From NCBI GenBank assembly GCA_000165345.1, contig CM000435.1, forward strand, positions 32,001-96,000: a DNA stretch of 64,000 nucleotides. Direction: 5' to 3'. The translations under genes were made by a program, and so were the position numbers. How positions within the stretch are numbered: position 1 is the stretch's first letter; the number at the start of each line of letters is the position of its first letter. Positions 1 to 64,000 of this stretch are shown here, piece by piece. Below the pieces are notes generated by a model. It searched no databases. It had not been told where the DNA came from and saw only the letters and a list, made by a program, of their open reading frames with translations.

Positions 1-629
1 CCTTGTAATACAGAATCTGATAGAAAGTCAACAAAGTGAGCCAATCCAAAAATTCTTAAAAGACAGCAGGAAATTCCATGGAAGAAAATGACCACAGAAC
101 AAACTTCTGATCTAACATCAAGAGGGGCTCGGTTCCCTATTAGAGTGTCAATCGCTGTGCCTGCAACGATAGATTCCACAGAATTTACCCCAATAGAGAT
201 ATATAGAGAAGACCCAATGAATAAATAGATAATTGGTTGTAAAATTCCATTACAGAGACCCATAGATGGAACTACATTAGCTAAAGAAGAGTATGAGAGA
301 CCCTGCGGAATAGAAAGCGCTGCCTCTGCAAGACCACAAAAAAAATCGCAAATTACATTTGACCAGGTCCATTTTACTTGCTTTAGATATTTTATTCCAA
401 TTAAAGATTCATTCTGGAAAAATGAACGAATGGATTTGATAATAATTGATAAAAAACTTCTCCAACCACTTTTACTTCTTCTGTGAAATCTGTTGTGAAG
501 CTTAAAGTCATTATTAATTTCCTCATTCCTATGTTGATAAAGCGTGAGGAATTCATCCCACTCTTTTGTTAAGCCACTCTTATGTTTAGTCTCTGTATCA
601 TTTATTATTTTCTTATTATTCTCATCCAT
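1..629 (-). CDS. Sulfate permease (SulP/SLC26 family), N-terminal part only; the gene runs off the left edge of the window
   Basis: Minus-strand ATG at 629..627 opens a reading frame that stays open to position 1. It is absent from the ORF track because no stop lies inside the window. The translation contains ...GLAEAALSIPQGLSYSSLANVVPSMGLCNGILQPIIYLFIGSSLYISIGVNSVESIVAGTAID..., which matches the conserved SulP N-terminal TM1-TM3 block (IPQGLAYA...GLY..FIP..IYA.FGSS...IGP.A..SL). Confidence 0.6.
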   Translation of the reverse strand, partial: MDENNKKIINDTETKHKSGLTKEWDEFLTLYQHRNEEINNDFKLHNRFHRRSKSGWRSFLSIIIKSIRSFFQNESLIGIKYLKQVKWTWSNVICDFFCGLAEAALSIPQGLSYSSLANVVPSMGLCNGILQPIIYLFIGSSLYISIGVNSVESIVAGTAIDTLIGNRAPLDVRSEVCSVVIFFHGISCCLLRIFGLAHFVDFLSDSVLQ

Positions 630-1466
630 TTAGATCGATATCTTGAACCTGATCCAAGTTTTATTGCGCATTAATCCGTACTCTACAGTTATCTGATAAG
701 AATAAGGACTATCAAAATCTCATAATAGGTGGAAATCCAACATTAAATCAATCAAAACTAAACAGAAAATTTGTTTTATATCCTTAAAAATTATTTTATA
801 ATCCGAATTTCTATTATAAGCTTTGTGTTCCCTGATTTTATTTTTTTTCCATTGCTTATTTACGTTAAGTGCGTTACCTTGCAAATGCGTCAGTGTCTAC
901 TAAAAAAATGTTAAATTAGAATTGTTTTAAAAATGAAAATAATAATAAATTGATGATGAAAAACATCTATTCAGGATAATGCATATCTTCCATAGATTTA
1001 TTTTGTTTTTGTCTCGAGGTCAAATCTTAGTTTTAGGAAGTTGAAATACGTTGTATATTTTGCGGAATTAGATCTTAAACTTGAATAACTGATTAGCAAA
1101 AAAGCAGATAAGTAAAATTTGTGTGTTAAATGCGAAATTTTAGATTTCATGATTTTATTTCATGCATTGCACGGCTCTTGGAGGCCGTATTAGGCGATGG
1201 TTTCTGGGTATTTCAGCTTACGTAGGCTTCTTGGATTGGGGGCTCAATAATGACAAGGTAATAAGCTGTGTAAGGAGGTAGAACTTAAAAAAGAAAAGGA
1301 TAGAGGTCTGATAAAGTTATAAAAACCATACAGGAAATAGGTTCTATAAAGAAGAAGAAGGAGTTAGAAGATAAGTCATAAAAATGGGAATAAAAAGCAA
1401 ATTTTCCCAAACCCAAAATTGTTTATAAATATAAGACAAAGTAATATAGTTGGTGGCTATTAATAC

Positions 1467-2468
1467 CTACGAGATTTCTTGAATCTCATCATCATCTTGA
1501 AACATTTCAGAATTATCCTGCTCATCATCTAACCCAATAATTTCAATTACAGAGCTTCCAAAAGATTGAGAATTGTCGTTTCCTGGATTCATACAACTTT
1601 CATACCTGGATCTACTAAGCGCATATTGAAATAGGATATCTTCTAGAAGTTGGAATCTGGATTCAGGGCTTCCAGAATTCAAGGAGGCTCTAGCAGCAGC
1701 CAAAAATGTAGAAATGAGTAAGTGTTTGGATTTGAGGTGCTGTAAAAAGCGCTTGCATTCAACCTCAGCATTTTCATCTCCAATATGAACGCAGATAGGA
1801 CACATGGTAGTCATATGGTTACTTTCTTGTTGAGTTTCTGAATATTCGTCTTTGTGCATAGTCTCACAGTGACTAATTAAGGATTCTACGTTATATTTCA
1901 AGCAAGAGCTGTTGGGTATTTTTGAATTCATGAGACATAAAGGGCAGACAAAGGTAGGACCAGTCGTGTTAGAGGTAGTGCGAGTGTTAGAAGGGCCATT
2001 ACTACTTTGAGCTTGAAGATCGTTGTTTACAAAGCTTTGTTTGCTTAGAGAGGCAATCAATTTACTCTCTGAGGTTGGAGAATCGTCTTCTTTGCAGTAG
2101 GAGCATTTAGAAGCGTGGCTATTTGCCTCAGATATAGAAATTTCAGCTCCGCAGTGACATTTAGTCTTTGTCTCATTCATTGACCTTAGAATGCTTTGAT
2201 CCACGAGTTGGTCACTTTTTGACAACCAAAGTTCTTCTTTTAGTAAAGACCGACAAATCGGGCATTCATGAGAGCCCCTGACACACGAAATGCAAAAAGA
2301 ATGAGAGCACGAAAGTGTACAAGGATCTACGAATGCTCCAAGACAAATTGGACACATGAATTGTTCTGGGATTTCAATAAAATCCTTGCTCACATCATTT
2401 TTATCTGTGTCAAGGGCCAGATCAGAGGGTCTTGAAAAGGAGGAAAAAATGTTAGTCCATTCAAACAT
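1467..2468 (-). CDS. RING-HC zinc-finger protein (putative E3 ubiquitin ligase) with additional C-terminal Cys/His zinc-finger-like motifs
   Basis: Intact 333-aa ORF with ATG at 2468..2466. RING motif CPICLGAFVDPCTLSCSHSFCISCV....CPICR near the N-terminus. Further CxxC...HC modules (CHCGAEI...CSYC, CPLC, CPIC...CKRFLQH) and an acidic C-terminal tail. Confidence 0.7.
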   Translation of the reverse strand: MFEWTNIFSSFSRPSDLALDTDKNDVSKDFIEIPEQFMCPICLGAFVDPCTLSCSHSFCISCVRGSHECPICRSLLKEELWLSKSDQLVDQSILRSMNETKTKCHCGAEISISEANSHASKCSYCKEDDSPTSESKLIASLSKQSFVNNDLQAQSSNGPSNTRTTSNTTGPTFVCPLCLMNSKIPNSSCLKYNVESLISHCETMHKDEYSETQQESNHMTTMCPICVHIGDENAEVECKRFLQHLKSKHLLISTFLAAARASLNSGSPESRFQLLEDILFQYALSRSRYESCMNPGNDNSQSFGSSVIEIIGLDDEQDNSEMFQDDDEIQEIS

Positions 2469-2559
2469 TTCAATTTCAAAAGCTCCACCACATTCAACCT
2501 CTTATTTCAGTTGGAAATAAATACAGAATTTTTGCTTTTAATAATTAATTACACCTAGA

Positions 2560-2640
2560 TTTTGAGACCGCGCGCGCGTTTCCCAGAATACACGTTGTGC
2601 TGCAGCTACCAGTTGCATCTCCGCTCGCGGAAATACTGGT
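2560..2640. promoter_or_regulatory. Isolated GC-rich island (GCGCGCGCG ... CTCGCGGAAAT) in the divergent intergenic region between the RING gene (-) and the sortilin gene (+); candidate bidirectional promoter element
   Basis: Sequence: gaccgcgcgcgcgtttcccag...gcatctccgctcgcggaaatactgg. It lies about 95-170 bp upstream of the RING ATG (2468) and about 480-560 bp upstream of the sortilin ATG (3119). The flanks are more than 75% AT. CGCGGAAA resembles the E2F-type core TTTCC(C/G)CG. Confidence 0.3.
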
Positions 2641-3118
2641 AAATATAATTAAACAAGTTGAGAGCGGAAGGGAAGTAGTTAGTTTGTGGGGAATATTGTT
2701 TTTTTGTTATTTTTCATATTGTAACTACATTTTAGCAGAACCTCTAGAAGGCTATAAATAGATAATGCGAATGAAAAGTACGGTCTGTGAGTGCTTAGAT
2801 AATCTTAAGATAACTGTAAAGGGTTTAGTTAAAAGGGAAAATAGTGTTTAGCTGCTTTATGCCTTAAAATTATAAACTCTCAATATCTAGTTGATATTTT
2901 AGATAATTAAAAAAATTAAAAAAATATTTTCCTATGAAAATAATAGCTGGAGAATTGGCGGTAAAAATGGGTATATCTCCAACGAATTATCATTTAAATT
3001 AAATTAAAGAATTGGTGGGGCTAGAAGACTATGTAAAGGAATTTATATAGTAATCGGTAGAAAAGGAACTTATTTATTGAATAATTGACTGAGAAAGAGA
3101 GATAGAAAGAGAATTATT

Positions 3119-6100
3119 ATGAAATTAAGAATAGCAGCATTTAAGGTGCTGGTAGTAGTTAAGCTACTTTCGATTCTAGGTTTTGGGACTAATTATGGGC
3201 TTGTTAACGCAGATAAAAAAGTTAGTGTGAGCGAAATAGTATTTGAGAGCCCAATAGAAACTTTGGAATGGGCAGGTACGGACCATAATGTGGTTATTGC
3301 AAAGACGCAAAAAGGTCATGTCTACAGATCAACCAATAGAGGTAAGAACTGGAGAGATATCACTGATGTTTTTGCAAAGATGACCTCACACTCATCTTCT
3401 TCAAGTCATTCCAACCTAAATGGGTTTTCTGTTAAGTCAATTACTATAAATCCTGTCGACAAAAATGTCATATTGATAGTAGGCTCAAAGCATACCCATT
3501 TTATATCATCAAATGCAGGAGAGACTTTTAGAAGAATATCCCACTCAGGTACTATTCATACATGGATATTTCATCCAAACAAAGCCAAACTCGCTTTATT
3601 TTCTTCTTGGACTGAAGGATGTAACAAATCTTTTCTTCAAACCTTAAAGAAAAGTAGTTCGGCTGGAAATAAGTGTATACATCAATTATTTGTTACAAAA
3701 GATTTAGGTGCTACATATCATAAAGTTATTGACTATGTAGTTCAATTCCATTGGGATGGCAATAACAAATCAAACCAAAATAGGATTTTCTTTACTCACC
3801 ACAGAAAGAAACAGGGAGATCAACCTAGATATGGTGGTTGGATGAAGACCATAGATTTTTCTTATACTGACGATTTTGGTAGTCATATCGAGACTCCAGT
3901 TAAAGGAGGAAATAAATTCTTGGCGTCAAATGGCTATATCTTCGTTGCCAGGATACTTGACTACGAGAGACAAACTGTGTCACTACTTGTATCTACAAAC
4001 GATGCAAATTCTTTTACACAGGTTCAGCTACCGCATACATTGACAGAGAAAAGCTATACTATTTTGGATACTTCAGAAAAGACTGTAATGCTTCATGTTA
4101 ATCATGGAGAAGATTCTTTGAAGGGTACTGGTAATATTTATATAAGTAACTATTTGGGTACCAGGTTTGCTCTGTCTTTATTGAATAACGTTAGAACTGC
4201 AACAGGAGAGTGTGAATTTGATAGAGTTATGTCTTTAGAAGGAGTTTATATTGCTAATGTTAAGGATGATGAACTTGAAAATGACCTTGACCATATTTCT
4301 ACAACTTTACATGAATTTACAGAATCAGAGACAGAGGATGAGGATGTAGAAACTTTAAAAACCGAACATAAAACTAAAATAGGAAAAGTAGATCAGCCAG
4401 TCAGAACTGTAATTACTTTTGATAAGGGTGGTGAATGGAATTATTTAAAAGCTCCAACTATTGATAGTAGAGGAAATAGGATAAATTGTGACGAAAGTGA
4501 TGGATGCTATTTACATCTTCATGGTGTAAGCAATTATCAAAGCTTGGCTCCATTTTACTCTGTTGAGAATGCTGTTGGTATAATTCTTGGAACAGGCAAT
4601 GTAGGTAGCTATTTATCCTTTGACCATGATGATATCAATACCTACATGTCCAGAGATGGAGGTCTCACTTGGCAAGAAGTGCACAAAGGAGCTTTCATTT
4701 ACGAGCTCGGTGATTTTGGAGGTCTTATCGTAATGGCTAATGATCTTAAGCATACGAACCAAGTTATTTTCAGCTGGAATGAAGGTTTATCTTGGTATGA
4801 TTTTGAGCTAGGTAGCAAAACACTACAAGTTGATAACATTTTAATAGAGCCAAATAGCTCTTCTATGGAGTTTTTACTTTATGGTTCAAGGGGTAAATCT
4901 GGAGTCTTATACCATTTAGACTTTAATACTCTTGGACAAGTTCAATGCGTAGGAGCAACAACTCCAGATAGACCGGATTCTGATTATGAGACTTGGAGTC
5001 CATATGACGGAAGGAATTCGGAAAAGTGTATGTTGGGTAAACAACTTGTATACACGAGAAAGAAACAGACAGCAGAGTGTTACAATGGTCAAGACTTTAG
5101 AAGACCCGTGGAAAAGAAGCGTTGTGCATGTTCTGAAGAGGACTTCACATGTGAATTTGGGTTTTCCAGGCAAATTGGTAGTTTTGAATGTAGACCTGAA
5201 AGTCTTGATATTGTTTTTGACGATGTCAAGTTTGGGCAATGCACATCATCTGGAATATTTTATGTAACTGCTTATAGGAAGCTCCCTGGAGACGATTGTA
5301 TTGGTGGTTGGCTACCTCCACCAGTAGCAATACCATGCCCAAGCCACGCTCCCACAAGTTCTCATGCTAGAATTGTCCTGGTGATTGCATTATTTATTAT
5401 TATTTTCATGCTTAAACAGGGAATGTTTGGGGATTGGACTAGATTTGGTGAATTAGGATACGACGCATATAGAAATGTTCAGTATAAAGTATTAGGAGTG
5501 GCAAAAAGAAGGAGTTCTTCATTACAAGGAATTTTGAGTGCTATTTCTGCATATATTAACGGAGATTCATCCAAAGTTGTCTTTGGGTCATCAAATATAC
5601 CAGGGTCTCCCCCCGGTACGAAGAAAAATAACTATACAACTCTAAACAACTTTAATACAGACAACATGTTTATGGAGGATGATGAAGATGAAGACGACCA
5701 TGCTATTGGTAATATGACCAAAATATCTGGAAATATTAATAACATCAAAAGTAACAATTATAACAGTAGAATTGGTTCAGGGTCAAACCTCTCACAAAGG
5801 CAAAGATCAAACAGCAATAATTATATTTCTGCAGGCCAAGATAATGTATCAGTAGATCCAATTTTTGACGATCTTGATGTATTTGAGGAAGACTTGGATT
5901 CGCATGCAATTTTTAATCAAAACAATGGATTGGGTAATTTGAATCCTAACCACGATATTATATCGTCTGAGGCTCCTATCAGTTTTGATAATTTCAATCC
6001 AACAGAATTGGAAATCAATCTATCTTCAATTCCTAATACATCTTTCCCAAAGATCACTCCTCCACCAACAAACAACAATAAATCTAATATTGGAAACAAC

Positions 6101-6139
6101 TTTAATCAAGACAACTCCAGTGGAATTGAACTATTGTAG
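3119..6139 (+). CDS. Sortilin / VPS10-domain sorting receptor (type I membrane protein)
   Basis: 1006-aa intron-less ORF with an ATG start and an N-terminal hydrophobic signal peptide. It contains BNR/Asp-box-like beta-propeller repeats (e.g. SxDGGxTW: SRDGGLTWQEV) and the 10CC Cys-rich module (CMLGKQ...CYNGQDF...CACSEEDFTCEFGF...CRPE). A single TM segment (RIVLVIALFIIIFML) is followed by a cytoplasmic tail. Confidence 0.85.
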   Translation: MKLRIAAFKVLVVVKLLSILGFGTNYGLVNADKKVSVSEIVFESPIETLEWAGTDHNVVIAKTQKGHVYRSTNRGKNWRDITDVFAKMTSHSSSSSHSNLNGFSVKSITINPVDKNVILIVGSKHTHFISSNAGETFRRISHSGTIHTWIFHPNKAKLALFSSWTEGCNKSFLQTLKKSSSAGNKCIHQLFVTKDLGATYHKVIDYVVQFHWDGNNKSNQNRIFFTHHRKKQGDQPRYGGWMKTIDFSYTDDFGSHIETPVKGGNKFLASNGYIFVARILDYERQTVSLLVSTNDANSFTQVQLPHTLTEKSYTILDTSEKTVMLHVNHGEDSLKGTGNIYISNYLGTRFALSLLNNVRTATGECEFDRVMSLEGVYIANVKDDELENDLDHISTTLHEFTESETEDEDVETLKTEHKTKIGKVDQPVRTVITFDKGGEWNYLKAPTIDSRGNRINCDESDGCYLHLHGVSNYQSLAPFYSVENAVGIILGTGNVGSYLSFDHDDINTYMSRDGGLTWQEVHKGAFIYELGDFGGLIVMANDLKHTNQVIFSWNEGLSWYDFELGSKTLQVDNILIEPNSSSMEFLLYGSRGKSGVLYHLDFNTLGQVQCVGATTPDRPDSDYETWSPYDGRNSEKCMLGKQLVYTRKKQTAECYNGQDFRRPVEKKRCACSEEDFTCEFGFSRQIGSFECRPESLDIVFDDVKFGQCTSSGIFYVTAYRKLPGDDCIGGWLPPPVAIPCPSHAPTSSHARIVLVIALFIIIFMLKQGMFGDWTRFGELGYDAYRNVQYKVLGVAKRRSSSLQGILSAISAYINGDSSKVVFGSSNIPGSPPGTKKNNYTTLNNFNTDNMFMEDDEDEDDHAIGNMTKISGNINNIKSNNYNSRIGSGSNLSQRQRSNSNNYISAGQDNVSVDPIFDDLDVFEEDLDSHAIFNQNNGLGNLNPNHDIISSEAPISFDNFNPTELEINLSSIPNTSFPKITPPPTNNNKSNIGNNFNQDNSSGIELL

Positions 6140-6544
6140 TTTTTAGTGGGCATTATTATATTCCACCTTTTTTCATTAAATTAATTGTCAAGCATGTAAT
6201 CTTTTTTAACAAAAGATTGTTTACTATAAATGCTCACTACGTTTTGATTTCTTACCGCCATCCACACTGCATAAAATTAATGTTACGGTACTTGGATGAT
6301 TTCATACATTTATTTCTCGCTAAAACAAGAGCAAACCTATAAATTGTTTTAATTTAATTATTGAAAACTGACATTAATATATTAGTTATTCAGTTAATGA
6401 TAAGTAATAGAACTAAAATTCACTAATACTTACTAAGTTTATTGCTAGAGTCAATTAGTTGACAAAGGAGCTTAGTTTCGTCTAATATTAAATTTTTGAA
6501 CTCTTAATATTATCCGAATTTTATGAAAGGACGAATAGGATTGG

Positions 6545-7650
6545 CTATACCTTTGTGGTGATTTTTTTAATTACTGTCTTGTACTTGTCTGTGTTTCTCT
6601 TTAAAATATCTTCAATAGGGCCTAAAACTCTTTTGAATGCCTTTCTGTCAAGATAAGCAACTTTACATCTTCCTCGTGCCTTAACTGTAGCAGCTCTCGG
6701 CGCGTTTCTTAATAAAGCCAGTTCTCCAAAATAATCACCTCTCTTGTAGCTCATCACTTCAACGTTGTCTTTAAGAGCTACAGCATTACCTGTAATGATT
6801 AAGTAAAATGTATCTCCCTGTTCTCCTTGCTTGATGATTTCTTGTCCATCCTCAAAGATTGAACTCTTTAAGACCATAGTTAACTTGTTCAATTCATAAA
6901 CATCCATAGTCTTAAGTATTTCAACTTCTTTAAGGAAGGTTTCGTAAGTACTAATTCTCTTTGATGCTGAACCCTTAACTATGTGATTAAATGTTTCTCT
7001 ATCTAAGGCCCATAACAAACAATCAGTTTTTGCAACAACGCTTGCTGCTCTTGGGCAGTTATACAAAAGAGCTAGTTCTCCAAATGCATCTCCAGGGTTT
7101 AGGTCGCAAAGATGTTTCCTTGGCTCAGTACTAGTTTTTTTGTAGCACTCCACTACTCCTTGATCTATTATATATAATTTATCTCCATTATCGCCTTGAG
7201 TTATAATTTCAGTGTCCTTCTTTACTGAAGTTTCCACGCAAGCTAAAATTACTGTTTTCAATTCATCATCATCTAAACTCGTAAACATAAAGCTTTCTAA
7301 CAGCTTTTCACGAATACGCTTTTCCTGCTCCTTTGTTTTTGGGTAGCTTGGAGGAGTAAAATCCTTCATCTTGTTCCATGCACCATAAGCTTCAGCGCTC
7401 ACACTTGTTCTGGGCCCTCTGGCTAAGAAGTTCTTTGGTATTTCAATATTATCTCTTACATCATCACTATCCGATTCACTTTCTGATCCCGAAGATGTTC
7501 CGCTAGTCTTTTTCCTTTTATCCTCCTTCCCAGAGGACTTCTTTGGATGTACTGCATCCACACTGGAAGCACTATAAAAATTTTAAAAATTAATAATTTA
7601 CATTTATTATACGTAGATATTCTTACTTACCATGGACATATAAACCCCAT
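6545..7650 (-). CDS. cAMP-dependent protein kinase regulatory subunit (PKA-R). Two exons: join(6545..7571, 7631..7650) on the minus strand
   Basis: Two tandem cyclic-nucleotide-binding domains (FGELALLYNCPRAASVVA and FGELALLRNAPRAATVKA) and the inhibitor-site-like RRTSV region (ARGPRTSVSAEA). The ORF-track entry starts at a GTG, so I looked upstream. A 20-nt exon (rc of 7631..7650, ATGGGGTTTATATGTCCATG) is followed by a GTAAGT donor (7630..7625) and a ...TTTTTATAG acceptor. The 59-nt intron (7572..7630) joins in phase to give N-terminus MGFICPCASSVDAVHPKK... Confidence 0.75.
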
Positions 7651-8571
7651 TTTCGCTCTTTATGTTTATAGTAAATACTATCTATAAATATATTTTAATA
7701 TATATAATTTATTAATTCTGAATCCGCTATTGTCCTTCCTACTATGATACTCTCAGTAGAGTCTCGTTCGGATTACTACCGTTTCTCCTTACCCTCTTAT
7801 ATTCTTAAGAATTGTTTTCTATTGGGAATTCCAAACCTGTGCATTTTACATTCCGTATATTTACAATTGCGTACAACTTTTTAGTACTATGCGTATGATG
7901 ACGTGTCTTTTTTGAAGAAAAATTTATATGTAAATCCAAAAATAGCGAGACAACAATTAAGACCTACAGTTTCATTTTTAGGAATCTGCTTGTTTTTTTA
8001 CTAAATTATTCAAATCTAATTTTAAATTTCTGATATCTTGTCGTATTGCAAATTTCTTGCTTGCATGTAAATCCTGCATGCATAGTGATTTCTACATACC
8101 GGCATCAATCTAAAAGCGTAGGAAGAGAGGGGCAAAAAAAAAAGGCAGATTTGAGTTATTATGTATTAAATGTCCAGTACAATAACAACCTTGGGACTTC
8201 AGCTGATACTAACACCTGTATTAAGACAACACATATAATGTATAGAGGTCTTTGATACAGTCAATTTTTGAGTAATAGCCTCAAAATCCCGAGATATGAA
8301 TTGTTCATCTCAACTAAACTAGCTGAAAACCTATGTTTTTAAGTCTAACTAAGATCTGACTTTAGTGTCCTTCAATTATACAGAATTTAAAACTTGATAA
8401 GTAGCATCTGTAGCGGCATGCCAATAAACCATCACCTTATATTACGTTGTTATCTACATGGTAGTCTTCGTATGCATTCACAAACATTCTATATAAGAGA
8501 TCAAGCACTCCCATGAATATTTGTTCACAAAACAAGGAAACCGAGTAGAAACAATCGTATTGGGTAACGAT

Positions 8572-9361
8572 TTACAAACGACGACCACGTCTACCACCTT
8601 TTCTTCTGGTGCTATCAGTTGGAATTGGAGTAACATCCTCGATACGGCCAATCTTCATTCCAGCACGAGCTAAAGCTCTAAGAGCTGATTGAGCTCCCGG
8701 ACCCATTGTCTTTGACTTGACTCCACCAACAGCTCTGAGCTTAATATGTAAAGCATGAATTCCGAATTCCTTGCATTTTTGAGCAACATCAACAGCTGCC
8801 ATCATAGCTGCATATGGAGAGTTTTCATCACGATCTGCTTTAACCTTCATTCCACCAGTAACTCTTACGATGGTTTCTCTTCCTGACAAGTCAGTTACGT
8901 GAATGAATGTATCATTGAAAGAGGCGAATATATGAGCCACAGCGAAGTTTGTTTGTCCCTCACGAACCTAAATAAATTTTAAAAAATCAGTTATTCATGT
9001 TCAAATTATACCATCAATATTATAGAGTTTCGTCCAGAATGACCTAGTTCGATGATCTAAGCAAATAATCCCTGATCATATATATATTACTTTAGTATCG
9101 CAAAAACCAGTAAAGTGACGGATTATTTTGATACTTTTGTTTAAGTACAGAGAGTGATATCTCATTTGTACAAAGACAGAAAATTTTAGGGACTTGCATT
9201 TAATTGCCTAGTCATTAAACTATAGAATTGAAAACAGAATTAAAAAAAAACTCTGACTCAATTCATAGTCATAACATCTATATACACTCCACTCCAATAT
9301 AACAACTTACCTGCTGGAATGGGACATCAGCAACTTGAGTTTCCTTCTTCTTTGGAGCCAT
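8572..9361 (-). CDS. RPS14: 40S ribosomal protein S14 (uS11). Two exons: join(8572..8967, 9311..9361) on the minus strand
   Basis: Exon 1 (51 nt) encodes [17 protein letters not shown] and ends at a GTAAGT donor (9310..9305). A 343-nt intron ends in TTATTTAG, and exon 2 resumes [48 protein letters not shown]...[10 protein letters not shown] with a TAA stop. This is near-universal uS11 sequence. The ORF-track entry begins at an internal GTG. Confidence 0.9.
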
Positions 9362-9780
9362 TTTACCGTTGATTATCTCAAATTTCAGCTATTATGAGAA
9401 AAATTAATGTTGCAATTTGCTTAATTACAACTGGTAACGAATTATCGATGTTTCCTTATTTTGCTTTTTTTTCGGAGACAGACTTATTTTAACAGGCGCC
9501 AATTTTAATATTATTAATATTAATAATTATTAGACAGGCCAAATATAACTTCTGTCCGCATTATTACATTAATTTTTATGTCAAAAGTTATAATAAATCA
9601 GCGCCAATCTTTTCCTAATATGACCTTAAAATTCACTTTTGAAGACGTATCATTTATTTATTATAGAATATATTGGGGCCTAGACGGGAAAAATGGTAAA
9701 GCAAATGTAGCTATAGTATAGAGGCATGAAAAAACTGAGAAAATTTATTACAAGTATTTAAAAAATGTTAAGAGATCTAA

Positions 9781-10794
9781 TTAGTTATTTTTGTGTGTTT
9801 TGTCATTAAATATAAATTTTGAAAGTTTGTATACCAAATTTAATCTAGAAAACACTTTATATACTATTAATGTCAATGTAATACTTAATAAGATGGATCC
9901 AATTATTTGGAAGAATAGTATTGGGAGCCCAAATTTGAAATATTCGAGTTCTAGGAACATTTAATTAGTGACCGTGATACCCCTTGACATTGGTTTTAGA
10001 ACTTACCTATATTTAGCAAGATGTTCTTAGATTGTATTTGCTTATCATAAGATACATTCTTTAACTTTGCGACCACTTTAAAAGTCACAAATTGTTGACC
10101 TTGTTGGTCATAACTTAGAAATTTTTGCTATTATTGTTAATTAGTTTTTGTATTTAAAATATAAAAACTTACTTTTTGGCTGTTAAGTAATTCATTATTT
10201 GTGAAAACTAGAGAACTTGGAAGTACTTTATCAAGTATTTTATCTAAAAAACTTTGAGATATATTATATTCTGAAGTTCATTAATTTGAAAATAATTTAT
10301 TAATTTTGTATTTTGCTATATAAACTCACTTTCTTCAGAAATTAATGGGATTATATTAAATTCTCCTTGAGGATCCTATAATATTTGTGAATTCTCTCAT
10401 TTCAAAACAAATTAACCATCTCCACTCGAGAACTTACTGGCCCAGCAGAAAAGCATTCAAATTGGTATCTTCCATCAATGAGATCTTTCTTATTCACATT
10501 TATTATTAATGGATAATCTTATATTCAAGAATGAATTGTCAAGTTACACAATAATTGATCAATATTACTTACTTATATTCATTTTAATGCCATAATATGG
10601 CTTTCCTGGCAAAATTATAATATTATTCTCCATACCAGACTTAGAAAAGAAACCCAGTAATTATCATGTTTAACAATTAATGTTTTGTCTTATTATTATC
10701 TTACCTTGTCCAATGGCCTTTCAGACTTGGAAAATAAGACCAAAAAGGTGCTAATTAAGAATAGGTAAGCAGAGAACCTGCTTATAACTTTCAT
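9781..10794 (-). CDS. Seven-exon gene for a ~223-aa small type-I membrane protein (signal peptide plus one C-terminal TM); family unassigned; absent from the ORF track
   Basis: Hand-spliced on the minus strand: join(9781..9950, 10007..10127, 10173..10270, 10330..10375, 10438..10517, 10573..10639, 10705..10794). Every donor is GTAAG(T/A) or GTGAGT and every acceptor is YAG. Introns are 45-65 nt and the phase is continuous. Protein: MKVISRFSAYLFLISTFLVLFSKSERPLDK|SGMENNIIILPGKPYYGIKMNI|NYPLIINVNKKDLIDGRYQFECFSAGP|DPQGEFNIIPLISEE|KYNISQSFLDKILDKVLPSSLVFTNNELLNSQK|QKFLSYDQQGQQFVTFKVVAKLKNVSYDKQIQSKNILLNI|ELEYFKFGLPILFFQIIGSILLSITLTLIVYKVFSRL...KNN*. Confidence 0.45.
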
Positions 10795-11046
10795 TATGAA
10801 ATCCTAATTTAACTTTGGTTACTTTTTTGTATCTATTCTTCAGGTATATATTATTCCAATTTTTTTGTGTGGCTATAATTTGTGTGTTTTCCTAACAAAT
10901 ATACCGTTATAGGGGGAAAAAAAATACCGGTATTTAATCAATTGTGTGAAACCGAAATTTTTTTTATTTAAATATATTTTTAACCCAAATCAATCGAAAA
11001 AATTAAATATATAGGAAATCCAACAGGTAAAAAAATTCACTATGAA

Positions 11047-12843
11047 ATGCGTCCATCTCTACTTTTGGGGAGTTCTGTGAGAAGAAAAAATTGCATAAAA
11101 AACTACTTGGTATCCTCAGATACTGAAATTGAAGATGAAAATAATAACATAAATACTCCTGTAAAAAATCTAACTATAAAGTTAAAAGAGGAGCACTATT
11201 ATAGTGATAATTCAAACATTAATGAATGCTCCTCAAGACCATCAATAAGCTTAGCAACATCTGTTAGAAGAAAAGTGTATCACATAGACTCCAGCGAAGA
11301 TAGCTATACAGAAGACGTAAACTTAAGCTATTTAAACAGTAATCCAAGTACTTTTACATCTGATATACTGGAAAATCTCCATGAGTCCCCAACTCAGCCT
11401 TGTATTCACTATAAAAGTGAATTTGAGCCAAATAACAATCCCTCTTCTAATTACTCAAGTATTGGAAGTAGAAGGAGAAACTGTATATTTAGTAGCGAAG
11501 AAGAAGATATTATCCCGTTATCTTCGAGGCCTTCAATTAAATATCAGTCTTCAGTTAGAAGGAAAAACAATTCAAGAAAAATTTTTACAATAATTGATTC
11601 AGATTCTGAAGATGAGTTAAGCAATAATGCAGCAAGCAAAAGATCGTCTTTTTGTCTAGGCCCAGAACTAATCTGTGAGCCAAATATTCTCAACTGTACA
11701 CCAGAACAACACAATATCTGGAGGTCATTTGACTCTGATTTAGAAATAGATGAAACAAATGTTTCTATAGATACTCTACAAGAATTGGAGTGGAAAACAG
11801 CTATTTCATCTTCAGACTTTGAAGATGAAGAAGTGGAAAGAAAACATCTGACTGGTTATCAGTCTGAGGAAATTGAATATGAAGACAAAACTGGAGAATA
11901 TCAAAATACTCCCAGAATGGATGAAAAAGAAGTATTACCAGAAAAATATAGTTTATTTAGTGATGAAGATATAGAAGATCAAAAGTCTGATTTGGAGGAG
12001 ATCAAGGAAAATGTTAGCTCAAAAGATCTGAACTCTAATCAAGTGACAAACTTGACAAAAGAAATCCCCTTGAAAAATAAATCCGAAAAATTTGGAGCAT
12101 TCATAAGACAAAGATCATCAATTGCAAAATATTGGTACCAAAAGTTTAATAAGCAAGTTTTCCATAATAGGCTTCCAGAGGAAGTTCCAATTAAATGGAC
12201 AGGAAGGCTTCAAAGAACAGCAGCTCAAACACTTTTTATTACTAATATAGATGGTTCTAAAAGAGTGGTAATTAAGCTTTCAAAGTATGTTTTGGATTGT
12301 GAATTCAGATTAAAGAAAACACTGTTACATGAATGTTGTCATGTAGCTCAATTTTTATTAGATTCTTGTATTAGGCCTCCTCATGGACAAATATTTATGA
12401 AATGGGGAAAAGTAGCTACAAAAGTGTTTCCTGACTTAAAAGTTGAAATATACCATAATTATGAAATAATATACAAATACAGATATCAATGTTTAAGATG
12501 TTTTCAGATGTTTGGAAGACAAACCAAAATAAATGATGAAACCAAGATTGTTTGTTCAGTCTGTAATGGTACAGTAATATTTATTGGAAGAGGAACTTTA
12601 AGCAATAGTAGGAAGGAATTTCAAGTAAAAGCACAGAACCCTCCAAATACACAGAAGAGTAAATCCAACCCTTACTCTGAGTTTGTAAAGGAGAAGTTTG
12701 CAGAGTTCAAGAAGGATATTAGGGATGGCAGAACCCCCTCCAGAAGAGCTCCAAGCATAATGAAAGAAATTGCAAAGCTTTGGAAACAAAAAAAGTCTGA
12801 AGATTTGATTCAAGACTTCGAAAAGCTTTCCATAAACAATTAG
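11047..12843 (+). CDS. GCNA/ACRC-like protein: acidic Ser-rich disordered N-terminus, SprT-type zinc metalloprotease domain (HExxH), zinc ribbon and C-terminal HMG-box-like tail
   Basis: 598-aa ORF with an ATG start. The N-terminal ~350 aa are low-complexity with SSVRRK repeats and D/E/S-rich stretches. The SprT-like core follows: WTGRLQRTAAQT...LLHECCHVAQFLLDS...PHGQIFMKWG. A Cys4 ribbon (CLRCFQMF...CSVCNG) comes next. The basic tail (NPYSEFVKEKFAEFKKDIRDGRTPSRRAPSIMKEIAKLWKQKK) resembles an HMG box. Confidence 0.65.
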   Translation: MRPSLLLGSSVRRKNCIKNYLVSSDTEIEDENNNINTPVKNLTIKLKEEHYYSDNSNINECSSRPSISLATSVRRKVYHIDSSEDSYTEDVNLSYLNSNPSTFTSDILENLHESPTQPCIHYKSEFEPNNNPSSNYSSIGSRRRNCIFSSEEEDIIPLSSRPSIKYQSSVRRKNNSRKIFTIIDSDSEDELSNNAASKRSSFCLGPELICEPNILNCTPEQHNIWRSFDSDLEIDETNVSIDTLQELEWKTAISSSDFEDEEVERKHLTGYQSEEIEYEDKTGEYQNTPRMDEKEVLPEKYSLFSDEDIEDQKSDLEEIKENVSSKDLNSNQVTNLTKEIPLKNKSEKFGAFIRQRSSIAKYWYQKFNKQVFHNRLPEEVPIKWTGRLQRTAAQTLFITNIDGSKRVVIKLSKYVLDCEFRLKKTLLHECCHVAQFLLDSCIRPPHGQIFMKWGKVATKVFPDLKVEIYHNYEIIYKYRYQCLRCFQMFGRQTKINDETKIVCSVCNGTVIFIGRGTLSNSRKEFQVKAQNPPNTQKSKSNPYSEFVKEKFAEFKKDIRDGRTPSRRAPSIMKEIAKLWKQKKSEDLIQDFEKLSINN

Positions 12844-12865
12844 AATATTGAAGTAATATATAGAT

Positions 12866-13528
12866 CTATTTATCAGCTTGTTTCATACTAGTTTTACATT
12901 GTTCTCTTATTCTATTGATTTTTACTAACCTATATTTATAAATCAATGAGTTTATTACGAATAAACAAATTAGTATCAAATCAATTATTAACGAGTATTT
13001 TACATATTTATAAAATGTATATTTGTATCTTATAATATTTCCGATGCTATTCATATGATAAGCTCCAATATAAGCTGAGTTAATCATATTTTTGTTATTG
13101 TTGATAGGTATCGAATTTTCAAAGAATTTTCTTGAATCGTATTTCAATTCAGTTATTACAAAATCTGCCAAGCTTTGTATCATACTTGTACATACATCCA
13201 TTTTAATCCAGTAATCTTCTTTTTGGAGCTTTTTACCAAACAATGTCCCGAAGCTTTGTATTCTACAATTTATTCCAATAGAATTAGGAAGTTCTTGTAA
13301 TGCATTACTACTTAAATAGTTCGGTCCATACCTCAGCTCCCCTAACATGCTACATCCATCCATACACTCAGTATTATGCTGAGTCCAGTAATTTAATCTG
13401 CAATTCTCCAATGAAATATCATTTTTCTCAGAAATTGAATTTGGTACTATATCAAAGTTAAGCAACCATCCATATATTATTTCAAATAATAAAATATATA
13501 TTAGAAGGCAATATTTAACCTTTTTCAT
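12866..13528 (-). CDS. Hypothetical secreted or type-I membrane protein (signal peptide, Cys-containing ectodomain, C-terminal hydrophobic segment)
   Basis: 220-aa ORF with ATG at 13528..13526. N-terminal hydrophobic signal (MKKVKYCLLIYILLFEIIYG) and a C-terminal hydrophobic stretch (YSLIIDLILICLFVINSLIY). I recognise no family. Confidence 0.4.
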   Translation of the reverse strand: MKKVKYCLLIYILLFEIIYGWLLNFDIVPNSISEKNDISLENCRLNYWTQHNTECMDGCSMLGELRYGPNYLSSNALQELPNSIGINCRIQSFGTLFGKKLQKEDYWIKMDVCTSMIQSLADFVITELKYDSRKFFENSIPINNNKNMINSAYIGAYHMNSIGNIIRYKYTFYKYVKYSLIIDLILICLFVINSLIYKYRLVKINRIREQCKTSMKQADK

Positions 13529-13715
13529 TTCTATTTTATTTTGTTCATTTATTATTTTTTTACTCCTATTTATAAGGCTTAAAATATTTCACAATTTACA
13601 TGTAATTTAAATGCATGCATGCAGTTTTACTAATAGAAACAAAGAATTACATAAAACAAATGCTTTATAATAAATTAATTAACTCTAATAAGTTAAAAAT
13701 ATAATAAAATTAACC

Positions 13716-14695
13716 TCAGAACTCAACAGGAATAGTTTTATATACACACGAGTATGCTGGAGAATTTGACCTTTCTACTTTCTTTGCTTCTTCCGTGCTT
13801 GTTTTGATTGCAGTTACACAAGGATCTGAACTTAATTCATCATCTGGAATTCTCTCAAACAACGTCTTATAGGTATCCATCACCTTAACTGCCCAAACAT
13901 AATAGTCATATACATCGGTTACTATATAAATCAATCCTCCCTCTTGTAATAAGTACCAATACAAAGGAACAGTTGAGTAACTAATACAGTGAAAAAAAGG
14001 AATTAAGAGTTAAGTTAAAATATATATATGTATATATTTAATATTAAAACTGCAAAAAGGTCCAAACTTACCTCACAATTCTTCTTCTCCAGTTTCTTTT
14101 TTTGAAATGTGGATCTGGGAAACAAATAAAAATCATTTCTAACTGATGTTTTGTAATGTAATTTGGTAAATATTTCATTGCATTCGTTTTAACTACACTG
14201 ATATTCTTTCCAGTACCATTTTGTTGCATTGAAAGTATTCTTTCCCCTACGTAATTAGTTACTTTCTCTCTAATCTCTAACCCTAATGCAAGCTTGTCTT
14301 TAAAATGCTCGCTCAACCAAACTAGTAATCCTCCATATCCACATCCAATATCTAATATCTTTAAATGTTTCGAAATTGCTACACTTTTTTCACTTAAAAT
14401 TTTGTTTTCACTGTATTTTATGGGGTACTTCTTAGTATTTAGATGAAGCTCCTTTTTAAATCCTTCCTGATCAGAATAATAATTTGGATAATGTAATTCC
14501 CAGTCAATGTAATCTGGACTTAATGGGTGTATCATAAAATTGTCAGCCAATGGATTACAGTGCTACAAATGTAATTATTTGGTTCATTTTTGATCATTTT
14601 AATTAGTCTTTAATATAAAATAAACTTACTGCTCGTTGTCTATAATACTTTTTTTGAGGATGTTTAACTACTTGATCATGTTCGTGGTCTTGCAT
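13716..14695 (-). CDS. TRM8: tRNA (guanine-N7)-methyltransferase (Trm8/METTL1). Three exons: join(13716..13980, 14072..14562, 14630..14695) on the minus strand
   Basis: Exon 1 encodes MQDHEHDQVVKHPQKKYYRQRA, which matches the conserved KKRYYRQRAH start. Its GTAAGT donor is at 14629..14624 and the 67-nt intron ends in TTTGTAG. Exon 2 encodes HCNPLADNFMIHPL...ILDIGCGYGGLLVWLS...FICFPDPHFKKRNWRRRIV, covering the SAM-binding motif and the PDPHFK motif. A second GTAAGT donor at 14071..14066 opens a 91-nt intron ending in TATTAG. Exon 3 encodes SYSTVPLYWYLLQEGGLIYIVTDV...FERIP...STEEAKKVERSN. The ORF track splits this gene into two pieces and gives the larger one a TTG start. Confidence 0.85.
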
Positions 14696-15080
14696 AATTA
14701 AAATACAAATTGATTTCCTTTCTATTTCAACTTTTTTTTGTATTCAATAGTAGTCTTTGTAACTTGTAATATCCTATAAAAATTAACACTTAAAAATACT
14801 CTAATTTGTGTTTAATAAATTTATTAACTTTTCTTTAAAAGAATTTTTTTCTTTATTTCAACCTATTCGATACCGTCTATACCGGTAATGATAAACAATT
14901 ACCGGTGTGCAAAAGAGATCTAAAAATGAAAAAAATAATATTTCTGAATAAACAGTAGATTTATTTTAGTATAAATATCTTTCATTTACCAATTAACTTA
15001 TCTTTTGTCCCACTATTCATAAATTCAAGTAGTAAATCCTTTTTACCAAGCTTTTTTAATTCTCAAATTGACCTTTATGA

Positions 15081-15091
15081 TTTGGCGCCAC
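15081..15091. promoter_or_regulatory. E2F/DP-like element TTTGGCGCCAC, 46 bp upstream of the WD-repeat gene ATG
   Basis: This is one copy of the recurrent GC-rich motif GGCGCCAAA/TTTGGCGCC. The motif occurs only in intergenic DNA here. Other copies: 9495..9506, 21352..21363, 22463..22472 (GGCGGCAAG), 23640..23650, 27104..27114 (TTTGGCGCGAG), 28294..28307, 45693..45702, 46392..46403 (perfect palindrome TTTGGCGCCAAA), 52488..52500 (GCCCGCCAAAACC), 55765..55775, 62118..62130. Confidence 0.5.
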
Positions 15092-15136
15092 TACTTTTTT
15101 GACTTAATATCAGTAATACTTGGAGTTTAGGAAAAA

Positions 15137-16691
15137 ATGACATCTTTTAGTACTTCTCTTCAAGACTGTGAGAATGAGACTCTCTTAAACTTAAATCATT
15201 CTTTTGAAATAATTATGGATTGCAAATTTAATGAGAAGGATAACCTGCTCTATACTTCTCATGTTGACGGTAAAATCTTCGGGTATGTTTCCAAATAATG
15301 AACAAGAACACAATCTGAGATAATTAACTTTACTATTTTAGGTTTGAATTTGACTTTCATGAAAATAAACTTAATTCCGCATCAAAATTGTTTGGAAAAA
15401 AAGGATCCTGTAGAAATGTTGAATTTATGAATGGTAAGTTTAAATTTTTTATTTAAAATATAATTAAACGAGAATTAGATAATATTGTTGCAACATACAA
15501 TACTGGAGAAACTATTCTATTGGACAAATCAGGGAAAGCTATTTGGAGAACCTCGAAAAGGTAAGTAATATTAATAAACATTTTAATTTTCATAACACTT
15601 TTTAGTGGAGTTGGGATTAATGCAGTTGCTTGTTTAAGTAATAATGTTATTGCCACAGGGAATGATGAGGGATTCATTGAGGTACGACTTTCTTATAATT
15701 TTAGTATAATAAATTACTTACATGATTATTTAGATGTGGGATGTTAGAGATAAAAGTAACAAATCATTTTCAAAGTTTAGAGATTACGAAGACTGTATTA
15801 ATGGTTAGTTAATACAAAAAAAAAATGAAAAATAAGATATTGATTTTTTAAAAAAATTAATCCTAGATATTTATAATATTGAAGAAAAAAACTCTTTAAT
15901 TATTATTTCTGGTGATACTTTGGGTGTATATGACACTAAAAGTATCACCAGTAAGAAAAACAAAGATCATCTTCTTTCATTGTCTGATCCTCAGGAAGAA
16001 AATATATTATGTTCCAAAGCTATTCGCGTAAGTTCAGATAATTCATATTGTTTTCATTTTTTAAAAAAGCATCAACCAATAAATTATTTCAGAACAATTC
16101 AAAAATTGTATGTGGAACGGATGAAGGAAATCTATTATTTTTTTCTTGGGATAACTTTGGAGATTGCACTGATCGTATGTTAATCCCATTTGTTGATGGG
16201 TTTGAAAATGATAACAGTGTAGAACATATACAAATATATCAAGACCAGTTTGCCATTATTTCAACTAGTGATGGAATATTAAAAGTAGTTGAATTCTTTC
16301 CAAACGAGATACTCGGTAAGTTTTAGAATTCCTCAACGATTGAAGGTTCGAGAAAGACTATCTGAACTTTTTTTGTTTACATCTTAAATTTATTCCATTT
16401 ATTTTAGGTACACTCACATTAAATTCTCGAAGTAAATCAGAAAATATTAATATTGAATGCTCAAAAACAACAATTTCAAATTCAAATAATTTCATCAGTA
16501 AGTTATAAATATCTTCAAATCAATTTTTTCTTTTATCGCATCTTTTAGTTCATTCTCATGGAGTTAATCTTGATTTCTATAATTTAAGTATGGTTGATGA
16601 CATAATTACCAAAGGTTCATCTTCCAACACTTCAAGTAAAAAAAAGAGAAAAAAGTCAACAATTCACAATGATTTCTTCCAGGACCTTTAG
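15137..16691 (+). CDS. WD40-repeat protein with nine exons: join(15137..15282, 15342..15433, 15473..15560, 15606..15681, 15734..15803, 15867..16027, 16093..16315, 16408..16497, 16549..16691)
   Basis: Hand-assembled. Donors are GTATGT, GTAAGT (four times), GTACGA and GTTAGT; acceptors are TTTTAG, TTTCAG and CCTAG. Introns are 39-92 nt and the phase is continuous to a TAG stop. Protein: MTSFSTSLQDCENETLLNLNHSFEIIMDCKFNEKDNLLYTSHVDGKIFG|FEFDFHENKLNSASKLFGKKGSCRNVEFMN|ELDNIVATYNTGETILLDKSGKAIWRTSK|SGVGINAVACLSNNVIATGNDEGFIE|MWDVRDKSNKS...|...IVCGTDEGNLLFFSWDNFGDCTDRMLIPFVDGFENDNSVEHIQIYQDQFAIISTSDGILKVVEFFPNEIL|...|...SSKKKRKKSTIHNDFFQDL*. The repeats are WD-like (GxDxG...WD). It may be WDR55/Jip5-like, but I cannot confirm that. 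The exon 2/3 acceptor could sit 6 nt downstream without changing the frame. Confidence 0.65.
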
Positions 16692-16786
16692 TTTAAAATA
16701 TATTTAATTTATATTTTTTCATTCATAAATTTGTAATCTTATTCCCGAAATTTCTTTTCAAAAATAAATACTATTTGTTTATTTAT

Positions 16787-17227
16787 TTACTCATGAATGA
16801 GCTCTTCTGGTGATTCTTCTAAATATCTCATTCCCTTACTATAAGTTACTGGAACATAAACATTAGGTTCAGATTTTGTAACTGGCACATACATTTGTGG
16901 TGGGGAAGGGTTTCCTTTTGCATAGCCAACTGGAACATATCTCATTTGCTGTTTTTGAGGTACTACATAGGTGCTTTTTTCTGGAACTGTATACATTACT
17001 TTCTTATAGCTCTTTGCTGGTACATATTGTACCTTTTGCATATATACTGGCTCATATACAGTGTTATATTGGCCTTTTCCATACAATCTTCTTAGGTTAG
17101 TTTCCTCATTTGGAATGCTTGTTTCATTTATTGAATTTTCGATCGAAATATTTTCTCTTTCCTCACAACTTATTAATCCAATAAGTAAACCAACAATAAT
17201 AAATATTAACCTCATATTTCCTATCAT
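16787..17227 (-). CDS. Secreted low-complexity protein with degenerate Y-V-P-V/K repeats
   Basis: 146-aa ORF with ATG at 17227..17225. Signal peptide MIGNMRLIFIIVGLLIGLISC. The body is built from repeats such as QYVPAKSYKKVMYTVPEKSTYVVPQKQQMRYVPVGYAKG...MYVPVTKSEPNVYVPVTYSKGMRYL. An ApiAP2-like and CACGTG motif cluster lies 150-200 bp upstream (17371..17420). Confidence 0.5.
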   Translation of the reverse strand: MIGNMRLIFIIVGLLIGLISCEERENISIENSINETSIPNEETNLRRLYGKGQYNTVYEPVYMQKVQYVPAKSYKKVMYTVPEKSTYVVPQKQQMRYVPVGYAKGNPSPPQMYVPVTKSEPNVYVPVTYSKGMRYLEESPEELIHE

Positions 17228-17612
17228 TTCTTATTAAATTTGAAAAAAAAAATCAATATTTTATTCTTACAAAGTTATAATTGAAAAATCTTAATTATTC
17301 TCAGAATTACCATCCATGCAAATCATGTAATAGTGCCACAATAATCATTACGTAATTAATATTTTTTTTGACACGTGGCATCCACATAAAATTGCATGTA
17401 TAACACATTTGCATGTATTTAAAAGAATTACATGCAAGTTAGTATTGGAATTTAGGAATAAAAAAATCAATAAATAAACAGAATAAGATTTTATTGAATT
17501 AAAATAGCATATTGGAATTAACAGATTATTAATTATTGCTTAAATTGCAATTTTGTAATAGAACTTATTAATAATCTTTAAAAATAGAGCTTTAACGATA
17601 ATAGTAAAACAA

Positions 17613-18949
17613 TCATTTTTGTAGATTTTTACAAACTTTTTCGATAGAGGAGCTCAGATTTGTGAATGATAGCTTGCAAGCTTCTAAAGTCTTTTCAATT
17701 TCAATTTGTTGCGATTCCATAACTAAAGGAAAAATTGATGTTAAAAATTCATGATATAATTTATTCGAAAACGCTTTAACCTTACCTGTGAGCCTTGAAT
17801 TAATTGTAGAGACATCCTGATGTAAAACTTTCAAAAGTTTTAGTCTTTCCAATACAAATGGTAGTGCTGCGCCGGTACATTTCCATTTCTGAATGATATC
17901 ATAAAGTTTGGTAATTTGTGTAGAGTCAGTTTCATTAAACAAAGAATCATTAAGGTCCTTTCTCTTCTTGTTAAGTTGTTCAATCGATGTGGATAATGCC
18001 TAAAAGAACATAATTTATTAAATTAAATTATGAATAAATTCGTTCGCTTCTTTGATTATTAAGATCAAAACCTACCTGCACTCTTCTAAAAATTCCTTCT
18101 AGTCTATTTGTATCCAGGAGTGAAAGTCTTTGAGAAATGTTGTGTATTGCACTTTGAATATCAGAATATGGCATTTCCGAAAGCCGGTCGACACCTATTC
18201 TTGACTCTACTTCATAAACCCTTCTCTCCAGCTCTAACAGATTTTTCAAATCAAGAATGCTTTCCGAATTATCTTTCATGCATTCAATAGATATCTCTAT
18301 TTCCTGTTCTTTATCTTCAACTCCCTCTCCTGAGGTGCTTTTACCTACACTATTTATATACTGAAAAAATTTGTGTTTTTTGCTTTGATCATCAAATTAA
18401 ACTTACGTTTGAAAGCTCATCAAGTAAATCTTTTGTTGTAAAACTTTGCTGTTTTAGTGTATCTAAGGAACTCATTGAGTTCTCTAATGACTTTTGTTTA
18501 TCAATCAGACTATTTAAGTTGTTCTTAATATCTTCAATATCGGATAATAGCGATGTTGAGTCATTCAAAAGTGCAACATTAAAACTTTTGCTCAATTCAT
18601 GTTCCCCCTTCTTAATGGTCTCATAAGCTTTTACAGTATTTTCTATTTCAGAAATCTCAGATTTTATACGAACCAATGAACCATTCACATCTTCACTGCT
18701 CAGTGTAGTTCCCTTTAATCTATTTAATTTAATATTCTCATCAGTAGATAAAGCTTTAATTAATTTTAAATAGTCTGTTTTCACTAATTCCCCATTAATC
18801 ATCTGTTCATTGCTTTGTACTATTCTTCTATATGATTTCAATACGGAAGAATTATCATTTGAAAGAGAATTTTCATCGTTTTGAGACTCTTGCTCGTTCC
18901 TATTCTCCGGATCATATTCAAATACGGTATCCTCTGTGCCCCTTATCAT
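17613..18949 (-). CDS. Dynactin subunit 2 (dynamitin/p50). Three exons: join(17613..17999, 18076..18360, 18407..18949) on the minus strand
   Basis: ATG at 18949..18947. Exon 1 ends ...DELSN at a GTAAGT donor (18406..18401), and its 46-nt intron ends in TTTTTTCAG. Exon 2 ends ...FRRVQ at a GTAGGT donor (18075..18070), and its 70-nt intron ends in TTCTTTTAG. The total is about 404 aa, mostly coiled coil. The C-terminal block KLYDIIQKWKCTGAALPFVLERLKLLKVLHQDVSTINSRL parallels the dynamitin motif [32 protein letters not shown]. The N-terminus TVFEYDPENRNEQE parallels DVYETSDLPEDDQAE. Confidence 0.7.
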
Positions 18950-19251
18950 TTTGTGTGCAGCAATTATAGATCAAATTATAGACAAATCCTTTAATCAAAA
19001 GCTCAAAATAACTATTTCAAACAATCATCTGCCTTCCAAGAACTGTTTTGATTTAATCTTTATTTATTCCTCTTATTTCTTTGCCCCTATTATGCAATTT
19101 TTTCCCTAAATAAAAATCAAAACAAAAAAAAAAATAAATCCAATTTCCCGCCCAAAATTATAATTACGTTCAAGCCTTTCCAATTTAATATAAAGCTAAA
19201 TTTGTTTGTTCAAAAGTGAAGCTGTGATGTAAAATATTTTATTCTCTGGAA

Positions 19252-20310
19252 ATGCTTCTAAGAGTTTTGTTTCTCGTTGTTTTCCTTACTTGCTTATACG
19301 ATCTTAGGGTTTTTTCTGCTCATCCATATAAGTCTATCGTAATTCACGAGGTGGAAGAGTCCGTCATTGAAGAGCAAATTAGAGCAGCGAATCGTATTGC
19401 TTCCGTTTCTACAGACTCAGTCTCGCTACCAAGTAAACTGTCTGCATATAATTACTGCAAAACTCTCTCTAAACTGGTAGGATCAAAGTATCACTGGGGA
19501 GATGTTTCTTATACTTGGCAAAAAAGATTTAGAAGATTTGGCTACTGGGTTTGCTTTAGAGATTGTGGAGGAGGGGGGGACTGTCTTTATAATTCAATTA
19601 TATCATCTTTGAATCTTAGTAATACTAGCGTTTCTATGCTTAGAAGGCTAGTTGCAGATCAATTTGTGGGTATTAACACTACATCATTATATAGTTCCGA
19701 TGGAAATACAAAAACTTCGAATATTGAGAATATAATTGATGCAAGTGGAGAAATTTTAAATACCTTAAATTATAATAATACTGCTCATCCCAACTCTAAT
19801 TCGAATTCCAACTATACAGATCTTTTAAGTAATTGGAACGAAACTACTTACTTAGAGAGAATGGAAGTTCTTGCTACAACAGAAGCATTTGGTGACTGGA
19901 AAGATCTATGGTCTCCTTCAAGCATACTAAATAGCAATTTTCAGTATGGAACAGATATATCCACAAACATTAAAAAAGCACTTTTGGTACACAAATTTTT
20001 GTCCAAACCAGGAAATACCCATTGGGGAGCCCAATGGGATGTAAACTATATAGAGAAAATCTATAATGTCAAAGTTATAATACTATGGAAGAATAGAGGA
20101 ATCTTTTACCCTACACTTGGAGATCAAGTGGATTTCACAAAAATTGTTTTAATTTATTACGATGATGCTATAGGGCACTTTCAAGTAATTGGACTTAAAA
20201 AAATGAACTCACCTCCTAAATCTGACTTAATTTCAGTGTTCAGTAAGGAAAAAATCCCTACTTCACTCAAAAAATTATATAAAGATGATACAAACAACGA
20301 TTTAGACTAA
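19252..20310 (+). CDS. Secreted OTU-like cysteine protease (putative deubiquitinase fold) with an N-terminal signal peptide
   Basis: 352-aa ORF with an ATG start. Signal peptide MLLRVLFLVVFLTCLYDLRVFSA. The catalytic Cys motif is GGGGDCLYNSIISSL (compare the OTU DGNCLFRA motif). A C-terminal HFQVIGL stretch resembles the OTU His loop. The middle of the protein contains an N-rich insert. Confidence 0.55.
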   Translation: MLLRVLFLVVFLTCLYDLRVFSAHPYKSIVIHEVEESVIEEQIRAANRIASVSTDSVSLPSKLSAYNYCKTLSKLVGSKYHWGDVSYTWQKRFRRFGYWVCFRDCGGGGDCLYNSIISSLNLSNTSVSMLRRLVADQFVGINTTSLYSSDGNTKTSNIENIIDASGEILNTLNYNNTAHPNSNSNSNYTDLLSNWNETTYLERMEVLATTEAFGDWKDLWSPSSILNSNFQYGTDISTNIKKALLVHKFLSKPGNTHWGAQWDVNYIEKIYNVKVIILWKNRGIFYPTLGDQVDFTKIVLIYYDDAIGHFQVIGLKKMNSPPKSDLISVFSKEKIPTSLKKLYKDDTNNDLD

Positions 20311-20331
20311 TTATTTAGCTTACCTAAGAAA

Positions 20332-21270
20332 TTAATGTTTAGTACTAAGCAATGTGATTTCAAAAACTAAGTCGGCATTCTTGGGTATTACAGGAGGACA
20401 TCCTCTTGCACCATATCCTAGTTTTGAAGGAATGAATACTCTTCTAGTTTCTGTTACTATCATTCCCTTAACTCCCTGATCAAATCCAGGAACTACCTGT
20501 CCGCTTCCAATAGTAAATGAAAGATTTCCACTATCAAACTTTTTGCCGGTTTTTGCTAATCTACCTTCATATTTAACATTAACTTTGCTTCCTACTAGAG
20601 CAATCTGAGGAATATCTGATTTCACATTCTTTGAAATAGATAAAACTTCATATTTCAATCCATTTGGAAACTCTTTCTTGAATCCTGGAGAAATAATATC
20701 ATTCTGAACGTTCTTTATGTCTTTTGTCAAAGCAGAAGCTTTTTTTTTATCTTCAGCCTTTACTTTTTCTATTGTTTTGATAACTTTTTTCCCACCTTTC
20801 TGTGGCTCTTTCTCTGAAGCTGTTGATAATGAATCAGACTCTGATTCTGAATCGAAATTTTTCATTTCAATATCCTCTACTTGCTTCTCTGATTCATCAC
20901 CTTCAAGTGAAGAAATTTCAGATTCTTCATCATCAGAATGGTTAGCTTCACAGCATCCATCTTCACAACAGTCTTGCACTGGTAGATTTGCAATGCAATC
21001 AACTACACCACTTCCTTTACAGTACAATGTTGAGCCTGTCGGAAATTCTTGTTGATGAATACATGCATTTGGTTGAGACTTAGTTACTGTCGCTACGATT
21101 AAATCGTCCTGTGGATATCCCTGATCGGTTGGAAACTTGACATATACACTAACTTGAGTACCTTCTGTTAATGTAATATGTGACAAGGTTAAGCCAAATT
21201 CGCTGAACTCAAATTTATTATTGTTCTTTGAACCCTTTGTTGACAAAGTAAATCCGATTAACTTAAACAT
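20332..21270 (-). CDS. Nucleoplasmin-like FKBP-type peptidyl-prolyl isomerase (Fpr3/Fpr4/FKBP39 class)
   Basis: The ORF-track start at 21330 is a TTG. The first ATG is at 21270..21268, giving MFKLIGFTLSTKG.... The protein has an N-terminal nucleoplasmin-like beta domain and an acidic/Ser stretch (DDEESEISSLEGDESEKQVEDIEMKNFDSESESDS). The C-terminal FKBP domain reads KYEGRLAKTGKKFDSG.LSFTIGSGQVVPGFDQGVKGMIVTETRRVFIPSKLGYGARG...ADLVFEITLL. Confidence 0.8.
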   Translation of the reverse strand: MFKLIGFTLSTKGSKNNNKFEFSEFGLTLSHITLTEGTQVSVYVKFPTDQGYPQDDLIVATVTKSQPNACIHQQEFPTGSTLYCKGSGVVDCIANLPVQDCCEDGCCEANHSDDEESEISSLEGDESEKQVEDIEMKNFDSESESDSLSTASEKEPQKGGKKVIKTIEKVKAEDKKKASALTKDIKNVQNDIISPGFKKEFPNGLKYEVLSISKNVKSDIPQIALVGSKVNVKYEGRLAKTGKKFDSGNLSFTIGSGQVVPGFDQGVKGMIVTETRRVFIPSKLGYGARGCPPVIPKNADLVFEITLLSTKH

Positions 21271-21703
21271 TTTACTTAATTTTCCTAGAAATTTCTCTAT
21301 CAGTTTATATAAACTTAACTCTAGGGCCAAACTTGACTATAAATAAATACGTGGCGCCAAACCTCCGATATATGGACTATTCGGCCAGGTGAGAGAACGG
21401 CAAAAATAAAAAGATATTTGAAAAAAATATGCAAAATAGAATAGTACAACGATAGTTAACAGTTAGACTATTAGACATTCAATCTTGCACTTTATAAGAG
21501 GATTAAAACTTTCAAACACCGTGCAATCTACCTACTAGAATAAGCCTTATTAGAGCTAAATTCAGCGATTTCTTTCGTACGTAAATCTCGATAATAAACA
21601 ACAATATTAGATTACCTGGTATATTGACCAAATAGCAAAGAAATTTGAGCTCCAAAATGTACCTTTTGGAGAATGTTGACTTTAAAAAGAACCTTTTATT
21701 TAT

Positions 21704-22342
21704 TTAAAGGTCTTCGTCATCATCTTCAATTGGTGCATTTGCTGCCTCACTTAATTCTCTCTCAGCTTGAGCAACGAGAGTTGGGTCAATATTAACTTCC
21801 GGAGCTTTTGCATGCTGACCAACCAATTGCAAAGCTGGCTGATTTGTCAATCTTCTTGCCAACCACAAGAATGGTTTCTCAAAGTTGTAGTTACTTCTTG
21901 CAGAAATATCGTAATACTGGAGGTTACGCTTTCTATGATATTGAATTTGTCTTGCCTTAACCTGTCTATCCTTAACGTCAACTTTGTTTCCAACCAAAAC
22001 GATTGGAATGTTTTCGCAGACGCGAACAATATCTCTGTGCCAATTTGGAACATTCTTGTATGTAATTCTGGAAGTAACGTCGAACATAATAATAGCACAT
22101 TGCCCCTTTATATAATAACCATCTCTGAGCCCACCAAATTTCTCCTGGCCTGCAGTATCCCAAACATTGAAGATTAATGGACCAAAATCTGTGTTAAACT
22201 TCAATGGATGTACTTCAACGCCAATAGTAGGAATATATTTCTTTTCAAACTCTCCAGTTAAGTGGCGTTTTACAAGTGTAGTTTTACCAACGCCTCCATC
22301 ACCAACCAATGCAAGCTTGAATTCTGGTGCTTGAGCTGCCAT
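21704..22342 (-). CDS. RAN: GTP-binding nuclear protein Ran
   Basis: 212-aa ORF with ATG at 22342..22340. The translation is near-identical to eukaryotic Ran: [39 protein letters not shown]...[18 protein letters not shown]...[13 protein letters not shown], with an acidic DEDDDL-type tail. Confidence 0.95.
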
Positions 22343-22663
22343 TTTCCTAAAATATTAGTAATCCCTGTTTAAAAATTTTCGCCAATAATAGATTACTCTA
22401 GGACTGCGTATTATTACCTTTATTAGGCCTCAAGTAATATTCTGTCTTACACCCACATGATTAGGCGGCAAGTTATTATCATTTCTTGTACCGGCATTTT
22501 GGTACTGGGTCTCTTAGTAAAAAACAATAAAAGGTATGAAAGAATTAGGAAAAAGAGTAACTTAATGCGATTGAACAAATATAGGTTTAGATGTGTATAT
22601 AAGTCTACACTTGCACTCTAAACTGCAAGCCATAGTTCTATTCTTATTTAGTAGATTAATAGT

Positions 22664-23539
22664 TCATTGCCCCAAGAGACATGCTCTGATTTCGTCTGCT
22701 CTTTTAGAGGCAACATCAATAAGTTGGCTCAGGTTGCTTTTTAACTTTCCTGGAGTGTATTTGCTAATGCATTGGGTCTGCAAAGTGTTGATTTGGTTAT
22801 CAACGCAGCAAATAGTAACGCTGCTTCCTATCGAGTCCTCCATGTAGTTTGGATCGCAAACCCATATGCTATCATTAAGGTATGAAAAGGAAACAAATAT
22901 TGGAACTTTTTTTAGAAAGAAACTTGAACTATCTTGCATCATTTGTTCTCTTTTAACTTCATCTTTAGAAATCGGATCAGAGGAAATCCTGAACCAATTG
23001 TAGTCGTCATCCCAAACCAAGTTCTTAGGTAAAATAGTGTTACGAAGGGATGCAATCGATGCAATTAGTGTATAATCCAATGGGTTTCCATCGTAAGATA
23101 GGCAAACCACTTTAATGTCAATCAACCAGTGTAACTCTTTACCCTGGAATTTTGTTATGAATGCTTCCTTGTTAATAATGCGCGAGTCATTCAAACACTC
23201 TGTGATGGAATTGGAAACAAAGTTGGAATGATTAGGGTTGCCTGTAAATCCACATATGGTTGGAAGTTCTAAGGAAACATTTATTCTTGTATTTGTTATG
23301 GCATTATTTGATTCTTGATCAAGGCCTGTATGAATTATCTGGGGGCTACAGCAGGCAATATAGGATGAGTTCCCTATTCTGACAGAGACAGCTCCATAAT
23401 TGCTAGAACTTAGCTCGTTCAATTCTAGCTTAAAATTCCTACAAACTTCAGGTTTCCTTCCGTCACACCTTACTCCTTGTTCCAAGAAGCGGTTCAAGTA
23501 CTCATCAGGTCTTAAATACCAAAGTGAACTCTTATTCAT
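22664..23539 (-). CDS. Exosome complex RNase PH-like subunit (Rrp43/Rrp42-type, probably non-catalytic)
   Basis: 291-aa ORF with an ATG start. N-terminal RNase PH fold signature: LRPDEYLNRFLEQGVRCDGRKPEVCRNFKLELNELSSSNYGAVSVRIGNSSYIACCSP. The C-terminal RNase PH domain 2 region follows. Confidence 0.65.
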   Translation of the reverse strand: MNKSSLWYLRPDEYLNRFLEQGVRCDGRKPEVCRNFKLELNELSSSNYGAVSVRIGNSSYIACCSPQIIHTGLDQESNNAITNTRINVSLELPTICGFTGNPNHSNFVSNSITECLNDSRIINKEAFITKFQGKELHWLIDIKVVCLSYDGNPLDYTLIASIASLRNTILPKNLVWDDDYNWFRISSDPISKDEVKREQMMQDSSSFFLKKVPIFVSFSYLNDSIWVCDPNYMEDSIGSSVTICCVDNQINTLQTQCISKYTPGKLKSNLSQLIDVASKRADEIRACLLGQ

Positions 23540-23789
23540 TATAAAACTGTCATTACAACATTAAATCCAAACATATATCGTTCTCTTTTTAATTCTCCAT
23601 TAAATATGTTTCTCGACATCAAATACTTAGTATGGCTTAGGCGCCAAAAATAAGAGGATGACACCTAATCTGCATGTTTATAAAATTATGAAAAATTATT
23701 TAATTAATATTTAAGAATTTGTTATGTTAAAGCCACAAAAATTGTAATTACTCTTTGCTAAAACGCTTATTTAAGTGTCGTAGACTAAG

Positions 23790-24701
23790 ATGCAAAGCTC
23801 TAAAACTATTACTGATCAATTTGAAGAATTGATTAAGAAAGCAAAGACGTTGAATAAAACTCACCCAGTAGTTCAAGAAGAAAATGTGGACGATAAAAAT
23901 AAAAAGAATGAATTAAATTCTGCCAAACTTGAAATTTCAATGCTTCAGAAGCGTCATGAAATGTGTGTTGTACAAAAAAATGCTATTAAGGATCTAATCA
24001 ACCTCCATAAGGAAGAATTACAGCTTTTAGAAAGTGCCTTAAGAACAATTGAATCCGAGGAGAAGAAAGTACTTGAAATAATACTTAGGGAAACTCTTGA
24101 TGGTGATTCACTTACTAGAGCAACATCTGTGGAAATGGTTGAGCGTGATAATGACTCTGCATATACAAAATCCATCCTCCCATCTGAAGATTTATCTACA
24201 CAAACTACTTATGAGAATTTAGAACATGATGCTTCAAAAAGCTATACTAGCTCTAATAATAGAGATCCAGAGTACTCAAATGATGAGTATTCCTATAAAG
24301 ATGAGTTAGAAAGTGATGAATCTAATGATTATTCAGATAATACTTCAGAGCAAGAAGACTTTTCTTCAAGATATTCAACTAGTAGAGTAAATACAGAAAG
24401 AAAGGTCAGATTTTCGATTGACGACTTGGGGGTTAGCTCAGAAACTAAATCGAATAATGTATCAAAGTCCAACTCAAGTTATAGTGTTACAAATGCGGCA
24501 AGGCCTTCCAATTCAATTAGAACTACAATAAGTATTCCTCAAAGATATAATTATATTAGAAACAGAAATTCCAGTCTAATGAAAGAGATTTCAATTAAAA
24601 AGATATTGGAAGGTAACAGAAAGCTAGATATGGAAGAAAAAGATCAAGGCCAAAGAGAATTGGTGAGAAAGCTACATACATTATATTCATCTAAAAGATA
24701 G
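23790..24701 (+). CDS. Hypothetical protein with an N-terminal coiled coil and a Ser/Asn/Asp-rich C-terminus
   Basis: 303-aa ORF with an ATG start. The first ~100 aa have heptad-like periodicity. The remainder is low-complexity, acidic and S-rich. I recognise no family. Confidence 0.4.
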   Translation: MQSSKTITDQFEELIKKAKTLNKTHPVVQEENVDDKNKKNELNSAKLEISMLQKRHEMCVVQKNAIKDLINLHKEELQLLESALRTIESEEKKVLEIILRETLDGDSLTRATSVEMVERDNDSAYTKSILPSEDLSTQTTYENLEHDASKSYTSSNNRDPEYSNDEYSYKDELESDESNDYSDNTSEQEDFSSRYSTSRVNTERKVRFSIDDLGVSSETKSNNVSKSNSSYSVTNAARPSNSIRTTISIPQRYNYIRNRNSSLMKEISIKKILEGNRKLDMEEKDQGQRELVRKLHTLYSSKR

Positions 24702-24706
24702 AAAAA

Positions 24707-26965
24707 TTATTTAGGTATTTTAAAAACTACTGGCTTGGATGCCTTTGCATTTTGAATCAAACTTGAGCACTTTGATGTACCGACAATTCTTTCAAGAGCT
24801 AAGGAATTTTGCCAATGAAAGAGAGTAACTGCTAGTGGAGCAGTAGATTTTGGATTACTTTTATCTGGGCCTTGTGAAAAGTTAATGCTTTGAATACAAT
24901 CTAGATAAATACTCGGGTAGATTGGAGGGCCACAGAATATCACCTTTGTTGCACCTTTAAGAAGGTATCTCCTAAAGAATAAAAACCTCTCTGTAGTTAT
25001 TAAAATAGGGAGCTCTCCTTTATAAAATGCAAATCTATTTCTAGAAAGTGAAGCGTTTGATGTTGACTCATTACATGAAGCAAATATTGCGTTTTGTTGA
25101 AGAAGGTATTTTCTAATCCTCAGATATATTACATAATTTGAAAGTACAATTAATACTCTCTCTGTTTTCCCATCTAAAGCTGCCAAAATATCAGGATAAA
25201 GAGTTGAACCAAAGTAATTAAGCAAACACTCTTCTGGCGTCCCTGTGTCACCTGTCTTAATAAACATCTGTTGAATTCCCTCCACTAACTTCGGCGCAAT
25301 ATACAATGGTAAATTCTTCTCCATGTATCCTATTATCTTCTCTAGTGGTTTCCATAATCTTATAAACCCTCTTCTATTTTGTGTATGGTTTCTAAATAAT
25401 GAATTAATATCTTCTATTCTACATGCAGAAATCATAATTGTTTGTCTGAATTCCTTTGAATTCCCATCTAAAAATGCTTGGTATACTCTCCTAATATCGC
25501 AGTTTCCTAGTGATTTTTTAGGAAGTTTGTTCATCACTTTAAATACATCAAGTATATGATCCCAGTTTTGCATAAAAATTATGTCAGCTCCAAAAACTAA
25601 GCAAACTTCGATACTTGAACAGAACGAAATATCTGAGCCTTTTCCTCCTTCACTCATCCCCATCACTCTTCTAATACCTAATGGAGAAGCAATAATAATA
25701 TCAGAGTTATCAAAAGAACTGTATAGGTTCATTCCAGATTTGGTAAGCTGAATGCCAAGCTTAAATTCGTCATCATGGTCTTTACCTTCAAAAAGATATC
25801 TATAAAGCTCATCATTTCTGCCTAATTTACTTTCTAATACATTTGTTTTGCTCTGATTTTCTACGCTTTCAGCCTTTTGATCCTTCTTAATTTTCTCGTT
25901 ACCTTCATTGGTGGCTTCCTCATTCTCCGAAGAATTATCAGGAAGCCCAAATTCTTCTTCAAACCTGTCATATCCTCTTAATACTTTTCCATGGGGTAAA
26001 ATTGTAACTAAAGTATCTACAAGTTTCTTAGCAACTCCTTTGAATGGGCACAAAATTAAAACTCTGCATCTATTGAAACCTTGATCTCTGAATCTATCAT
26101 CTCCTAAATTATCAATATTAGAATTCACCTTATCCTTAATGGCTTCTTGCAATTTCGAGTTATTATTCATTACAAGCTGTCTGGAGTTATATATATGCCT
26201 ACTAATATGTAGCATGCAAAGTGACATTGCCCAAGGAGAAGTAATGGCTTTTAAATTCGAATATTCTACATCAATGTAGCCATTAACAATCCCATAAAAA
26301 GTATTTAACTCATCCAATTCATGAGATTCTAGAATTTCAAAAGATTCTATATGCTTTCCCCAATTTTGCCTAAATTTTGAATCCATTTGAAAATTAGCCA
26401 GATTAAGTTTTCCTTTCTTAAATTTTGGAGTTTCTAATATTAGCTTTTGAATGTCTCTAATCCTATCAGACATTTGGGAACTCTCTAGTTTGAATGGACT
26501 GAAACCAGGAAGATTTACTATCTCCTTCTCAGTTTTCTCTTTAGATTCTGCAGTCACTTTGCAATTAATCTCAGGAATTTGTTGCATTCCTTCATTGGTA
26601 TAGTCAGCAAAATATTCACCATGTTTTTTAGTAAAAGTTATCTCGGTTCCAACATTTCCTTCTAATGCTCCATTATGAGTATCAATCGAATTAGTGACCT
26701 CTTCAGTGCCATTACTTTCAGTTTCCTTTTTCTTTGAAGATTCCTTTAAATTGTTTTGGAAGTCATTTCGAACAAATTGCATCCACTTAGAATATACATC
26801 CGAAGAATTTGAAATCATCCCATTTATTTCTCCATCTAAGTCGCTTAGAGTACTATCAGAATCAAATTTTCTCGTATCAGTCCTTATTTTTTTGGAAGTA
26901 GTACCAATTGGTCTAGAATTGCCATTTTTAGATTTCAGACTCCGACGTTTCGATCTGAGAGTCAT
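24707..26965 (-). CDS. UTP25: UTP25/DEF (digestive-organ expansion factor) family nucleolar SSU-processome protein
   Basis: 752-aa ORF with an ATG start. Basic S/K-rich N-terminus. The conserved DEAD-like core of the family is present: DDRFRDQGFNRCRVLILCPFKGVAKKLVDTL aligns with the RDQGFTRPKVLILLP block. A downstream helicase-C-like half follows. Confidence 0.65.
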   Translation of the reverse strand: MTLRSKRRSLKSKNGNSRPIGTTSKKIRTDTRKFDSDSTLSDLDGEINGMISNSSDVYSKWMQFVRNDFQNNLKESSKKKETESNGTEEVTNSIDTHNGALEGNVGTEITFTKKHGEYFADYTNEGMQQIPEINCKVTAESKEKTEKEIVNLPGFSPFKLESSQMSDRIRDIQKLILETPKFKKGKLNLANFQMDSKFRQNWGKHIESFEILESHELDELNTFYGIVNGYIDVEYSNLKAITSPWAMSLCMLHISRHIYNSRQLVMNNNSKLQEAIKDKVNSNIDNLGDDRFRDQGFNRCRVLILCPFKGVAKKLVDTLVTILPHGKVLRGYDRFEEEFGLPDNSSENEEATNEGNEKIKKDQKAESVENQSKTNVLESKLGRNDELYRYLFEGKDHDDEFKLGIQLTKSGMNLYSSFDNSDIIIASPLGIRRVMGMSEGGKGSDISFCSSIEVCLVFGADIIFMQNWDHILDVFKVMNKLPKKSLGNCDIRRVYQAFLDGNSKEFRQTIMISACRIEDINSLFRNHTQNRRGFIRLWKPLEKIIGYMEKNLPLYIAPKLVEGIQQMFIKTGDTGTPEECLLNYFGSTLYPDILAALDGKTERVLIVLSNYVIYLRIRKYLLQQNAIFASCNESTSNASLSRNRFAFYKGELPILITTERFLFFRRYLLKGATKVIFCGPPIYPSIYLDCIQSINFSQGPDKSNPKSTAPLAVTLFHWQNSLALERIVGTSKCSSLIQNAKASKPVVFKIPK

Positions 26966-27147
26966 TGTATGTTGAATTCAAGAAACATATAACGAGGTAA
27001 ACGGCATAGATCAACTCAAATGATTCTAAGTTTTGGGAAATAAGCAAAGATTGGAATAAAATTATAATTGTATTTGGAATCATTCAAAAAATCCCTATGA
27101 CTATTTGGCGCGAGCGGTCAATATTACTTTGATATATTGCGGACAAA

Positions 27148-28099
27148 TTAACTTGTAAGGTAAGTAACAAAAGCTGCAACAGAATAAGAAACAGTGCCTG
27201 GGATAAGTCCACTAACAAGCATTGTAATTGCAGATCTAATTGGAGGCATATTGCAGAACTTTCCTTTGACATATCCCAAAACATAAAGTGTAACAGCACA
27301 GCAAATACATGCCGTAGAGAAAGAAAGTGCCTGGGAAAACTCGTTGAGTAGATCAGAAAGAGAAAATATGTATTTAAATGAAACAAAGGAAAGCATTGGT
27401 ATGAGTCCAAATAGTGCGAAGCTGAAAAACATGAAAGTAGCAGTTTTTAGTGGTGAGGGTTGAGAGGAGTCACCTTGCTCAATTATCAATCCCAATTCTT
27501 CAAACATCATGTTTGATATAAAAAAATCCTTGTATTTAAAAGTTAAATCTACCATTTTCTGTGCATCTTCTTCAGAAAACCCATATTTTAACTGATATAA
27601 ATTGTACATTTCACTTATTTCTTCCTCTGGGCAATTTTCAACTTCCCATTTTTCTCTTTCTTGTTCAGAATGAACGAACTCCTTTTCAGCTTTAGAACTA
27701 ACATACTCTCCAACTGACATAGCAAATGCATCTGCTAGTAGACTACCCATGCAAATTGTAAAAAGCTGAATAGTTGTAAAACCAGCAGCAACGCAGCCAG
27801 AAACAAGTGAAAATATGGTGATGATCCCATCTAGACCACCAAAAACAATGACCTTAAGTAGTTCACTCTGAGTTCCAAGGTGTTCCTCTTTGTGAGGATA
27901 TCTTTTGTGTACTAAACTAAATAAAACATATTTTTGTTTGAAGAATTCATTATTAATTAGCCGTGTTTCCAAACAAATAAAATTATTAAACTTACGCTGA
28001 CCTCTCGATATCACGCTCCCTATAAGCTTCTCTTGCTTCCTCCAATCTTTCACTTCGTTTAAATATGCTATTATAAAATCCTTTAACTATAGTATTCAT
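27148..28099 (-). CDS. VIT1: Vacuolar iron transporter VIT1/CCC1 family. Two exons: join(27148..27916, 27996..28099) on the minus strand
   Basis: The ORF-track start at 28053 is a GTG, and the frame has no Met before TM1. An upstream ATG at 28099..28097 opens MNTIVKGFYNSIFKRSERLEEAREAYRERDIERS in another frame. That exon ends at a GTAAGT donor (27995..27990). A 79-nt intron (27917..27995, acceptor TTTTATTTAG) shifts the frame onto the main ORF at ...ALVHKRYPHKEEHLGTQSELLKVIVFGGLDGIITIFSLVSG. Family motifs are the five-TM layout with the cytoplasmic metal-binding helix (GEYVSSKAEKEFVHSEQEREKWEVENCPEEE). Confidence 0.7.
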
Positions 28100-28526
28100 C
28101 TTTTAGGGAGTACAGACTAACTAATCCTCAATTTTGAGAATAATAAAACCAAAATATATTTTTGATACCAAAAATAATTAAATAAAGATACTTTTTTCTT
28201 TATATTCTCTTTAGTTGACTAAAAGTTGTTTATTTAATTCCTAATTGAAATTAATTGTTTTCTTTAAAATTGGAAAATAAAAATATAATATTTGAGCGCG
28301 CCAAAAATAAACTTTTCTCCAAGTCAAGCATATACAAGAAAGTATAGAATAAAAGAAATTTAAGAAAAAAATTGATTCAAATGAAAACTATTTAAATTGC
28401 CTTACCAAAATTTACCTTAATGCAACAAAATTTTAGTTGGTTTACCTAATAAGAAAAATCCAATTTTTACATATTTTTTCAATTATATTACTAAACGCAG
28501 CGCCTAAATATTACTCGATACCGGCA

Positions 28527-28534
28527 TTGCATGC
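28527..28534. promoter_or_regulatory. TGCATGCA palindrome (ApiAP2-type motif), 390 bp upstream of the amine-oxidase gene. It directly abuts a TACCGGCAT element at 28519..28527
   Basis: This is one copy of a recurrent intergenic octamer. Other copies: 8075..8082, 13612..13623 (ATGCATGCATGCAG), 34341..34348, 37162..37169 (with GCGCATGCAT at 37099..37108 and CATGCGCATG at 37131..37140), 44356..44370 (TGCATGCTTGCATGC), 44430..44437, 55701..55708, 62393..62400. Weaker copies (TTGCATGT) lie at 17401..17440. Confidence 0.5.
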
Positions 28535-28926
28535 AAAATACTGTCACTAAATGCCCCACATTTTAAATGTAAATCTTAGAAAAATGTCATCAATTAGCAT
28601 GCAAAAAAAAAAATATTTAAATCTTGGAAAAAAGAGAGGCAAATGCTTGAATTTAATGATTAAATTGATATATTTTGAGAATTCAAGTTAAAGGTTTATT
28701 TTAATTATTACTATTAATATTATTATTACTAATATTACATATTGGAATCCAAGTTTAGTCAAACAAGAAAATCTGCTAAGTTTCTTTCAACTAAAAAATT
28801 ATTACTTAATAAGATAGATTCAATTGGAGAATATAAAAGAAAATAGAAGAAAAGAGAATAAGAATAAATAATCAAAGGTGTGTATCAAGTATAAATAAAT
28901 TATCTCAGAGATACCTAAGACTTGGA

Positions 28927-31900
28927 ATGATGAACAATATATTTGGGGAGCCAAGAAATGAATTTTGGTATAGGATTAACGAACAAGCTGCAATTAGAAG
29001 AAACCATCCAGAAAATGATCTTCTCCAAATTTCAGATTCATACAATACCCCAGGAATTAAAAATAGGTTTGAAGGACTAATTTCAAGCTACTACCAGGAA
29101 AATAATGGTAGTAAAAACCTTTTAATGAATACAGGATACCATAAGAATGTTACAGATAAGAACTCGACTATGGATAAGAAAAATATTGGAAGTACCTCTA
29201 TTATTAGATTTCACTCGCACTTTTTAAATATGATGAAAAAGGGATTAATATGTTTTTCATGTGGTAGTATTCTGAGATCAAACTTTGGAAGCAAAATTAA
29301 CTCCGATATCAACTCAATCCAAACATGTCCCAGTAATTCTGATGTCACAGGATTCACATGCGTTGTTGAAACATGTGGAAGATCAATCTGCAATCCTTGT
29401 CTTCAGTTTTCTAGGGTTCATGATGTATCTCTTTTTAACTCCGAGCTAAGTACCTGCATAATATGTGAATATCAAAATGAGTATAATCAGAGAAACCCAA
29501 TCAACCCGAGAGCTCCAATTGAGTGGCATTGGACATTTCATACTCCAGAGGATTTAACTTTTCTTAGAAAGGTCAGAAGTGGATTGATCAATGGAAATGG
29601 GTTACATATTGAACTTAGTGGAAAACGCCAGGGATGTTGGAGAAGAAGAAAAGATGGAAAAAGAAAACACTTCAGTTTTAAACAACATGGTGGCTTTTTT
29701 GAGAGTCGAGCTGTTGCCCTGGAATTCAAAGCTGTTCAAATAAAGGCAGGAGGCCAAGATTACCAATCAGCTCCACTAATGATTACTGCTATTGGAGAAA
29801 GCTACTCGGAAATTGTGCCTAGAAGAATTCATAGGGGAAACCAGGAACTACATAATCACCAAAGACTCATCCTAAGCAGTATTAATGATGGATCTTGTGC
29901 AATTTGCTTTCAAAAACAAACCAATCTTTGTCAAAATGCAAGTACAAACACCACAATTGAATCTAGATTTTCCAGTTGCGTTGCATGTGGAAGATTTTTC
30001 TGCCACTTATGTATCTTGTATATCCGAAGCAGCAATCCATGTAGTCCAATAGCTGCTCATTTCCTAAGTGAAAAACTTATTTGTGCTTTGTGTCAACACT
30101 TGAGTGTTCAGCCAACTGACAAGTTTGCTCAGTTTATCCACGACTTTTGTTCTCTTTTACCATCAAATACTCCCCTAATCAAATTTGACAAGTATAATAT
30201 GAAATGGAAGACGCCTTATGGTTCTGTCAGTGTTGTAGAATCTGGAGGGATCTTGGAATCCAGAAGAGAGGCCTACTGCCAGCTTGAAACTGGACAAAGC
30301 TTAGAAGTTACATGCTCATATGATAGGAATATATTTTATGGCGAGATTGGGAACAAGCTTGGTTATTATACACAATTCGCAAAAAATGGAATGTTAAGAG
30401 TCTATGGCCCATTTGAGACTTATGATGAAGCTGGAAGAAGGTGGGATTTGGATGCTCTCAAATACTATGGGGCAGAGAAAGCAATGAGAAAGGCATTCTT
30501 TCCAAAACTTTTGACCTGGCTTTCTCTCCCTCAAACTTTACAAAGATACTTCCTTGCTCCTTGGATTGTATGGTCAATGGATAAAGACGAAAGTTGTCAG
30601 AAATCCCAAAAAAAAGTTGGACTTACAAATAATCCTATCACCAAAACATACGATGTTATAATCATTGGAGCTGGAGTTTCTGGTCTCAAATCTGCAGAAG
30701 CCCTACTTAACAAAGGACTCAGTGTTCTTGTGCTAGAAGCTCAAAATATTCCTTTTGGGCGAATTTCCAGTTACAGCCAATGGACAAATCATAAAAGAAG
30801 ACTTTCCAGTGAAATTTGCTTTTATAGAGAAAAAAGAGATACTAGGGAGAGCTCCAGAGAAGCTGATAGGAAAAAGAATAATGACGAAAATGCGGAAGAA
30901 CTGGTTAGCCAACTTTCCGAGGAAACAGTTTCCATAGCAAATGAACTCATCCGGCTTTCTCTCGAGTTACTTGAAGAAGTTGTGATTGACATGTTTCATC
31001 CTCTTTCAACAGTTCTTGAGCCTCCAATCAAAGAATTTATGTGTAAAAGTGGAAATGATTACTTTGAAAGAGTGAATCCAGCTAAATTGGTCCTTCAGAG
31101 AATTAAGGAATTTGGAGAAACTGTCAACTGGAGGTGGATTCTTATTAACTACTGTCTTCCACTTTCCTTGAAAAGGTTAAATATTAAGAATCTCTCCAGT
31201 TTCTCAAAAAAGTACATAGAAAAGGCAACATGTGGTGACTATGGAGAGAATCTATTCAAAAATATCGAACAGTTCTACTGGGAAAGACTTCCAAGATTTG
31301 TAGGATTTGAAGAACTCCCATGGAGGGAGTACTGGTGTTACCCCAAAAACAACCTTGAAAGACTTAAATTCTCTGCAAGCATATTCCATCATATCCAACT
31401 GCAGAAAGAATCTATTATAGAAAGAAGCTTTGATGAGTGTGATCTTATTGACTGTGAACTCCAAAAGTTAATCCAAAACAACGAAATACTTAATAATACT
31501 CATTTTAATAGTCCAGTTTCTGATATACTATACAATAACGAGACAGATCAGGTTAACGTTAGAATTAGTAATGGAACATGGTTCAGTTCTTCATGCGTTA
31601 TTTGTACTCTTCCTATTGGAGTTTTAAAAAAGAGTGTCCAGTCATCTGAGAATAATCCCGGGAATTCTAATAAAGTACAAGGAGCTCAATGCCAACTTTC
31701 TAATATATCTTCATTTAAGAACTCCATCAAATTTATCCCACCATTGCCTTATGAAACTATTAGGTCCATTAAGCTATTGGAAATGAACAGCTACACTGAG
31801 TTATTTTTAAAACTTAATATTAATCCAATTCTTTCTAACTCAGGGTCTACTCCAAGTACAAATTGCAACGCAATCTCTAGTTCTCCATCATCTATCATCA

Positions 31901-32424
31901 CAACCTCAAACTCCGTCAAATGCGAAAAGGAGTCGGATATATACTTTTCGAGACTTGCAGATAAAATACACCATCTAGACCATCCATGCATAACTATGTA
32001 TACCCATAAAGATATCCCAAATACAATCATGTGCGGAATTACTCCTCCCTTAGCCGAAAAGATATGTCCTCAGATGGAATCAGAGTCTGATTCAACTCTA
32101 AACCCAGAATTCTTGAGTCCTCAGCAGCTCGCGAATATTTGTTTTGGGATACTTAAAGAAATTTCTCCAAAAGATCTCGAAATTGAGCTTTTGGACTTTT
32201 ATGTCAAAAGCTGGAAAGATGACCCCTATTACTTAGGAAGCATTCCAATTCATTCCAGCAATAGTAAGGAGTCCAATATTAATCAATTAATCAAACCACA
32301 TTTTGAGGGGCATTTGTATTTCGCAGGGGATGGAACTACTGTTGATGGATTTGGTTCTATTCAAGGAGCTCTTTTAAGTGCTAAAAGAGTGACTACCCAA
32401 GTTTCCCAATTTCTATCTAATTAA
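28927..32424 (+). CDS. Flavin-containing amine oxidase domain protein (LSD1/polyamine-oxidase-like) with a long Cys-rich zinc-finger-like N-terminal region
   Basis: 1165-aa intron-less ORF with an ATG start. FAD-binding Rossmann start YDVIIIGAGVSGLKSAEALLNKGLSVLVLEAQNIPFGRI at about aa 575. The C-terminal amine-oxidase signature is HLYFAGDGTTVDGFGSIQGALLSAKRVT. A large insert separates the two halves of the oxidase domain. The N-terminal 540 aa carry several CxxC/HxxC clusters (CFSCGS...CPSN...CVVETCGRSICNPC; CAICFQ...CVACGRFFCHLC...CALCQHL). Confidence 0.7.
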   Translation: MMNNIFGEPRNEFWYRINEQAAIRRNHPENDLLQISDSYNTPGIKNRFEGLISSYYQENNGSKNLLMNTGYHKNVTDKNSTMDKKNIGSTSIIRFHSHFLNMMKKGLICFSCGSILRSNFGSKINSDINSIQTCPSNSDVTGFTCVVETCGRSICNPCLQFSRVHDVSLFNSELSTCIICEYQNEYNQRNPINPRAPIEWHWTFHTPEDLTFLRKVRSGLINGNGLHIELSGKRQGCWRRRKDGKRKHFSFKQHGGFFESRAVALEFKAVQIKAGGQDYQSAPLMITAIGESYSEIVPRRIHRGNQELHNHQRLILSSINDGSCAICFQKQTNLCQNASTNTTIESRFSSCVACGRFFCHLCILYIRSSNPCSPIAAHFLSEKLICALCQHLSVQPTDKFAQFIHDFCSLLPSNTPLIKFDKYNMKWKTPYGSVSVVESGGILESRREAYCQLETGQSLEVTCSYDRNIFYGEIGNKLGYYTQFAKNGMLRVYGPFETYDEAGRRWDLDALKYYGAEKAMRKAFFPKLLTWLSLPQTLQRYFLAPWIVWSMDKDESCQKSQKKVGLTNNPITKTYDVIIIGAGVSGLKSAEALLNKGLSVLVLEAQNIPFGRISSYSQWTNHKRRLSSEICFYREKRDTRESSREADRKKNNDENAEELVSQLSEETVSIANELIRLSLELLEEVVIDMFHPLSTVLEPPIKEFMCKSGNDYFERVNPAKLVLQRIKEFGETVNWRWILINYCLPLSLKRLNIKNLSSFSKKYIEKATCGDYGENLFKNIEQFYWERLPRFVGFEELPWREYWCYPKNNLERLKFSASIFHHIQLQKESIIERSFDECDLIDCELQKLIQNNEILNNTHFNSPVSDILYNNETDQVNVRISNGTWFSSSCVICTLPIGVLKKSVQSSENNPGNSNKVQGAQCQLSNISSFKNSIKFIPPLPYETIRSIKLLEMNSYTELFLKLNINPILSNSGSTPSTNCNAISSSPSSIITTSNSVKCEKESDIYFSRLADKIHHLDHPCITMYTHKDIPNTIMCGITPPLAEKICPQMESESDSTLNPEFLSPQQLANICFGILKEISPKDLEIELLDFYVKSWKDDPYYLGSIPIHSSNSKESNINQLIKPHFEGHLYFAGDGTTVDGFGSIQGALLSAKRVTTQVSQFLSN

Positions 32425-32780
32425 TTAATTAACTGTTTCAACTTCTAATTATTGATCTCTTTTGGTCCTAAAACTAAAAATAGTAAGAATCCAACAAATA
32501 AAAAGGATAATTCAGAAACCTTAGAACTTTATTGATCTATTATTTAATATTTAGTCAATAAATATACTTAAAGTCGAAAATATTGTCCAAATAGTATTTT
32601 TGATGATTATCCAAAATAATTAAATATGAACTCCAAGTATAACTATGAACTTGGAAAGGCTTATCATTCAACTTTCCAAGGTTGCAAATTTGAATACAAT
32701 AATTAATTAAGGTAATTTTTATTCTATATATAATTATATCGAGGTAAGCTTTAATTAACTCACAAAAATAGTATTCCGAA

Positions 32781-33959
32781 TCATAATACAGCTCCAACAG
32801 TCGGCTTTGCATTTCTCTTATCGGAATCCCTCCTCCTTTTGTCAGAAGAAACACCTTTTGTTAAAGATCTACGACTAGCTCGATTGTTCTGCTGAACATT
32901 TTCATCATTAATCATTTCATTAAACCTTGAATGTAAATTTCTTGGAGATGGAAGAACAACTCTGCTATCCCACATAACATATTTAGATCTATCAATATCA
33001 TCAAACCATGGATGTAAAAGAGCGTTTTTACAAGATATCCTTTTGTTTGGATTACAAACCAATAATTTGGATAGCAAATCAATTGCAGAAGCATCAGCTA
33101 GCTTACAAAGGTTTTTAAGATTTTCCTGTACATTGCACGTCCACACAGGGAAGTTCTTGTCAAAGTATTTGAGCTTACCAATCTCAGGCCAACTTTCCTC
33201 AGTTGGGGTTCCAAAATACCTAAAAATCCTCCAGACCATATCTATTTCGCATTCTCCTGGAAGAAGTGCGTGACCGCCTCTTAGTAGTTCTGCCATTATA
33301 CACCCAACAGACCAGACATCTACAGAAGGAGAATATTTATCAATCCCCAATAAGATTTCTGGAGCTCTATACCACATAGTAAGAACATCATGGGTATACT
33401 CTGGTATTGGTAGTCTGCAGGCCCTAGCAAGGCCAAAATCACCAATTTTAAGAACGCCATCCATTCCCATAAGTACGTTTTGTGGCTTCAAATCACGATG
33501 CATTATATTGTGAGAATGGCAATATGCCATGCCATTCAATAGCTGAAACATTAATTCTTTAGCCCATGCGGTATGTTCTGCTATTGGATTCTTTAAATCA
33601 GGATATCTATCCCTCAATTGCTGAGTGTGAACTTTACAGTGTTTTTTCAAATCATTTGCACAGAGCTCAAAAACTCCCATTAATAATGGAGAGCCATCTG
33701 TTGGCCTGCTATAATGAACCTCATATAAGTCAACTATATTTGGATGGTTTAAAGTACGTAATATATCCAACTCACGAATAGAAGTGGCAGGAACCCCTTC
33801 ATCCTCGTGCTCTTCAAGGTGAAATAGCTTTATTGCCACAAGGTGGGTGGGGTTGTTTTGGTCATAAGCTTTCACAACTCGCCCGTATGTTCCACTTCCT
33901 AAATCTTGCAAAACTACATAACTTGTTGTTTTTGATTTAATCACCGTAGTTTGTTGCAT
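32781..33959 (-). CDS. Cyclin-dependent kinase family (cdc2-related) Ser/Thr protein kinase
   Basis: 392-aa ORF with an ATG start. Kinase motifs: G-loop LGSGTYGRV, PSTAIRE-like helix GVPATSIRELDILRTL, catalytic HRDLKPQNVL, DFG (IGDFGLAR), T-loop THDVLTMWYRAPE, and a CMGC-type insert. Basic C-terminal tail. Confidence 0.85.
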   Translation of the reverse strand: MQQTTVIKSKTTSYVVLQDLGSGTYGRVVKAYDQNNPTHLVAIKLFHLEEHEDEGVPATSIRELDILRTLNHPNIVDLYEVHYSRPTDGSPLLMGVFELCANDLKKHCKVHTQQLRDRYPDLKNPIAEHTAWAKELMFQLLNGMAYCHSHNIMHRDLKPQNVLMGMDGVLKIGDFGLARACRLPIPEYTHDVLTMWYRAPEILLGIDKYSPSVDVWSVGCIMAELLRGGHALLPGECEIDMVWRIFRYFGTPTEESWPEIGKLKYFDKNFPVWTCNVQENLKNLCKLADASAIDLLSKLLVCNPNKRISCKNALLHPWFDDIDRSKYVMWDSRVVLPSPRNLHSRFNEMINDENVQQNNRASRRSLTKGVSSDKRRRDSDKRNAKPTVGAVL

Positions 33960-34994
33960 TTCTTCAAATTAAGTAATTAACCTTGTGATTTGTATTTTTC
34001 TTAAATTTAAACTCATATAAACTATTAAAAAAATTAATCTCTTCCTTCTGAGTAAGAGCCAAATGCCAATAAGTTAATCCTTTTCCTTATTTAGCCTGTC
34101 CACTTAATTTTGCCACAACATAAGCTTTCTCTTAATATGTAGAAGTTTTAGTATAGTTTGATTTCTTTTTTACCTATATTGCGAAAAAAAATAACAATTC
34201 ACACTGCCAGGAGGCGAACCAAAAACTCTTCTTCTGATAAATCCTCTTCCACTAATCAATATTTCACGTGGTGGTATCTGCCACATGTAAAAAAACATTA
34301 CTAACACACTCTGCACACCCCACATTGCCCGCCCAATTCTTGCATGCACCTCACAAATTAATGTCGATAATCATTTTAATGAATGTTTTAGCAAATTAAC
34401 AATTTATTGGAATTAATTATAGCCACTAAAAAATATTATTAAGTAAAATAGTTTAATCTAAATGAGAAATATGGCCTGAGATTTAAGTCTGTTCAACATT
34501 TATTCTGGAAAAAATTATTGTTGGATGTAGCAGAGTAAATGGTAGAACTTAAATCGAGTAATGAATATTTTCTAAGAAAGTGAAATTATATGGTATGACA
34601 TTTCGTGCACCATATTTCTATTTTCTGTTCTTGTTACATCTTCATATCTCGTTTTAAAATAATTTTTTCCCATTTTATTTCTTTATTATAGTCAAAACTA
34701 AGGCGGGCACGTGTGGGTTATGTAATTTTTGTTCCACTAGCATGGAGGGAAATAATTAAATTTTAGTGTGGAAACAAAAATTGTCACTTATGAAAGGAAG
34801 AATTTATTAATATATATTTTTTTTCCTTACTTAGAGTTATTGCACATTCTTCTTTATTTAATTAAATTAAAAGAGCTGAAAGATGCTGATGGTTTGACAG
34901 GTTTAAGTTTGCTAGCCATTAATTAACTTTTTTGAGTAAGAATAAGTTAGACGGAGTATAATTTAGCTTTTTTTTTGTTTACATTAAGAAAAAA

Positions 34995-36935
34995 ATGAGT
35001 CTAGAAAATACTCATTTAGCTGAGAGTTCTGTAGGGGAATTTTCTATTCTGAAATATGTAAAGAGCGAAACTCTGGTAAATTTGTGGTTAACAGCATATT
35101 TCGAGAAAAGAATTAAAAAGAAACAGCTGATGAGCATTAATATTGATGAAAGCGTTCAAGAAATCATCAAAATTACAAATTCGGAAAATCAATGGATCCC
35201 ACTGAGGATTTCATGTGGTTTATTAACGGGTGTAGTTAAACTTTTTTGCCATAAAGTTGAATATCTTGATAACAAATGTACAACAGTATTCACAAGAATG
35301 CAGAACTTCAGTAAAAACTTGCACAACAATCCAAATAATTTGAATTCTAGCAAGTTTATTAATAAGGAAGGATCAAATCCCAAAATAGATAGGCCTCAAA
35401 ATCATTCGAAACAACTAAAAAGTGTAATAGACATTGAGGATATAAATCTAACTCTGAATATAAATGAGAATTCAATAGAACAGTTGGAAATGGTTCCATT
35501 ATCCCAAGTAACTGAGAGGAGCGAGAATCAAAATTTGGAACTGACTTTGAGTCAAAGAAGCGACCAGAATCTTTATCAAGCAGGTTCAATGCCAATTTTA
35601 CTAGATATGGAATTTGATGATTTCATTAACAATGAAGAAAATGAAGATGCAGATGTAGAAATGATGATAGAAGATAGATTGATAGTCAATGAGTCAGGAG
35701 TAGAGATTGATTTGGAGGCAAATATAGAAAAACGCCGTGGTGCAAGTGTGGATTTTGGTGAAATCTTGGCTAATGGACTAGAGGAAATTGGCTCCATTGA
35801 AAGAGGAAAACTGTCCGAACATGGTAGTAATGGAGATTTACTAGATATTGATAATAGCCACGAATATAGAGGAAGTATTAATACATTTAGAGCATCTCCC
35901 ATTTCCGGCTCAAATAGAGATAGCATCGGAGGATTTTCAGCTGTTTTGGATACGCTTGAAGATTCTGGAAATAGATTGAGTATTTCAGGAATTACTGAAA
36001 GTATTTTGGACAAAAACTCAATATTAAACAATATTTCAGCTTTGAATCTTCCAGAAATATCAAAATCTGTCAAAGTTAGTGAAGCTTATAGCGGAAGAGT
36101 AGGAACAAAAAGAATGAAAGTAATCGAGATTGCTCAAGATATTGTACTTTCTTCTAGGCCATTGGAAAATAGAGATAAAAGTCTAAGTATTGCTTTCTCT
36201 AATAGTAAATCGGATGTAAAGATATTGAAAAATTTAATTAATTTAAGTAAGAATTCTGAAATGGGGGTTTTAGGCCTCAACAAGACACTTCCAATACGAC
36301 TTTCTGACGGATTCCTCATGAGTTTTATAAGTAATGAAGGACATAGAGTTAAAAATATCAAGAAAAAAACCATCCAGAAAAACAATAAGTCTTTATTTAT
36401 ATCTGAGTCTGTTAAAAGAACTTCAAATCCTTCAATAGAAGCATACTCTTCATTTGAAAGCCTTGAAGACCATGCTGAACAGGAAATCTATACAAATTCT
36501 GTTTACGAAGAACTAAATCCCGATGAAGAATTCCAAATTAATACTCCTGTAAGAGGCAAAAAGTCGCAATCTCAAGAAGACTTTGACGAAAAGGATGAAT
36601 TAACCTTTACTCCTTGGACAAATTATTTTGGTACTGCGCAAAGAAATATTATAAACTTATCCCCAAATACTTACTATGATGATGAGAAAAAAATTCAATC
36701 GCTATTTTCATCAAGAGAGGTAAAAACAATGGAATATTTAAATTCTAAGTTTTCAAAAAGTGATAACCTAACTTTTGATGAACTTGTAAAAGGTAGCGAC
36801 GCTTCTGTAGTTGCTCCCATTTTCGTCCAAATACTACATTTAAAGTCAAAGTCTATGATAGATATTCAACAAGAAGAACCATTTGGTAAGATTAGTATTT
36901 TCCCAGTAGTAAATAATGCACATAAAATAATGTAA
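34995..36935 (+). CDS. RAD21: Cohesin kleisin subunit Rad21/Scc1
   Basis: 646-aa ORF with an ATG start. The conserved N-terminal kleisin domain is present: LVNLWLTAYFEKRIKKKQLMSINIDESVQEIIK...PLRISCGLLTGVVKLFCHKVEYL. The C-terminal winged-helix reads APIFVQILHLKSKSMIDIQQEEPFGKISIF. The middle of the protein is acidic and low-complexity. Confidence 0.8.
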   Translation: MSLENTHLAESSVGEFSILKYVKSETLVNLWLTAYFEKRIKKKQLMSINIDESVQEIIKITNSENQWIPLRISCGLLTGVVKLFCHKVEYLDNKCTTVFTRMQNFSKNLHNNPNNLNSSKFINKEGSNPKIDRPQNHSKQLKSVIDIEDINLTLNINENSIEQLEMVPLSQVTERSENQNLELTLSQRSDQNLYQAGSMPILLDMEFDDFINNEENEDADVEMMIEDRLIVNESGVEIDLEANIEKRRGASVDFGEILANGLEEIGSIERGKLSEHGSNGDLLDIDNSHEYRGSINTFRASPISGSNRDSIGGFSAVLDTLEDSGNRLSISGITESILDKNSILNNISALNLPEISKSVKVSEAYSGRVGTKRMKVIEIAQDIVLSSRPLENRDKSLSIAFSNSKSDVKILKNLINLSKNSEMGVLGLNKTLPIRLSDGFLMSFISNEGHRVKNIKKKTIQKNNKSLFISESVKRTSNPSIEAYSSFESLEDHAEQEIYTNSVYEELNPDEEFQINTPVRGKKSQSQEDFDEKDELTFTPWTNYFGTAQRNIINLSPNTYYDDEKKIQSLFSSREVKTMEYLNSKFSKSDNLTFDELVKGSDASVVAPIFVQILHLKSKSMIDIQQEEPFGKISIFPVVNNAHKIM

Positions 36936-37238
36936 TTAGCTCACAAAATATTATAGTAGACAATATTTTATAAGTTATGAAAAGTTTTAATAGCATGTCT
37001 AGTTATATTATTTTCAAAAAAAAAAAAAAACGCCGTTTTTACATTTCATTTTAACTTTTTTAATCATTCAATTTATATTTTGCCGGTATGCTTTACTGCG
37101 CATGCATATTATTTAAAAAAATATTTACTACATGCGCATGTATGTGGACAGGTCAAAAAGTTGCATGCAACAAATTTCTTAAAAAAACTTAATTAGAGCA
37201 GATTAGTAAAAAAGAGTAGGGAGTATTTTCTAGAAAAT

Positions 37239-40200
37239 ATGAAGAAAACAAGGTTAGATTGGTTGATTGCCTTTTTTCTATTTTTTGGGGTATCATTAAT
37301 AGAGGGTAAGAACGATGGAGGTATATTAGAATCAATCTTAGGAACAACTTTGAAGGAATTAGAGAAATCCATAATTGATACTCAGGATTTGGGAGAATCT
37401 AATGATACAAAGAAGTTGAACGAAACTCAAATATTAAGTGATGCATATGAAGCAAATATCAATAAAGATAGAGATAATGTGCCAGCAGCAACATCTTCAC
37501 TATCTAAAGCTTATAATCCATTAAAACTTGGAGAATTATTTATAGTACCATTAACTTCAGCAATAGCTGATAATTATTATCATAGTTATGGTCCAGATGG
37601 AAGAGATTTATTTTTACCAGAAAATGGTATCAGAAGAGGAATAAATCATTGGCTATCAGATGGAAATTCAATAAAGAAGGATATAGTTTACTTTACAGGA
37701 ATTCTTTCTGAGCCCAGAACAGTTTCAGGGATTGTAATTAACTGGGCTTCTTCTCCAGGAGAAGTTCGTATTGATGTTTCAAAAGATGGATATACCTTTG
37801 AGCAGGCAGTAGATTGGACTACAAATAGATTACCATCGAAAGAATTTGAGCAAAAGCTATATTTCAAAGAAAAGCCAATTCGTATTAGTAGAGTTAGAAT
37901 CGGGATGAGAAACCCAATTCACACCTTCTTCGGAATTAATTTCACAGGTTTGTTAGTTGTTGGTGCTCCAATTGTTCAATTAACAAGTGGTATAACATCA
38001 ATGACGGAAGAATTCTGTTGGCAAATTGAAAATGGTGATATTTATTCAAAGGGTGCAGAGCTCGTATTAGGAAGTTGTATTGAAGCTGTGGCATCTGGAG
38101 ATAGTAGAGAAATCTTTGAATTCAATAGTAAGGGTCAATTATTTAACCCAGTAAGTAAGTTGTGTGTACGACTTAAAGACAATGTTGTAGGTGGAGGAGC
38201 TCTGGTTTTGGATGATTGTCGTAAAGCTAGTGATGGAAGTGGATTATTCGAATTAATGCCAAACAATCAGCTCAGATTAGCTAGAGGTGGAAATCTATGC
38301 TTAACAAGTCCAGGAGATAAGCCAGGAGTCGCGAATGTTGCATTAAACTCAGCAGCCAGTTCCACAAGTGTGGTTAGAACAGGTATTGAGAATGGTCCAG
38401 CAATGGCTGTTGATGGAAAGGATACATCATATTGGTTGTCAGATTCTTTAACTCCTGGTAAAGATTCTGCAAATGTTAACTTTTTGATTGATACCGGTTC
38501 AGTTACAAAACTTAAAGATATCTTTATTGAGTGGAAATATCCTGCCATTGACTTTAATATTGATTTAAGTGAAAATGGAAAGGAATATCAAACCCAAGTT
38601 TCTGTGAATAATAATGGATTAATGTCAACCACTTATTCATTAGAAGGAAAGAAAGCAAGATATGTCAAAATTCAAATGACAATTCCAAGCCAAGATGAGA
38701 CAGGGAAATATGTGTATGGTATCAAACAGGTGAGAATATTCAGTAATACTATGAGAAGTGCTGTTGAGGATTGTAGTAGTGTTAAACAACATAATGATGG
38801 TAGAGACAAAATATTCCCACTCCCATATAATGGTGATAATTTTGCACCCGGATTATTGTTAAAGGCTCACGGAATTAGTGTAAAGAATAGATTAAATGAA
38901 TTACAAGAGCTTTCTGGTAAGGTAACTTCAATATTACCAAATTTGGATGCATGTAGAAAGACTTCTGATGGAAGAGATAACACATTAAAGATGCAGGCAA
39001 CCAAATTAGGATTTTTGTCAGAAAAATTGGAGAAATTAACTTCCGACTATAATCTCGAGTATAAGTTTACGAAGCCAGCTTTAGGAGGTTCCGAGTTATA
39101 TCCAGGGGAAGATTGTGTTGCTATTAAGAATGATAAGACTCAGGAAGCCATTAGTGGTTTTTATTATGTTAGACCATTCTGTTCAACCAAACCATTGAGA
39201 GTTTACTGTGATATGAACACTGGAAATACAATCTATCCAATGGAAATGAGTGTTCATTCTTCCAGAGCAGCTTCTTCAGCATGTGCAACTGTTGGATTAA
39301 AACCATTATTGTTAAGGGACAAAAAGGAATCTGTTGTAGGTATTAAGAAGATGTTGAATATGATGAATATTAATGATAATAGAAGAGTTATTCCTTTGAC
39401 TCACGACTTTGGTTGTGATAATCCTAAAGGATGCAATTCACAATTTACACAGTTAGGCAGTGGTGTTGAAGAATTTGTTGCTGCATCTCCTCAGGCAGCA
39501 GCTTCAAACTCTACATCTGGAGCACTTCCAGAACTGGTTCTTTGCAGTACAAATACCAATTTGAAGCATGAAAGCAATGCAATTTCCTTGTCTTGTGAAA
39601 GCAGATTCTCTGATATGAAGGTATTTAAATCATCTCCTCTCTTAACTTCAATTCTAGTCAAGTGTCCAACGTCATGCAATCCAGAAAATGGAGGAGTCGT
39701 AATAGGTTCTGATGTATACAGAGATGATAGCAGCATTTGTTTGGCAGCAATGCATGCTAATACTCTCAATAGATCAACTGGACTTGCTCAAATTACTCCA
39801 ATTGAAGGGTTGGAAAGCTATGGAGCATCCATTAAAAATGGTATTTCTAGTGTTGCTTATACTGGAAAGCGTTGGAAGAAGAGTTTCGTAACTTCCAAAT
39901 ACGAAGGATTATGTCCAAGTGATAGTAGTCTTTCAATGTTAATTTCATTTGTAGAATTGGAAAATAAAGGAAATGAAAATGTTAACATTACCAGCAACTA
40001 TACAATGCCTCAAGCAAAATCTCTTGGAATGGGAGTAGCTGTGGATACTTTTGAAGCAATCAATATGATGGAACGTTATATGGATAACATTGGTGGTATT
40101 ACTTATTCTCCAGCAATGAAAGAGTCTATTGGTGGTAGCCAAGTTTTGGTTTCAAAGGTTAGAAGTCAGTTAAAACCAACTCAAATTATGGATTACCATA

Positions 40201-42263
40201 CAAGAACTTCAGCTGATGATATGTTGGTAAGATTGCATACTGTCTCAAGTGTATTATACTATCATATGGAAGAAATCTTGGAGACAATTGTAGAACAGGA
40301 AGATCTATTAAACAAAGTTCGTGAACTGAAATCAACTCAAACAGGATTTGACAGCTTTAAGATGCCAATTAGTGATTTTATTCAGTTTGGTAAGATCTTC
40401 GAATCTTGGGATACTCCAGGATTAGTTAATGGAGTTGGAAACTGGAGAATTCTTTATGAACCAATTGGTGGAGGAGGAAGAAGTGGAGTTTTGGGTCAGA
40501 CAAGTTCAGTTGGTCCAAATCTCCCTGATAGAACTGTAGCTATTGGATCCTTCTCAAGAATCAAGTATAAGAAATTCTATGATATTGATTATCATGTGGA
40601 TGTTTATGTTGATAGTTACGAAGGTTCTTTTGGTTTAGCATTCAGAATGCAAAACTTCGAGAGATACTATCTTTTAGAGATTAATCAGAATAAAAATGGT
40701 GGATTTAAGAGACTGATTAGAGTTATGGATGGGCAGAAGAGTATATTATCCACTAAGTATGATGGTGGATATGTTACAGGTTCATGGCACCATGTCAGAA
40801 TTCTTTTAACTGGCTCAAGAATTCAGATCTGGGTAGGAACCGAAGCTAACTCAGTACAAGGAGAAAATAAGAAATACTCAAGTCCAGTTAAAGTTTTCGA
40901 TCTATATGACAGTACATTATTGTCAGGGTCTGTTGGATTCTTCTCGAGTGGAATTAAAGGAGGAGGAGTATACTTTGATAATATTAATATTGAAGCTAAA
41001 CCATGTACACAACCAACAATAATATCATCATTACTAAGGCCAAGCGCACCTCCAACAGCTCCAGTTTGTAGCAGCTACAAGTCTGGCTCCTTTGGAGGAG
41101 TACATAATGAATTTATGTTTGTAGATCCAGAATTGTCCAATGATGGTCCTTCAAACTGGGAGTTCCGTTCAAATGTTGGAGGATTACAAACCAGATCATT
41201 GATCCAAACTAGTAATATTCACAGTATTAGCTCTGATAATATTGGTACTCATGCCATTTTGGGTGGAAATCGTCAATGTAACTCTGGAGTATTTGAATAT
41301 TCATTCTTCCCACAATGTCCAAATGGTATTATTGGTGGAATTATTCACTATGAATCAGAGTCAAACTATGTAATCTTTGAAATGGGATCATATTATTCCA
41401 GAATCAGAGCTATCAAGGATGGTGTAATTAAGACTATAGCATCTAATGTATTTGTTGGATACCAGGTTGGAGTTTGGAATAATATTGAAATCCAATTTGG
41501 TACTCTTGGAACAAAGATCCTTGCAAGTACCAATAACTATGGTAAGACACAATTATTGTACTCTGGTTCTCCATTGGGTATCCATGATGGTTCTGTTGGT
41601 CTCTCATCTTTCAGATGTCCAGGTGTTGCTTTCCAGACTATACAATTGAAGCCTTTGTCAACAATGAAAAGTATCTCAGGTTTATTTGTTGAAAAAGATT
41701 CATCATCAAATACAAAAGAAGAAACCAAGACTCAGGATGGAAAGAATCTTACTACTACTACTTCTGAATTCAATTTGGATAGTGAAATGACTTGTCAAGC
41801 TGATCACACTACTTTGAGAAAGAAGGACTGTGAGAAGCTTTCAGGGGGAAAACAATGTGAGACAAATTATTGTTCATACTGTTGTGAAAATAGTGCAAAT
41901 AGAACAACAAAAGAACAATTAAAGTGTAAGCAGGAATGCCACAAAAAAGATGTTATGGATGAGCAGAGCAAAAAGGTATTAAAGAAACTTGGAGATTGTC
42001 ACAGTGAAGATGCTATCAAATTATATTCTGATAAGTGTAATTTCACTGAAAGAAAAGGTCAATTCAGCATTAGTATGCTCAATGATGAATGGACTAAACA
42101 ATTCGTATGCTTTGTAGATATGTGTCAGATGTGTTGCAATACTCAGCCTATGGATGGAGTCACAGAAGATTCCAAAGCTGACGAGGCATCACTATCAGAA
42201 TGTTACTTACAATGTATTTTACAAGATTATAAAACAATGTCAATATCTAAAAGCAGGAAATAA
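37239..42263 (+). CDS. CCp-family (LCCL-domain) secreted multi-adhesive-domain protein: signal peptide, ricin-B-like lectin, discoidin/F5-8C, NEC, LCCL, levanase-like lectin and an ApicA-like Cys-rich C-terminus
   Basis: 1674-aa intron-less ORF with an ATG start. Signal peptide MKKTRLDWLIAFFLFFGVSLIEG. Ricin-B-like region (CWQIENGDIYS...CIEAV...LFNPVSKLCVRLKD...LDDCRKASDGSGLFELMPNNQL). Discoidin (GPAMAVDGKDTSYWLSD...ARYVKIQM). NEC-like (YPGEDCVAIKNDKTQEAISGFYYVRPFCSTKPLRVYCDMNTG). LCCL (CPTSCNPENGGVVIGSDVYRDDSSICLAAMHANTL). Levanase/ConA-like (GSFGLAFRMQNFERYYLLEINQNKNGGFKRLIRV...WHHVRILLTGSRIQIWVG). The C-terminus has 20+ Cys (CEKLSGGKQCETNYCSYCCENS...CFVDMCQMCC). This domain order is that of apicomplexan CCp1/CCp2 proteins. 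Confidence 0.8.
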   Translation: MKKTRLDWLIAFFLFFGVSLIEGKNDGGILESILGTTLKELEKSIIDTQDLGESNDTKKLNETQILSDAYEANINKDRDNVPAATSSLSKAYNPLKLGELFIVPLTSAIADNYYHSYGPDGRDLFLPENGIRRGINHWLSDGNSIKKDIVYFTGILSEPRTVSGIVINWASSPGEVRIDVSKDGYTFEQAVDWTTNRLPSKEFEQKLYFKEKPIRISRVRIGMRNPIHTFFGINFTGLLVVGAPIVQLTSGITSMTEEFCWQIENGDIYSKGAELVLGSCIEAVASGDSREIFEFNSKGQLFNPVSKLCVRLKDNVVGGGALVLDDCRKASDGSGLFELMPNNQLRLARGGNLCLTSPGDKPGVANVALNSAASSTSVVRTGIENGPAMAVDGKDTSYWLSDSLTPGKDSANVNFLIDTGSVTKLKDIFIEWKYPAIDFNIDLSENGKEYQTQVSVNNNGLMSTTYSLEGKKARYVKIQMTIPSQDETGKYVYGIKQVRIFSNTMRSAVEDCSSVKQHNDGRDKIFPLPYNGDNFAPGLLLKAHGISVKNRLNELQELSGKVTSILPNLDACRKTSDGRDNTLKMQATKLGFLSEKLEKLTSDYNLEYKFTKPALGGSELYPGEDCVAIKNDKTQEAISGFYYVRPFCSTKPLRVYCDMNTGNTIYPMEMSVHSSRAASSACATVGLKPLLLRDKKESVVGIKKMLNMMNINDNRRVIPLTHDFGCDNPKGCNSQFTQLGSGVEEFVAASPQAAASNSTSGALPELVLCSTNTNLKHESNAISLSCESRFSDMKVFKSSPLLTSILVKCPTSCNPENGGVVIGSDVYRDDSSICLAAMHANTLNRSTGLAQITPIEGLESYGASIKNGISSVAYTGKRWKKSFVTSKYEGLCPSDSSLSMLISFVELENKGNENVNITSNYTMPQAKSLGMGVAVDTFEAINMMERYMDNIGGITYSPAMKESIGGSQVLVSKVRSQLKPTQIMDYHTRTSADDMLVRLHTVSSVLYYHMEEILETIVEQEDLLNKVRELKSTQTGFDSFKMPISDFIQFGKIFESWDTPGLVNGVGNWRILYEPIGGGGRSGVLGQTSSVGPNLPDRTVAIGSFSRIKYKKFYDIDYHVDVYVDSYEGSFGLAFRMQNFERYYLLEINQNKNGGFKRLIRVMDGQKSILSTKYDGGYVTGSWHHVRILLTGSRIQIWVGTEANSVQGENKKYSSPVKVFDLYDSTLLSGSVGFFSSGIKGGGVYFDNINIEAKPCTQPTIISSLLRPSAPPTAPVCSSYKSGSFGGVHNEFMFVDPELSNDGPSNWEFRSNVGGLQTRSLIQTSNIHSISSDNIGTHAILGGNRQCNSGVFEYSFFPQCPNGIIGGIIHYESESNYVIFEMGSYYSRIRAIKDGVIKTIASNVFVGYQVGVWNNIEIQFGTLGTKILASTNNYGKTQLLYSGSPLGIHDGSVGLSSFRCPGVAFQTIQLKPLSTMKSISGLFVEKDSSSNTKEETKTQDGKNLTTTTSEFNLDSEMTCQADHTTLRKKDCEKLSGGKQCETNYCSYCCENSANRTTKEQLKCKQECHKKDVMDEQSKKVLKKLGDCHSEDAIKLYSDKCNFTERKGQFSISMLNDEWTKQFVCFVDMCQMCCNTQPMDGVTEDSKADEASLSECYLQCILQDYKTMSISKSRK

Positions 42264-42299
42264 ACAAATTAATTTTATATAAAATATAACTTTCAATAA

Positions 42300-42330
<31 letters not shown>

Positions 42331-42388
42331 AATAAAGAATGAGAAGACAAAAAGGAGGAAGTTCTGAAATAGAAAATCTCCAAAAACC

Positions 42389-43765
42389 TTAACATTCAAC
42401 ATCCAAGTGTTTGTCTTTGAGGATGAAACCACTCGGTGGAGGAGCATTACAGGAAGATTTGAGATCACTCAAAATAGCCTCAAGTTGTTTGCATTGACCT
42501 TTAATCGGAAAGGGATTTCCCTCTATTAATGTATATATTTGAGGTAATTTGAATCTCAGAATATAATCAATAATTTTCATGAATTGATTCTTGAATTGAG
42601 AAAAGAAGAAATGAGGAACGATTTGTGTTACAGCTAATACGACAAATACAAATAATCTATGAGGGGAGTTTTTATTTAGTAACTTTACAAGCCATAACCA
42701 TATTTTACCAAAGTTTCCTCTCAGAATATTGATTGATAAGTAAAACCGAACTATTGAATTCAATCTTTTTCCAAAATTTTCTTCAGTTTCATTTTCTTTT
42801 TTATTCAAATCTTCAAGATTACTTGAGTATAATACCCGACACTCTGTAAGCATTAGGCCTTCAAGAAATGCTTCAAATTCATCATTTTCATCCAGAATAT
42901 AAACACAGGAATATGCATAGCTCCAAACTGAGTCAGGGAAAGCAGAGATCTGAGTCCAACATTGATCTATAAATAGGGATGCTGCCATATATAATCCATA
43001 GCTATACATTGGGGATTGAGTGTCAGAGGAAGTAATAGAAGTTGAAGAGGATCTTAGACCAGAAAGTAACTCCTTGATTCTCTTAGAAGAAGATAAAATC
43101 TGTTGATGTGTGGATGATATTTGGTTAATCGAAAGTTGAATAGTCTTCTTTACATTCATCCTCGTAGACTTTATTGAGCTTTCTGTACTTGAAATAATTT
43201 CCTTATATTCACTGGAGTTCTGATAATTACTAATCTTTTCAATGTAGGCTTTTCCTTGTGTTTCAAAATTCGCTTCATTTTTGGGGTAATCTTGACTTAG
43301 ATTAAATTCTTTTCTTTTTGCTTCCTCTTGAGCTTTTTGTCTTTCTTCTTCTTGCTCCTTTTCTTTCTTTAGCCTTAACTCCTCCTGTTCCTTTTTGAGC
43401 CTTAATTCCTCCTGCTCCTTTTCTTTCTTCAGTCTTAGTTCTTCCTGTTCCTTCTTTAGTCTTAATTCTTCTTGTTCTCTCTTTTCTCGTTCTTTTCTTT
43501 CTTTAATCTTTCTTTCCTCCTCTTCTTTCCTCCTCTTATCTTCATTTTCCTTATTAATTCTTTGAATTTCTTCTTCAATTTCTTGAATATGTCTGTTAAT
43601 TATTGGTGAGACAATATCCTCATCTTGTTCTGCTTTCTCAGAATTCCAGTTATGTTCTTTAATTGGAGTTATTTTTTCCTTCAAAACTTTATCATTTCTT
43701 ACATATTTTGATTCCCAGCTAAAAACCAAATAGTTTAAATCTTGACTTAATTTTTCCCCATCCAT
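42389..43765 (-). CDS. Hypothetical protein with an internal E/K-rich tandem-repeat coiled coil (KEQEELRLK units)
   Basis: 458-aa ORF with ATG at 43765..43763. Repeats KKEQEELRLKKEKEQEELRLKKEQEELRLKKEKEQEE correspond to 27/33-nt DNA repeats at about 43370..43490. The C-terminal half is non-repetitive and ends ...ILKDKHLDVEC. The ORF's 3' end overlaps an AT/TAA microsatellite. Confidence 0.45.
   Translation of the reverse strand: MDGEKLSQDLNYLVFSWESKYVRNDKVLKEKITPIKEHNWNSEKAEQDEDIVSPIINRHIQEIEEEIQRINKENEDKRRKEEEERKIKERKEREKREQEELRLKKEQEELRLKKEKEQEELRLKKEQEELRLKKEKEQEEERQKAQEEAKRKEFNLSQDYPKNEANFETQGKAYIEKISNYQNSSEYKEIISSTESSIKSTRMNVKKTIQLSINQISSTHQQILSSSKRIKELLSGLRSSSTSITSSDTQSPMYSYGLYMAASLFIDQCWTQISAFPDSVWSYAYSCVYILDENDEFEAFLEGLMLTECRVLYSSNLEDLNKKENETEENFGKRLNSIVRFYLSINILRGNFGKIWLWLVKLLNKNSPHRLFVFVVLAVTQIVPHFFFSQFKNQFMKIIDYILRFKLPQIYTLIEGNPFPIKGQCKQLEAILSDLKSSCNAPPPSGFILKDKHLDVEC
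43370..43490 (-). repeat. Imperfect in-frame tandem repeat (27-33 nt units) encoding KEQEELRLK coiled-coil repeats
   Basis: Visible directly on the plus strand as four or more copies of tagccttaactcctcctgttccttttt / gagccttaattcctcctgctccttttctttcttcagtcttagttcttcctgttccttc. Confidence 0.6.
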
Positions 43766-44754
43766 ATTAAAAAGAATTCTTTGCTACCTTACTCTTAATA
43801 TATACTCTTAAACTTATAAAGTGAATTAATTTTCTTCTTTATTATAATATTAATAGAGTTTCAACCATTCAAAACGCTTTAATAATTTCAAAGAAGAGCT
43901 AAAACCTCAACAGTTTCAAGAATCCACACACATTATCTCAATTATTGCAAATAGATATCTTTTCAGTTTTTGAAATGATGAATATTACTCCTAAAATAAA
44001 TATTATTTCTTAGTTCCCGCCTAAAGTTGATTACACTTAAGTGCATATAAATGAGAAAAACAAATTAGCAAGAAATAGAAAGGGTAATTTCAATAGTAAA
44101 TGTGAGAGAAAGCAGGGGATAAGTTATAATGAGAGTAAAAATAGAAATGGTTTATTCTAAATAGAAAGGTTTAAGAAAAAAGATATTGATTTGGCATTAA
44201 CAGAAAATCCCAATTTTTATGAAAAAAAGTGGAGCTAAGAGAATATTGGCATTTATTTTATTGTTTTTGTCTAATTTTCGCAATAAATGTTAGTTTTGTG
44301 CTATATTATAAGATTAATTAATAATTATTGCTTACAAAAACGTCTAACTCTTATTTGCATGCTTGCATGCACTAATTACCGGCATAAAATAAATTACGTG
44401 GCAAAGAAAATGAAGAAAATGATAAAAATTGCATGCAAAAATAAAAAATTTCTTAACTGGTAAATGTAATGTAAATTTCTGTATTCTTTTAGGAGTCTTC
44501 CCATGACTCTTCCGAACTGAAGCCCTACCTCTTAAAGTTATCCCTAAAATAAACTACAAGGAATCTAATTAATACAGAGACAAATTGATAAATGATTAGC
44601 AATCCGGAGTAAATAAGTGGCCTCTCTAAAACGAAGAATATAAAGATATTATTCAGATTGACAAATGCAAAGAAAACTCTAATATTAAAACAATATTAAT
44701 ATTCTAAAATAAATGTCTAATAGTAGTTCGAATTTCAGGTCTACTGCTCACTGT

Positions 44755-45312
44755 TTACTTTTGGAAAGTAGTTGGTCTGGATGCAGTAAATGTTGAGCGT
44801 AAAGCCTTTGGAGCCATTGGTAACTTTCTGATAGCTGGGAACTTGAGCTTAGAGTTGAAGAACTGAGTAGTCTTTGGTCTCTTTGCAAGCTTAGCATCAA
44901 TTTGAGAAACACGGATAATCTGAATGCTGCTACGTTGAGCACGGTGTGATCCTGCAAGTTCCTCATACATTTGGCTAACAGCTCCAGTCTTGCTAATGTC
45001 TCTGTACTCCTTATACATATATACAACATTTGTACGGCTTCTGTATTGAAGCAAGATTGCAAAGTTCTTTACATATGTTGGTCTCTTCTCGAAAATACGA
45101 GTAACTGAGAGGATCTCACCATTGGCCTTCTTGACCTTATTCAATCTTGACATGAAGTAGAAGAATCTGCTCTTTGCTACAACTTCATTTGGAGCAAAAA
45201 TGCAAACTCTGAAAACTTTTGGATGTGGATTAAGCTCTGTTGGCTTTCCACGTCCAATAACCATATATTGGTTAACTTTCATTTGTAATGATGGATCTGG
45301 CATTGACTTCAT
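44755..45312 (-). CDS. RPL18A: 60S ribosomal protein L18a (eL20)
   Basis: The ORF-track start at 45375 is a TTG. The first ATG is at 45312..45310 (MKSMPDPSLQMKVNQYMVIGR...). The translation aligns along its full length with eL20 (R.FAPN.VVAKSRF.YF...L.K.KK..GEI.....EK.P..VKNF...L.Y.SR....MY.EYRD....GAV.Q.Y...HRA...SIQI..V). TAA stop. A T15 run sits immediately 5' of the ATG, so an undetected 5' intron or exon is possible. Confidence 0.85.
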   Translation of the reverse strand: MKSMPDPSLQMKVNQYMVIGRGKPTELNPHPKVFRVCIFAPNEVVAKSRFFYFMSRLNKVKKANGEILSVTRIFEKRPTYVKNFAILLQYRSRTNVVYMYKEYRDISKTGAVSQMYEELAGSHRAQRSSIQIIRVSQIDAKLAKRPKTTQFFNSKLKFPAIRKLPMAPKALRSTFTASRPTTFQK

Positions 45313-46627
45313 CTTTTTTTTTTTTCTATTCAAACAATATAAATCTAAATAATTGGTTTTAAAATGTTTCTTCAAACCAAAGAACTTCTCTTTATTTACC
45401 TGAGTATTCTGGTAGTTCTGGTCTTGTAATTTCTAGAACTTAATTTTTTTTTTGTATATTCAATATGTATCTTATATACAAAAAAATTTAGACTTAATCT
45501 TGCCAATTATTTCCTTAAATAATACTTTAACACGTCTCAAAAATTTCCTTGTAATTCAATATTTTTAATAATATATTATTAACTTTATAACTTGTTGTTC
45601 ATAAATAATTCTATTGTATTTAATGGTTATTTCTTAACTATTATTTATTATTAAGGACCTTTGTCTCTCAGTCAATTACCGCCCAAAGACATTTGGCGCC
45701 ATGCCTCGAATGTTCATATTTATAATATATAAAAAGGCAACTCTTCAAATAATTAAAGGGATGAAATTACAAGTTTAAATTTCTTTCGTTTTTTCATTTT
45801 ATTCAATTTTTCACTTGATTATTCCTCATTGTTTACTTCTTTTGTGATATTATCTTTTGTTTTGTGCGCTTTATTCATTTTTGAAATGACACTTAATGGT
45901 AGAAGTAAGGTATAAAGAGGTACCATAGACATGAGAAACGTTATTTGTACTCTTATGTTTAGTTGATTAATATTTAGAAATAAATGCGGATTATGTTTGA
46001 TATTGCAACGAGATGAAAGTAAGGGTGGCTTTGATCCGTAATTTGCGCTAATTACTAGAATCGAGAATTACAATGGAGTGAACTTCAGTTAATAGTAAAT
46101 ACATCCGGCTCTACCTCCTATACCTTAGCTAATTAGATTTTTCGTTTAATTCATTTACTACAATACAAAGCTAAGTATTTTACGACCTATACACACAAAA
46201 TTGTTGTAACATTGCAAAAGTTCCTTGTCAATCTAGAAGATTAAATAACGTTCCGTAAAGTCCTTTCCTCTCTACTTCTCTCAAATATATATATGACTTA
46301 ATATAAACATTTCTTTAATAATTAACCTTATTTATTTTTTTTCGAAATTTCAAAAATTATTTAAAATACATGTTTCAAAATTCAATTCAGTTTTGGCGCC
46401 AAACATTTAATATTTAAATTAGCATTAATATTTAAATAGGGATAATAAATAATTAATAATAAGTTAATATATAGATAAATTAATTAATAATATATTAATG
46501 TATATTAATTAAATACATTACATAGAATTATTAATTTAAGCCTCGGAGCAATATAATTAGATACCCCACTAAGCCGTAATTATATGGGGAGAAAAAAAAT
46601 TAGTTAAATTTTCTATTATGTAGGAAG

Positions 46628-48445
46628 ATGAGAAAGGAACTAGAAATGCTATTGAATGAGTGGAAGAAGATAGTCCTTTTGATACTATTTTTAAGTCAGG
46701 TCTTTACGGCTGTACATGGATACAAACATGGAGACATTGTGAGCATAGTTATGAACAGAATATGGAAATATGATGAGAATATTGTGACATCAGAATTTTC
46801 ATTCTACAGCAAAGTCCCACTTTGTCATGATAACCGTAAGATCGGGGAAATGTCCTTTAATGAAATTGTGAGAGGAGATCAATTGAAAATTATAAAGGCA
46901 GTTTTTGGACAAACTGAAAGCAATAAGTCATTTTGTAGTATTAATTTAACAAGTGATCAGCTCTATAGCATTAGGTATCACATAAGAAATAACTACGTTT
47001 TCGAAATTTACGTAGAAGATAAAGCAATAGCAAAGACTCTTGGCTATATTAATGAAAATAACGAGGCAATTCTAATTACTGGCTATGATTTTTTTATAGG
47101 GTACCGAAATAATGAAATTGTATCATTAGATGTAAAGACTAAAAGAGAACATACTATAAATATTGACAAGACTTTAGAGTTAAATAAACCAGGAAAGTTG
47201 CATCTAATTAACATGAGCTATTGTGTGAACTGGGTTGACAAGAGTAATGAACCAGCAGAAAAGGCTGGAAAAAGTATGGTAAAGATTCCAATGATTAGAT
47301 GGCTTGGAGTTTTTAATAGCTCATTTCTTACAATTCTTATTATTATGATGCTTCTGTTAATATTTATGCAGGTTCTTAGATCAGAGTTTTCAAGGTATTT
47401 CCCAATGGGAGATGATGATCTAAATCTTGCATTTGATGATGATCCTATAGAAATGAAAGGATGGAAACTGTTACACGGTGACATATTCAGATCTCCAAAG
47501 TACAGAATGATCTTGTCATCATTTGTTGGTAATGGAATTCAAATTCTATTTGTTGGCCTTATTATTTGTATAACTGACAATATCTCAATGTTCAGAAACC
47601 TTTCTTTTGATCTTGAAACTCTCAAGTTCCTACTTGCTTTGTTCACAATTTCTTCCTATATCTCTGGATTCGTCTCTTCGTATATATACACTTCCATGGG
47701 TGGAAAGAAGTTCAAGTATAATATCTTTCTTACATGTTTTATATACATCTTACCAGTATACTTAATGGTAATTTCTGTCAAGTCACTAACTTTAGGTTCA
47801 GGACCAAACTTTTTTAACATTTACTCCTCAGTTAAGGTATTTGCAATCTATTCAATGATCTCTTTACCTCTTTGTTTTATTGGAGGACTTTTTGGACAAA
47901 GGAGATCCAAAAATTACTTTAAGTTTCCTTGTAAGACTAACCGTCTTCCTAGACAGATTCCAAGACAAAAGTGGTACAATTCTCAAAAGTTCCAGCTTAT
48001 GGTTTCAGGTATTTTACCTTTTTCTGCAGTATATGTGGAGTTACATTATCTATTTATATCATTCTGGAATTACACTCCATTTTACTTCTATAATAACCAA
48101 CATCATAACAATTTCTTATTATTAACAATCAGTACACTCCTACTTATTCTTGTAGGTTCGACTTCTTCGATCATTCTCATTTATATCCAGCTTAACCTCG
48201 AAAACTATAAATGGTGGTGGTTTTCATTCCTTAATGGATTATCTCCATGTGTCTACTTTTTCCTCTTTTCATTGTATTACTTCCTTTCATACTCTAATCA
48301 CATTTATGGATTCATCCAATTCAGGCTTTTCTTAATGTCAAATCTGATTATTGCATATACTCTAACTTTGGCTTTATCATGTATTACTTTCATAACATCT
48401 TACATATTTATTCACTACATTTATAAACATATAAAGTCAGATTAA
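46628..48445 (+). CDS. Transmembrane 9 superfamily protein (nonaspanin/EMP70, TM9SF)
   Basis: 605-aa ORF with an ATG start. Signal peptide and luminal N-domain, then the family signature WKLLHGDIFRSPKYRMILSSFVGNGIQILFVGL, followed by nine predicted TM helices to the C-terminus. Confidence 0.85.
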   Translation: MRKELEMLLNEWKKIVLLILFLSQVFTAVHGYKHGDIVSIVMNRIWKYDENIVTSEFSFYSKVPLCHDNRKIGEMSFNEIVRGDQLKIIKAVFGQTESNKSFCSINLTSDQLYSIRYHIRNNYVFEIYVEDKAIAKTLGYINENNEAILITGYDFFIGYRNNEIVSLDVKTKREHTINIDKTLELNKPGKLHLINMSYCVNWVDKSNEPAEKAGKSMVKIPMIRWLGVFNSSFLTILIIMMLLLIFMQVLRSEFSRYFPMGDDDLNLAFDDDPIEMKGWKLLHGDIFRSPKYRMILSSFVGNGIQILFVGLIICITDNISMFRNLSFDLETLKFLLALFTISSYISGFVSSYIYTSMGGKKFKYNIFLTCFIYILPVYLMVISVKSLTLGSGPNFFNIYSSVKVFAIYSMISLPLCFIGGLFGQRRSKNYFKFPCKTNRLPRQIPRQKWYNSQKFQLMVSGILPFSAVYVELHYLFISFWNYTPFYFYNNQHHNNFLLLTISTLLLILVGSTSSIILIYIQLNLENYKWWWFSFLNGLSPCVYFFLFSLYYFLSYSNHIYGFIQFRLFLMSNLIIAYTLTLALSCITFITSYIFIHYIYKHIKSD

Positions 48446-48686
48446 TATTGGGATATTGAACAGCACCACATTTACTGACAAGTTCCATTCTATTCAATCC
48501 CATTCCCACATTAAACGTCATTTTGATTGAAAAAATGAAAGGGTGGGATATACTCCGTTATAACTCTCCTTGCTCAATATACAGGAAGAAGACTTATAAT
48601 TAGAACTAACTTAACTAACTTTAGAACTATTCTACACTTAATATATAGCCTTATACTAATTAATACGTAGACTAAGTATTAAACCC

Positions 48687-50885
48687 TTATATTTCTCCTT
48701 GGTCTGTGTATACTATTTTCCCTGGAGGGTCATAATTGAATTTTGGCTCGATTTTCATAAGTTTTTTGAGAATTTCACATGCTCTTTCATCTTCAGGAGA
48801 CATATTCTCCATATTTTTGCGGGGGCTTTGTATCTGGTTCTTTTCATGAACTTGGTTTTTCTCTCCCAAGGTATCTAGATTTCCAGGTTGAGTAACTCCA
48901 TTATAAGGTTCTTCAATTTGATCATTTTGGCTCATCTTAGAAACTTTATTTTCATTATTTTCATCGAAGGCGTTATTTTCTTCTTTGAATTCCAAGTTAA
49001 GGGGGATCTTCTGATCAGTATTGGAGTTAGAAGTTTGCTCGATCTCATTCTTCAAATCTTCCTTTAGGGGTTCTAGAAGCTTTTCATGAGTAATAACTAT
49101 AATATTCTCTCCATTTTCGTGCTCTTGTGGCTTTAAGTGCAATTCCAATGTCGAAGCCTTCTCTTCACCACTTTGGTCGGAACGGACTGCAACATTTCCC
49201 GCCTGGTCATGTGGAAGTGCATGCAATTGCATGCTAAGGCTATCCTCGGATTTTGGTAGAATGGCGGGACAGTGTTCTGAAGGTGATTCGGGCATACAAT
49301 TAGAACCACATGGTTTTTTTCCGGAAATATTTTCAGGGGGGGTTTGTTGCGATGCGGAGAGGAGGGGGTTTTGATGCAAGGAGTTTATTTCAATATCTGG
49401 ATTCTGAGTCTGGTTCTCAACTTGTCTATGTGAGAATTCAGTATAGCTTGGCGAGATTGTTTGAATTTGACACTCCTCATGAGCTTCTTTGTGAGCCAAT
49501 TCTGCTGTTGTAGAAGTCTCTGTAGTTATTTGTACCTGCGTTTGATTTCTGGATTGCGTAGAGCTGGTAGAAAGTACAGTATTATTTTCATCATTTTGGT
49601 CTTCATCAGAATTACTAGAACGTTTGAGGTCTGAAATAATGATAAATGACTCAGATGTATTGTTTACACTAGAGTTAGAAAGATTTTCCGTAAATTCGTG
49701 ATCGTTTTCTGGTATTGTAGCCTCCCTTAAGCATTGAACTGGATTTATTGAAAAATCTGGGATGTTCTGGCGACCTGAATTGATCAAAGCCTGTTCAATA
49801 ATGCCTTGTTTTTCATCAAATGAAGATTCTTCTGACTGCTTAATTCTATAAAGATCAAAAGAGTAATCTTTAACAAGCAAATCTTCTCTAGGAATTTCAT
49901 CTAACTGAGGTTCTAGTTGCTGTTGATCATTGCCTTTGTTATAGCAACTATCTTTATCCTTATCTTCGTCCCCGTGTAAGAAATCTTTCGATATAACTTC
50001 ATGTTCTTCTTTTAAATTAAACTGGATCGTTTCTTTTCCATTATTATTTTGAATGATTACCTCTATATATGTAATGTTTCCATGGTGAGGCTTTGAAAAT
50101 GATACCTCTTTTTCTCTGAGAGGAATATCGTATAATGGACCTGCAGCAATATCACATCCTAGTAAACCCTTGCCTCCCCAGCCCGAATTAGGAGTTATAA
50201 ATATCTCCCTAGTAACTTCAGTCTCGGTGTTATATACAACAAGAGATAAAGGGACTTTATCATTTTTCTTAACAAATACTAAGAAGTCGTCAGTTGAATA
50301 GAATGGTCTCATTAATGTGCTGCTTGCGACTATGTAATCTTCATTTGATATCAGTCCAGCGGCCTGAGCAGGAGATGAATCTTGAATATTCACAACTCGA
50401 ATCCCTTTTGTAGATATTTCTTCCCAATGGACTCCAATACCGAGCCCAGATATTCGCTCATCGTAACTTAAGAATTGGTAAACTCTAAGGGAATTCAAAG
50501 GAGCATCAAATTCAACCATATTAGACTCAATCCCATCAACAAATGCATTCTTTCCTAGCCCATCCTTTTCAGATTCGACTGAGAATCTCCTATTAGGTAT
50601 ATTACCCTCATTATTTTCATTGTGTTTATGTGGATTAAGTATTATAGTTCTTATTCTGGTCGACAAAGAATTGTAGATATTTATTTTTACTTGATGCCTT
50701 CCAATCCCTTTCAATCTTTTCAAAAAAAAGTCATGAGAAGCATCTGAAACCTGAGTTAGAGGAACTCCATCAATCCCTACAATATAATCAAAGCTTCTTT
50801 CCAATTCTAAAAGTCTTCCAAGACTATTTTCTCCGTAATTGCATACGCGAAACCCTCCAAGTTGTTTGGTTTGCGCACCTCCCAT
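48687..50885 (-). CDS. GRASP (Golgi reassembly stacking protein) homolog with an N-myristoylation consensus and a long disordered C-terminus
   Basis: 732-aa ORF with an ATG start. N-terminus MGGAQTKQ fits MGxxx(S/T). Tandem PDZ-like GRASP domain (FDYIVGIDGVPL...QVKINIYNSLSTRIRTIILNP; second domain GLISNEDYIVASST...VPLSLVVYNTETEVTREIFITPNSGWGGKGLLGCDIAAG). The remaining ~450 aa are S/E/N/Q-rich and low-complexity. Confidence 0.7.
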   Translation of the reverse strand: MGGAQTKQLGGFRVCNYGENSLGRLLELERSFDYIVGIDGVPLTQVSDASHDFFLKRLKGIGRHQVKINIYNSLSTRIRTIILNPHKHNENNEGNIPNRRFSVESEKDGLGKNAFVDGIESNMVEFDAPLNSLRVYQFLSYDERISGLGIGVHWEEISTKGIRVVNIQDSSPAQAAGLISNEDYIVASSTLMRPFYSTDDFLVFVKKNDKVPLSLVVYNTETEVTREIFITPNSGWGGKGLLGCDIAAGPLYDIPLREKEVSFSKPHHGNITYIEVIIQNNNGKETIQFNLKEEHEVISKDFLHGDEDKDKDSCYNKGNDQQQLEPQLDEIPREDLLVKDYSFDLYRIKQSEESSFDEKQGIIEQALINSGRQNIPDFSINPVQCLREATIPENDHEFTENLSNSSVNNTSESFIIISDLKRSSNSDEDQNDENNTVLSTSSTQSRNQTQVQITTETSTTAELAHKEAHEECQIQTISPSYTEFSHRQVENQTQNPDIEINSLHQNPLLSASQQTPPENISGKKPCGSNCMPESPSEHCPAILPKSEDSLSMQLHALPHDQAGNVAVRSDQSGEEKASTLELHLKPQEHENGENIIVITHEKLLEPLKEDLKNEIEQTSNSNTDQKIPLNLEFKEENNAFDENNENKVSKMSQNDQIEEPYNGVTQPGNLDTLGEKNQVHEKNQIQSPRKNMENMSPEDERACEILKKLMKIEPKFNYDPPGKIVYTDQGEI

Positions 50886-51212
50886 TTATTATGTGAGAAT
50901 ACTGAAGGCTCTCAAATCTGGGAAACACTATAAGTAGATTTAACAATAATGATAATATTAAGAATGAGAAAGGTTCTAAAGATATTTTTTTTCAAGTGGG
51001 GAAAATAGGTGTCAACAAAATCAGTTCCTAAAGGAATATTTCAAAGCCAATACTCTAGGAACAATTTATTTGTCGTAACCTTAATCAGTCTAATCTCTAT
51101 ATTCCTCACCTTTATAACGCACTAAATCACCTCTTTTCTTACAAATCATTATTCCTTAATATAATTATTAGTGAGCACTAAATGGCGGCACAATTCTAGC
51201 GCCACTAACATG

Positions 51213-52337
51213 TTAGATTTTTAATTTCTCAAAATCAATTTTGGGAGCGACTAATTTTGTAATAGAAGCTCTTTTACCTGTGAGAGCATTTCCAAGAGGG
51301 ACTACAACCTCTGCATCCTCAATGAAGTCATTTTTATCAGGGACTAGATTATTTTTCGATATATCAGTGTCCAATAGATTGGAGTTTGGATCATCGGAGT
51401 TGGAAATACCAGAATTAACAATAATTTTGGCGGGATTTTTGTCGAGAGTATTATTATTGGCTTGTTTTCTTCTCTCTTTAATAATTTTGGTGACTTTTTT
51501 ATGGACTTCAATCTCGCGAATACAAACCATCATAGCATCCATGAACTGTGTAGGGAGGTTTTCTATAATTGTAGTTTGCCCCGATTTGTTTCTCCTTGTG
51601 AATATAATTTTAGATCTACCATAGTCCCAATACCCATCCCTAAGGTCTTTTGCAAATATTATTCCTTTCTTTTCTGATTTTTCACCTCTACTAACTTTAA
51701 GGTCACTCTTTGTGTAGTAGGATAGAAATGCAATGGGGTCAGTTCCATCCATGATGAAAAATCTTACTTTATTTGGAGAAATATGTGAATCCCAATTTCC
51801 TACTAGTTTTACAGCAACACAACCTCTTTTTCCTATATCCCAAGCTGTGTGGTAGCCCATTATAATATCTTCTGGTATATACTCTCCTTTGGGAATCCAT
51901 GCTGTGCTTCTAATTTCATTCATCTCTTCTGGACTTAATGCGGCAATTTCTTCTCCTCTTTGAATTTGCTCAATTTCGTCATGCAAAAAATCGGGATTGT
52001 CATCTTCATTTGCTTTATGTCTCATCCTCCTATTTCTTATTCTCTGTCTAAATCTAACATCACCTAAATTAGAATTATCCGTACTACCTTTATTTTGGAA
52101 TATTTTAAGTTTATCTTGAATAATGCTATCAAACTTATTTGAATTTGAGGTTAGAATTGCATTAGGATCTAACTTCATATCATCATCTTCGTCAACAGAA
52201 AAGTCATCATCATCTCCGTAAAAGTCATTCCAATCATAATCTCCACTATAATATCCTTGTACATTTGCTAAAATTTTATTAACAGAGGCAGATTCTGAAG
52301 CATGGGCTGAATTACTATTATCCAAAGTATTCTGCAT
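51213..52337 (-). CDS. Hypothetical protein: acidic N-terminus (DDDDFSVDEDDD), then a globular ~150-aa C-terminal domain of unrecognised family
   Basis: The ORF-track start at 52343 is a TTG. The first ATG is at 52337..52335 (MQNTLDNS...). The C-terminal domain reads ...GCVAVKLVGNWDSHISPNKVRFFIMDGTDPIAFLSYYTKSDLKVSRGEKSEKKGIIFAKDLRDGYWDYGRSKIIFTRRNKSGQTTIIENLPTQFMDAMMVCIREIE. It may be a PH/RanBD-like fold, but I cannot confirm that. Confidence 0.4.
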   Translation of the reverse strand: MQNTLDNSNSAHASESASVNKILANVQGYYSGDYDWNDFYGDDDDFSVDEDDDMKLDPNAILTSNSNKFDSIIQDKLKIFQNKGSTDNSNLGDVRFRQRIRNRRMRHKANEDDNPDFLHDEIEQIQRGEEIAALSPEEMNEIRSTAWIPKGEYIPEDIIMGYHTAWDIGKRGCVAVKLVGNWDSHISPNKVRFFIMDGTDPIAFLSYYTKSDLKVSRGEKSEKKGIIFAKDLRDGYWDYGRSKIIFTRRNKSGQTTIIENLPTQFMDAMMVCIREIEVHKKVTKIIKERRKQANNNTLDKNPAKIIVNSGISNSDDPNSNLLDTDISKNNLVPDKNDFIEDAEVVVPLGNALTGKRASITKLVAPKIDFEKLKI

Positions 52338-52540
52338 CTTCAAAATATATTCAAATCTCTAAAATCTATAGAGACTTTAATTCTCTTTAAATTCCACTCC
52401 TATATCTTATTTTCTTCAGTTATTTCATTTAGATTCATTATTTTTAATTAGATTGCTTGTAATAGAAATTCCAAAAAATGTGTGCCAGCCCGCCAAAACC
52501 AAACCATTATAAATACAACATAAATAGTATAAACTGCATT

Positions 52541-53039
52541 ATGACAGATTGGGAATCACTTTTACTAGAGAGAGTCAAAAAAAGGGATCAGCCAAGTATC
52601 TCTGACCTTCTAGAGCTTTACGGATCGTGTAAGTAATTTTTTCTTTTAATTTTTAAGCCTTTTAATAACTTACTTCCTTCTTGATTTGGCGTAAATTACA
52701 CTTTTTATTCTCATTTTTTTTTCTCCTCAAATAGATACTGATCTAAGGAAAAGGTTCATCTCAGCTCAACCCTGCAACTCATCAACTCCTCAAAATAGGA
52801 AAACAACTCACACTAAAAATTCTAGTACAAGCACTGAACAAGTCCGTTTCCTACAAGCAAAACTTTCACAACTACAGCAAGAGCTCACCAATTCATATAA
52901 GAATAAACTCAACTTTGATGATTCTATTGGCAAACTCCGTGAGAAAATTGATAAGTTAGAAAGTGAAATTTCAGAAAAAGACAAAACAATTAGCAAACTT
53001 GAGAGAACAATTTCCCACTTGCAGTCTAATAAACTGTAG
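52541..53039 (+). CDS. Two-exon gene for a ~130-aa Atg16-like protein (Atg5-binding-type N-helix plus coiled coil): join(52541..52628, 52735..53039). Absent from the ORF track
   Basis: ATG at 52541. Exon 1 encodes MTDWESLLLERVKKRDQPSISDLLELYGS. Its GTAAGT donor is at 52629..52634, and reading through hits TAA immediately. The 106-nt intron ends in CCTCAAATAG, and exon 2 resumes in phase: YTDLRKRF...EQVRFLQAKLSQLQQELTNSYKNKLNFDDSIGKLREKIDKLESEISEKDKTISKLERTISHLQSNKL, ending at TAG 53037..53039. The N-terminal spacing W-x10-RD followed by I.DLLELY parallels the ATG16L1 Atg5-binding helix (W..H...QL.RRD....Q.FEEIILQY). The remainder is heptad coiled coil, as in yeast-type Atg16. Confidence 0.45.
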
Positions 53040-53590
53040 ATTAGTTATATATTAATTACAAACACACAGAAACGCATGAACAAGACTTCAATCTTTCCTT
53101 TATTTCAGTCTTAAAACGATTATTACAATACTTTTTAACTTTTGCCCCTCAACCGCTCTCCACCCAAGAATAATGCCCGCCTAAACATTAATTATTACTA
53201 ATTCAAATATATATATTAGTGGTAACTAATAAATTTAAGAGGGGTTGGATAACAAATTAATGGCCCACATAATTAATAATAATTAGTGATAAGTATTAAA
53301 GAAGAGAGGTACCATATTATTGTTGACACACGTCTAATAGCGGTTATTTTTTAATATAAGATATTTTGCTATATACTAATTCAAAGCACTGTTTAAGGAT
53401 ATAATCAAAGATACTATTTAGAGCTATAGACTGAATAATCATAAATTATTCTAATTATATATATTATTAAATATAGATTTTATTTAAGTTATATTAATTA
53501 AGCGTTTTAACCCCTCTTAAATTTTCCCCCAAAGAAAAATTACCCAACATTAATATTTCGAACATTTCAGTTTTCTTAAAGTTGGAAAGA

Positions 53591-55558
53591 ATGAAGTATT
53601 TGAAAGCTATCATCTTCTCAGTTTTTCTGAGTTTATTTTTAGCCTTCCCAGTTAGATCTAGTGATGAAAAGAAGTACGACGGACCAGTTATTGGTATCGA
53701 TTTAGGTACTACTTATTCATGTGTTGGTATCTACAAGAATGGTAGAGTAGAGATTATTCCAAATGAACAAGGTAATCGTATTACACCATCATATGTATCA
53801 TTCACTGATGATGAGAGATTGATTGGTGAATCAGCCAAGAATCAAGCTACTATCAATCCAGTTCAGACTTTGTTCGATGTAAAGAGACTTATTGGTCGTC
53901 GCTTTAAGGATGATTCCGTCCAAAAGGATAAGACTTTGCTACCATATGAGATTATTAACAAAGATAGCAAGCCTTACATACAAGTTTCTGTTAAGGGTGA
54001 GAAGAAGCAATTAGCCCCAGAAGAGGTTTCAGCTATGGTCTTGGTCAAGATGAAGGAAATTGCTGAGGCTTATCTCGGTAAGGAAGTAAAGCATGCAGTT
54101 ATTACTGTCCCAGCTTACTTTAATGATGCTCAGCGTCAGGCTACCAAGGATGCTGGTGCTATTGCCGGTTTGAATGTAATTCGTATTATTAATGAGCCAA
54201 CAGCAGCAGCAATTGCTTTTGGTTTGGACAAGAAGGCTGAGAAGAGCATTTTAGTATACGATTTGGGTGGTGGTACTTTTGATGTTTCTCTCTTGACCAT
54301 TGATAACGGTGTTTTCGAGGTCGTTGCTACAAGTGGTGATACCCATTTGGGAGGTGAGGATTTCGATCAGAGAGTTATGGACCACTTTATCAAGATCATC
54401 AAGTCAAAGACAGGAAAGGATGTAAAGTCTGACAAGAGAGCCCTTCAGAAGCTTAGGAGAGAGGTCGAGAAGTCAAAGAGAGCTCTTTCTTCAGCTCCAC
54501 AAGTTAAGGTCGAGATTGAAGGTTTGATGGAGGATGTAGATTTGAGCGAAACCTTGACCAGAGCTAAATTCGATGAGTTGAATGCTGACTTGTTCAGAAA
54601 GACTATCGAGCCAGTTAAGAAGGTTTTGGAGGATGCTGGAATCAAAAAGTCTGAAGTAGATGAGATCGTTTTGGTTGGTGGTTCTACTCGTATCCCTAAG
54701 ATTCAAGCCTTGATCAAGGAGTTCTTTGATGGAAAGGAGCCAAACAGAGGAATTAACCCAGATGAAGCCGTCGCTTATGGTGCTGCCGTACAAGCTGGTA
54801 TCTTAGCAGGTGAAGGCGGTAGTGATTTATTATTATTGGATGTTACTCCTTTAACTTTAGGTATTGAGACTGTTGGTGGAGTTATGACAAAGCTCATTGG
54901 TAGAAACACTGTTGTTCCAACCAAGAAGAGCCAAGTTTTCAGTACTTACCAAGATAATCAGCCAGCTGTACTTATCCAGGTTTATGAGGGTGAGCGTCCA
55001 ATGACTAAGGATAACAATCTCCTTGGAAAATTCGAGCTTTCTGGAATCCCACCAGCTCCAAGAGGTGTTCCCCAAATTGAGGTTACTTTTGAAATTGATA
55101 CTGATGGTATTTTACAAGTTAGTGCAAAGGATAAGGGTACTGGTAAATCTGAGAAGATTACTATCACAAATGATAAGGGTAGACTCTCACAGGAAGACAT
55201 AGAGCGTATGATTAAGGAGGCTGAGCAATTTGCCGAAGAAGACAAGCTTGTTCGTGAAAAGGTCGATGCCAAGAACGCACTCGATAGTTATGTCCACTCA
55301 ATGAGAATGAGCATTGAAGATAAGGACAAACTCGCTCAGAAACTCGAGGAGGAAGATAAGGAGAAGATCAAGGAAGCACTCAAGGATGCAGAGGACTTCC
55401 TCAGCAGCAATCCAGATGCTGATGCTCAAGAGATCAAGGATAAGCTCAAGGAAGTTGAGGGTATTTGCAACCCCATTATTGCTGCTGTCTACGGTCAAGC
55501 TGGAGGCGCTGCTGGTCATGCAGGCGGCGACGACTACTCTGGCCATGATGAACTCTAA
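53591..55558 (+). CDS. BiP: ER-lumenal Hsp70 chaperone BiP/GRP78 (HDEL-terminated)
   Basis: The ORF-track start at 53582 is a TTG. The ATG is at 53591. Signal peptide [23 protein letters not shown]. Hsp70 signatures are present: [37 protein letters not shown]. The C-terminus is ...GHDEL with a TAA stop. Confidence 0.95.
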
Positions 55559-56010
55559 AACTAAGGTTGTAAGAGGAACTCCTGTTGCCCTTCATTTTTG
55601 AATTAACTAGGACTAGTCATATTAAGTAATAAACTTTTTTTCAAGAAAATTTTTTTATCTTGCAAATTTTCTCTCAGGGTCTTGTCCACATAAATTCTCG
55701 TGCATGCATTTCATGCAAACTGACTTATGTGGGTTGCATGGCTTTCTCAACGGTATATGACACTTTTGGGCGCCACACACAGTATGTGGAATATGAGCGC
55801 GTTAGTCAGAATTAATAATGTTTTTTGTGGTGGGTGAAAATAGACTAGAGAATTACGTAATACTGAACAGAATTAATATAGCATTATAAAAATGTGTGTG
55901 AGACGCAGTGTTTGGTCTAAATAATTGCAGTCTTGATTGTGAAGGAAAAGAATACAAAACTGAGGGGGGTGGGGAAAGGTAAATTTTACACATACAACTA
56001 ACTCCAATAA

Positions 56011-56066
56011 ATACATATATACATGTATATGTACATATATATGTATACATATATATGTACATATAA
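56011..56066. repeat. Microsatellite of (TA)n with interspersed TGTA/CATA units
   Basis: atacatatatacatgtatatgtacatatatatgtatacatatatatgtacatata, flanked by a G-rich tract (GAGGGGGGTGGGGAAAGG, about 55965..55980). Other simple repeats: (TA)8(TAA)7 at 42300..42335; (AT)12 followed by T17 at 62315..62354. Confidence 0.7.
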
Positions 56067-56606
56067 TATTCAGAGAGAGGAAAACGGTGAGTTTGGAGTA
56101 AAATAGGCAAGATAATAAAGGTATTTGTTTTCAATTCTGTCTAAAGTTACCGTTTTTTGCTCTGGGTTTAAGAATTAATTGTTGAGCTATAAGCAAATTA
56201 CCTCATTGATGAAAGTTTAAGAGGATAGAAGAAGAAATCGAACATATTTTTATCCCAGAAAAAAAGTAGATTAGTGATTATTTGTCAGAGTTATAATCAT
56301 ACAGCTTTTGAAAAAAGAATCAGGTAAATAATGCAACATAAGTAAAATTTGAAGTTACTAATTAAAAACTTTTGGATTAAAAATTATATGAATTTTATTG
56401 CTCTTTCAAGTAATACCAGCAAATATATTTAAATAAAATATCATATTTTCGTTTATTAAGGGCGATCTCTATAGTTTTTTAAATACAGATATTGGGGGAA
56501 ATACTCATTCGGAGATTCCCGTTAACAGTTAAAATATTTCGATATATACTAACTATTACAGGCTTTAAATCATATTCACTTGTCAAAGCCGCAAGAATAT
56601 AGAGAA

Positions 56607-58442
56607 ATGGCATCAATATTATCAAGTTTCTCCTCTCAATATAATGAACTATGGAAAGCAATCATAAGACCTCCAAGAGACAGATATAGTATTCGTGATT
56701 TAGGCCCAATGCGTTTTGCAATTGGAAAGTCAATATTTAAGAGATCAGACTTCACTCTAAGAAATCGTCGCTTCCAAGCTCTTCATTGCAGTCATTTTGA
56801 GCCTATTGATAATGAAAGGCAATCTGAGTCTCTTCCTTGCGTAATTTACCTTCACGGAAATTGCAGTTCAAGGAGAGAGGCTCTTCCATATATTCCGTTA
56901 CTTCTTCCAATCGGAATTACTGTTATGGCTGTCGATTTGAGTGGTTCTGGTCTCTCTGATGGAGATTATATAAGTTTGGGATACCACGAAAAAGATGATC
57001 TTTCAGTCTTGGTTGAATACTTAAGAAATTCAAAACGATGTAGCTCTGTTGGGGTTTGGGGGAGGTCCATGGGAGCTGCTACTGCATTAATGTACTCAGG
57101 AGTTGATAAGGGTGATGGATTCTTAAAAGGGATTGTCATCGATTCAAGCTTTTGCAGTCTTCGCCAGTTATGCCATGAGTTGGTTCATCATTATATCCCA
57201 TTATTACCCAATTTTCTTGTTGATTCTGCACTTTCATTTATCAAATCTACAATTAATGATAAAGCAAAGGTTAATATTGACGATATTGCTCCAATTAAGT
57301 CTGTTGGTCAATGCAAGGTCCCTGCTTTGTTTATTTCTGGAACTAATGATACATTGGTTAATCCAAATCATTCAAAAACTTTACATGATAACTATGCTGG
57401 AGAGAAGATGCTTATGATCATCCCCGGTAATCACAATTCTGAGAGACCCAAGTTTGTTAAGGCATCGATCGTCATTTTCTTTTATACAGTATTTGATTGC
57501 TTCAATATTCCAAAATCTGCAGATGCTTTGAGGTCTTTTATAAATACGGACTTGAACCTTCTATTCAACTATGATGGACTGTATTGCGATGAAAATGGTA
57601 GAATTCCAAAGCCAATCACTCAATCTTTTTATGCTATTCAGCAATACATAAGGCACAAAACTACTAACAATGTCTCTGCTCCTATTAATAATGGATTACA
57701 AAAGAAGAATCTTGGATTTAGTAAGGAACATCTGAGAAGAGAAGACATGATTAGATCGAGTTCGAATGAATCTTTCAATGACCAAAGTCAAGGCAAAGGA
57801 ATCCAAATGCGTCCTCCAGATGTTGACAAATACATTGATCGTATGATTCCTTTAAGCAGTGAAAATATTAAGCAATCTTCATCTACAATATATTCTACTG
57901 GTGCTTCATGCTCCAGAAGTACTACTTTTGAGACTATTAGCCAGGGGTTTGAGAGGGGTGACACAATGAATACTGTAAGTTCTTTTGAGGAATTTAAAGA
58001 TACTTTTAGCCCTGTAACACAGCCAAATAGGCCATCAGGTGCAGAAAGCGGTATTGAAGAGAGGGTAGTTGGGGCTGAATTTGGGTCAGACCATTTAGAA
58101 GGAATAGTTCATTATCAAATCTCTCCTCCACCTGGAATGAAGCATGCTAACAATAATAATAGTGATAATCAACAACAGTATTTTAACCAGAATCAAAATA
58201 TTCATCAACATTCTCCTTCGTACCACCCGTATGGTCTTAACCAGAAGGGGGTTACTTATACTAATGGTGCCATAAGTAATGGAGCTAATAGTTTATTGCT
58301 TTCTACTGGAGGACTTGCTCCTTCAACTATAGGTATGAGCTCAGTTCAGCATCAGGCGCCAACAGGAGAGGGAGTCAAAAAACCAAGTATTGCTTCAAGT
58401 TTACCAAAAAGGGTAGCTAATTATAACTACCCTGGGAATTAA
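56607..58442 (+). CDS. Alpha/beta-hydrolase fold serine hydrolase with a Q/N/S-rich low-complexity C-terminus
   Basis: The ORF-track start at 56580 is a TTG. The first ATG is at 56607 (MASILSSFSSQYNELW...). Features: HG-oxyanion-type CVIYLHGNCSSRREAL, nucleophile elbow GRSMG in VGVWGRSMGAATALMYS, and a downstream Asp/His region (ISGTNDTLV...IPGNHN). The last ~250 aa are low-complexity. Confidence 0.6.
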   Translation: MASILSSFSSQYNELWKAIIRPPRDRYSIRDLGPMRFAIGKSIFKRSDFTLRNRRFQALHCSHFEPIDNERQSESLPCVIYLHGNCSSRREALPYIPLLLPIGITVMAVDLSGSGLSDGDYISLGYHEKDDLSVLVEYLRNSKRCSSVGVWGRSMGAATALMYSGVDKGDGFLKGIVIDSSFCSLRQLCHELVHHYIPLLPNFLVDSALSFIKSTINDKAKVNIDDIAPIKSVGQCKVPALFISGTNDTLVNPNHSKTLHDNYAGEKMLMIIPGNHNSERPKFVKASIVIFFYTVFDCFNIPKSADALRSFINTDLNLLFNYDGLYCDENGRIPKPITQSFYAIQQYIRHKTTNNVSAPINNGLQKKNLGFSKEHLRREDMIRSSSNESFNDQSQGKGIQMRPPDVDKYIDRMIPLSSENIKQSSSTIYSTGASCSRSTTFETISQGFERGDTMNTVSSFEEFKDTFSPVTQPNRPSGAESGIEERVVGAEFGSDHLEGIVHYQISPPPGMKHANNNNSDNQQQYFNQNQNIHQHSPSYHPYGLNQKGVTYTNGAISNGANSLLLSTGGLAPSTIGMSSVQHQAPTGEGVKKPSIASSLPKRVANYNYPGN

Positions 58443-58844
58443 CTTAACTTAATTAGAGTTTTTCTTAACTTTTTTTTGATGTTCTTGCGATTAGACTTCA
58501 AATGGGTTTTTGAAAATTATTCAAAGCTATTGAAATTGGGGTCTAATTGGCAACTTTCTAAGCGTTAATTATATGGATAGTTGTTTCAATACTATTAATA
58601 GCGAGATGAGCGGTGTTAGTGATTTGTGTTTTTTTCTTATTTTTAGATTTGTGATTTTAATGATTTTATTGGGCTCAGTGTGATTAGGAGATGTTGCTGT
58701 AGAGGGGAGGGGGGTTTGTGTAAGTGGATTTTTTGTTTGTGACGGAAAAAATTACGGGAGAGGAAAAAATAGAGGAAGAAAAGAAATAGAGGTTAGGCTT
58801 ATAGTGAATAAAATGTAAATAGGAATTAGGGTTTATAACAGTAA

Positions 58845-60584
58845 ATGGGGGAAGATCAAGAGTGGAGTGATTCAAGTTATGTTTTAAGAAGAAAGTATCG
58901 ATTATATTGGATTGCAATATTAAGAAATGCTCCAGAAGGACTTGAAGGATTATATGATAGATTTTCAAAATGGAGCGTTTCGTTAGGATTTTCATTACCA
59001 AATTTAGTAGAAGAGTCAGAGGAGTTGTGTATACAAAGAGGGGAAAAGAAAGTTTACAAAATTAGTTTTCCATCTAGAAGCTCTACAAGAAGCTTTATAA
59101 GACTATCAAAGCGTAATATATGGAGGGAAATATCAAGAGACAGTTATAGTGAATTATATGTATATTGTGATCCTGCATATAAATTAAGGCCATTTTGTGA
59201 TTTTCAAACAATGAATTTATCAACATGTTATTGGATAATAAGAGGAATTTCTAAAGATATTGAAAACGAAGAGATGATATGGGATTTAGTAGGACGAAGG
59301 AACCAATTTGGTGAATTCTTGAGGAGAGTAGTGTACATTAGAGATGAAGAAGGAAACAATGGTTTTTGTTTCTTGCAGTTTTCCTCACCTCTAACATCAT
59401 ATAGAGCTTTAAAGTGGGAACTTAAACATTTTAAAGGATTTGAACTTGCTCACGGTAAAAAAATGTATTTAACTCCAGAATTTGTTGGTACAAGCCATGT
59501 AAAGGCATTACTACTATTATGTAGAGGATTAGATAAGTTTGAGATAAAAACACTAAAGACAGTAGAAATGAGTTTGAATGATTTAAGAAACTCTGATAGA
59601 TTAAATGGCGAAAATGCGATTTCTCATGAAAAAGTTTTGCAAGGATATTTAAACTTTTGGAAGAGATCAAATGGTTTACCAGTTCCAGTAGATAGAAACT
59701 CAGAATTTCAATACAATTATGATGAGAGGAATGAATACATGTATAGGGAAGCTCTTTATAATAGTGGGATAGATTTATTCCCAAAAAAACCGATTAGACT
59801 TTATTACTGCAAATCTTTGGATTTTCTTTGGGACTGGAATAGTCGTATTTTTATAGATTGCCAAAGTAAATCACTTTTTGAGTTTGATCCTGAACTTCAA
59901 AGTCTCAAGTTTATTTACAACTCAGGTGAATTGTCTCGATTATCGAATGTTGGGGTCGGCTCAACTTATGGCGAAATTATATGTGATAGAAATAATCGAG
60001 AAGATTTTCAAATAAAAGCACAAATTTCACAGGAAAAGCTCAAAAAAGAAAGAGAAATAAGAGTGGCCTCTTTTCTTGAAACTGCAAGGTCTCAGCTAAA
60101 TTGCAACATGAATACTAACAACATATATAAGAACTCAGTAGAAGAAGGATACGACTCAAAAAGACAGGAGATAACGCAGTTTTTCGATATTTCAAGTAAC
60201 GTAACTTACGAAAAGAGTGGAACCTATACAAGTCAAAGAACCGAGCCACGAACTCCTACTTGCCAAAACTCAAGTCCTGGGGTTCAAAGCTCATGCATAG
60301 CCAACGCATGCGCGGTTCCCGCCACATGCGAGTCTGAAAGTGTGGACGCGCGGAATATGTGCATGTGGTCAGTTTCTGATGGTGGAGTTACGGAGGGAAC
60401 AATAGGGGAGGAGATTGGTCAGGTAAAGAGTGGAAGTAAAAGCGGGGGCACAAAGGAGGAGGAGTTGATATGTTTTGTGTGTTGCAGGGCTTTTGGATCG
60501 ATTTGGGAAAAAGTGAATCATGAACAAAATTCATTGTTGCATAAGTATAATCTGGAGATATGGAAGGTTGGGAGCGAGCGATAG
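58845..60584 (+). CDS. Hypothetical nucleic-acid-binding protein ending in a matrin/U1-type C2H2 zinc finger
   Basis: 579-aa ORF with an ATG start. The C-terminal finger CFVCCRAFGSIWEKVNHEQNSLLHKYN fits C-x2-C-x12-H-x5/6-H. The N-terminal 200 aa are globular and of unrecognised family. A Cys-rich patch (CIANACAVPATCESESVDARNMCMW) precedes the finger. Confidence 0.4.
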   Translation: MGEDQEWSDSSYVLRRKYRLYWIAILRNAPEGLEGLYDRFSKWSVSLGFSLPNLVEESEELCIQRGEKKVYKISFPSRSSTRSFIRLSKRNIWREISRDSYSELYVYCDPAYKLRPFCDFQTMNLSTCYWIIRGISKDIENEEMIWDLVGRRNQFGEFLRRVVYIRDEEGNNGFCFLQFSSPLTSYRALKWELKHFKGFELAHGKKMYLTPEFVGTSHVKALLLLCRGLDKFEIKTLKTVEMSLNDLRNSDRLNGENAISHEKVLQGYLNFWKRSNGLPVPVDRNSEFQYNYDERNEYMYREALYNSGIDLFPKKPIRLYYCKSLDFLWDWNSRIFIDCQSKSLFEFDPELQSLKFIYNSGELSRLSNVGVGSTYGEIICDRNNREDFQIKAQISQEKLKKEREIRVASFLETARSQLNCNMNTNNIYKNSVEEGYDSKRQEITQFFDISSNVTYEKSGTYTSQRTEPRTPTCQNSSPGVQSSCIANACAVPATCESESVDARNMCMWSVSDGGVTEGTIGEEIGQVKSGSKSGGTKEEELICFVCCRAFGSIWEKVNHEQNSLLHKYNLEIWKVGSER

Positions 60585-60659
60585 TATGAATTATAAATAA
60601 ATAATTAGTAGAATTATATATGTATATGTATGAATATATATATACATCAATTTAGTTCC

Positions 60660-61817
60660 TTAAAGGAACTTGAATGTAACCTGTTCGAGTATTTTCTCTT
60701 GAACAATATTGTCAATGTTGTTGGAGGTGTTGTCAATAGAGGTAACTGAGGATAGTTTTCCAATAGTTTTGACAAGATAACTTTGAATTTCTCTAATATT
60801 GTCAATGTTGTTATGATATTTTGAGTTTAGGATTCCCTTGCTTCTTTGTTGAAATCTTTGTATGTGTTCTTCAATATCTTGAATATATATTAGAAAAGTA
60901 CTTAGATTTGCATTTTCAAGATTTGCAAGAGATTGGATTCTTTCAAACAATGAGGGGGTAATATGAACTCCTTCTAGAATGATACTTTTTTCCTTATTAA
61001 CAAAATTCTTAATAATTTCATAAATATAATCTTCTATAATTGATGATTGTATTAGGTATCCAAGCACAATAGACGATTCTGAATATTGATCCTTATATTT
61101 TTGTGTTTGTTGAGTAGTGGTATATTTATGTACTTCATAAGTTGAACAATTAAGAGCCTTGTTGTGTTTATATTTTTCTGTAGATCTCAATACGTGTCTA
61201 ATAGTATCGGTAGAAATAACGCATTTGACTCTTAAAAATGATGCCAAGTAAGAGCTTATAGTGCTTTTTCCACTACCTGAAGTACCTGCTATTAATATAA
61301 TATTAGGTTTAACAGAAAAGTCTGAGAATAAATGAATTAGGCATTTTTTGATTAGATGATTGACTTTTTCAATTATTTCATTTTTTTGGACTTTGTTTTT
61401 CGAACAAGCAAGATATTTTTCAAATTTGCATTGAGATAACGGAAAAGAAATCAAATATGGCAAATTTTTAAAGTAGCAGAATATGCGATTAAGCTGAGAA
61501 AAATTATTATTATTTAGTATTAGATTCTCTAAATAATCCATACAAATCGATAAATCTTTGCCTGTTATTCCAGATAAAATGTATAGTTTACAAACCCAGC
61601 TTCTAGTTAAAATAACATTGTTTTTTAGAATATTATTATTATAAGAATTTTTGCAATATTTATTAGGATCTAGAAAACAGCTTTCTATATCCTTCAGAGT
61701 TAGGTTGCTTTTGGGATTGTGATGATCAAAAAACTTAAACTCATTTGAATGATTTTCGGTACTGTCCTCTTCAAATATACCCACAATTTCCCAGTCAACT
61801 TGATGGTATTTTGCCAT
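60660..61817 (-). CDS. P-loop NTPase, probably a small-molecule kinase of the 2-phosphoglycerate-kinase-like family
   Basis: 385-aa ORF with an ATG start. Walker A (IILIAGTSGSGKSTIS) is followed closely by VISTDTIRHVLRS, as in the 2-PGK-like AAA_33/zeta-toxin-type kinases. The N-terminal ~160 aa are of unrecognised family. Confidence 0.5.
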   Translation of the reverse strand: MAKYHQVDWEIVGIFEEDSTENHSNEFKFFDHHNPKSNLTLKDIESCFLDPNKYCKNSYNNNILKNNVILTRSWVCKLYILSGITGKDLSICMDYLENLILNNNNFSQLNRIFCYFKNLPYLISFPLSQCKFEKYLACSKNKVQKNEIIEKVNHLIKKCLIHLFSDFSVKPNIILIAGTSGSGKSTISSYLASFLRVKCVISTDTIRHVLRSTEKYKHNKALNCSTYEVHKYTTTQQTQKYKDQYSESSIVLGYLIQSSIIEDYIYEIIKNFVNKEKSIILEGVHITPSLFERIQSLANLENANLSTFLIYIQDIEEHIQRFQQRSKGILNSKYHNNIDNIREIQSYLVKTIGKLSSVTSIDNTSNNIDNIVQEKILEQVTFKFL

Positions 61818-62315
61818 GAAACTACGTAAAGTACCTTGCTAAAAGATTTAGTTATATTTAATTGTTTGAATTAGAGCGGCTCCTCCTTTTATTTATTTAA
61901 TATTGTTTATATATTACAATTAATTCGGAATCCCATTAAATGAGAGTATTGCGACTATTAGGGGGGGAAAATAGGATAAGAGCTGATTATTAATCATACA
62001 TTTCATGACAAAATAGAATAACTTCTCGTAATTATTCGATAGTATGTTGTATTTTAGCAAATTCAGAAATATTTATTATTTTTTTTAGCTCAATTTGGAT
62101 TATAGAAAAAAAAGACAACCCGCCAAAATTTGGAAAATTAATATTGCATGCAGAATGTGAATAGCCAGAATAACAGAAATATTGGAAGTTATCATATTTT
62201 TAATATCCAGATTGTTTTTTAAATAAATTTCAGTAGGTATGACGGAATTAAAAATTAAAATCTGGTTCAAAATCTGAACAATTTTGAGTGTTAATAGTTA
62301 TATTATTTCATTAAA

Positions 62316-62354
<39 letters not shown>

Positions 62355-62665
62355 GACTCAATTTATACCAAAAAAAGCCAAACACTATTGCTTGCATGCA
62401 ATCTCCACGTAATATTACAAGTTGCATGGCATAATAATCCACATAGTGCATGTTTCTCGCAACCCCACTTATGTAGAATTGACTTAGAAAAAAAGTACCG
62501 AGTCATTTTTTTTTCTCACTTGATTTTAATAGTAATATAATAAATTTCAAAAGTTTCAAATCTATTTCAACAGGAAATAGCAATCAAAGCAAGAGAAGTT
62601 TGTTTTGTTACTAGTTTAATACAGGGAAGATTAAAATTAACAATTGCCGGAATTTTGTGGTCAAA

Positions 62666-63709
62666 ATGAAGTTCTGTCAAAACGTATTATATATGATTTC
62701 AATAATCATTTTAGTGGTTAGAGGAGCACCCACATTGAATGTAAGAAATCCAGGAGAGCATGGTCATCCAGATTCAATGATTACAACATCAACTACTAAG
62801 GCTACACATACATTGAAATCAAACAATCAATCAACTTCAGAAGAATTATTATCAATGAAATCACTACAAAATGAACCTAATTGTGAAAACGCAGTATTCC
62901 CTTCAGAAGTTTTTGCATCTCAACCAAGAGATGACAAAGTTTACATAAAACCATCTACAATCCCAGAATCAGGATTCACAAGAGCAGGATTAACAAAGTT
63001 TACTTCTGCTTTTGGAATTCATATACTTGGTGATTATAGAGTACCTGACGATAAATTATCATATTTAACAGAATTATTAGCAAGTGTCTTAGATAATGAT
63101 CAAGATGGATTGGTAGATGCAACCCAAAATACTATTTTAGATACAATACGTTCATCCAACGCAATGATGGTTATTTTATCTGGAAATGAAGAATCTGTTG
63201 ATAAATTATTGGATCCACATGAAGGATTACCACCAGAGTACTCTTGTATGATGTTTTTACTTGTAGAACAAGCCAAAAATATTATACGTGGTGGACCACA
63301 TCAAAAGAATTGCCCACAAGATTTGGATAGAGTTAATGATAGAGGATTAGGATTTGTTGTAGATTTTATTTCTCAAGCAGCATATCCTGTCACATTTTCA
63401 TTAAATGAAGAAAGTTCTATGAGAATGGAGAATTTGTACAATTCTGCATTAAGAAAGGGATGGTTTTTACCACAGAATATTCCTGTTGCAAATAATGAGC
63501 TTTGCGATGAAGATTGTAAAAGATTATCTTTCCAATCCTGGCTTGCAACTTCAATATTAGACCAAGATAAATGTTCATGCATTAAAGCAAACGTATTCAA
63601 ATTATGTACATCTGAGGAAATCCGAAATATTTCACCAGATGATTTTGCTTACTTCGCTAGTGCATTAAAACGTCCAACGGCATATTCTTCTCCAGCTATT
63701 ATTGCTTAA
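62666..63709 (+). CDS. Hypothetical secreted protein (signal peptide, Thr/Ser-rich spacer, Cys-containing globular domain)
   Basis: The ORF-track start at 62657 is a GTG. The ATG is at 62666 (MKFCQNVLYMISIIILVVRGAP...). Predicted cleavage is after RG|AP. ...TTSTTKATHTLKSNNQSTSEE is a mucin-like spacer. I recognise no family. Confidence 0.4.
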   Translation: MKFCQNVLYMISIIILVVRGAPTLNVRNPGEHGHPDSMITTSTTKATHTLKSNNQSTSEELLSMKSLQNEPNCENAVFPSEVFASQPRDDKVYIKPSTIPESGFTRAGLTKFTSAFGIHILGDYRVPDDKLSYLTELLASVLDNDQDGLVDATQNTILDTIRSSNAMMVILSGNEESVDKLLDPHEGLPPEYSCMMFLLVEQAKNIIRGGPHQKNCPQDLDRVNDRGLGFVVDFISQAAYPVTFSLNEESSMRMENLYNSALRKGWFLPQNIPVANNELCDEDCKRLSFQSWLATSILDQDKCSCIKANVFKLCTSEEIRNISPDDFAYFASALKRPTAYSSPAIIA

Positions 63710-64000
63710 TGAATATTAGATTTACTCCACGCCTGAAGATATAATAATTCTGTTACTAATATCATCATCAAAAAGGATGAGAAGAATCTAAGATTTCCAT
63801 TTTTTTTTTCTAAAAATGTATGTGTTGTTGTATTTAAATGCGTTAAATACACCATTTTCATTTTTTTTTCTAAATAAAATAAAATAAAATTTATTATTTG
63901 GTGGAATGGCATTTCAATATTTTATTTATTTATCGCTTTCACTAAAATTCAAAATCTAGGATAATAAAGGGATTTGATGGTGGAATTACGTGTAATAATT

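Follow-up and report, generated by a model that had tools for sequence, protein, structure and literature searches.

The minus strand of Cryptosporidium parvum chromosome 7 carries, at positions 10794-9781 of the window (the whole 64,000-nucleotide stretch of DNA analysed here), what is very probably a real spliced protein-coding gene, the correct product of which is a 223-aa protein encoded by seven exons and not any of the 98-128-aa products deposited for the locus. The window showed 0 mismatches over 9.8 kb to CP141124.1 (GCA_035232765.1, C. parvum IOWA II CpBGF, the telomere-to-telomere assembly described in PMC12179316), and the locus lies about 80 kb into the 1.36-Mb chromosome, identified as chromosome 7 by its locus tags. 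Three NCBI Cryptosporidium assemblies encode an exact match to the neighbouring 598-aa SprT-like ORF.

Removal of six GT..AG introns leaves 672 nt in one frame (223 codons and TAA; Table 1), and a reading of the minus-strand sequence between 9000 and 11600 confirmed, at the exact positions, all six junctions listed by the first-pass annotation. That annotation had proposed seven minus-strand exons in unbroken phase within a gap free of ORFs of at least 60 aa. Both statements stood: no such ORF exists between the RPS14 ATG (9361) and the SprT-like ATG (11047), the longest being the 59-aa last exon, and the exon structure is supported by the intact 672-nt ORF, by its conservation in seven species and by a deposited orthologue with identical exon lengths (see below). 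The introns were given as 45-65 nt, in agreement with the lengths measured here. The splice-site consensus needed amendment: the GTAAGT/GTGAGT donors hold for five of the six introns (the first has GTAAGA), and the YAG acceptors for four of the six, introns 1 and 2 ending in AAG. Read-through of any of the introns leads to an in-frame stop, and five of the six intron lengths are not multiples of 3. The start codon is preceded by an in-frame TAG four codons upstream, and the ATG column is invariant in a four-species DNA alignment.

Table 1. Window coordinates of the seven-exon gene, its introns and the features of its predicted product
Feature	Residues	Window positions	Strand	Remarks
Exon 1		10705..10794	-	90 nt, codons 1-30; ATG 10794-10792; encodes predicted signal peptide
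Intron 1		10640..10704	-	65 nt, GTAAGA...AAG; GT/AG kept in 7/7 species examined
Exon 2		10573..10639	-	67 nt; encodes LPGKPYYGIKM block; 67 nt in six species, 70 nt in C. andersoni
Intron 2		10518..10572	-	55 nt, GTAAGT...AAG; used in CPATCC_0005860/cpbgf_700140
Exon 3		10438..10517	-	80 nt, same length in 7/7 species
Intron 3		10376..10437	-	62 nt, GTAAGT...TAG; used in CPATCC_0005860/cpbgf_700140
Exon 4		10330..10375	-	46 nt, same length in 7/7 species
Intron 4		10271..10329	-	59 nt, GTGAGT...CAG; deposited 98-aa CPATCC_0005860/cpbgf_700140 read through to stop at 10316
Exon 5		10173..10270	-	98 nt
Intron 5		10128..10172	-	45 nt, GTAAGT...TAG; CTAAT branch-point-like motif; junction also in CPHLJ_7g135
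Exon 6		10007..10127	-	121 nt; carries sequon N151-V-S
Intron 6		9951..10006	-	56 nt, GTAAGT...TAG; ACTAAT 14 nt from 3' splice site; retained in 128-aa CPHLJ_7g135
Exon 7		9781..9950	-	170 nt including TAA 9781-9783; encodes TM helix and basic tail
Predicted signal peptide	1-24	10723-10794	-	hydrophobic peak 3-21; AlphaFold helix 2-22
Most conserved motif, GRYQFECFSAGP/DPQGEF	68-85	10358..10473	-	split by intron 3 (slash); seven-species alignment
Predicted TM helix	175-198	9859-9930	-	hydropathy; AlphaFold helix 175-203
Basic tail, predicted cytosolic	199-223	9784-9858	-	25 aa; AlphaFold helix 206-215
Tryptic peptides diagnostic of the 223-aa model				DPQGEFNIIPLISEEK (ends on exon 4/5 junction codon); FLSYDQQGQQFVTFK; NILLNIELEYFK (spans exon 6/7 junction)
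Divergent intergenic region		10795..11046	.	252 nt, shared with the + strand SprT-like (GCNA-like) gene

Chance was assessed with a spliced-ORF search (GTRAG donors, any AG acceptor, introns of 40-70 nt), in which the real sequence yielded a best spliced ORF of 223 aa and the opposite strand one of 28 aa, against 37.8 +/- 14.0 aa (maximum 117) in 500 dinucleotide-preserving shuffles, in line with the earlier judgement that chance was unlikely. The same search restricted to YAG acceptors misses the 223-aa model, which has two AAG acceptors. GTRAGT hexamers occur five times on the minus strand of the gene's 1014 nt, where about 0.35-0.5 would be expected, and are absent from its plus strand; nowhere else in the 64-kb window are they clustered so densely. 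An Rfam search of 8400-11200 returned no credible family match. The divergent intergenic region upstream of the gene is presumed to act as a bidirectional promoter, and the head-to-head layout with the SprT-like gene recurs in all the syntenic loci.

As 10.8% of C. parvum genes have introns, and those that do have 2-10 exons (mean 2.6; PMC4637869), seven exons fall in the upper tail for this species, and six introns in 1 kb make the gene an outlier in intron density where about 90% of genes are intronless; it is otherwise an ordinary eukaryotic gene. The coexistence of intron-dense and intron-less genes in C. parvum, to which the first-pass annotation drew attention, had already been published (PMC4637869).

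Conservation of the gene across Cryptosporidium

The conceptual 223-aa protein matched, over its full length and with 81% identity (E 1.6e-110), the deposited protein ELE39_003386 of Cryptosporidium sp. chipmunk genotype I (223 aa). Two further proteins recovered by the same query come from C. canis (227 aa) and C. ubiquitum (truncated), and orthologue matches were found in nine further Cryptosporidium species besides chipmunk genotype I. ELE39_003386 is the orthologue of the C. parvum gene in a different species, with the same syntenic position and identical exon lengths and junctions. The slot between the SprT-like and RPS14 genes is occupied in chipmunk genotype I, C. ubiquitum, C. canis, C. 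felis, C. xiaoi and C. andersoni, with the SprT-like gene kept head-to-head upstream, and RPS14 and PKA-R downstream.

For the four closest species (C. parvum, chipmunk genotype I, C. ubiquitum and C. canis) the loci were aligned as DNA and the C. parvum junctions projected onto the alignment. Exon lengths were the same in all (90/67/80/46/98/121/170 nt), every intron had GT..AG ends and the 672-nt ORF was intact, while intron lengths drifted by 1-8 nt. The exon columns held 0 gaps and the intron columns 8-34, and identities amounted to 84/76/64% in exons versus 73/68/47% in introns. Substitutions at codon positions 1/2/3 numbered 317/205/596, and dN/dS was about 0.15 over the full CDS and 0.14-0.20 when exons 5-7 were taken by themselves.

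The genes of C. felis, C. xiaoi and the gastric C. andersoni were rebuilt by anchoring the exon peptides and enumerating GT..AG pairs. In each, seven exons are separated by introns that match those of the other species in alignment position and phase; the internal exons measure 67/80/46/98/121 nt in C. felis and C. xiaoi, and 70/80/46/89/127 nt in C. andersoni. Hence, all seven species possess an intact ORF of 218-223 aa and six GT..AG introns at homologous positions and phases, and exons 3+4 together make 126 nt, a multiple of 3, in every one of them. Comparative support for the gene model, as judged from aligned genomes, is about as strong as such evidence gets, and the comparison shows a seven-exon gene under purifying selection throughout the genus.

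The deposited models of C. felis, C. xiaoi and C. andersoni are each mis-spliced somewhere. Near-full models that include the TM exon exist for chipmunk genotype I (223 aa), C. canis (OJ252_2157, 227 aa) and C. ryanae (FG386_002023, 229 aa), the latter two deviating from the seven-exon structure at one or two junctions. All three proteins are uncharacterised. Besides the C. parvum model, corrected models were derived for C. ubiquitum, C. canis, C. felis, C. xiaoi and C. andersoni.

Deposited models of the locus

Three assemblies have a gene call that starts at the ATG of the 223-aa model (window 10794); their products are 98, 128 and 98 aa long. The first-pass annotation had regarded the gene as hidden, a description that calls for qualification: the locus itself is already annotated, in truncated form, in C. 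parvum, C. hominis and C. meleagridis. The 98-aa CPATCC_0005860 (QOY40325.1) and cpbgf_700140 (WRK33178.1) consist of exons 1-3 and an exon 4 running into intron 4, and C. meleagridis cmbei_700140 (98 aa) belongs to this type too. In CPHLJ_7g135 (128 aa), exons 1-2 are followed directly by exons 5-6, with intron 6 retained, while CPCDC_7g135 and C. hominis CHM_7g135 (98 aa) omit exons 3-4 and continue from an odd acceptor. Of the three records compared with the window, two are exact and the third differs at two non-coding positions in the gap; since the deposited structures thus differ on near-identical DNA, they constitute three mutually incompatible models, none of which includes the TM exon. 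What the deposited C. parvum-clade models share with the 223-aa model is the gene, the ATG and intron 1 (the junction of which is present in every one of them), and what they all lack is the TM helix and the tail.

The exact 223-aa sequence was absent from a collection of 15 billion proteins (including assemblies of public sequencing runs), two 30-mers across the spliced junctions of introns 4 and 6 found no match in JGI metagenome contigs, and literature searches on the locus tags returned nothing, the sole match to 'cgd7_140' being cgd7_1400. The IOWA-ATCC/BGF annotation was, according to its authors, curated in WebApollo with RNA-seq and Iso-Seq (PMC12179316). As this annotation ends inside intron 4, and three other sets skip exons 3-4, RNAs with a retained intron or with skipped exons may be abundant.

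One could imagine that both kinds of RNA exist, that the full-length protein is made only if all six introns are removed, and that intron retention or skipping of the 126-nt exon pair 3+4 serves as a stage-specific switch. The divisibility by 3 of this exon pair in seven species would suit such a switch, yet the same preservation of frame is equally explained by protein constraint. Likewise, the annotation sets that end in intron 4 or 6, or that skip exons 3-4, could be its traces, but the deposited models may be gene-finder output or liftover and not reads, and those labelled 7g135 probably come from one pipeline. Early termination from every retained intron also fits regulation of this kind. 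On balance we consider a splicing switch unlikely; it would in any case be compatible with the main seven-exon reading. A broader version, in which the conflicting models reflect real regulated splicing with the full-length protein made at particular life-cycle stages or, alternatively, the introns mark an ancient ER/Golgi component that diverged past recognition and is counted missing from Cryptosporidium, seems to us similarly improbable.

Returning to the seven-exon model, the gene must be regarded as already known, because the gene, its family and (in a sister species) its exact exon structure are public under the name 'hypothetical protein'. The new part is modest: the records found for C. 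parvum, C. hominis and C. meleagridis are truncated and inconsistent, and it is the 223-aa model that evolution supports. C. parvum is a major diarrhoeal pathogen, and the IOWA-ATCC/BGF annotations are community references. As the records found for the three species lack the membrane anchor, proteomic searches, localisation predictions and orthology tables all miss this conserved, genus-specific protein. The 223-aa model is ready for curators as an annotation fix, and short-intron multi-exon genes emerge as a weak spot of annotation in the compact C. parvum genome.

The predicted protein and its family

The signal peptide, single C-terminal TM helix and basic tail predicted at first reading were reproduced by hydropathy and by AlphaFold secondary structure. 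The Kyte-Doolittle profile has two peaks (residues 3-21 and 178-196, the second reaching 2.35), the positions of which are conserved across the orthologues. A putative signal cleavage site of the form S-x-S/E (the slash marking the cut), read by eye, offers small residues at -3/-1 in most orthologues, and the residues that follow the TM hydropathy peak comprise 6 K/R versus 1 D/E. The most conserved motif of the protein (GRYQFECFSAGP/DPQGEF) holds C74, the sole conserved cysteine, together with the invariant run GPDPQG, and the sequon N151-V-S is kept in six of the seven species. The TM segment and tail follow the pattern FKFGxPxLFFQxxGSxLLSxxLT and then LV[DE]KLSKFIF, with Lys at -3 in 7/7 species; for a simple anchor, this part of the protein is unusually conserved.

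Two sequences gave an unusable AlphaFold model (pLDDT 50), while eight deposited orthologues raised pLDDT to 72 (pTM 0.57). In the model from eight sequences the ectodomain is all-beta, its strands lying between residues 36 and 172, with two short helices (102-110 and 156-159); the last strand (163-172) runs straight into the TM helix (175-203), which is followed by a short tail helix (206-215).

Pfam offered no family for any of the seven orthologues at E up to 10, apart from a sub-threshold DUF3311 match in the TM region, and PDB sequence searches (single protein and profile) remained at chance level, with MglA and, at E about 0.03, sorting nexin 27. When 1.84 billion representative proteins were scanned with a profile HMM, all eight matches came from Cryptosporidium, and a seven-sequence profile run on 5.8 billion proteins brought in C. 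ryanae and C. bovis as the only additions, with nothing outside Cryptosporidium; these remote-homology searches used deposited sequences, some of them partly mis-spliced. As far as sequence methods see, the family is restricted to Cryptosporidium, and the earlier failure to place the protein by eye in p24/GOLD or any other family agrees with these results. A paralogous relationship with the neighbouring 220-aa ORF (12866-13528), which also encodes a signal peptide and a TM segment, was considered and rejected (hhalign probability 0.1%). Foldseek found nothing in the PDB at E 0.001 or better, the best matches being SIDT1/SIDT2/SID-1 at E 0.02-0.1, and neither TRAP nor EMC chains figured among the best 60 structure matches.

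These searches bear on the idea that the protein is not a genus-specific invention, but a very diverged orthologue of an ancient ER/Golgi type I beta-sandwich protein (p24/TMED, TRAP-beta, EMC7 or EMC10). We regard such an origin as quite unlikely: the Pfam families remain unmatched in seven orthologues, both large profile searches stay within Cryptosporidium, GOLD ranks below collagen-binding and SID1 ectodomain sandwiches among the structure matches (with TRAP and EMC outside the best 60), the AlphaFold model has no coiled coil between sandwich and TM helix, and the KKXX/KXKXX signal is absent. The TRAP-beta/EMC7/EMC10 families were also tried as a home for the protein in their own right, and were set aside as neither a profile nor a fold match was found.

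The modelled fold likewise bears on the short deposited products. Because the strands come from exons 2-4 (residues 36-95) and from exons 5-7 (residues 114-172), a 98-aa product would hold only about half of them. The short models might nonetheless be real C. parvum products, with intron 4 retained (98 aa), or exons 3-4 skipped and intron 6 retained (128 aa), and the downstream exons untranslated; after all, such models are on record, the IOWA-BGF annotation behind one type was curated with RNA-seq and Iso-Seq (PMC12179316), and the 223-aa product is not deposited for C. parvum. Yet the deposited models contradict one another (three structures), and exons 5-7, which would be untranslated, display a dN/dS of 0.14-0.20, third-position-biased substitution and zero indels, and are open and in phase in 7/7 species, C. 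andersoni included. Moreover, neither the TM helix nor about half of the strands predicted would be present in the 98-aa product, and the exon-skipped form loses the most conserved motif. This makes the short products, in our estimation, very unlikely to be what the gene encodes. That short ORFs in AT-rich intergenic DNA line up here by chance, or that the locus makes a non-coding RNA, as the lack of both a long ORF and a family match might suggest, is refuted by the comparison between species (seven of them keep the frame, junctions and exon lengths, with dN/dS about 0.15), and with shuffles reaching at most 117 aa and no Rfam family matching, its probability is next to nil.

Proposed role and comparison with known proteins

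Reading the gene as encoding the full 223-aa protein, we picture a type I membrane protein, a topology that rests on sequence and on a medium-confidence model. The predicted cleavable signal peptide (about residues 1-24) would direct co-translational entry into the ER, and the beta-sandwich ectodomain of roughly 150 aa (25-172), with its one N-glycosylation sequon, would face the lumen or the outside. The conserved P/Q/G/S/T face of the TM helix (175-198) suggests packing against another helix, and the juxtamembrane amphipathic tail helix, through its [FY]-I-[FY] motif and the Lys at -3, could engage coat or sorting machinery. In such an arrangement the ectodomain would be a binding module, which the TM helix and tail dock to a partner or to a sorting machine. 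It is this combination of a helix-packing face and sorting features in the tail that leads us to favour, as a weak and tentative guess, a small accessory subunit or cargo-receptor-like protein of the secretory pathway. The low dN/dS and the conservation of the TM segment and tail make a fast-evolving or variable surface antigen the less likely option.

Proteins of the p24/TMED family possess a lumenal coiled coil between the GOLD domain and the TM helix, and a conserved disulfide pair within the GOLD domain. The Cryptosporidium protein differs from them (EMP24/GP25L, PF01105) in that none of the seven orthologues matches PF01105, no coiled coil is predicted, and the 25-aa tail carries no dilysine; having a single conserved Cys, it lacks the GOLD disulfide pair. 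We thus rejected an assignment to p24/TMED, as the profile, the coiled coil and the disulfide pair are all missing. A COPI dilysine signal (KKXX/KXKXX) was rejected as well: Lys occupies -3 in 7/7 species, but -4/-5 are H/T, Y/T, Y/S, N/L or G/N, and the second Lys stands at -6. The jelly-roll beta-sandwich modules with which the predicted ectodomain was compared are the extracellular domains of SID1/SIDT1/SIDT2 and the collagen-binding (PPC) domains of clostridial collagenases.

Deposited orthologue models and intraspecific variation

Compared with the seven-exon structure, the deposited models of the target-gene orthologues were found to be mis-spliced in most species, the defects ranging from premature ends to loss of the transmembrane (TM) segment (see table), and seven-exon replacement models were worked out in the present analysis. 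Within C. parvum, the intergenic gap between RPS14 and the SprT-like gene is identical in the window, the telomere-to-telomere assembly IOWA-BGF and CP029786.1, and the window differs from the other C. parvum-type records at only two positions of this gap, one in each flank of the gene. The coding exons showed no variation among the compared C. parvum-type isolates.

Coordinates of the features discussed (L-numbers, fetched Cryptosporidium loci with their own coordinates; P0015, C. bovis protein record)
Feature	Record	Position (strand)	Remark
C. ubiquitum model	L007	4001-4900	ends early, after exon 5
C. canis model	L006	4001-5012	junctions 2 and 3 displaced
C. xiaoi model	L009	3001-4017	TM segment removed by splicing
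C. bovis model	P0015		TM segment removed by splicing
C. felis model	L010	3001-3663	intron 2 kept; stop after exon 5
C. andersoni model	L008	3001-3788	start placed at exon 3
A/G difference	L002, L003	window 9764	target-gene 3' flank
G/A difference	L003	window 10884	target-gene 5' flank
Exons 3+4	window	10330-10517 (-)
220-aa ORF	window	12866-13528 (-)	no introns
WD40 gene	window	15137-16691 (+)	WDR55-like
WD40 gene	L001	8091-9462	assembly annotation
WD40 gene	L003/L004	8091-9645	assembly annotation
GTRAGT cluster	window	about 15400-16500 (+)	four sites
RPS14 intron	window	8941-9310 (-)	only intron of this gene
miRNA-model matches	window	9210-9279	sub-threshold
TTGGCGC(C) motifs	window	9495-9502, 9601-9608 (-)

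The exon 3+4 pair

In each of the seven species the summed length of exons 3 and 4 (126 nt) is divisible by three, and precisely this pair is left out, with the frame kept, in three deposited models (CPHLJ_7g135, CPCDC_7g135 and CHM_7g135, the last from C. hominis). The skipping could be a genuine alternative isoform, or an artefact of a pipeline common to the three models.

Neighbouring genes

On the opposite side of the SprT-like gene lies a 220-aa ORF, syntenic in every species fetched and unmatched in Pfam, whose architecture (hydrophobic N-terminus, C-terminal hydrophobic segment, then a basic tail) is identical to that of the target protein; no link to the target family was detected with hhalign (probability 0.1%). 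Further downstream, the WD40 gene differs in its ends and products (316 or 360 aa) between the annotations of the C. parvum assemblies and overlaps the GTRAGT cluster that ranks second in density across the window; it looks like a further multi-intron gene whose model is unsettled.

The RPS14 intron (~343 nt) is much longer than the adjoining target-gene introns (45-65 nt), and Rfam gave no credible match to it, the two miRNA-model matches having E values of 0.16-0.24. An E2F-like GGCGCC element has been described for Cryptosporidium promoters, and it is resembled by the two TTGGCGC(C) motifs that precede the RPS14 ATG by 130-250 nt.

Follow-up and report, generated by a model that had tools for sequence, protein, structure and literature searches.

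Eukaryotes have three branches of SprT-type DNA-protein crosslink (DPC) proteases, enzymes that remove proteins trapped on DNA, and GCNA/ACRC is one of them. In SPRTN, which takes its guidance from ubiquitin and PCNA, a C-terminal tail carries SHP, PIP, and UBZ motifs. We know of no solved GCNA structure, and SPRTN is therefore the nearest solved relative.

GCNA has been defined by the order of a region that is intrinsically disordered (IDR), a SprT protease, a C2C2 zinc finger, and a two-helix HMG-like box, and was found in every eukaryotic supergroup (Carmell et al., 2016; PMC5098910). In the table of that study, the C. muris protein B6AHQ8_CRYMR and a gregarine protein were labeled 'protease only', and a Perkinsus protein 'protease/zinc only'; C. 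muris B6AHQ8 was among the authors' protease-HMM matches at E<1e-5. A preliminary description of the locus reported here had treated GCNA as mainly metazoan, which does not agree with the 2016 paper, as it describes all eukaryotic supergroups and lists a Cryptosporidium ortholog.

The protein encoded at this locus had the four-part order in common with GCNA/ACRC (human ACRC, C. elegans GCNA-1, and S. pombe SPBC19G7.04) and fell in the same protease clade. The zinc-finger signature G-R-x-[ST]-K-x-x-D was also common to both. It differed in the longer loop between the HMG helices in Cryptosporidium, in a triple RPS[IL]x5SVRRK motif that is Cryptosporidium's own, and in the catalytic sequence HECCH, which is HEMCH in relatives.

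The gene and its orthologs

The stretch of DNA analyzed (hereinafter referred to as the window) is 64,000 nucleotides long. An ATG-to-stop ORF at exactly 11047..12843 on the forward strand encodes 598 aa plus the stop codon:

11047..12843, forward strand: complete single-exon CDS of a probable GCNA-type SprT metalloprotease of C. parvum (ORF list, exact protein match)

The product was identical to C. parvum Iowa II EAK90513.1 (Q5CZ21_CRYPI), which is publicly annotated as "SprT family metallopeptidase"; the apicomplexan-like host guessed earlier was thus correct. Full-length orthologs were identified in 12 further Cryptosporidium species/genotypes. One record of the C. hominis ortholog, which shares 97% identity, is titled 'HMG box-containing protein C19G7.04'; since SPBC19G7.04 is the GCNA of S. 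pombe, this record is named after the S. pombe protein. The direct ortholog of C. muris (P0012; UniRef100_B6AHQ8, B6AHQ8_CRYMR, CMU_006760) had the same architecture; overall identity was 37%, rising to 58% in the C-terminal 250 aa. Across Cryptosporidium, conservation was highest in the C-terminal half of the protein, which is basic (net charge +24). Two small ORFs, 11381-11593 (+) and 12598-12813 (-), were dismissed as chance, both lying inside the conserved CDS.

A full-length protein search was dominated by low-complexity words and gave matches only within Cryptosporidium, and the C-terminal 252 aa were used as the query instead. In all, 2725 relatives were identified at E<=1e-3. A PDB search with the single sequence gave no match. 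On the evidence presented below, we consider it highly likely that the ORF is an intact C. parvum ortholog of GCNA/ACRC, the SprT-type DPC protease family. The gene is an ordinary, correctly recognized one, and the ortholog of a sister species was in the GCNA family list by 2016.

The N-terminal region

The features assigned to the region preceding the protease, all on the forward strand, were as follows:

11047..12069, forward strand: acidic Ser/Asn-rich N-terminal region, aa 1-341, probably intrinsically disordered (composition, AlphaFold2)
11050..11088, forward strand: basic motif copy 1, RPSLLLGSSVRRK, aa 2-14 (regex, DNA repeat family D2, genus conservation)
11104..11139, forward strand: SIM-like element 1, YLVSSDTEIEDE, aa 20-31, with an acidic/Ser run after the hydrophobic core (pattern scan)
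11236..11274, forward strand: basic motif copy 2, RPSISLATSVRRK, aa 64-76 (regex, DNA repeat family, genus conservation)
11275..11316, forward strand: SIM-like element 2, VYHIDSSEDSYTED, aa 77-90 (pattern scan)
11482..11520, forward strand: SIM-like element 3, CIFSSEEEDIIPL, aa 146-158, acidic run preceding the hydrophobic core (pattern scan)
11527..11565, forward strand: basic motif copy 3, RPSIKYQSSVRRK, aa 161-173 (regex, DNA repeat family, genus conservation)
11581..11616, forward strand: SIM-like element 4, IFTIIDSDSEDE, aa 179-190 (pattern scan, alignment)
11947..11979, forward strand: SIM-like element 5, YSLFSDEDIED, aa 301-311 (pattern scan; position kept in most orthologs)

Residues 1-345 had a pI of 4.65 and a net charge of -27, with 15% S, 12% E, 7% D, and 10% N. 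In the full-length AlphaFold2 (AF2) model, pLDDT was <50 and secondary structure was zero over aa 1-341. Judged by these two proxies, composition and low pLDDT, aa 1-341 are probably disordered. Among the top 141 of the 2725 relatives, the median length was 528 aa, and the protease lay close to the C-terminus, preceded by an acidic Ser-rich N-terminal region (median 278 aa). The composition of the N-terminal region encoded by the ORF equaled the median of those in the 141 relatives.

The basic motif R-P-S-[IL]-x5-S-V-R-R-K was found by regex in three copies, starting at aa 2, 64, and 161. The copies differ synonymously at the DNA level (repeat family D2) and were mostly kept across the Cryptosporidium orthologs. 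The acidic Ser-rich disordered region and the SSVRRK-type repeats of the preliminary description were accordingly recovered, the latter as three SVRRK motifs.

The scan for SUMO-interacting motifs (SIMs) gave six overlapping matches, corresponding to the five elements, against a shuffle mean of 1.9 (P about 0.02); this is a modest enrichment, and the elements are regarded as candidate sites. Element 1, a putative SUMO-binding site, was kept in position in most orthologs. Element 2 was present in 10 of the 12 orthologs scanned and absent from C. muris (P0012) and C. serpentis (P0011). Element 4 aligned with VVILSSDEE-type elements of diatom relatives and is, as judged from sequence, the best SIM candidate of the set.

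Protease domain, zinc finger, and C-terminal tail

The C-terminal half contained the following features:

12070..12456, forward strand: SprT-type zinc metalloprotease domain, aa 342-470 (Pfam SprT-like)
12328..12342, forward strand: catalytic HECCH, with H428, E429, and H432 (sequence; invariant in alignments)
12382..12384, forward strand: H446 in PPHG, predicted third zinc ligand (alignments)
12484..12570, forward strand: GCNA-type C2C2 zinc finger/ribbon, aa 480-508, with C482, C485, C503, and C506 and the signature GRQTKIND (published GCNA Zn HMM)
12661..12798, forward strand: divergent two-helix HMG-like box of GCNA type, aa 539-584 (GCNA HMG HMM, hhalign, AF2)
12805..12834, forward strand: C-terminal motif LIQDFEKLSI, aa 587-596, Phi-x3-Phi-x2-Phi-x-Phi (pattern count against shuffles)

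Pfam SprT-like matched aa 362-470 (E=6e-18). In the catalytic motif LLHECCH and downstream of it, H428, E429, H432, and H446 were invariant among 31 relatives, as was P-H-G, and H446 aligned with the EGHG histidine of SPRTN. The SprT domain with HExxH and a third His that characterizes GCNA/ACRC was therefore present, and the alignments indicate that the zinc active site of H428, E429, and H432 with H446 is intact. The domain scored 137 bits on a GCNA-type HMM versus 35 bits on a SPRTN HMM. In a neighbor-joining (NJ) tree of the protease domain, from which named metazoan GCNA and Wss1 sequences were left out, SPRTN was split from GCNA plus Cryptosporidium in 100/100 bootstraps. No Wss1/WLM signal (Pfam WLM, PF08325) was detected in the protease domain. 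These comparisons place the domain in the GCNA-type clade, outside SPRTN.

The Zn and HMG HMMs of GCNA were rebuilt from the supplement of Carmell et al. (2016; PMC5098910), and among 511 ORF segments of the window they matched this ORF only. The Zn HMM aligned end to end over aa 480-508 with 23.4 bits (single-target E=3.3e-9), whereas the maximum was 7.2 bits in 5000 shuffles and 9.9 bits in 120 SPRTN proteins. All four cysteines (C482, C485, C503, and C506) were invariant in the alignment of 31 relatives. Pfam Zn_ribbon_SprT remained below its cutoff (16 versus 28.1 bits). The C2C2 finger bearing the family signature thus directly follows the protease, as in GCNA, with a score short of the UniProt-wide 1e-5 cutoff.

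The tail (aa 536-598) was basic, with a pI of 9.8, and was modeled by AF2 with confidence as exactly two helices, aa 542-559 and 568-593. The GCNA HMG HMM matched aa 539-584 with 15.9 bits (single-target E=4.4e-7), compared with maxima of 11.4 bits in 5000 shuffles and 3.0 bits in 120 SPRTN proteins; like the Zn score, this value would fall short of the 1e-5 cutoff in a database-wide search. In hhalign, the Cryptosporidium tails matched the tails of 28 relatives over 53 columns (98.4%, E=6.5e-15), and an HMM built only from Cryptosporidium tails detected 78 of 217 relatives' tails at the equivalent position. Key residues, Y/F-x2-F-V-K-E and V/I-M-K-E-x-A-x-L-W, were common to both sets, while the inter-helix loop was longer in Cryptosporidium. 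The tail profile of the relatives in turn matched only HMG-box proteins in PDB (TFAM, 1.5e-7; HMGB1, 2.6e-7). Pfam HMG_box was found in 22 of the 28 relatives' tails, at profile positions of about 2-42, which correspond to helices 1-2, and 10 of the 28 matched the YABBY C-terminal domain.

The relatives' tails thus matched helices 1-2 of canonical HMG boxes (TFAM, HMGB1, and NHP6A) as well as the C-terminal part of the plant YABBY domain, but helix 3 is missing; the C. parvum protein has no space for it and does not conform to the three-helix profile of a canonical HMG box (Pfam PF00505/PF09011). The Cryptosporidium tail was too divergent for Pfam HMG_box, which gave no match in the full protein at E<=10 or in the C-terminal half at E<=0.1, and for a direct PDB match: the Cryptosporidium-only tail profile was not significant against PDB (best 2cto, E=0.13), and no fold match to HMG boxes was obtained. 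Taken together, these profile comparisons point to a GCNA-type HMG-like box of two helices that has diverged; the match is weak in absolute terms and supported mainly by transitive homology.

The GCNA domain order proposed in the preliminary description was therefore recovered in every element tested, i.e., the IDR, the SprT protease, the C2C2 finger, and the HMG-like box. The HECCH SprT core was supported by the Pfam match and the invariant zinc ligands, and the Cys4 ribbon by its four invariant cysteines and the Zn HMM score. The basic HMG-box-like C-terminus stood on the HMG HMM, hhalign, and the two AF2 helices (15.9 bits, 98.4%), with no match to Pfam HMG_box itself. Likewise, the separation of families held between GCNA-type and SPRTN proteins (137 versus 35 bits, 100/100) with no WLM match, while Pfam and NCBIfam by themselves gave only SprT-like and ribbons below threshold, which does not decide for or against GCNA. 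A generic SprT protein with no HMG tail, which that description had named as the outcome that would speak against it, is literally what Pfam returns; the GCNA reading survives the plain Pfam result because more sensitive tests recover the tail.

The published 'protease only' label of C. muris B6AHQ8 can be understood in the same way. Its zinc finger scored 20.4 bits and its HMG-like box 12.4 bits here, which is below the authors' database-wide threshold, and the label arose because these scores fail 1e-5 at that scale. The sole refinement over prior knowledge is that all four GCNA domains are retained in Cryptosporidium.

At the extreme C-terminus, the Phi-x3-Phi-x2-Phi-x-Phi motif was present in 12/12 Cryptosporidium orthologs and in 23 of 58 distant relatives, including diatom, fungal, and other proteins (shuffle mean 0.9, max 4). 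It is conceivable, though we think it rather doubtful, that this motif is a fifth, undescribed GCNA module, e.g., for nuclear export or for partner docking that would explain the absence of GCNA from interphase chromatin, and that in Cryptosporidium a triple 'RPSI-x5-SVRRK plus phospho-SIM' cassette specific to the genus acts in concert with it. If that reading were true and the parasite were without SPRTN, the protein would be the main SprT-type crosslink protease of the parasite.

Alternative readings and proposed function

A parasite ortholog of SPRTN (Spartan/DVC-1), i.e., a replication-coupled DPC protease guided by ubiquitin and PCNA, was considered as an alternative; we rejected this identity as scarcely credible on HMM scores (35 bits on the SPRTN HMM versus 137 on the GCNA-type HMM), the bootstrap split (100/100), and domain position. 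The protease of SPRTN is N-terminal, and many members carry their own zinc-binding subdomain, PF22934; in the ORF the protease is C-terminal, after the disordered region, and Pfam detected no PF22934. SPRTN proteins had no match to the GCNA Zn and HMG HMMs, with maxima of 9.9 and 3.0 bits in 120 proteins against 23.4 and 15.9 bits for the ORF. After the ribbon (C506), just 91 aa remain, mostly occupied by the HMG-like helices. A SUMO-guided protease of the Wss1/WLM type has a negligible probability and was also rejected: Wss1 of fungi and plants belongs to a different Pfam family, WLM, without a C2C2 finger plus HMG-like tail, and the ORF did not match the WLM profile (PF08325).

A closer competitor would be a SprT-like protease of generic type with a basic helical tail that resembles HMG without being related to it, a GCNA-clade protease having effectively lost the HMG box. 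This would fit the missing Pfam HMG_box and fold matches, the non-significant Cryptosporidium tail profile in PDB, the longer inter-helix loop, and the 'protease only' label of C. muris. We nevertheless regard it as improbable, given the hhalign result with the relatives' tails (98.4%, E=6.5e-15, 53 columns), the HMG HMM score, which none of the 5000 shuffles or 120 SPRTN proteins reached, the 78/217 relatives' tails recovered at the same position by the Cryptosporidium-only HMM, and the residues Y/F-x2-F-V-K-E and V/I-M-K-E-x-A-x-L-W common to both. It is even less probable that the protein acts mainly as a non-catalytic scaffold via its disordered region, with the protease dispensable. Mouse GCNA, which has neither protease nor zinc finger nor HMG box, is required for male fertility (PMC5098910), and the disordered-region motifs are kept in Cryptosporidium; however, all zinc ligands as well as the catalytic Glu are present and invariant, catalytic mutants of the worm protein are defective (PMC6463212), and conservation across the genus peaks in the C-terminal half. 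A pseudo-protease was likewise rejected.

For the preferred reading, an intact GCNA/ACRC ortholog, a mechanism can be proposed by analogy with human ACRC, C. elegans GCNA-1, and zebrafish Acrc. Human ACRC depends on its four N-terminal SIMs to bind polySUMO and to be recruited to DPC foci, and the E364Q mutant of C. elegans GCNA-1 is formaldehyde-sensitive (PMC6463212); zebrafish Acrc is reported as an essential DPC-repair protease (PMC13092972). In C. parvum, the SIM-like elements, with 4-5 hydrophobic cores flanked by Ser/Asp/Glu runs, may bind SUMO chains on DNA-trapped proteins. The enzyme would be kept on DNA by its basic C-terminal half (net +24), through the zinc finger and HMG-like helices, and the trapped protein, e.g., a topoisomerase, would next be cleaved by the SprT domain, allowing downstream repair to finish. 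We infer SUMO-guided crosslink proteolysis from these analogues. Nothing relevant was found in the literature on SprT in Cryptosporidium, on apicomplexan GCNA, Wss1, or SPRTN, or on the accessions of the gene; the C. parvum sexual-stage transcriptome study has no 'SprT' in its supplements, and expression data for the gene did not turn up. The part in meiosis and sporogony raised in the preliminary description is therefore hypothetical.

Beyond annotation the significance is small, as the gene is public as a SprT family metallopeptidase and GCNA has been known as pan-eukaryotic since 2016. Cryptosporidium can be relabeled from 'protease only' to GCNA with all four domains, and a conserved C-terminal motif is flagged in the GCNA family. 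For apicomplexan parasitology, the protein is a candidate for clearing trapped topoisomerases and other proteins bound to DNA in a SUMO-dependent manner, which may be relevant to schizogony, oocyst meiosis, and sensitivity to topoisomerase poisons.

The gene and its surroundings

The ORF at 11047-12843 (+) ran from ATG to stop in one piece (598 aa). Its product was identical to EAK90513.1/Q5CZ21_CRYPI of Cryptosporidium parvum Iowa II, annotated as 'SprT family metallopeptidase', and the apicomplexan-like host proposed in the preliminary description is thus C. parvum. Full-length orthologs were found in C. hominis (97% identity), C. meleagridis, C. ubiquitum, C. canis, C. felis, C. xiaoi, C. 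ryanae, C. serpentis, C. muris, and others, the lowest identity being 37%. This is a genuine gene, intact and conserved, and it was annotated before now. G+C content was ~29% around it and ~27-42% over the whole window.

Features of the GCNA gene and of a neighboring gene
11050-11088, 11236-11274, and 11527-11565: three dispersed copies of R-P-S-[IL]-x5-S-V-R-R-K, at aa 2, 64, and 161
H428, E429, H432: catalytic motif LLHECCH
H446: third histidine, in PPHG
C482, C485, C503, C506: four cysteines
12805-12834: LIQDFEKLSI, aa 587-596, the last ten structured residues, fitting Phi-x3-Phi-x2-Phi-x-Phi
14068-14550 (-): Methyltransf_4 ORF, profile positions 4-95
13716-13964 (-): Methyltransf_4 ORF, profile positions 103-172

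A 220-aa ORF (12866-13528, -) was convergent with the GCNA gene, with stop codons 22 nt apart; it matched zero Pfam families, and hydrophobic segments at its N- and C-terminus suggest a secreted or membrane protein. Beyond it, a TrmB-like Methyltransf_4 gene (13716-14550, -) lay in two ORFs whose consecutive profile positions imply an intron of roughly 100 nt; introns are few in the C. parvum genome. Upstream of the GCNA gene, the more than 2 kb at 8941-11046 contained no ORF of at least 60 aa on either strand, which is long for an ORF-free stretch in this compact genome. The stretch was AT-rich, its tandem repeats were all tiny, and zero Rfam families were found in it at gathering score.

Protease, zinc finger, and HMG-like tail

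In Pfam, the protein matched SprT-like at aa 362-470 (E=6e-18), Zn_ribbon_SprT stayed below cutoff (16 bits vs 28.1), and HMG_box and WLM gave zero matches even at E<=10; NCBIfam returned nothing beyond this. Read literally, SprT-like without HMG_box is the outcome that the preliminary description had set against its own proposal, so more sensitive tests were needed, and these went the other way. The GCNA zinc-finger (30 positions) and HMG (49 positions) HMMs were rebuilt from the supplement text of Carmell et al. (2016; PMC5098910). With the protein as single pre-specified target, the zinc-finger HMM matched end to end at aa 480-508 (23.4 bits, E=3.3e-9; YQC-LRCFQMFGRQTKINDETKIVCSVCNG vs consensus YkCtlgCdkeyGRhSKSiDverlvCgrCrG), and the HMG HMM at aa 539-584 (15.9 bits, E=4.4e-7; NPYSEFVKEKF...IMKEIAKLWK vs naFakFvKeNf...VMkkLskdfk). 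Zinc-finger and HMG maxima were 7.2 and 11.4 bits in 5000 shuffles of the C-terminal half, and 9.9 and 3.0 bits in 120 SPRTN-family proteins gathered with a human SPRTN fragment as query; among 511 ORF segments of the window, the GCNA ORF alone matched these models. The three histidines, the glutamate, and the four cysteines were invariant in a 31-sequence alignment including diatoms, a chromerid, a chlorarachniophyte, and fungi. Judged by these residues, the active site is intact, and the HECCH core and Cys4 ribbon described earlier were both recovered.

The last 63 aa were basic (pI 9.8); AlphaFold2, applied to aa 340-598 (mean pLDDT 88.4), gave them two confident helices and no third (aa 542-559 and 568-593). 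An HMM built solely from Cryptosporidium tails picked up the tail in 78 of 217 relatives, at the corresponding position, and profile-profile comparison of the Cryptosporidium tail alignment (A4) with that of 28 relatives' tails (A5) gave 98.4% probability (E=6.5e-15, 53 columns). In the PDB, the A5 profile matched HMG-box proteins only (TFAM 1.5e-7, HMGB1 2.6e-7, NHP6A, HMG-D, and others), over the HMG-box part forming helices 1 and 2. Pfam HMG_box was matched by 22 of the 28 tails and the YABBY C-terminal domain also by 10, in agreement with the link proposed by Carmell et al. (PMC5098910). The Cryptosporidium tail profile alone had no significant match in the PDB, and the HMG box was not among the results of fold searches with the window protein model because the protease dominates the model. 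To our knowledge, no GCNA structure exists, and the fold comparison therefore showed the SprT fold only. The proposed HMG-box-like basic tail accordingly held on the GCNA HMM, the tail comparison, and the helices, but not as a Pfam HMG_box; we read it as a two-helix HMG-like box of the GCNA type that has diverged, rather than as a canonical HMG box.

Placement among SprT proteases

Protease domains of 13 SPRTN, 28 GCNA-type (defined via the authors' HMMs), and 5 Cryptosporidium proteins were compared over 136 columns. In the NJ distance tree, which was built without Wss1 sequences or named metazoan GCNA, SPRTN was split from GCNA plus Cryptosporidium in 100/100 bootstraps, and the Cryptosporidium domains were monophyletic within the GCNA-type side. 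The window domain scored 137 bits on an HMM of non-Cryptosporidium GCNA-type domains vs 35 bits on a SPRTN HMM. In the phylogenetic check suggested earlier, the comparison with SPRTN thus placed it on the GCNA-type side. The chytrid Globomyces pollinis-pini carried one GCNA-type and one SPRTN-type SprT protease (collected proteins P0037 and P0268), the pattern to be expected of ancient paralogs.

Run against 1.84 billion representatives, a profile of the last 252 aa retrieved 2725 proteins at E<=1e-3, the named ones including diatoms, Vitrella, Bigelowiella, a chytrid, and ascomycetes. The best 141 relatives (median length 528 aa) matched C-terminally, and the region before the match (median 278 aa) contained 20% D+E, 10% K+R, and 13% S, compared with 19%, 11%, and 15%, respectively, in the window protein. 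The GCNA zinc finger reached >=20 bits in 133 of these 141, and the HMG box >=15 bits in 74; 38 relatives had both models at >=37 bits, thus within the published three-domain definition. Several close relatives from outside Cryptosporidium (ENA/Logan proteins P0013, P0021, P0029, P0030, and similar ones) stopped directly after the protease, without ribbon and tail; the probable cause is truncation of the gene model or the end of a contig, not real domain loss.

GCNA-type proteins, which the preliminary description had called described mainly in metazoan germlines, occur in every eukaryotic supergroup (Carmell et al., 2016; PMC5098910). In the UniProt source table of that paper, B6AHQ8_CRYMR and a Gregarina protein were listed as 'protease only' and a Perkinsus protein as 'protease/zinc only' (PMC5098910). 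The C. muris ortholog (P0012) of the window protein is this very entry, B6AHQ8, and scored lower than the window protein on the GCNA models (zinc finger 20.4 bits, HMG 12.4 bits). UniProt in 2015 held tens of millions of sequences. Against all of UniProt, even 23.4 and 15.9 bits would fail the 1e-5 threshold of Carmell et al., and the still lower C. muris scores explain its 'protease only' label. S. pombe GCNA is SPBC19G7.04, and one record of the C. hominis ortholog is titled 'HMG box-containing protein C19G7.04'; with the 2016 table entry, the GCNA affiliation of this Cryptosporidium gene was therefore already public. The GCNA/ACRC domain order by which Carmell et al. (2016; PMC5098910) define the family (disordered region, SprT, zinc finger, HMG-like tail) was recovered in full, supporting the window gene as the GCNA ortholog of C. 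parvum, complete in its four family domains; it is an already annotated gene of an already described pan-eukaryotic family.

Terminal motifs and proposed mode of action

Residues 1-345 were acidic (pI 4.65, net charge -27), with abundant Ser, Glu, Asn, and Asp. In the full-length AlphaFold2 model, aa 1-341 had pLDDT <50 without secondary structure, the structured part beginning at aa 342, and the model points to an acidic half that is probably disordered, in line with the acidic Ser-rich disordered region described earlier. The 'SSVRRK-type repeats' of that description corresponded to the three R-P-S-[IL]-x5-S-V-R-R-K copies, which differed synonymously at the DNA level, were mostly kept within the genus, and were absent from the non-Cryptosporidium relatives compared; by this comparison the triple motif is genus-specific. 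A SIM-like hydrophobic plus acidic/Ser element came after each copy. Five SIM-like elements (YLVSSDTEIEDE, VYHIDSSEDS, SSEEEDIIPL, IFTIIDSDSEDE, and YSLFSDEDIED) were present in the disordered region, each a hydrophobic core adjoining a Ser/Asp/Glu run, with most positions conserved in the genus. One aligned with VVILSSDEE-type elements of diatom relatives; enrichment over shuffles was modest (P ~0.02).

The pattern fitted by LIQDFEKLSI occurred in every one of the 12 Cryptosporidium orthologs and, among distant GCNA-type relatives with enough sequence after helix 2 (diatoms, fungi, metagenomic), in 23 of 58; shuffles averaged 0.9 and never exceeded 4. It resembles a nuclear-export pattern and is not mentioned by Carmell et al. 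(2016; PMC5098910). Since GCNA-1 of C. elegans is kept out of interphase nuclei, a putative export or docking signal is conceivable.

Literature searches for this Cryptosporidium gene found no paper and no expression data. Human ACRC depends on four N-terminal SIMs both to bind polySUMO and to be recruited to crosslink foci, and formaldehyde resistance in C. elegans requires the catalytic Glu of GCNA-1 (PMC6463212); zebrafish Acrc is reported as an essential crosslink-repair protease (PMC13092972). The C-terminal half of the window protein was strongly basic (net +24). By analogy, SUMO would recruit the Cryptosporidium protein to DNA-trapped proteins, perhaps mainly in meiosis and sporogony, as suggested earlier, or also during merogony. 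Its zinc finger and HMG-like helices would keep it on the DNA while its SprT domain cuts the trapped adduct.

Follow-up and report, generated by a model that had tools for sequence, protein, structure and literature searches.

The closest described relatives of the gene examined here are the LCCL-lectin (CCp/LAP) proteins of Plasmodium and a paralogue in Cryptosporidium itself. Malaria transmission requires CCp/LCCL proteins, and Plasmodium CCp1 and CCp2 are expressed specifically in sexual stages. The P. falciparum CCp proteins were described on and around gametocytes and gametes, and their knock-out phenotype appears at the step from oocyst to salivary-gland sporozoite. In C. parvum, CpCCp1/Cpa135 (cgd7_1730; 1556 aa) is a sporozoite antigen on which experimental work exists. 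In the 64,000-nt stretch of DNA that we analyzed (the window), we characterized cgd7_300, which encodes the 1674-aa CpCCP2, a member of the same family as CpCCp1 and, judging by gene identifiers, located on the same chromosome. CpCCP2 shares sexual-stage-specific expression with its Plasmodium counterparts, to which its sequence is only distantly similar (∼29% identity to Plasmodium CCP2 over a 1,200-aa C-terminal query), as well as female-specific transcription (log2 11.44 for CpCCp1) and reduction upon AP2-F loss with CpCCp1. Unlike the P. falciparum proteins, it has been assigned, through a gene list, to the sporozoite crystalloid body. We consider it highly probable that cgd7_300 is, as a whole, best read as CpCCP2, transcribed in females via a compact promoter, dependent on AP2-F, and destined for the crystalloid body. 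Gene identity, domain architecture, and the presence, enrichment, and conservation of motifs derive from our analysis, while female transcription, AP2-F dependence, and the crystalloid assignment derive from published data; the pairing of factors with sites and the molecular function of the protein are what we infer from these.

The first-pass annotation had described an intron-less 5-kb gene for a protein of the CCp1/CCp2 type, and both points held. A 5,025-nt open reading frame at exactly 37239..42263 on the forward strand (the strand of all features below unless stated otherwise) starts with ATG and encodes 1674 aa without interruption, with an in-frame stop 14 codons 5′ of the ATG. It is the already annotated intron-less C. 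parvum chromosome 7 gene cgd7_300, a single-exon coding sequence for CpCCP2 (184.5 kDa, 40 Cys). The product matched EAK90522.1/QOY40342.1, named "CpCCP2," exactly; its calculated mass of 184.53 kDa is the value given for cgd7_300 in a published oocyst-wall proteome table; and positions 36936-37237 of the window are identical to the published cgd7_300 promoter string. The top Plasmodium match of CpCCP2 was CCP2 (303 bits), while the cluster with P. falciparum Q8IK83, which we take to be PfCCp1, scored 185 bits. On the basis of these match scores, we assign CpCCP2 to the LCCL-lectin family as the orthologue of Plasmodium CCp2. The possibility that the gene is CCp1 was rejected, as the CCp1 paralogue resides at a separate locus and retrieves the Q8IK83 cluster at 781 bits (representative from a gastric species, 30% identical to CpCCP2). 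The gene had also been proposed as diagnostic of the organism, in agreement with our finding that exact matches came from C. parvum records and that cluster members of other Cryptosporidium species differ. The C. muris CCp2 protein is only 63% identical to that of C. parvum. Gene order in the CCp2 neighborhood was unchanged in six other Cryptosporidium genomes.

From its N-terminus on, CpCCP2 comprises a putative signal peptide, a discoidin domain, a ricin B domain, a second discoidin domain, a coiled coil with NEC, LCCL, a pair of levanase-type lectin domains, and finally two putative ApicA modules. The signal-peptide-like N-terminus (MKKTRLDWLIAFFLFFGVSLIEG|KND; 37239..37307, read from the sequence) is hydrophobic at aa 8-21 and then turns polar. 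A hydropathy scan revealed no later transmembrane segment, with no 19-aa window above 1.6 save a marginal one in the first discoidin domain, and CpCCP2 is predicted to be a soluble, disulfide-rich protein of the secretory pathway. Two F5_F8_type_C stretches were recognized by Pfam. The first discoidin or F5/8-type-C-like beta-sandwich (37551..37973, ∼aa 105-245, with approximate borders) was modelled at ∼aa 149-241 with pLDDT 59-83, and its Foldseek matches were CBM32, neuropilin b1b2, and factor V/VIII C domains; the second occupies 38361..38684 (aa 375-482; PF00754 E = 1.2e-11, PF22633 E = 2.4e-8). Given that the AlphaFold model of aa 95-725 (mean pLDDT 49.5, ricin region below 50) was unusable for the ricin and NEC modules, we used profile searches against solved structures for these. 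A ricin-B-type beta-trefoil lectin domain was thus placed at 37965..38360 (aa 243-374), with matches to Abrus agglutinin B (5.3e-9), abrin B (8.2e-9), and ricin B (7e-7). Pfam returned no ricin B match in CpCCP2 at E ≤ 1, and its Ricin_B_lectin model scored above cut-off in the Theileria homologue P0008 at the equivalent position, directly N-terminal of the discoidin domain. The NEC module, defined by Pradel 2004 as common to fibrinogen, the fibrillar collagen C-propeptide, and neurexins, follows a long helix modelled at ∼aa 542-604. It was detected by phmmer at 38985..39230 (aa 583-664) with a modest score against the fibrinogen beta chain (E = 2.4e-4), while COLFI was weak in close homologues, reaching E = 0.004 in an 86%-identical orthologue.

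The LCCL domain (39588..39866, aa 784-876) scored 70.3 bits against a cut-off of 22.6 for Pfam PF03815 (E = 1.6e-19) and E = 2.7e-6 against the cochlin LCCL structure 1jbi. The first levanase-type (ConA-like) lectin domain, with a Pfam core at aa 1111-1251 (40569..40991), scored 26.6 bits for PF06439, 0.2 below the cut-off of 26.8, and was modelled with pLDDT 74-89. A second levanase-type beta-sandwich (41103..41660, ∼aa 1289-1474) was placed from the model, in a block with pLDDT mostly 56-85. Foldseek matches of these C-terminal lectin domains included CBM66 (4azz), the levanase BT1760, LamG, and galectins, and two-domain matches indicated that the tandem resembles laminin LG4-5, tandem galectins, and neurexin L2-L3. 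The best single-domain structural match was CBM66 (TM-score of 0.76 on the target, rmsd of 4.4 Å), the module that binds levan in the levanase SacC of Bacillus subtilis, which fits the historical "levanase" label; the sequence identity was only 15-17%, and the likeness is one of predicted fold rather than of demonstrated binding to levan or another defined glycan. Finally, two putative ApicA-type Cys-rich modules (41793..42215; aa 1519-1567 and 1600-1659) each carry the pattern C-x4-C-x2-CC ... C-x3-C. Of the 16 cysteines in aa 1519-1659, all but C1587 were invariant across nine homologues, including Theileria. BLASTP produced no alignment between the two halves, and the region was modelled as helices with low confidence. 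Five of the six domain types named in the first-pass annotation (ricin-B, discoidin, NEC, LCCL, and levanase-like) were therefore recovered, LCCL and discoidin with strong Pfam matches, while the ApicA tail was seen as a conserved cysteine pattern only; that list reproduces existing annotation.

In published data, cgd7_300 is one of the most female-specific transcripts, with a log2 value of 12.69 in the column used to assign genes to the female- or the asexual-specific class. Together with its promoter string, it is listed by Hasan et al. (2024, file S6) in a set of 65 macrogamont genes whose promoters are enriched for TGCATG(T/C)(G/A), and it co-clusters with COWP1, with high transcript numbers. 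Ablation of AP2-F lowered its transcripts by a log2 fold change of −1.16 (only ∼2.2-fold), compared to −1.54 for CCp1 and −1.25 for CCp3. The expectation of stage-specific expression thus agrees with published macrogamont data, and given that these data were already available, the earlier interpretation of the gene was correct but already known, with identity, domains, and stage specificity not being new. The Cryptosporidium crystalloid-body set depends on AP2-F, the loss of which blocks oocyst shedding. We propose that, in female gametes (macrogamonts), transcription of cgd7_300 is driven by a promoter located inside the 303-nt spacer that separates it from the upstream gene cgd7_290. This promoter would combine three GCATGC-type (AP2_1) sites, a ATGTGGAC box, and a CCGGTA element, and would require the female factor AP2-F for full expression.

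The most distal of these parts is the CCGGTA/TACCGG element, TACCGGCA on the reverse strand (TGCCGGTA on the forward strand) at 37081..37088, −158 from the ATG. It is followed by the AP2_1-type site GCGCATGCA with a GCATGC core (37098..37106, −141), the same position as GCGCATGC(A), by the palindrome ACATGCGCATGT (37130-37141), which has GCGCATGT on both strands and continues into ATGTGGACAGG (together 37130..37152), and by the palindrome GTTGCATGCAAC (37160..37171, −77), which encloses TGCATGCA at 37162-37169. Three AP2_1-type sites thus lie between −141 and −70: an exact TGCATGCA, a GCGCATGCA, and a degenerate palindrome. A proximal block, GAGCAGATTAGTAAAAAAGAGTAGGGAGTATTTT (37196..37229), is conserved in five intestinal-clade species and probably contains the transcription start or 5′ UTR, a role suggested by sequence. 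All four motifs named upstream in the first-pass annotation are real; given that they span −158 to −70, the TACCGG element falls just beyond the 140 bp to which they had been assigned.

The promoter blocks were kept in seven species, with their order unchanged between C. parvum and C. muris; the distal half of the spacer was not conserved. A TACCGG-type element occupied the equivalent place upstream of CCp2 in all seven, reading TACCGGTA in C. canis, C. ubiquitum, and the contig with 86% identity, and TACCGGTG in C. bovis, with two tandem copies in C. muris. At 37098..37106, CTGCGCATGCA was identical in five intestinal-clade species. At the position of 37130..37152, C. canis and C. ubiquitum have TGTGCATGCATGTGGACAGG, with a canonical TGCATGCA. 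In the 86%-identity contig, this position is taken by CACATGCATGTGGACAGG, and TGCATGCA lies shortly before it. ATGTGGA was kept in seven of seven species, and the site at 37160..37171 reads GCATG[CT]AAC or GCATGTGAC in the other intestinal-clade species.

Among candidate regulators, cgd2_3490 is a female-specific AP2 protein that binds TGCATGCA in vitro on protein-binding arrays, and would be the obvious candidate reader of the GCATGC sites. A 2025 review lists the AP2-F motif as AP2_1-like, and the primary protein-binding-array paper named four other proteins as TGCAT binders. Given that the named binders are others than AP2-F, the effect of AP2-F on cgd7_300 could be indirect or exerted via another element. 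A search for ChIP or CUT&RUN data on AP2 occupancy found none. Although cgd7_300 belongs to the gene set that yielded TGCATGYR, AP2_1 denotes a motif class, and a regulatory link to this gene is a candidate one. The AP2_1 motif is enriched upstream of ∼1,034 genes in 55 expression clusters, many of them non-female; given this presence upstream of about a thousand genes at many stages, TGCATGCA alone cannot explain female specificity.

The CCGGTA/TACCGG element could be the missing partner. Its consensus is approximately TACCGG[TC][AG], often as the palindrome TACCGGTA, and it occurred, together with GCATGC sites, in four of four species upstream of CCp1, a paralogue that diverged long ago; in the CpCCp1 promoter (∼400 nt), the same TACCGG and GCATGC arrangement lies at −140 to −200. 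In searches for CCp3 (cgd2_790), a third AP2-F-dependent gene, the multi-LCCL matches were animal proteins, and the CCp3-like query P0113 matched environmental sequences only. Of the 64 macrogamont promoters that have been published, at least 20 contain CCGGTA/TACCGG, including those of five genes reduced upon AP2-F loss (CCp1, CCp2, the NEK5 kinase, cgd8_4290, and cgd8_1720). In the window, three of the four composites of TACCGG with a GCATG-type site adjoin the female-specific genes cgd7_270, cgd7_300, and cgd7_310, and one lies upstream of the asexual-class gene cgd7_120. We rejected the idea that TACCGG marks only AP2-F targets, as it is also found in promoters unchanged upon AP2-F loss and in the composite upstream of cgd7_120. 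A description of this element was not found in the text of the literature searched. We tentatively suggest that CCGGTA/TACCGG is an undescribed cis-element of female (macrogamont) promoters, working with TGCATGCA and CATGTGGA[CT]A, and that one of the DNA-binding domains of AP2-F or a Myb/SANT factor could be its reader. If so, this reader would confer the specificity that is missing from the widespread TGCATGCA, and, if confirmed, CCGGTA would be a conserved partner site and provide a concrete hypothesis for female-specific transcription.

Where CpCCP2 resides bears on how the protein is understood. The first-pass annotation had it as a likely surface or secreted protein, which is less precise than the published assignment to the sporozoite crystalloid-body set. 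This gene set, as used in the AP2-F study, includes cgd7_300, and the assignment takes the form of a list of genes drawn up from spatial proteomics. In our interpretation, CpCCP2 would be handed to sporozoites as crystalloid-body cargo, and, by analogy to Plasmodium CCp proteins, would probably serve as a multivalent glycan-binding scaffold needed for oocyst or sporozoite maturation and for transmission. According to a 2026 review, few crystalloid-body components have been validated and the function of the organelle is unknown, and we found no knock-out or localization of CpCCP2 in the literature searched. It seems unlikely that CpCCP2 instead acts mainly as an adhesin at the sporozoite surface, the apical pole, or the oocyst wall, directed at host or wall glycans. 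Its five lectin-type domains and signal peptide would suit such a role, the paralogue Cpa135/CCp1 was reported at the sporozoite apical pole and around the parasitophorous vacuole, and cgd7_300 was among the top 20 proteins of an oocyst-wall-enriched preparation. However, the oocyst-wall study itself raised the suspicion that material from sporozoites or the residual body had been carried over, cgd7_300 is listed with the crystalloid-body genes, and Pradel 2004 took conservation among parasites of widely differing hosts as an argument against specific host recognition.

With regard to the promoter, the spacer of 303 nt must also contain the 3′ end of cgd7_290, and two of the upstream motifs were not clearly overrepresented in the window: GCGCATGC with up to one mismatch was weakly enriched (16 sites vs. 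7.1 expected), and ATGTGGAYA alone was not clearly so (four sites vs. 1.14 expected, with 4 of 100 shuffles reaching four). We nevertheless regard it as very improbable that the upstream motifs are chance matches in AT-rich DNA or 3′-end signals of cgd7_290. In the whole window, TGCATGCA occurred 12 times vs. 0.67 expected and TACCGGCA five times vs. 0.28. Using first-order Markov expectations for coding and non-coding DNA, we counted 11 copies of TGCATGCA in the 20.9 kb that are non-coding vs. 0.17 expected (66-fold) and a single copy in the 43 kb that are coding, and TACCGGYR had nine non-coding sites vs. 0.28 expected (32-fold) and none in coding DNA, both being at or below expectation in the latter. 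Conservation of the blocks but not of the distal spacer, recurrence of the motif combination upstream of the unlinked CCp1, and its presence in many macrogamont promoters with different upstream neighbors all favor a function in the CCp2 promoter. A possible, though doubtful, alternative for CCGGTA/TACCGG in particular is that it is not a separate element but a by-product of the context around AP2_1 sites, or one already named otherwise. The element nearly always adjoins GCATG-type motifs, with 18 of 20 non-coding TACCGG-type sites in related loci lying within ∼30 nt of one, and published motif discovery on the same promoters reported only TGCATGYR. On the other hand, none of the 25 motifs of a genome-wide study resembles CCGGTA/TACCGG, which ranked 10th of 2080 hexamers in non-coding DNA of the window, behind hexamers that were all AP2_1-type, E2F-type, or low-complexity. 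Given that the spacing between TACCGG and the nearest GCATGC varies from 1 to ∼14 nt and that their order can be reversed, a single extended site does not fit, and the element is conserved on its own, as exemplified by the tandem copies in C. muris.

The ORF at 37239..42263 (+) starts with an ATG, runs for 1674 aa without interruption, and has an in-frame stop 14 codons 5′ of this ATG, in a window of ~30–35% G+C. Its translation matched C. parvum EAK90522.1 / QOY40342.1 at every residue (gene identifier cgd7_300), its calculated mass equaled the listed 184.53 kDa, and positions 36936–37237 were identical to the published cgd7_300 promoter string. Orthologues with 63–98% identity were found in C. 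tyzzeri, C. canis, C. bovis, and C. muris, and the 90%-identity cluster of the CCp2 query also took in C. hominis, C. meleagridis, and C. ubiquitum. The gene order VIT1, FAD/NAD oxidase-like, kinase, Rad21/Rec8-like, CCp2, GLE1-like, RPL18a, EMP70, GRASP was common to six other genomes. When the C-terminal 1,200 aa of CCp2 served as query for an exhaustive HMMER search, Plasmodium CCP2 scored 303 bits, the Cryptosporidium paralogue 290 bits, and the cluster with P. falciparum Q8IK83, presumably PfCCp1, 185 bits. The paralogue is CpCCp1/Cpa135, encoded at a separate locus, and itself retrieved the Q8IK83 cluster. Given that Plasmodium CCP2 outscored this cluster while CCp1 retrieved it, the name CCp2 for cgd7_300 appears justified on sequence grounds.

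Most modules recognized by the first-pass annotation were recovered as domains, namely LCCL (aa 784–876; Pfam E = 1.6e-19, with a match to the cochlin structure), two copies of discoidin (best copy aa 375–482; Pfam E = 1.2e-11, with Foldseek matches to CBM32, neuropilin, and factor V/VIII C domains), NEC (aa 583–664; fibrinogen beta, E = 2.4e-4), Ricin B, and a levanase-type module, while the ApicA tail (aa 1519–1659) is indicated solely by a repeated, invariant cysteine pattern. Ricin B (aa 243–374), not detected by Pfam in the CCp2 sequence itself, emerged from an orthologue profile that matched Abrus agglutinin, abrin, and ricin B chains (5e-9 to 7e-7), and a Theileria homologue has Ricin B above the Pfam cut-off at the equivalent relative position. 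The levanase-type module is present in two copies (~aa 1111–1251 and 1289–1474), seen as two beta-sandwiches in the model, with PF06439 at 26.6 bits vs. a cut-off of 26.8. Its top single-domain structural match was CBM66 (TM-score 0.76 on target), described in the search output only as a carbohydrate-binding module and which we take to be the levan-binding module of the B. subtilis levanase SacC; levanase BT1760 was matched too. CCp2 is a secretory multi-lectin protein with the architecture drawn for PfCCp1/2 and CpCCp1/2 (Pradel et al., 2004). The top stand-alone LCCL matches to CpCCP2 were multi-LCCL proteins from amphibians, a brachiopod, and a tunicate, and proteins with a CCp3-like make-up (four LCCL and two SRCR domains, with or without PLAT) were numerous in environmental metagenome assemblies from unknown organisms.

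CpCCP2 and COWP1 fall in one expression cluster, both with high transcript numbers (Mauzy, 2012). cgd7_300 is classed as "female specific" near the top of the list (log2 12.69), with CCp1 at log2 11.44 and CCp3 at log2 12.03, and is among 65 genes that go down with inhibitors of macrogamont differentiation and up with an inducer (Hasan, 2024). Ablation of AP2-F (cgd4_1110) lowered cgd7_300 (log2 −1.16), CCp1 (−1.54), and CCp3 (−1.25), with crystalloid-body genes as the enriched class and reduced oocyst shedding (Tandel, 2023). The dependence of cgd7_300 on AP2-F is partial, and its crystalloid assignment comes from published data; as late as 2026 the literature still listed this organelle of Cryptosporidium as having no known function. 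No publication focused on CpCCP2 turned up in our literature search. Given that the sequence is that of CpCCP2 and that stage and regulation data are published, the first-pass reading of a stage-specific, secretory CCp-family protein is correct. The observation is real, but the identity, domain make-up, and stage-specific control of cgd7_300 had all been described before.

The CCp2 5′ spacer comprises 303 nt, starting from the stop (36935) of the preceding plus-strand gene. It carries TGCCGGTA (TACCGGCA on the minus strand) at 37081–37088, GCGCATGCA at 37098–37106, the palindrome ACATGCGCATGT at 37130–37141, directly abutting ATGTGGACAGG, and GTTGCATGCAAC at 37160–37171, which contains TGCATGCA at 37162–37169. 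The motifs placed by the first-pass annotation in the 140 bp upstream of the gene were present, in a slightly wider cluster (−158 to −70). Chance is no explanation for the window counts of TGCATGCA and TACCGGCA, given 12 observed vs. 0.67 expected and 5 vs. 0.28, respectively; GCGCATGC variants as a class were weakly enriched (16 vs. 7.1).

Phylogenetic footprinting of the spacer in seven Cryptosporidium species revealed a divergent distal half and ordered, retained blocks: T[AG]CCGGT[AG], ~9 nt, (C)TGCGCATGCA, ~20 nt, a TGCATGCA-type site fused to ATGTGGAC(AGG), GCATG[CT]AAC, and the proximal block GAGCAGATTAnT.AAAAAGAGTAGGGAGTATTTT. The C. bovis and C. muris spacers, otherwise unalignable, still have TACCGG, with GCATG-type sites and ATGTGGA after it, and the C. 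muris promoter carries TACCGGTA twice in tandem. At the middle AP2_1 site (GCATGC-type; 37130–37141), C. parvum and C. meleagridis have GCGCATGT, within ACATGCGCATGT, while canonical TGCATGCA occurs there in C. canis and C. ubiquitum and just upstream in the contig of 86% identity. GCGCATGT looks derived and degenerate, and a single site has apparently weakened in a lineage-specific manner, with the promoter conserved elsewhere. The CCp2 promoter is compact, conserved, and multi-site.

The CCGGTA/TACCGG element may be a partner site within this arrangement, a modest but testable and possibly new lead. When the complete set of 2080 strand-collapsed hexamers was ranked over the non-coding part of the window (20.9 kb), CCGGTA took 10th place (11 observed vs. 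1.69 expected, P = 1.7e-6), above CACACA and G-box words and outranked solely by AP2_1-type, E2F-type, or low-complexity words. TACCGGYR matched non-coding DNA 9 times vs. 0.28 expected, with zero matches across the 43 kb of coding DNA. CCGGTA/TACCGG sites lie at 8097, 10925, 14880, 14900, 17872, 22489, 28519, 37081, and 44377. The CCp1 promoter of C. parvum, C. felis, C. bovis, and C. serpentis has TACCGG(T), 6–10 nt, and then a GCATG-type pair at −140 to −200, and the CCp1 loci of these four species (11–13 kb each) contain no further non-coding TACCGG. A GCATG-type site was found within ~30 nt of 18 of the 20 TACCGG sites in non-coding DNA of ten related loci. In the macrogamont promoters (~390 nt of each covered, ~22.4 kb in total, so that counts are lower bounds), at least 14 TACCGG and at least 15 CCGGTA matches gave at least 21 distinct sites in at least 20 of 64 promoters, a rate of 1.3 hexamer matches/kb vs. 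0.08 expected and 0.53 in non-coding DNA of the window. These sites typically adjoin TGCATGCA and CATGTGGA[CT]A, as in COWP8, cryptopain, NEK5, cgd7_5130, cgd8_4290/4300, and cgd8_920. We found no description of the element in the list of 25 upstream motifs, the text of the AP2 array paper, the motif table of a 2025 review, the ATAC-seq preprint, Hasan (2024), or full-text literature searches, a comparison that covered text and tables.

TGCATG(T/C)(G/A) is enriched in promoters of the 65 macrogamont genes (Hasan, 2024), and their proposed regulator is the female-specific AP2 cgd2_3490, which bound this motif on arrays. The literature is inconsistent here: the 2025 review gives AP2-F an AP2_1-like motif, whereas the primary array paper reports four other TGCAT binders (cgd8_3230, cgd1_3520, cgd5_4250, and cgd2_3490). 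The GCATGC sites would be read by cgd2_3490 or another TGCAT-binding AP2, and CCGGTA by a second factor, possibly a domain of AP2-F or a protein of the Myb/SANT type. The Myb core is TAACGG, from which TACCGG differs by one base. By analogy to Plasmodium CCp proteins (Pradel et al., 2004), CCp2 could act as a multivalent glycan-binding scaffold in crystalloid and sporozoite formation.

Similar composites occur elsewhere in the window. ATACCGGCATTGCATGCA at 28519–28535, followed ~30 nt on by CCCCACAT, is retained by C. parvum, C. meleagridis, C. canis, and C. bovis. Its neighbors are VIT1 (27148..28053, minus) and the female-specific cgd7_270 (28927..32424, plus; log2 2.90; Hasan, 2024), the latter beginning ~400 nt downstream of it. 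The stretch at 44364–44437 combines TGCATGC-TGCATGCA-CTAAT-TACCGGCA (44364–44384) with an extra TGCATGCA, ~600 nt upstream of cgd7_310 (GLE1-like; 42389..43765, minus), a composite that C. meleagridis and C. ubiquitum share and C. canis and C. bovis do not. cgd7_310 is strongly female-specific (log2 7.58; Hasan, 2024), a surprising profile for a GLE1-like protein. At 8075–8104, a TGCATGCA and TACCGGCA composite precedes cgd7_120, a PKA regulatory subunit gene classed as asexual-specific (Hasan, 2024), by ~520 nt; this composite either departs from the female pattern or belongs to an unannotated transcript. No ORF reaches 150 aa in the ~3.8-kb region 14550–18392, which carries a TACCGGTA/TACCGGTG pair (14880, 14900) and CCGGTA at 17872.

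A lone TGCATGCA at 34341–34348, between the kinase gene (32781..33959, minus) and Rad21/Rec8-like cgd7_290 (female-specific, log2 1.33; Hasan, 2024), was present in all seven species, including C. muris. Two further genes of the macrogamont set lie within the window: cgd7_150 (12866..13528, minus), with TGCATGCATGCA at 13612–13623, and cgd7_400 (62657..63709, plus), with TGCATGCA at 62145 and 62393. Finally, the E2F-type words GCGCCA, GGCGCC, CGCCAA, and CCCGCC were, with CATGCA and GCATGC, among the top over-represented non-coding hexamers, in agreement with the published dominance of E2F motifs in Cryptosporidium promoters.

Follow-up and report, generated by a model that had tools for sequence, protein, structure and literature searches.

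Gene structure, promoter and orthologues

The window analysed here, a stretch of 64,000 nucleotides, comes from chromosome 7 of Cryptosporidium parvum. On its forward strand it carries a short gene that the first-pass annotation had spliced by eye and described as unannotated, coding for a minimal, yeast-type Atg16-like protein. Its parts are:

52541..52628, + strand: exon 1, 88 nt, phase 1; ATG at 52541, codons 1–29 and the first base of codon 30
52629..52734, + strand: intron, 106 nt, GTAAGT...ATAG, 24% G+C, phase 1
52735..53039, + strand: exon 2, completing codon 30 (Y30) and running to codon 130 and a TAG stop

The donor GTAAGT begins at 52629 and the acceptor ...CAAATAG ends at 52734; joining the exons gives a coding sequence of 393 nt and a product of 130 aa (MTDWES...LERTISHLQSNKL), with most of an N-terminal helix (MTDWESLLLERVKKRDQPSISDLLELYGS) supplied by exon 1. 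Exon 2 was missing from the list of open reading frames because its frame lacks a usable start codon. The splicing by eye was accurate: both exons, their coordinates, the splice sites and the 130-aa product are as had been claimed, and the donor (T|GTAAGT) occupies the identical codon and phase in six species, in which splicing to the first acceptor that keeps the frame regenerates ...GS-Y-T(D/E)L.... Across these six species the intron ranges from 83 to 144 nt, and 12 of 160 aligned columns are invariant, conservation being confined to the splice signals. Exon substitutions fall mostly at third codon positions, with dN/dS of 0.16–0.19 for unsaturated pairs. We conclude that the gene is real, spliced, under purifying selection and found throughout the genus, and that its conserved sequence features are not chance. 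A translated isoform that retains the intron was considered for two species with stop-free introns divisible by three and rejected, as these are expected at P = 0.11–0.27 from the pyrimidine-rich composition.

We judge it very improbable that the gene model is wrong, whether because the transcript stays unspliced or because translation begins further upstream, at the in-frame ATG at 52478, which would make a protein of 151 aa. An in-frame TAA lies directly after the intron donor, and an unspliced reading would stop after 31 codons and lose a 101-codon conserved frame that is under purifying selection and has no start codon of its own; the splice position and phase, moreover, are constant across the six species. 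Among five species the upstream ATG opens an uninterrupted in-frame reading solely in C. parvum, where its context is A-rich, and in C. canis; in the remaining three either the frame differs or stops intervene. Every orthologue starts M-x-(D/N)-W. The upstream ATG also sits in a block of conserved DNA ahead of the gene:

52474..52500, no strand assigned: conserved promoter block AAAATGTGTGCCAGCCCGCCAAAACC, containing the E2F-like site and the upstream ATG (52478); non-coding
52488..52498, - strand: E2F-like motif TTTTGGCGGGC, in a 203-bp divergent intergenic region whose other gene is on the minus strand at 51213-52337

Because the upstream ATG is broken in three of five species and lies inside this block, we assign it to the promoter and not to coding sequence; an N-terminal extension of the protein from 52478 was rejected, since the added codons show no conservation as coding sequence. 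The block is nearly invariant and alignable in five intestinal Cryptosporidium species, 47–55 nt ahead of the start codon. The E2F-like sequence GCCCGCCAAAACC at 52488-52500 (reverse complement GGTTTTGGCGGGC), to which the first-pass annotation had drawn attention 40 nt upstream of the ATG, is real and is kept in five of the six species compared. Sequences of this kind are also enriched in the window, where TTGGCGGG occurs three times against 0.27 expected and TTTSGCGS 11 times against 1.24 expected, a count that none of 100 shuffles equalled. Transcription probably starts from this short divergent promoter, with the conserved E2F-like site ~50 nt upstream of the ATG.

The description of the gene as unannotated is mistaken. 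The identical 130-aa product is present in GenBank and UniProt under KAL5367342.1, QOY40348.1, WKS78714.1 and WRK33201.1 (CPHLJ_7g355); the sources label these identical proteins ATG16-domain protein or ATG16, one of them in the form "Autophagy-related protein 16 [Cryptosporidium parvum]", and GenBank record CP141124.1 gives the gene exactly the span of the hand-spliced model. As the exact gene model and the name were already public, the identification was a correct call and not a discovery, and the protein is an ordinary, previously annotated member of a known family. Orthologues in at least 12 Cryptosporidium lineages have synteny, intron position and intron phase in common, and C. muris and C. 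serpentis each have an orthologue; in six species the genes run in the order GRASP / 375-aa gene / ATG16 / BiP. The product is 130 aa long in five species and 137 aa in C. muris, with a conserved stop position. Precomputed PF08614 matches exist on all eight proteins from the homologue search, and the gene tables of five loci agree on the family. Three of the public models for orthologues are intron read-through errors: those of C. sp. chipmunk genotype I, of C. ryanae and of a Logan assembly. A tRNA scan of the window found none. In the literature we found no experimental or functional study on the Cryptosporidium ATG16 protein, and a search of papers for the locus tag cgd7_355 returned solely the unrelated tag cgd7_3550.

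Membership of the ATG16 family

Against Pfam PF08614 (ATG16) the protein scored 44.1 bits, over a cut-off of 33.7 (E = 3.6e-11), with residues 12–127 aligned to model positions 6–137 of 200. This score comes largely from the coiled coil, a segment that by itself reaches 35.3 bits and barely passes the cut-off, and residues 1–60 alone did not match the model. Many other coiled-coil families score at E ~1e-6 to 1e-2 on the same protein, and the unrelated long coiled-coil proteins P0011 and P0014 exceed the ATG16 cut-off in total score. These results speak for the reading of the protein as a generic small coiled coil whose ATG16 match is an artefact of composition or heptads, with no link to ATG5 or ATG8 lipidation. 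Even so, ATG16 leads the next coiled-coil Pfam family by 18 bits, and profile searches bear further on the question.

When a single sequence or a full-length profile built from Cryptosporidium alone was used to search the PDB, generic coiled coils were the only matches, and an N-terminal Cryptosporidium-only profile of 41 positions found no ATG16 chain at E<=10 in the whole PDB; both results speak for an artefact. Searched against 1.84 billion proteins, however, the Cryptosporidium-only profile matched P0034 collinearly from residue 1 (E = 2.6e-4), an ATG16L-like protein of 595 aa with Pfam ATG16 at 69 bits and WD40 repeats. Once the profile was bridged by including P0034, P0042 and the C. muris sequence, human ATG16L1 came first in the PDB search (5npv_B, E = 1.4e-6), with profile positions 3–128 on human 12–144 and a lead of ~450-fold in E-value over the next match; chains consisting of the N-terminal helix only, 4tq0_B and 4gdk_C, were also matched, at E = 0.02–0.04. 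Alignment of the Cryptosporidium profile with human ATG16L1 by hhalign placed residues 2–35 on 11–44, a register agreeing with that of the PDB search. A Foldseek search of the PDB with the AlphaFold2 monomer gave no meaningful match, an expected result for isolated helices.

By profile, the protein belongs to the ATG16 family. The match is collinear and in two parts, one of which is the N-terminal helix, outside the coiled coil, in the right register and with its invariant W and R; the signature LQxELTxSY(K/R) is common to P0034 and aligns with QEELTELHKK of human ATG16L1, itself the top PDB match of the bridged profile. Taking these points together with the lead in Pfam score, we consider a mere heptad artefact improbable. 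The proposal of a short ATG16-family protein without WD40 is borne out by the Pfam score above cut-off and by reciprocal profile matches to a WD40-bearing ATG16L-like protein and to human ATG16L1.

Conservation across the genus is highest in the first 33 residues. Eight Cryptosporidium sequences, that of C. muris among them, all have M1, W4, R15, D22, L24, Y27, S29, Y30 and L33, and helices are predicted at 4–15 and 20–39, with a kink at P18, a proline invariant in the intestinal clade. The features first seen by eye, namely W4 followed by ten residues and R15-D16 and then the stretch I20-S-D-L-L-E-L-Y27, are both present. The ATG5-interacting motif has been defined as W-x3-I-x3-L-x2-R-x3-Q/E (PMC4453027), and the C. 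parvum version, W4-x3-L8-x3-V12-x2-R15, keeps four of the five positions, conservatively, with W4 and R15 invariant in the genus. The fifth position is S, T or C, or Q in C. muris alone, where it fits the Q/E of the motif, and never E; it is Ser in C. parvum as against Gln in human ATG16L1. A relaxed form of the motif has no occurrence in the 17,789 residues of the window's other open reading frames. In a targeted N-terminal test P0034 residues 1–35 scored 12.9 bits (E = 1.4e-5, Z = 4) and human ATG16L1 residues 13–30 scored 4.0 bits (E = 0.009), each in the expected register. Taken alone, the N-terminal likeness to human or yeast ATG16 is weak. The idea of an Atg5-binding helix has partial support: it has the four motif positions in its favour, while the failure of the Cryptosporidium-only N-terminal profile to find PDB ATG16 chains, the mere 4 bits to human ATG16L1, the deviating fifth position and the kink at P18 count against it. 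The detail of the match also changes: the residues are as described, but in the profile alignments human Y39 pairs without a gap with Y30, whose codon is split by the intron, and not, across a gap, with Y27.

Architecture compared with known ATG16 proteins

Beyond the N-terminal helix the protein is made up of two parts:

52764..52820, + strand: linker, residues 40–58; poorly conserved, of low complexity and predicted disordered
52821..53033, + strand: coiled-coil region, residues 59–129, including the signature L-Q-x-E-L-T-x-S-Y-(K/R)

Sequence varies most in the linker, where C. xiaoi and C. ryanae have a large insertion, and AlphaFold2 gives pLDDT <50 at residues 43–58. Residues 59–129 are modelled as one helix with pLDDT 88–98, and the heptad coiled coil predicted earlier proves to be a single unbroken register over residues 66–125, in which core hydrophobic residues occupy 15 of the 21 a/d positions and 3 of the 50 remaining ones. 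At the level of sequence, the coiled coil looks as expected for the parallel homodimerisation that characterises the family. A strongly conserved polar patch, ELTNSY(K/R)NKxNFDDS, breaks the core at S83 and K87. Residue 130 is the last, and there is no C-terminal WD40 beta-propeller, as had been claimed: no hidden WD40 exons were found in the ~550 nt between the stop codon and the start of BiP, which contain no long open reading frame, and the stop is conserved. The layout runs from an N-terminal helix through a disordered linker into a long heptad coiled coil, with neither a WD40 domain nor a distal coiled-coil segment.

Human ATG16L1 (~12–144; PDB 5NPV, 4TQ0, 4GDK, 4NAW) is collinear with this protein over N-terminal helix, linker and coiled coil, and its coiled coil begins with a QEELT..(H/Y)(K/R)K signature, as in Cryptosporidium. 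Without gaps, W4 corresponds to human W13, L8 to I17, V12 to L21, R15 to R24, D16 to D25, L23 to F32, Y27 to I36 and Y30 to Y39. Its Cryptosporidium counterpart goes no further than the equivalent of human ~144 and so lacks the distal coiled coil and the WD40 propeller of the human protein. In human ATG16L1 the WIPI2, FIP200 and RAB33B sites lie in the distal coiled coil and linker, roughly residues 141–265. This part is absent here, as the human alignment ends at ~144 with nothing beyond; the WIPI2-binding region at ~207–230 (peptides matched: 7mu2_B and 7f69_C) and the RAB33B-binding region at ~154–210 (chain 6sur_I) are both missing.

The likeness to yeast Atg16 is of a different kind. The Atg21-binding pair of yeast Atg16 is D101/E102, and no counterpart could be aligned in the Cryptosporidium protein. 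Saccharomyces cerevisiae Atg16 consists of an N-terminal Atg5-binding domain, a flexible linker and a parallel dimeric coiled coil, without WD40 (PMC12005411), and in size (150 aa; PDB 2DYO, 3A7P) and overall architecture the two proteins are alike. In sequence, however, yeast Atg16 maps to positions 123–200 of the Pfam ATG16 model and the Cryptosporidium protein to 6–137; hhalign between them gave 19% probability over a generic coiled-coil stretch only, and yeast Atg16 was not among the bridged-profile PDB matches at E<=1. In a non-significant alignment Cryptosporidium R15 stands opposite yeast R35. Homology to the yeast coiled coil, including its Atg21-binding site, was rejected on the different profile segments and the hhalign probability. 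The label "yeast-type" therefore fits the architecture and not the sequence, which follows human ATG16L1 12–144, and a better description than yeast-type homologue is the N-terminal half of an ATG16L-type protein. Since the two proteins cover different Pfam segments, Cryptosporidium seems to have arrived at its short form by a truncation of its own and not through ancestry shared with the yeast form.

A motif of this type also exists outside ATG16, as the ATG5-interacting region of TECPR1 has a W-x3-I-x3-L-x2-R core that binds the same ATG5 groove (PMC4453027). TECPR1, a large protein with PH and beta-propeller domains, carries the motif internally, ahead of a loop instead of a helix, and binds as a monomer, whereas in Cryptosporidium the motif is N-terminal and is followed by a predicted dimerising coiled coil, as in ATG16. 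On balance we think it likely that the gene (locus tag ending in 7g355) is the two-exon C. parvum ATG16 orthologue, whose 130 residues correspond to the N-terminal half of an ATG16L-type protein.

ATG16 in an apicomplexan without an apicoplast

ATG16L of Toxoplasma and Plasmodium is a long form with WD40 repeats that serves apicoplast inheritance, as part of the ATG12-ATG5-ATG16L complex required for placing ATG8 on that organelle. The Cryptosporidium protein is from the same phylum and presumably from the same complex. In T. gondii the complex is reported to govern where ATG8 is localised (PMC11764061, citing Fu et al. 2023). No apicoplast remains in Cryptosporidium (PMC8161075, PMC9973341), so the first-pass rationale of apicoplast maintenance does not apply to this gene. 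A complete ATG8 system is reported to be retained, and its ATG8 has typical C-terminal features (PMC4206529, PMC8161075). An ATG5 profile (human, yeast, Arabidopsis) gave no apicomplexan among the best 120 of 872 matches, which came from animals, plants, yeast and unnamed sources. Within the window, Pfam scans of 20 of the 27 long open reading frames (a 350-aa frame at 62657-63709 being left out) and the recorded Pfam annotation of seven genes (46.6–59.0 kb) yielded no ATG5 or ATG12. We found no paper on the ATG12-ATG5-ATG16 arm of Cryptosporidium.

A true ATG16 homologue might have been repurposed in such an organism, no longer serving as the ATG8 E3 scaffold but as a coiled-coil adaptor in other trafficking, or working without ATG12. 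The ATG12 system can be lost in Apicomplexa, the apicoplast and the WD40 propeller are both gone, the protein ends at the equivalent of human ~144 so that every distal interaction region is missing, and the ATG5-interacting motif varies at its last position. We nevertheless regard repurposing as unlikely, given that the N-terminal 33 residues are the best conserved across the genus, pointing to a retained partner at the ATG5-binding position, that the ATG8 system is reportedly complete, and that yeast Atg16 functions with the same minimal combination of N-terminal domain and coiled coil.

As for how an ATG16 of this form would act, family precedent suggests that the amphipathic N-terminal helix (W4, L8, V12 and R15; L23, L26, Y27 and Y30) docks on ATG5 and that the coiled coil at 66–125 forms a parallel homodimer, which, we propose, would therefore hold two ATG12-ATG5 units. 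In Plasmodium and Toxoplasma ATG12-ATG5 is non-covalent. By analogy with other family members, the assembly would be an E3-like factor, enabling ATG3 to attach ATG8 to membrane phosphatidylethanolamine. As there is no apicoplast, either an autophagic membrane or some other endomembrane would be the target, and with the WIPI2, FIP200 and RAB33B regions and the WD40 propeller all absent, membrane targeting must work differently. The conserved polar patch in the coiled coil is, speculatively, a candidate surface for it. Put together, these elements make up a tentative and rather doubtful picture: an ATG16L-type protein independently cut to ~130 residues, convergent on the yeast layout, forming a working ATG12-ATG5-ATG16 E3 for canonical ATG8 lipidation without an apicoplast, and targeted through the polar patch, as a lineage-specific surface, instead of WIPI2, FIP200 or WD40 modules.

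Although the gene and its name are already public, three things can be added to the database label: that the protein is a truncated N-terminal half of the ATG16L type, that it carries no known membrane-targeting module, and that three orthologue models are erroneous. Cryptosporidium, lacking the apicoplast, has been proposed as an organism for studying canonical apicomplexan autophagy (PMC8161075), and a description of its ATG16 is modestly useful to that end. If the full picture were true, the protein would provide a natural example of a minimal E3 scaffold and a way to approach the role of ATG8 in Cryptosporidium.

Gene structure and existing annotation

The ATG16-like gene of C. parvum is split by one short intron:

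52541-52628 (+), exon 1, 88 nt, with the ATG at 52541 and ending in phase 1
52629-52734 (+), intron, 106 nt, 24% G+C, with a GTAAGT donor and a ...CAAATAG acceptor
52735-53039 (+), exon 2, with the stop codon TAG at 53037-53039

The spliced CDS of 393 nt encodes a 130-aa protein, and the coordinates, splice sites and product given in the first-pass annotation agree exactly with the sequence (the window has ~25-43% G+C per 1-kb window, mean ~33%). The unspliced frame stops after 31 codons; since no start codon opens the exon 2 frame, it is absent from a prokaryote-style ORF list. In six species the T|GTAAGT donor falls in the same codon and phase, and splicing to the first in-frame acceptor rebuilds ...GS-Y-T(D/E)L.... 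The six introns measure 83, 102, 106, 107, 107 and 144 nt, and their invariant columns (12 of 160 aligned) are essentially the splice signals. Exon substitutions are concentrated at third codon positions (e.g. 15/13/35 and 28/21/48), and dN/dS is 0.156-0.193 for pairs with unsaturated dS only. Judged from these sequence comparisons, the gene is real, spliced and constrained. The upstream in-frame ATG at 52478 was rejected as the coding start: in 3 of 5 species its frame differs or is closed by stops, and it sits inside a block conserved as DNA.

The gene had been put forward as unannotated, which is incorrect: an identical product (100%) is already deposited as KAL5367342.1, QOY40348.1, WKS78714.1 and WRK33201.1. 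Names in the C. parvum entries are "hypothetical protein CPHLJ_7g355", "Autophagy-related protein 16 domain-containing protein" and "Autophagy-related protein 16 [Cryptosporidium parvum]". The same protein is found on CP141124.1 (assembly GCA_035232765.1), where the called gene of 499 bases has the same span as 52541-53039; this record places the window on C. parvum chromosome 7. Orthologues are recorded in C. hominis, C. meleagridis (as "Autophagy protein 16 (ATG16) family protein"), C. ubiquitum, C. canis, C. sp. chipmunk genotype I, C. xiaoi, C. ryanae, C. muris and C. serpentis, and in three Logan assemblies, two of which carry exon-1 fragments. We found no paper on the C. parvum gene in a literature search: cgd7_355 brought up nothing but the unrelated tag cgd7_3550, and CpATG returned only work on CpAtg8.

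Three public models, P0004 (164 aa), P0007 (178 aa) and P0010 (206 aa; C. ryanae), translate through the intron and need correction. In the two whose DNA was examined, the intron is stop-free and its length divisible by three, which is unremarkable at such pyrimidine-rich composition (P=0.11 and 0.27):

L006 3001-3495, C. sp. chipmunk genotype I, P0004, 164-aa intron read-through; spliced, 130 aa
L005 3001-3537, Logan SRR31860986, P0007, 178-aa intron read-through; spliced, 130 aa

Relationship to the ATG16 family

The protein matches Pfam ATG16 (PF08614) with E=3.6e-11 and 44.1 bits (curated cut-off 33.7), residues 12-127 aligning to model positions 6-137 of 200, and this match leads the next coiled-coil family by 18 bits. 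The coiled coil by itself scores 35.3 bits and residues 1-60 by themselves give no match to the model, so the coiled coil supplies most of the score and the N-terminus ~9 bits. In a reverse search, we queried 1.84 billion representative proteins with a profile built from six Cryptosporidium sequences. Once Cryptosporidium proteins and unrelated long coiled coils are set aside, three matches are collinear and begin at one of the first eight residues of the protein: the 137-aa C. muris protein, P0042 (a 129-aa marine transcript product) and P0034 (E=2.6e-4, residues 1-124 against 1-133). P0034 is a 595-aa protein with Pfam ATG16 at 69.3 bits and WD40 repeats, and is thus a canonical long ATG16L-like protein. 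When these three were added to the Cryptosporidium sequences, the top PDB match of the resulting bridged profile was human ATG16L1 (5npv_B, E=1.4e-6), with profile positions 3-128 aligned to human residues 12-144. This profile also matched chains holding just the ATG5-binding helix: 4tq0_B and 5d7g_B (both E=0.02) and 4gdk_C (also 4naw; E=0.04). The human and yeast sequences used were verified against PDB chains. The Pfam, P0034 and human ATG16L1 matches uphold the core interpretation of a short ATG16 without WD40. The gene, annotated before this analysis, belongs to a known family as an ordinary member.

Yeast Atg16 reaches 44.1 bits too, but over positions 123-200 of the Pfam model. Aligned with the Cryptosporidium protein by hhalign it reaches 19% probability over a generic stretch, and it is not present among the bridged-profile PDB matches at E<=1. 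The different model segments and the weak yeast alignment point to the N-terminal half of an ATG16L-type protein, which, as far as sequence goes, is how C. parvum ATG16 is best described; the "yeast-type" label is accurate for the overall layout only. The Cryptosporidium protein ends at the equivalent of human ATG16L1 residue ~144, and lacks the distal coiled coil, the WD40 propeller and the WIPI2, FIP200 and RAB33B binding regions, located in part through matched PDB chains. No long ORF occurs in the ~550 nt between the ATG16 stop and the BiP start.

The ATG5-interacting motif is W-x3-I-x3-L-x2-R-x3-Q/E (PMC4453027), and its C. parvum counterpart reads W4-x3-L8-x3-V12-x2-R15-x3-S19. W4 and R15 do not vary across the genus, C. 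muris included. Position 12 can be V, A or I, and position 19 S, T, C or Q. An ungapped map to human pairs W4 with W13, L8 with I17, V12 with L21, R15 with R24, D16 with D25, L23 with F32, Y27 with I36 and Y30 with Y39; as the Y30 codon is split by the intron, Y30 is encoded by the spliced mRNA only. The relaxed motif occurs 0 times in 17,789 residues of the window's other long open frames. A Cryptosporidium-only N-terminal profile (41 positions) found no ATG16 chain at E<=10 in the whole PDB. In a targeted test on four sequences, it gave 12.9 bits for P0034 residues 1-35 (E=1.4e-5), only 4.0 bits for human residues 13-30 (E=0.009), and a non-significant alignment to yeast Atg16 with R15 opposite R35. 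Homology of the helix to ATG16 is thus well supported by way of the intermediate sequence, but only marginally supported directly. Its reading as an Atg5-binding helix is partly supported: four of the five motif positions are kept, conservatively, and the fifth is Ser.

In an AlphaFold2 model built from the six-sequence alignment (mean pLDDT 79), residues 4-15 and 20-39 are predicted to be helical, with the invariant P18 forming a kink; residues 43-58 are predicted to be disordered and residues 59-129 to form a single helix (pLDDT 88-98). Residues V66 to L125 keep one heptad register, with hydrophobic residues at 15 of 21 a/d positions against 3 of 50 others. The two polar core positions, S83 and K87, belong to the best-conserved motif, ELTNSY(K/R)NK. 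A fold search with the monomer model was uninformative. In the C. xiaoi (L004 3001-3602) and C. ryanae (P0010) clade the disordered linker carries an insertion of ~35 residues.

Intergenic elements and neighbourhood

Several short elements lie near the gene or recur in the window:

52488-52498 (-), E2F-like element TTTTGGCGGGC, in the 203-bp divergent intergenic region
15081-15088, 27104-27111, 46392-46403 and 62120-62127, examples of TTTSGCGS sites
53231-53246 and 53509-53524, perfect 16-nt inverted repeat AAATTTAAGAGGGGTT / AACCCCTCTTAAATTT between ATG16 and BiP, arms 262 nt apart

The E2F-like site was correctly noticed at first pass. It is conserved 47-55 nt upstream of the ATG in five species and absent in the C. 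xiaoi / C. ryanae clade, where the upstream intergenic region is ~640 bp. The E2F-like site at 52488-52498 could serve either divergent gene. The window has 3 copies of TTGGCGGG (0.27 expected) and 11 of TTTSGCGS (1.24 expected); one of the latter is the perfect palindrome TTTGGCGCCAAA at 46392-46403, directly upstream of the EMP70 gene. Across the 64-kb window, the core of the inverted repeat, TTAAGAGGGG, is confined to its two copies (0.12 expected). C. ubiquitum has both copies, and two further species have the BiP-proximal one, ~70 nt upstream of the BiP ATG. It is a candidate conserved BiP promoter element.

Gene order is common to every locus fetched: GRASP55/65 (-), an uncharacterised gene of ~375 aa (-), ATG16 (+) and BiP (+). 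The divergent neighbour (51213-52337, -) encodes 374 aa with an acidic, aspartate-rich N-terminus, is syntenic in all six Cryptosporidium loci and has no Pfam match. This conserved, uncharacterised protein and ATG16 may be co-regulated via the shared E2F-like site. Elsewhere Pfam identifies RING finger, sortilin/Vps10, cNMP-binding, SprT-like, FKBP, Ras/Rab GTPase, RNase PH, UTP25, VIT1 iron transporter, amine oxidase (1165 aa), protein kinase, Rad21/Rec8, LCCL/discoidin (1674 aa), GLE1, ribosomal L18A, EMP70 and alpha/beta hydrolase proteins, in addition to GRASP55/65 and BiP. There are no tRNA genes in the 64-kb window.

Proposed role in ATG8 conjugation

By analogy with established family behaviour (PMC12005411), the N-terminal helix would dock in a groove spanning both ubiquitin-like domains of ATG5, and the coiled coil would pair as a parallel homodimer. 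Together with ATG12-ATG5 this would give a 2:2(:2) assembly, which would be the E3-like factor for ATG8-PE conjugation. Membrane targeting would have to proceed without the known modules, and we speculate that the conserved polar patch of the coiled coil is a candidate site. Cryptosporidium ATG8 keeps its canonical C-terminal features (PMC4206529, PMC8161075), and the ATG12-ATG5 complex of Plasmodium and Toxoplasma is non-covalent (PMC8161075). An apicoplast role, as first suggested, is not applicable since Cryptosporidium has lost this organelle (PMC8161075, PMC9973341).

An ATG5 profile search returned no apicomplexan among the best 120 of 872 matches, and neither ATG5 nor ATG12 is among the window's 27 long ORFs by Pfam scan or recorded annotation (one 350-aa ORF excepted). 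Piroplasms have lost the ATG12 system, and in some coccidia, e.g. Eimeria, ATG12 could not be found. The high conservation of the N-terminal helix in Cryptosporidium argues, indirectly, that a binding partner persists.
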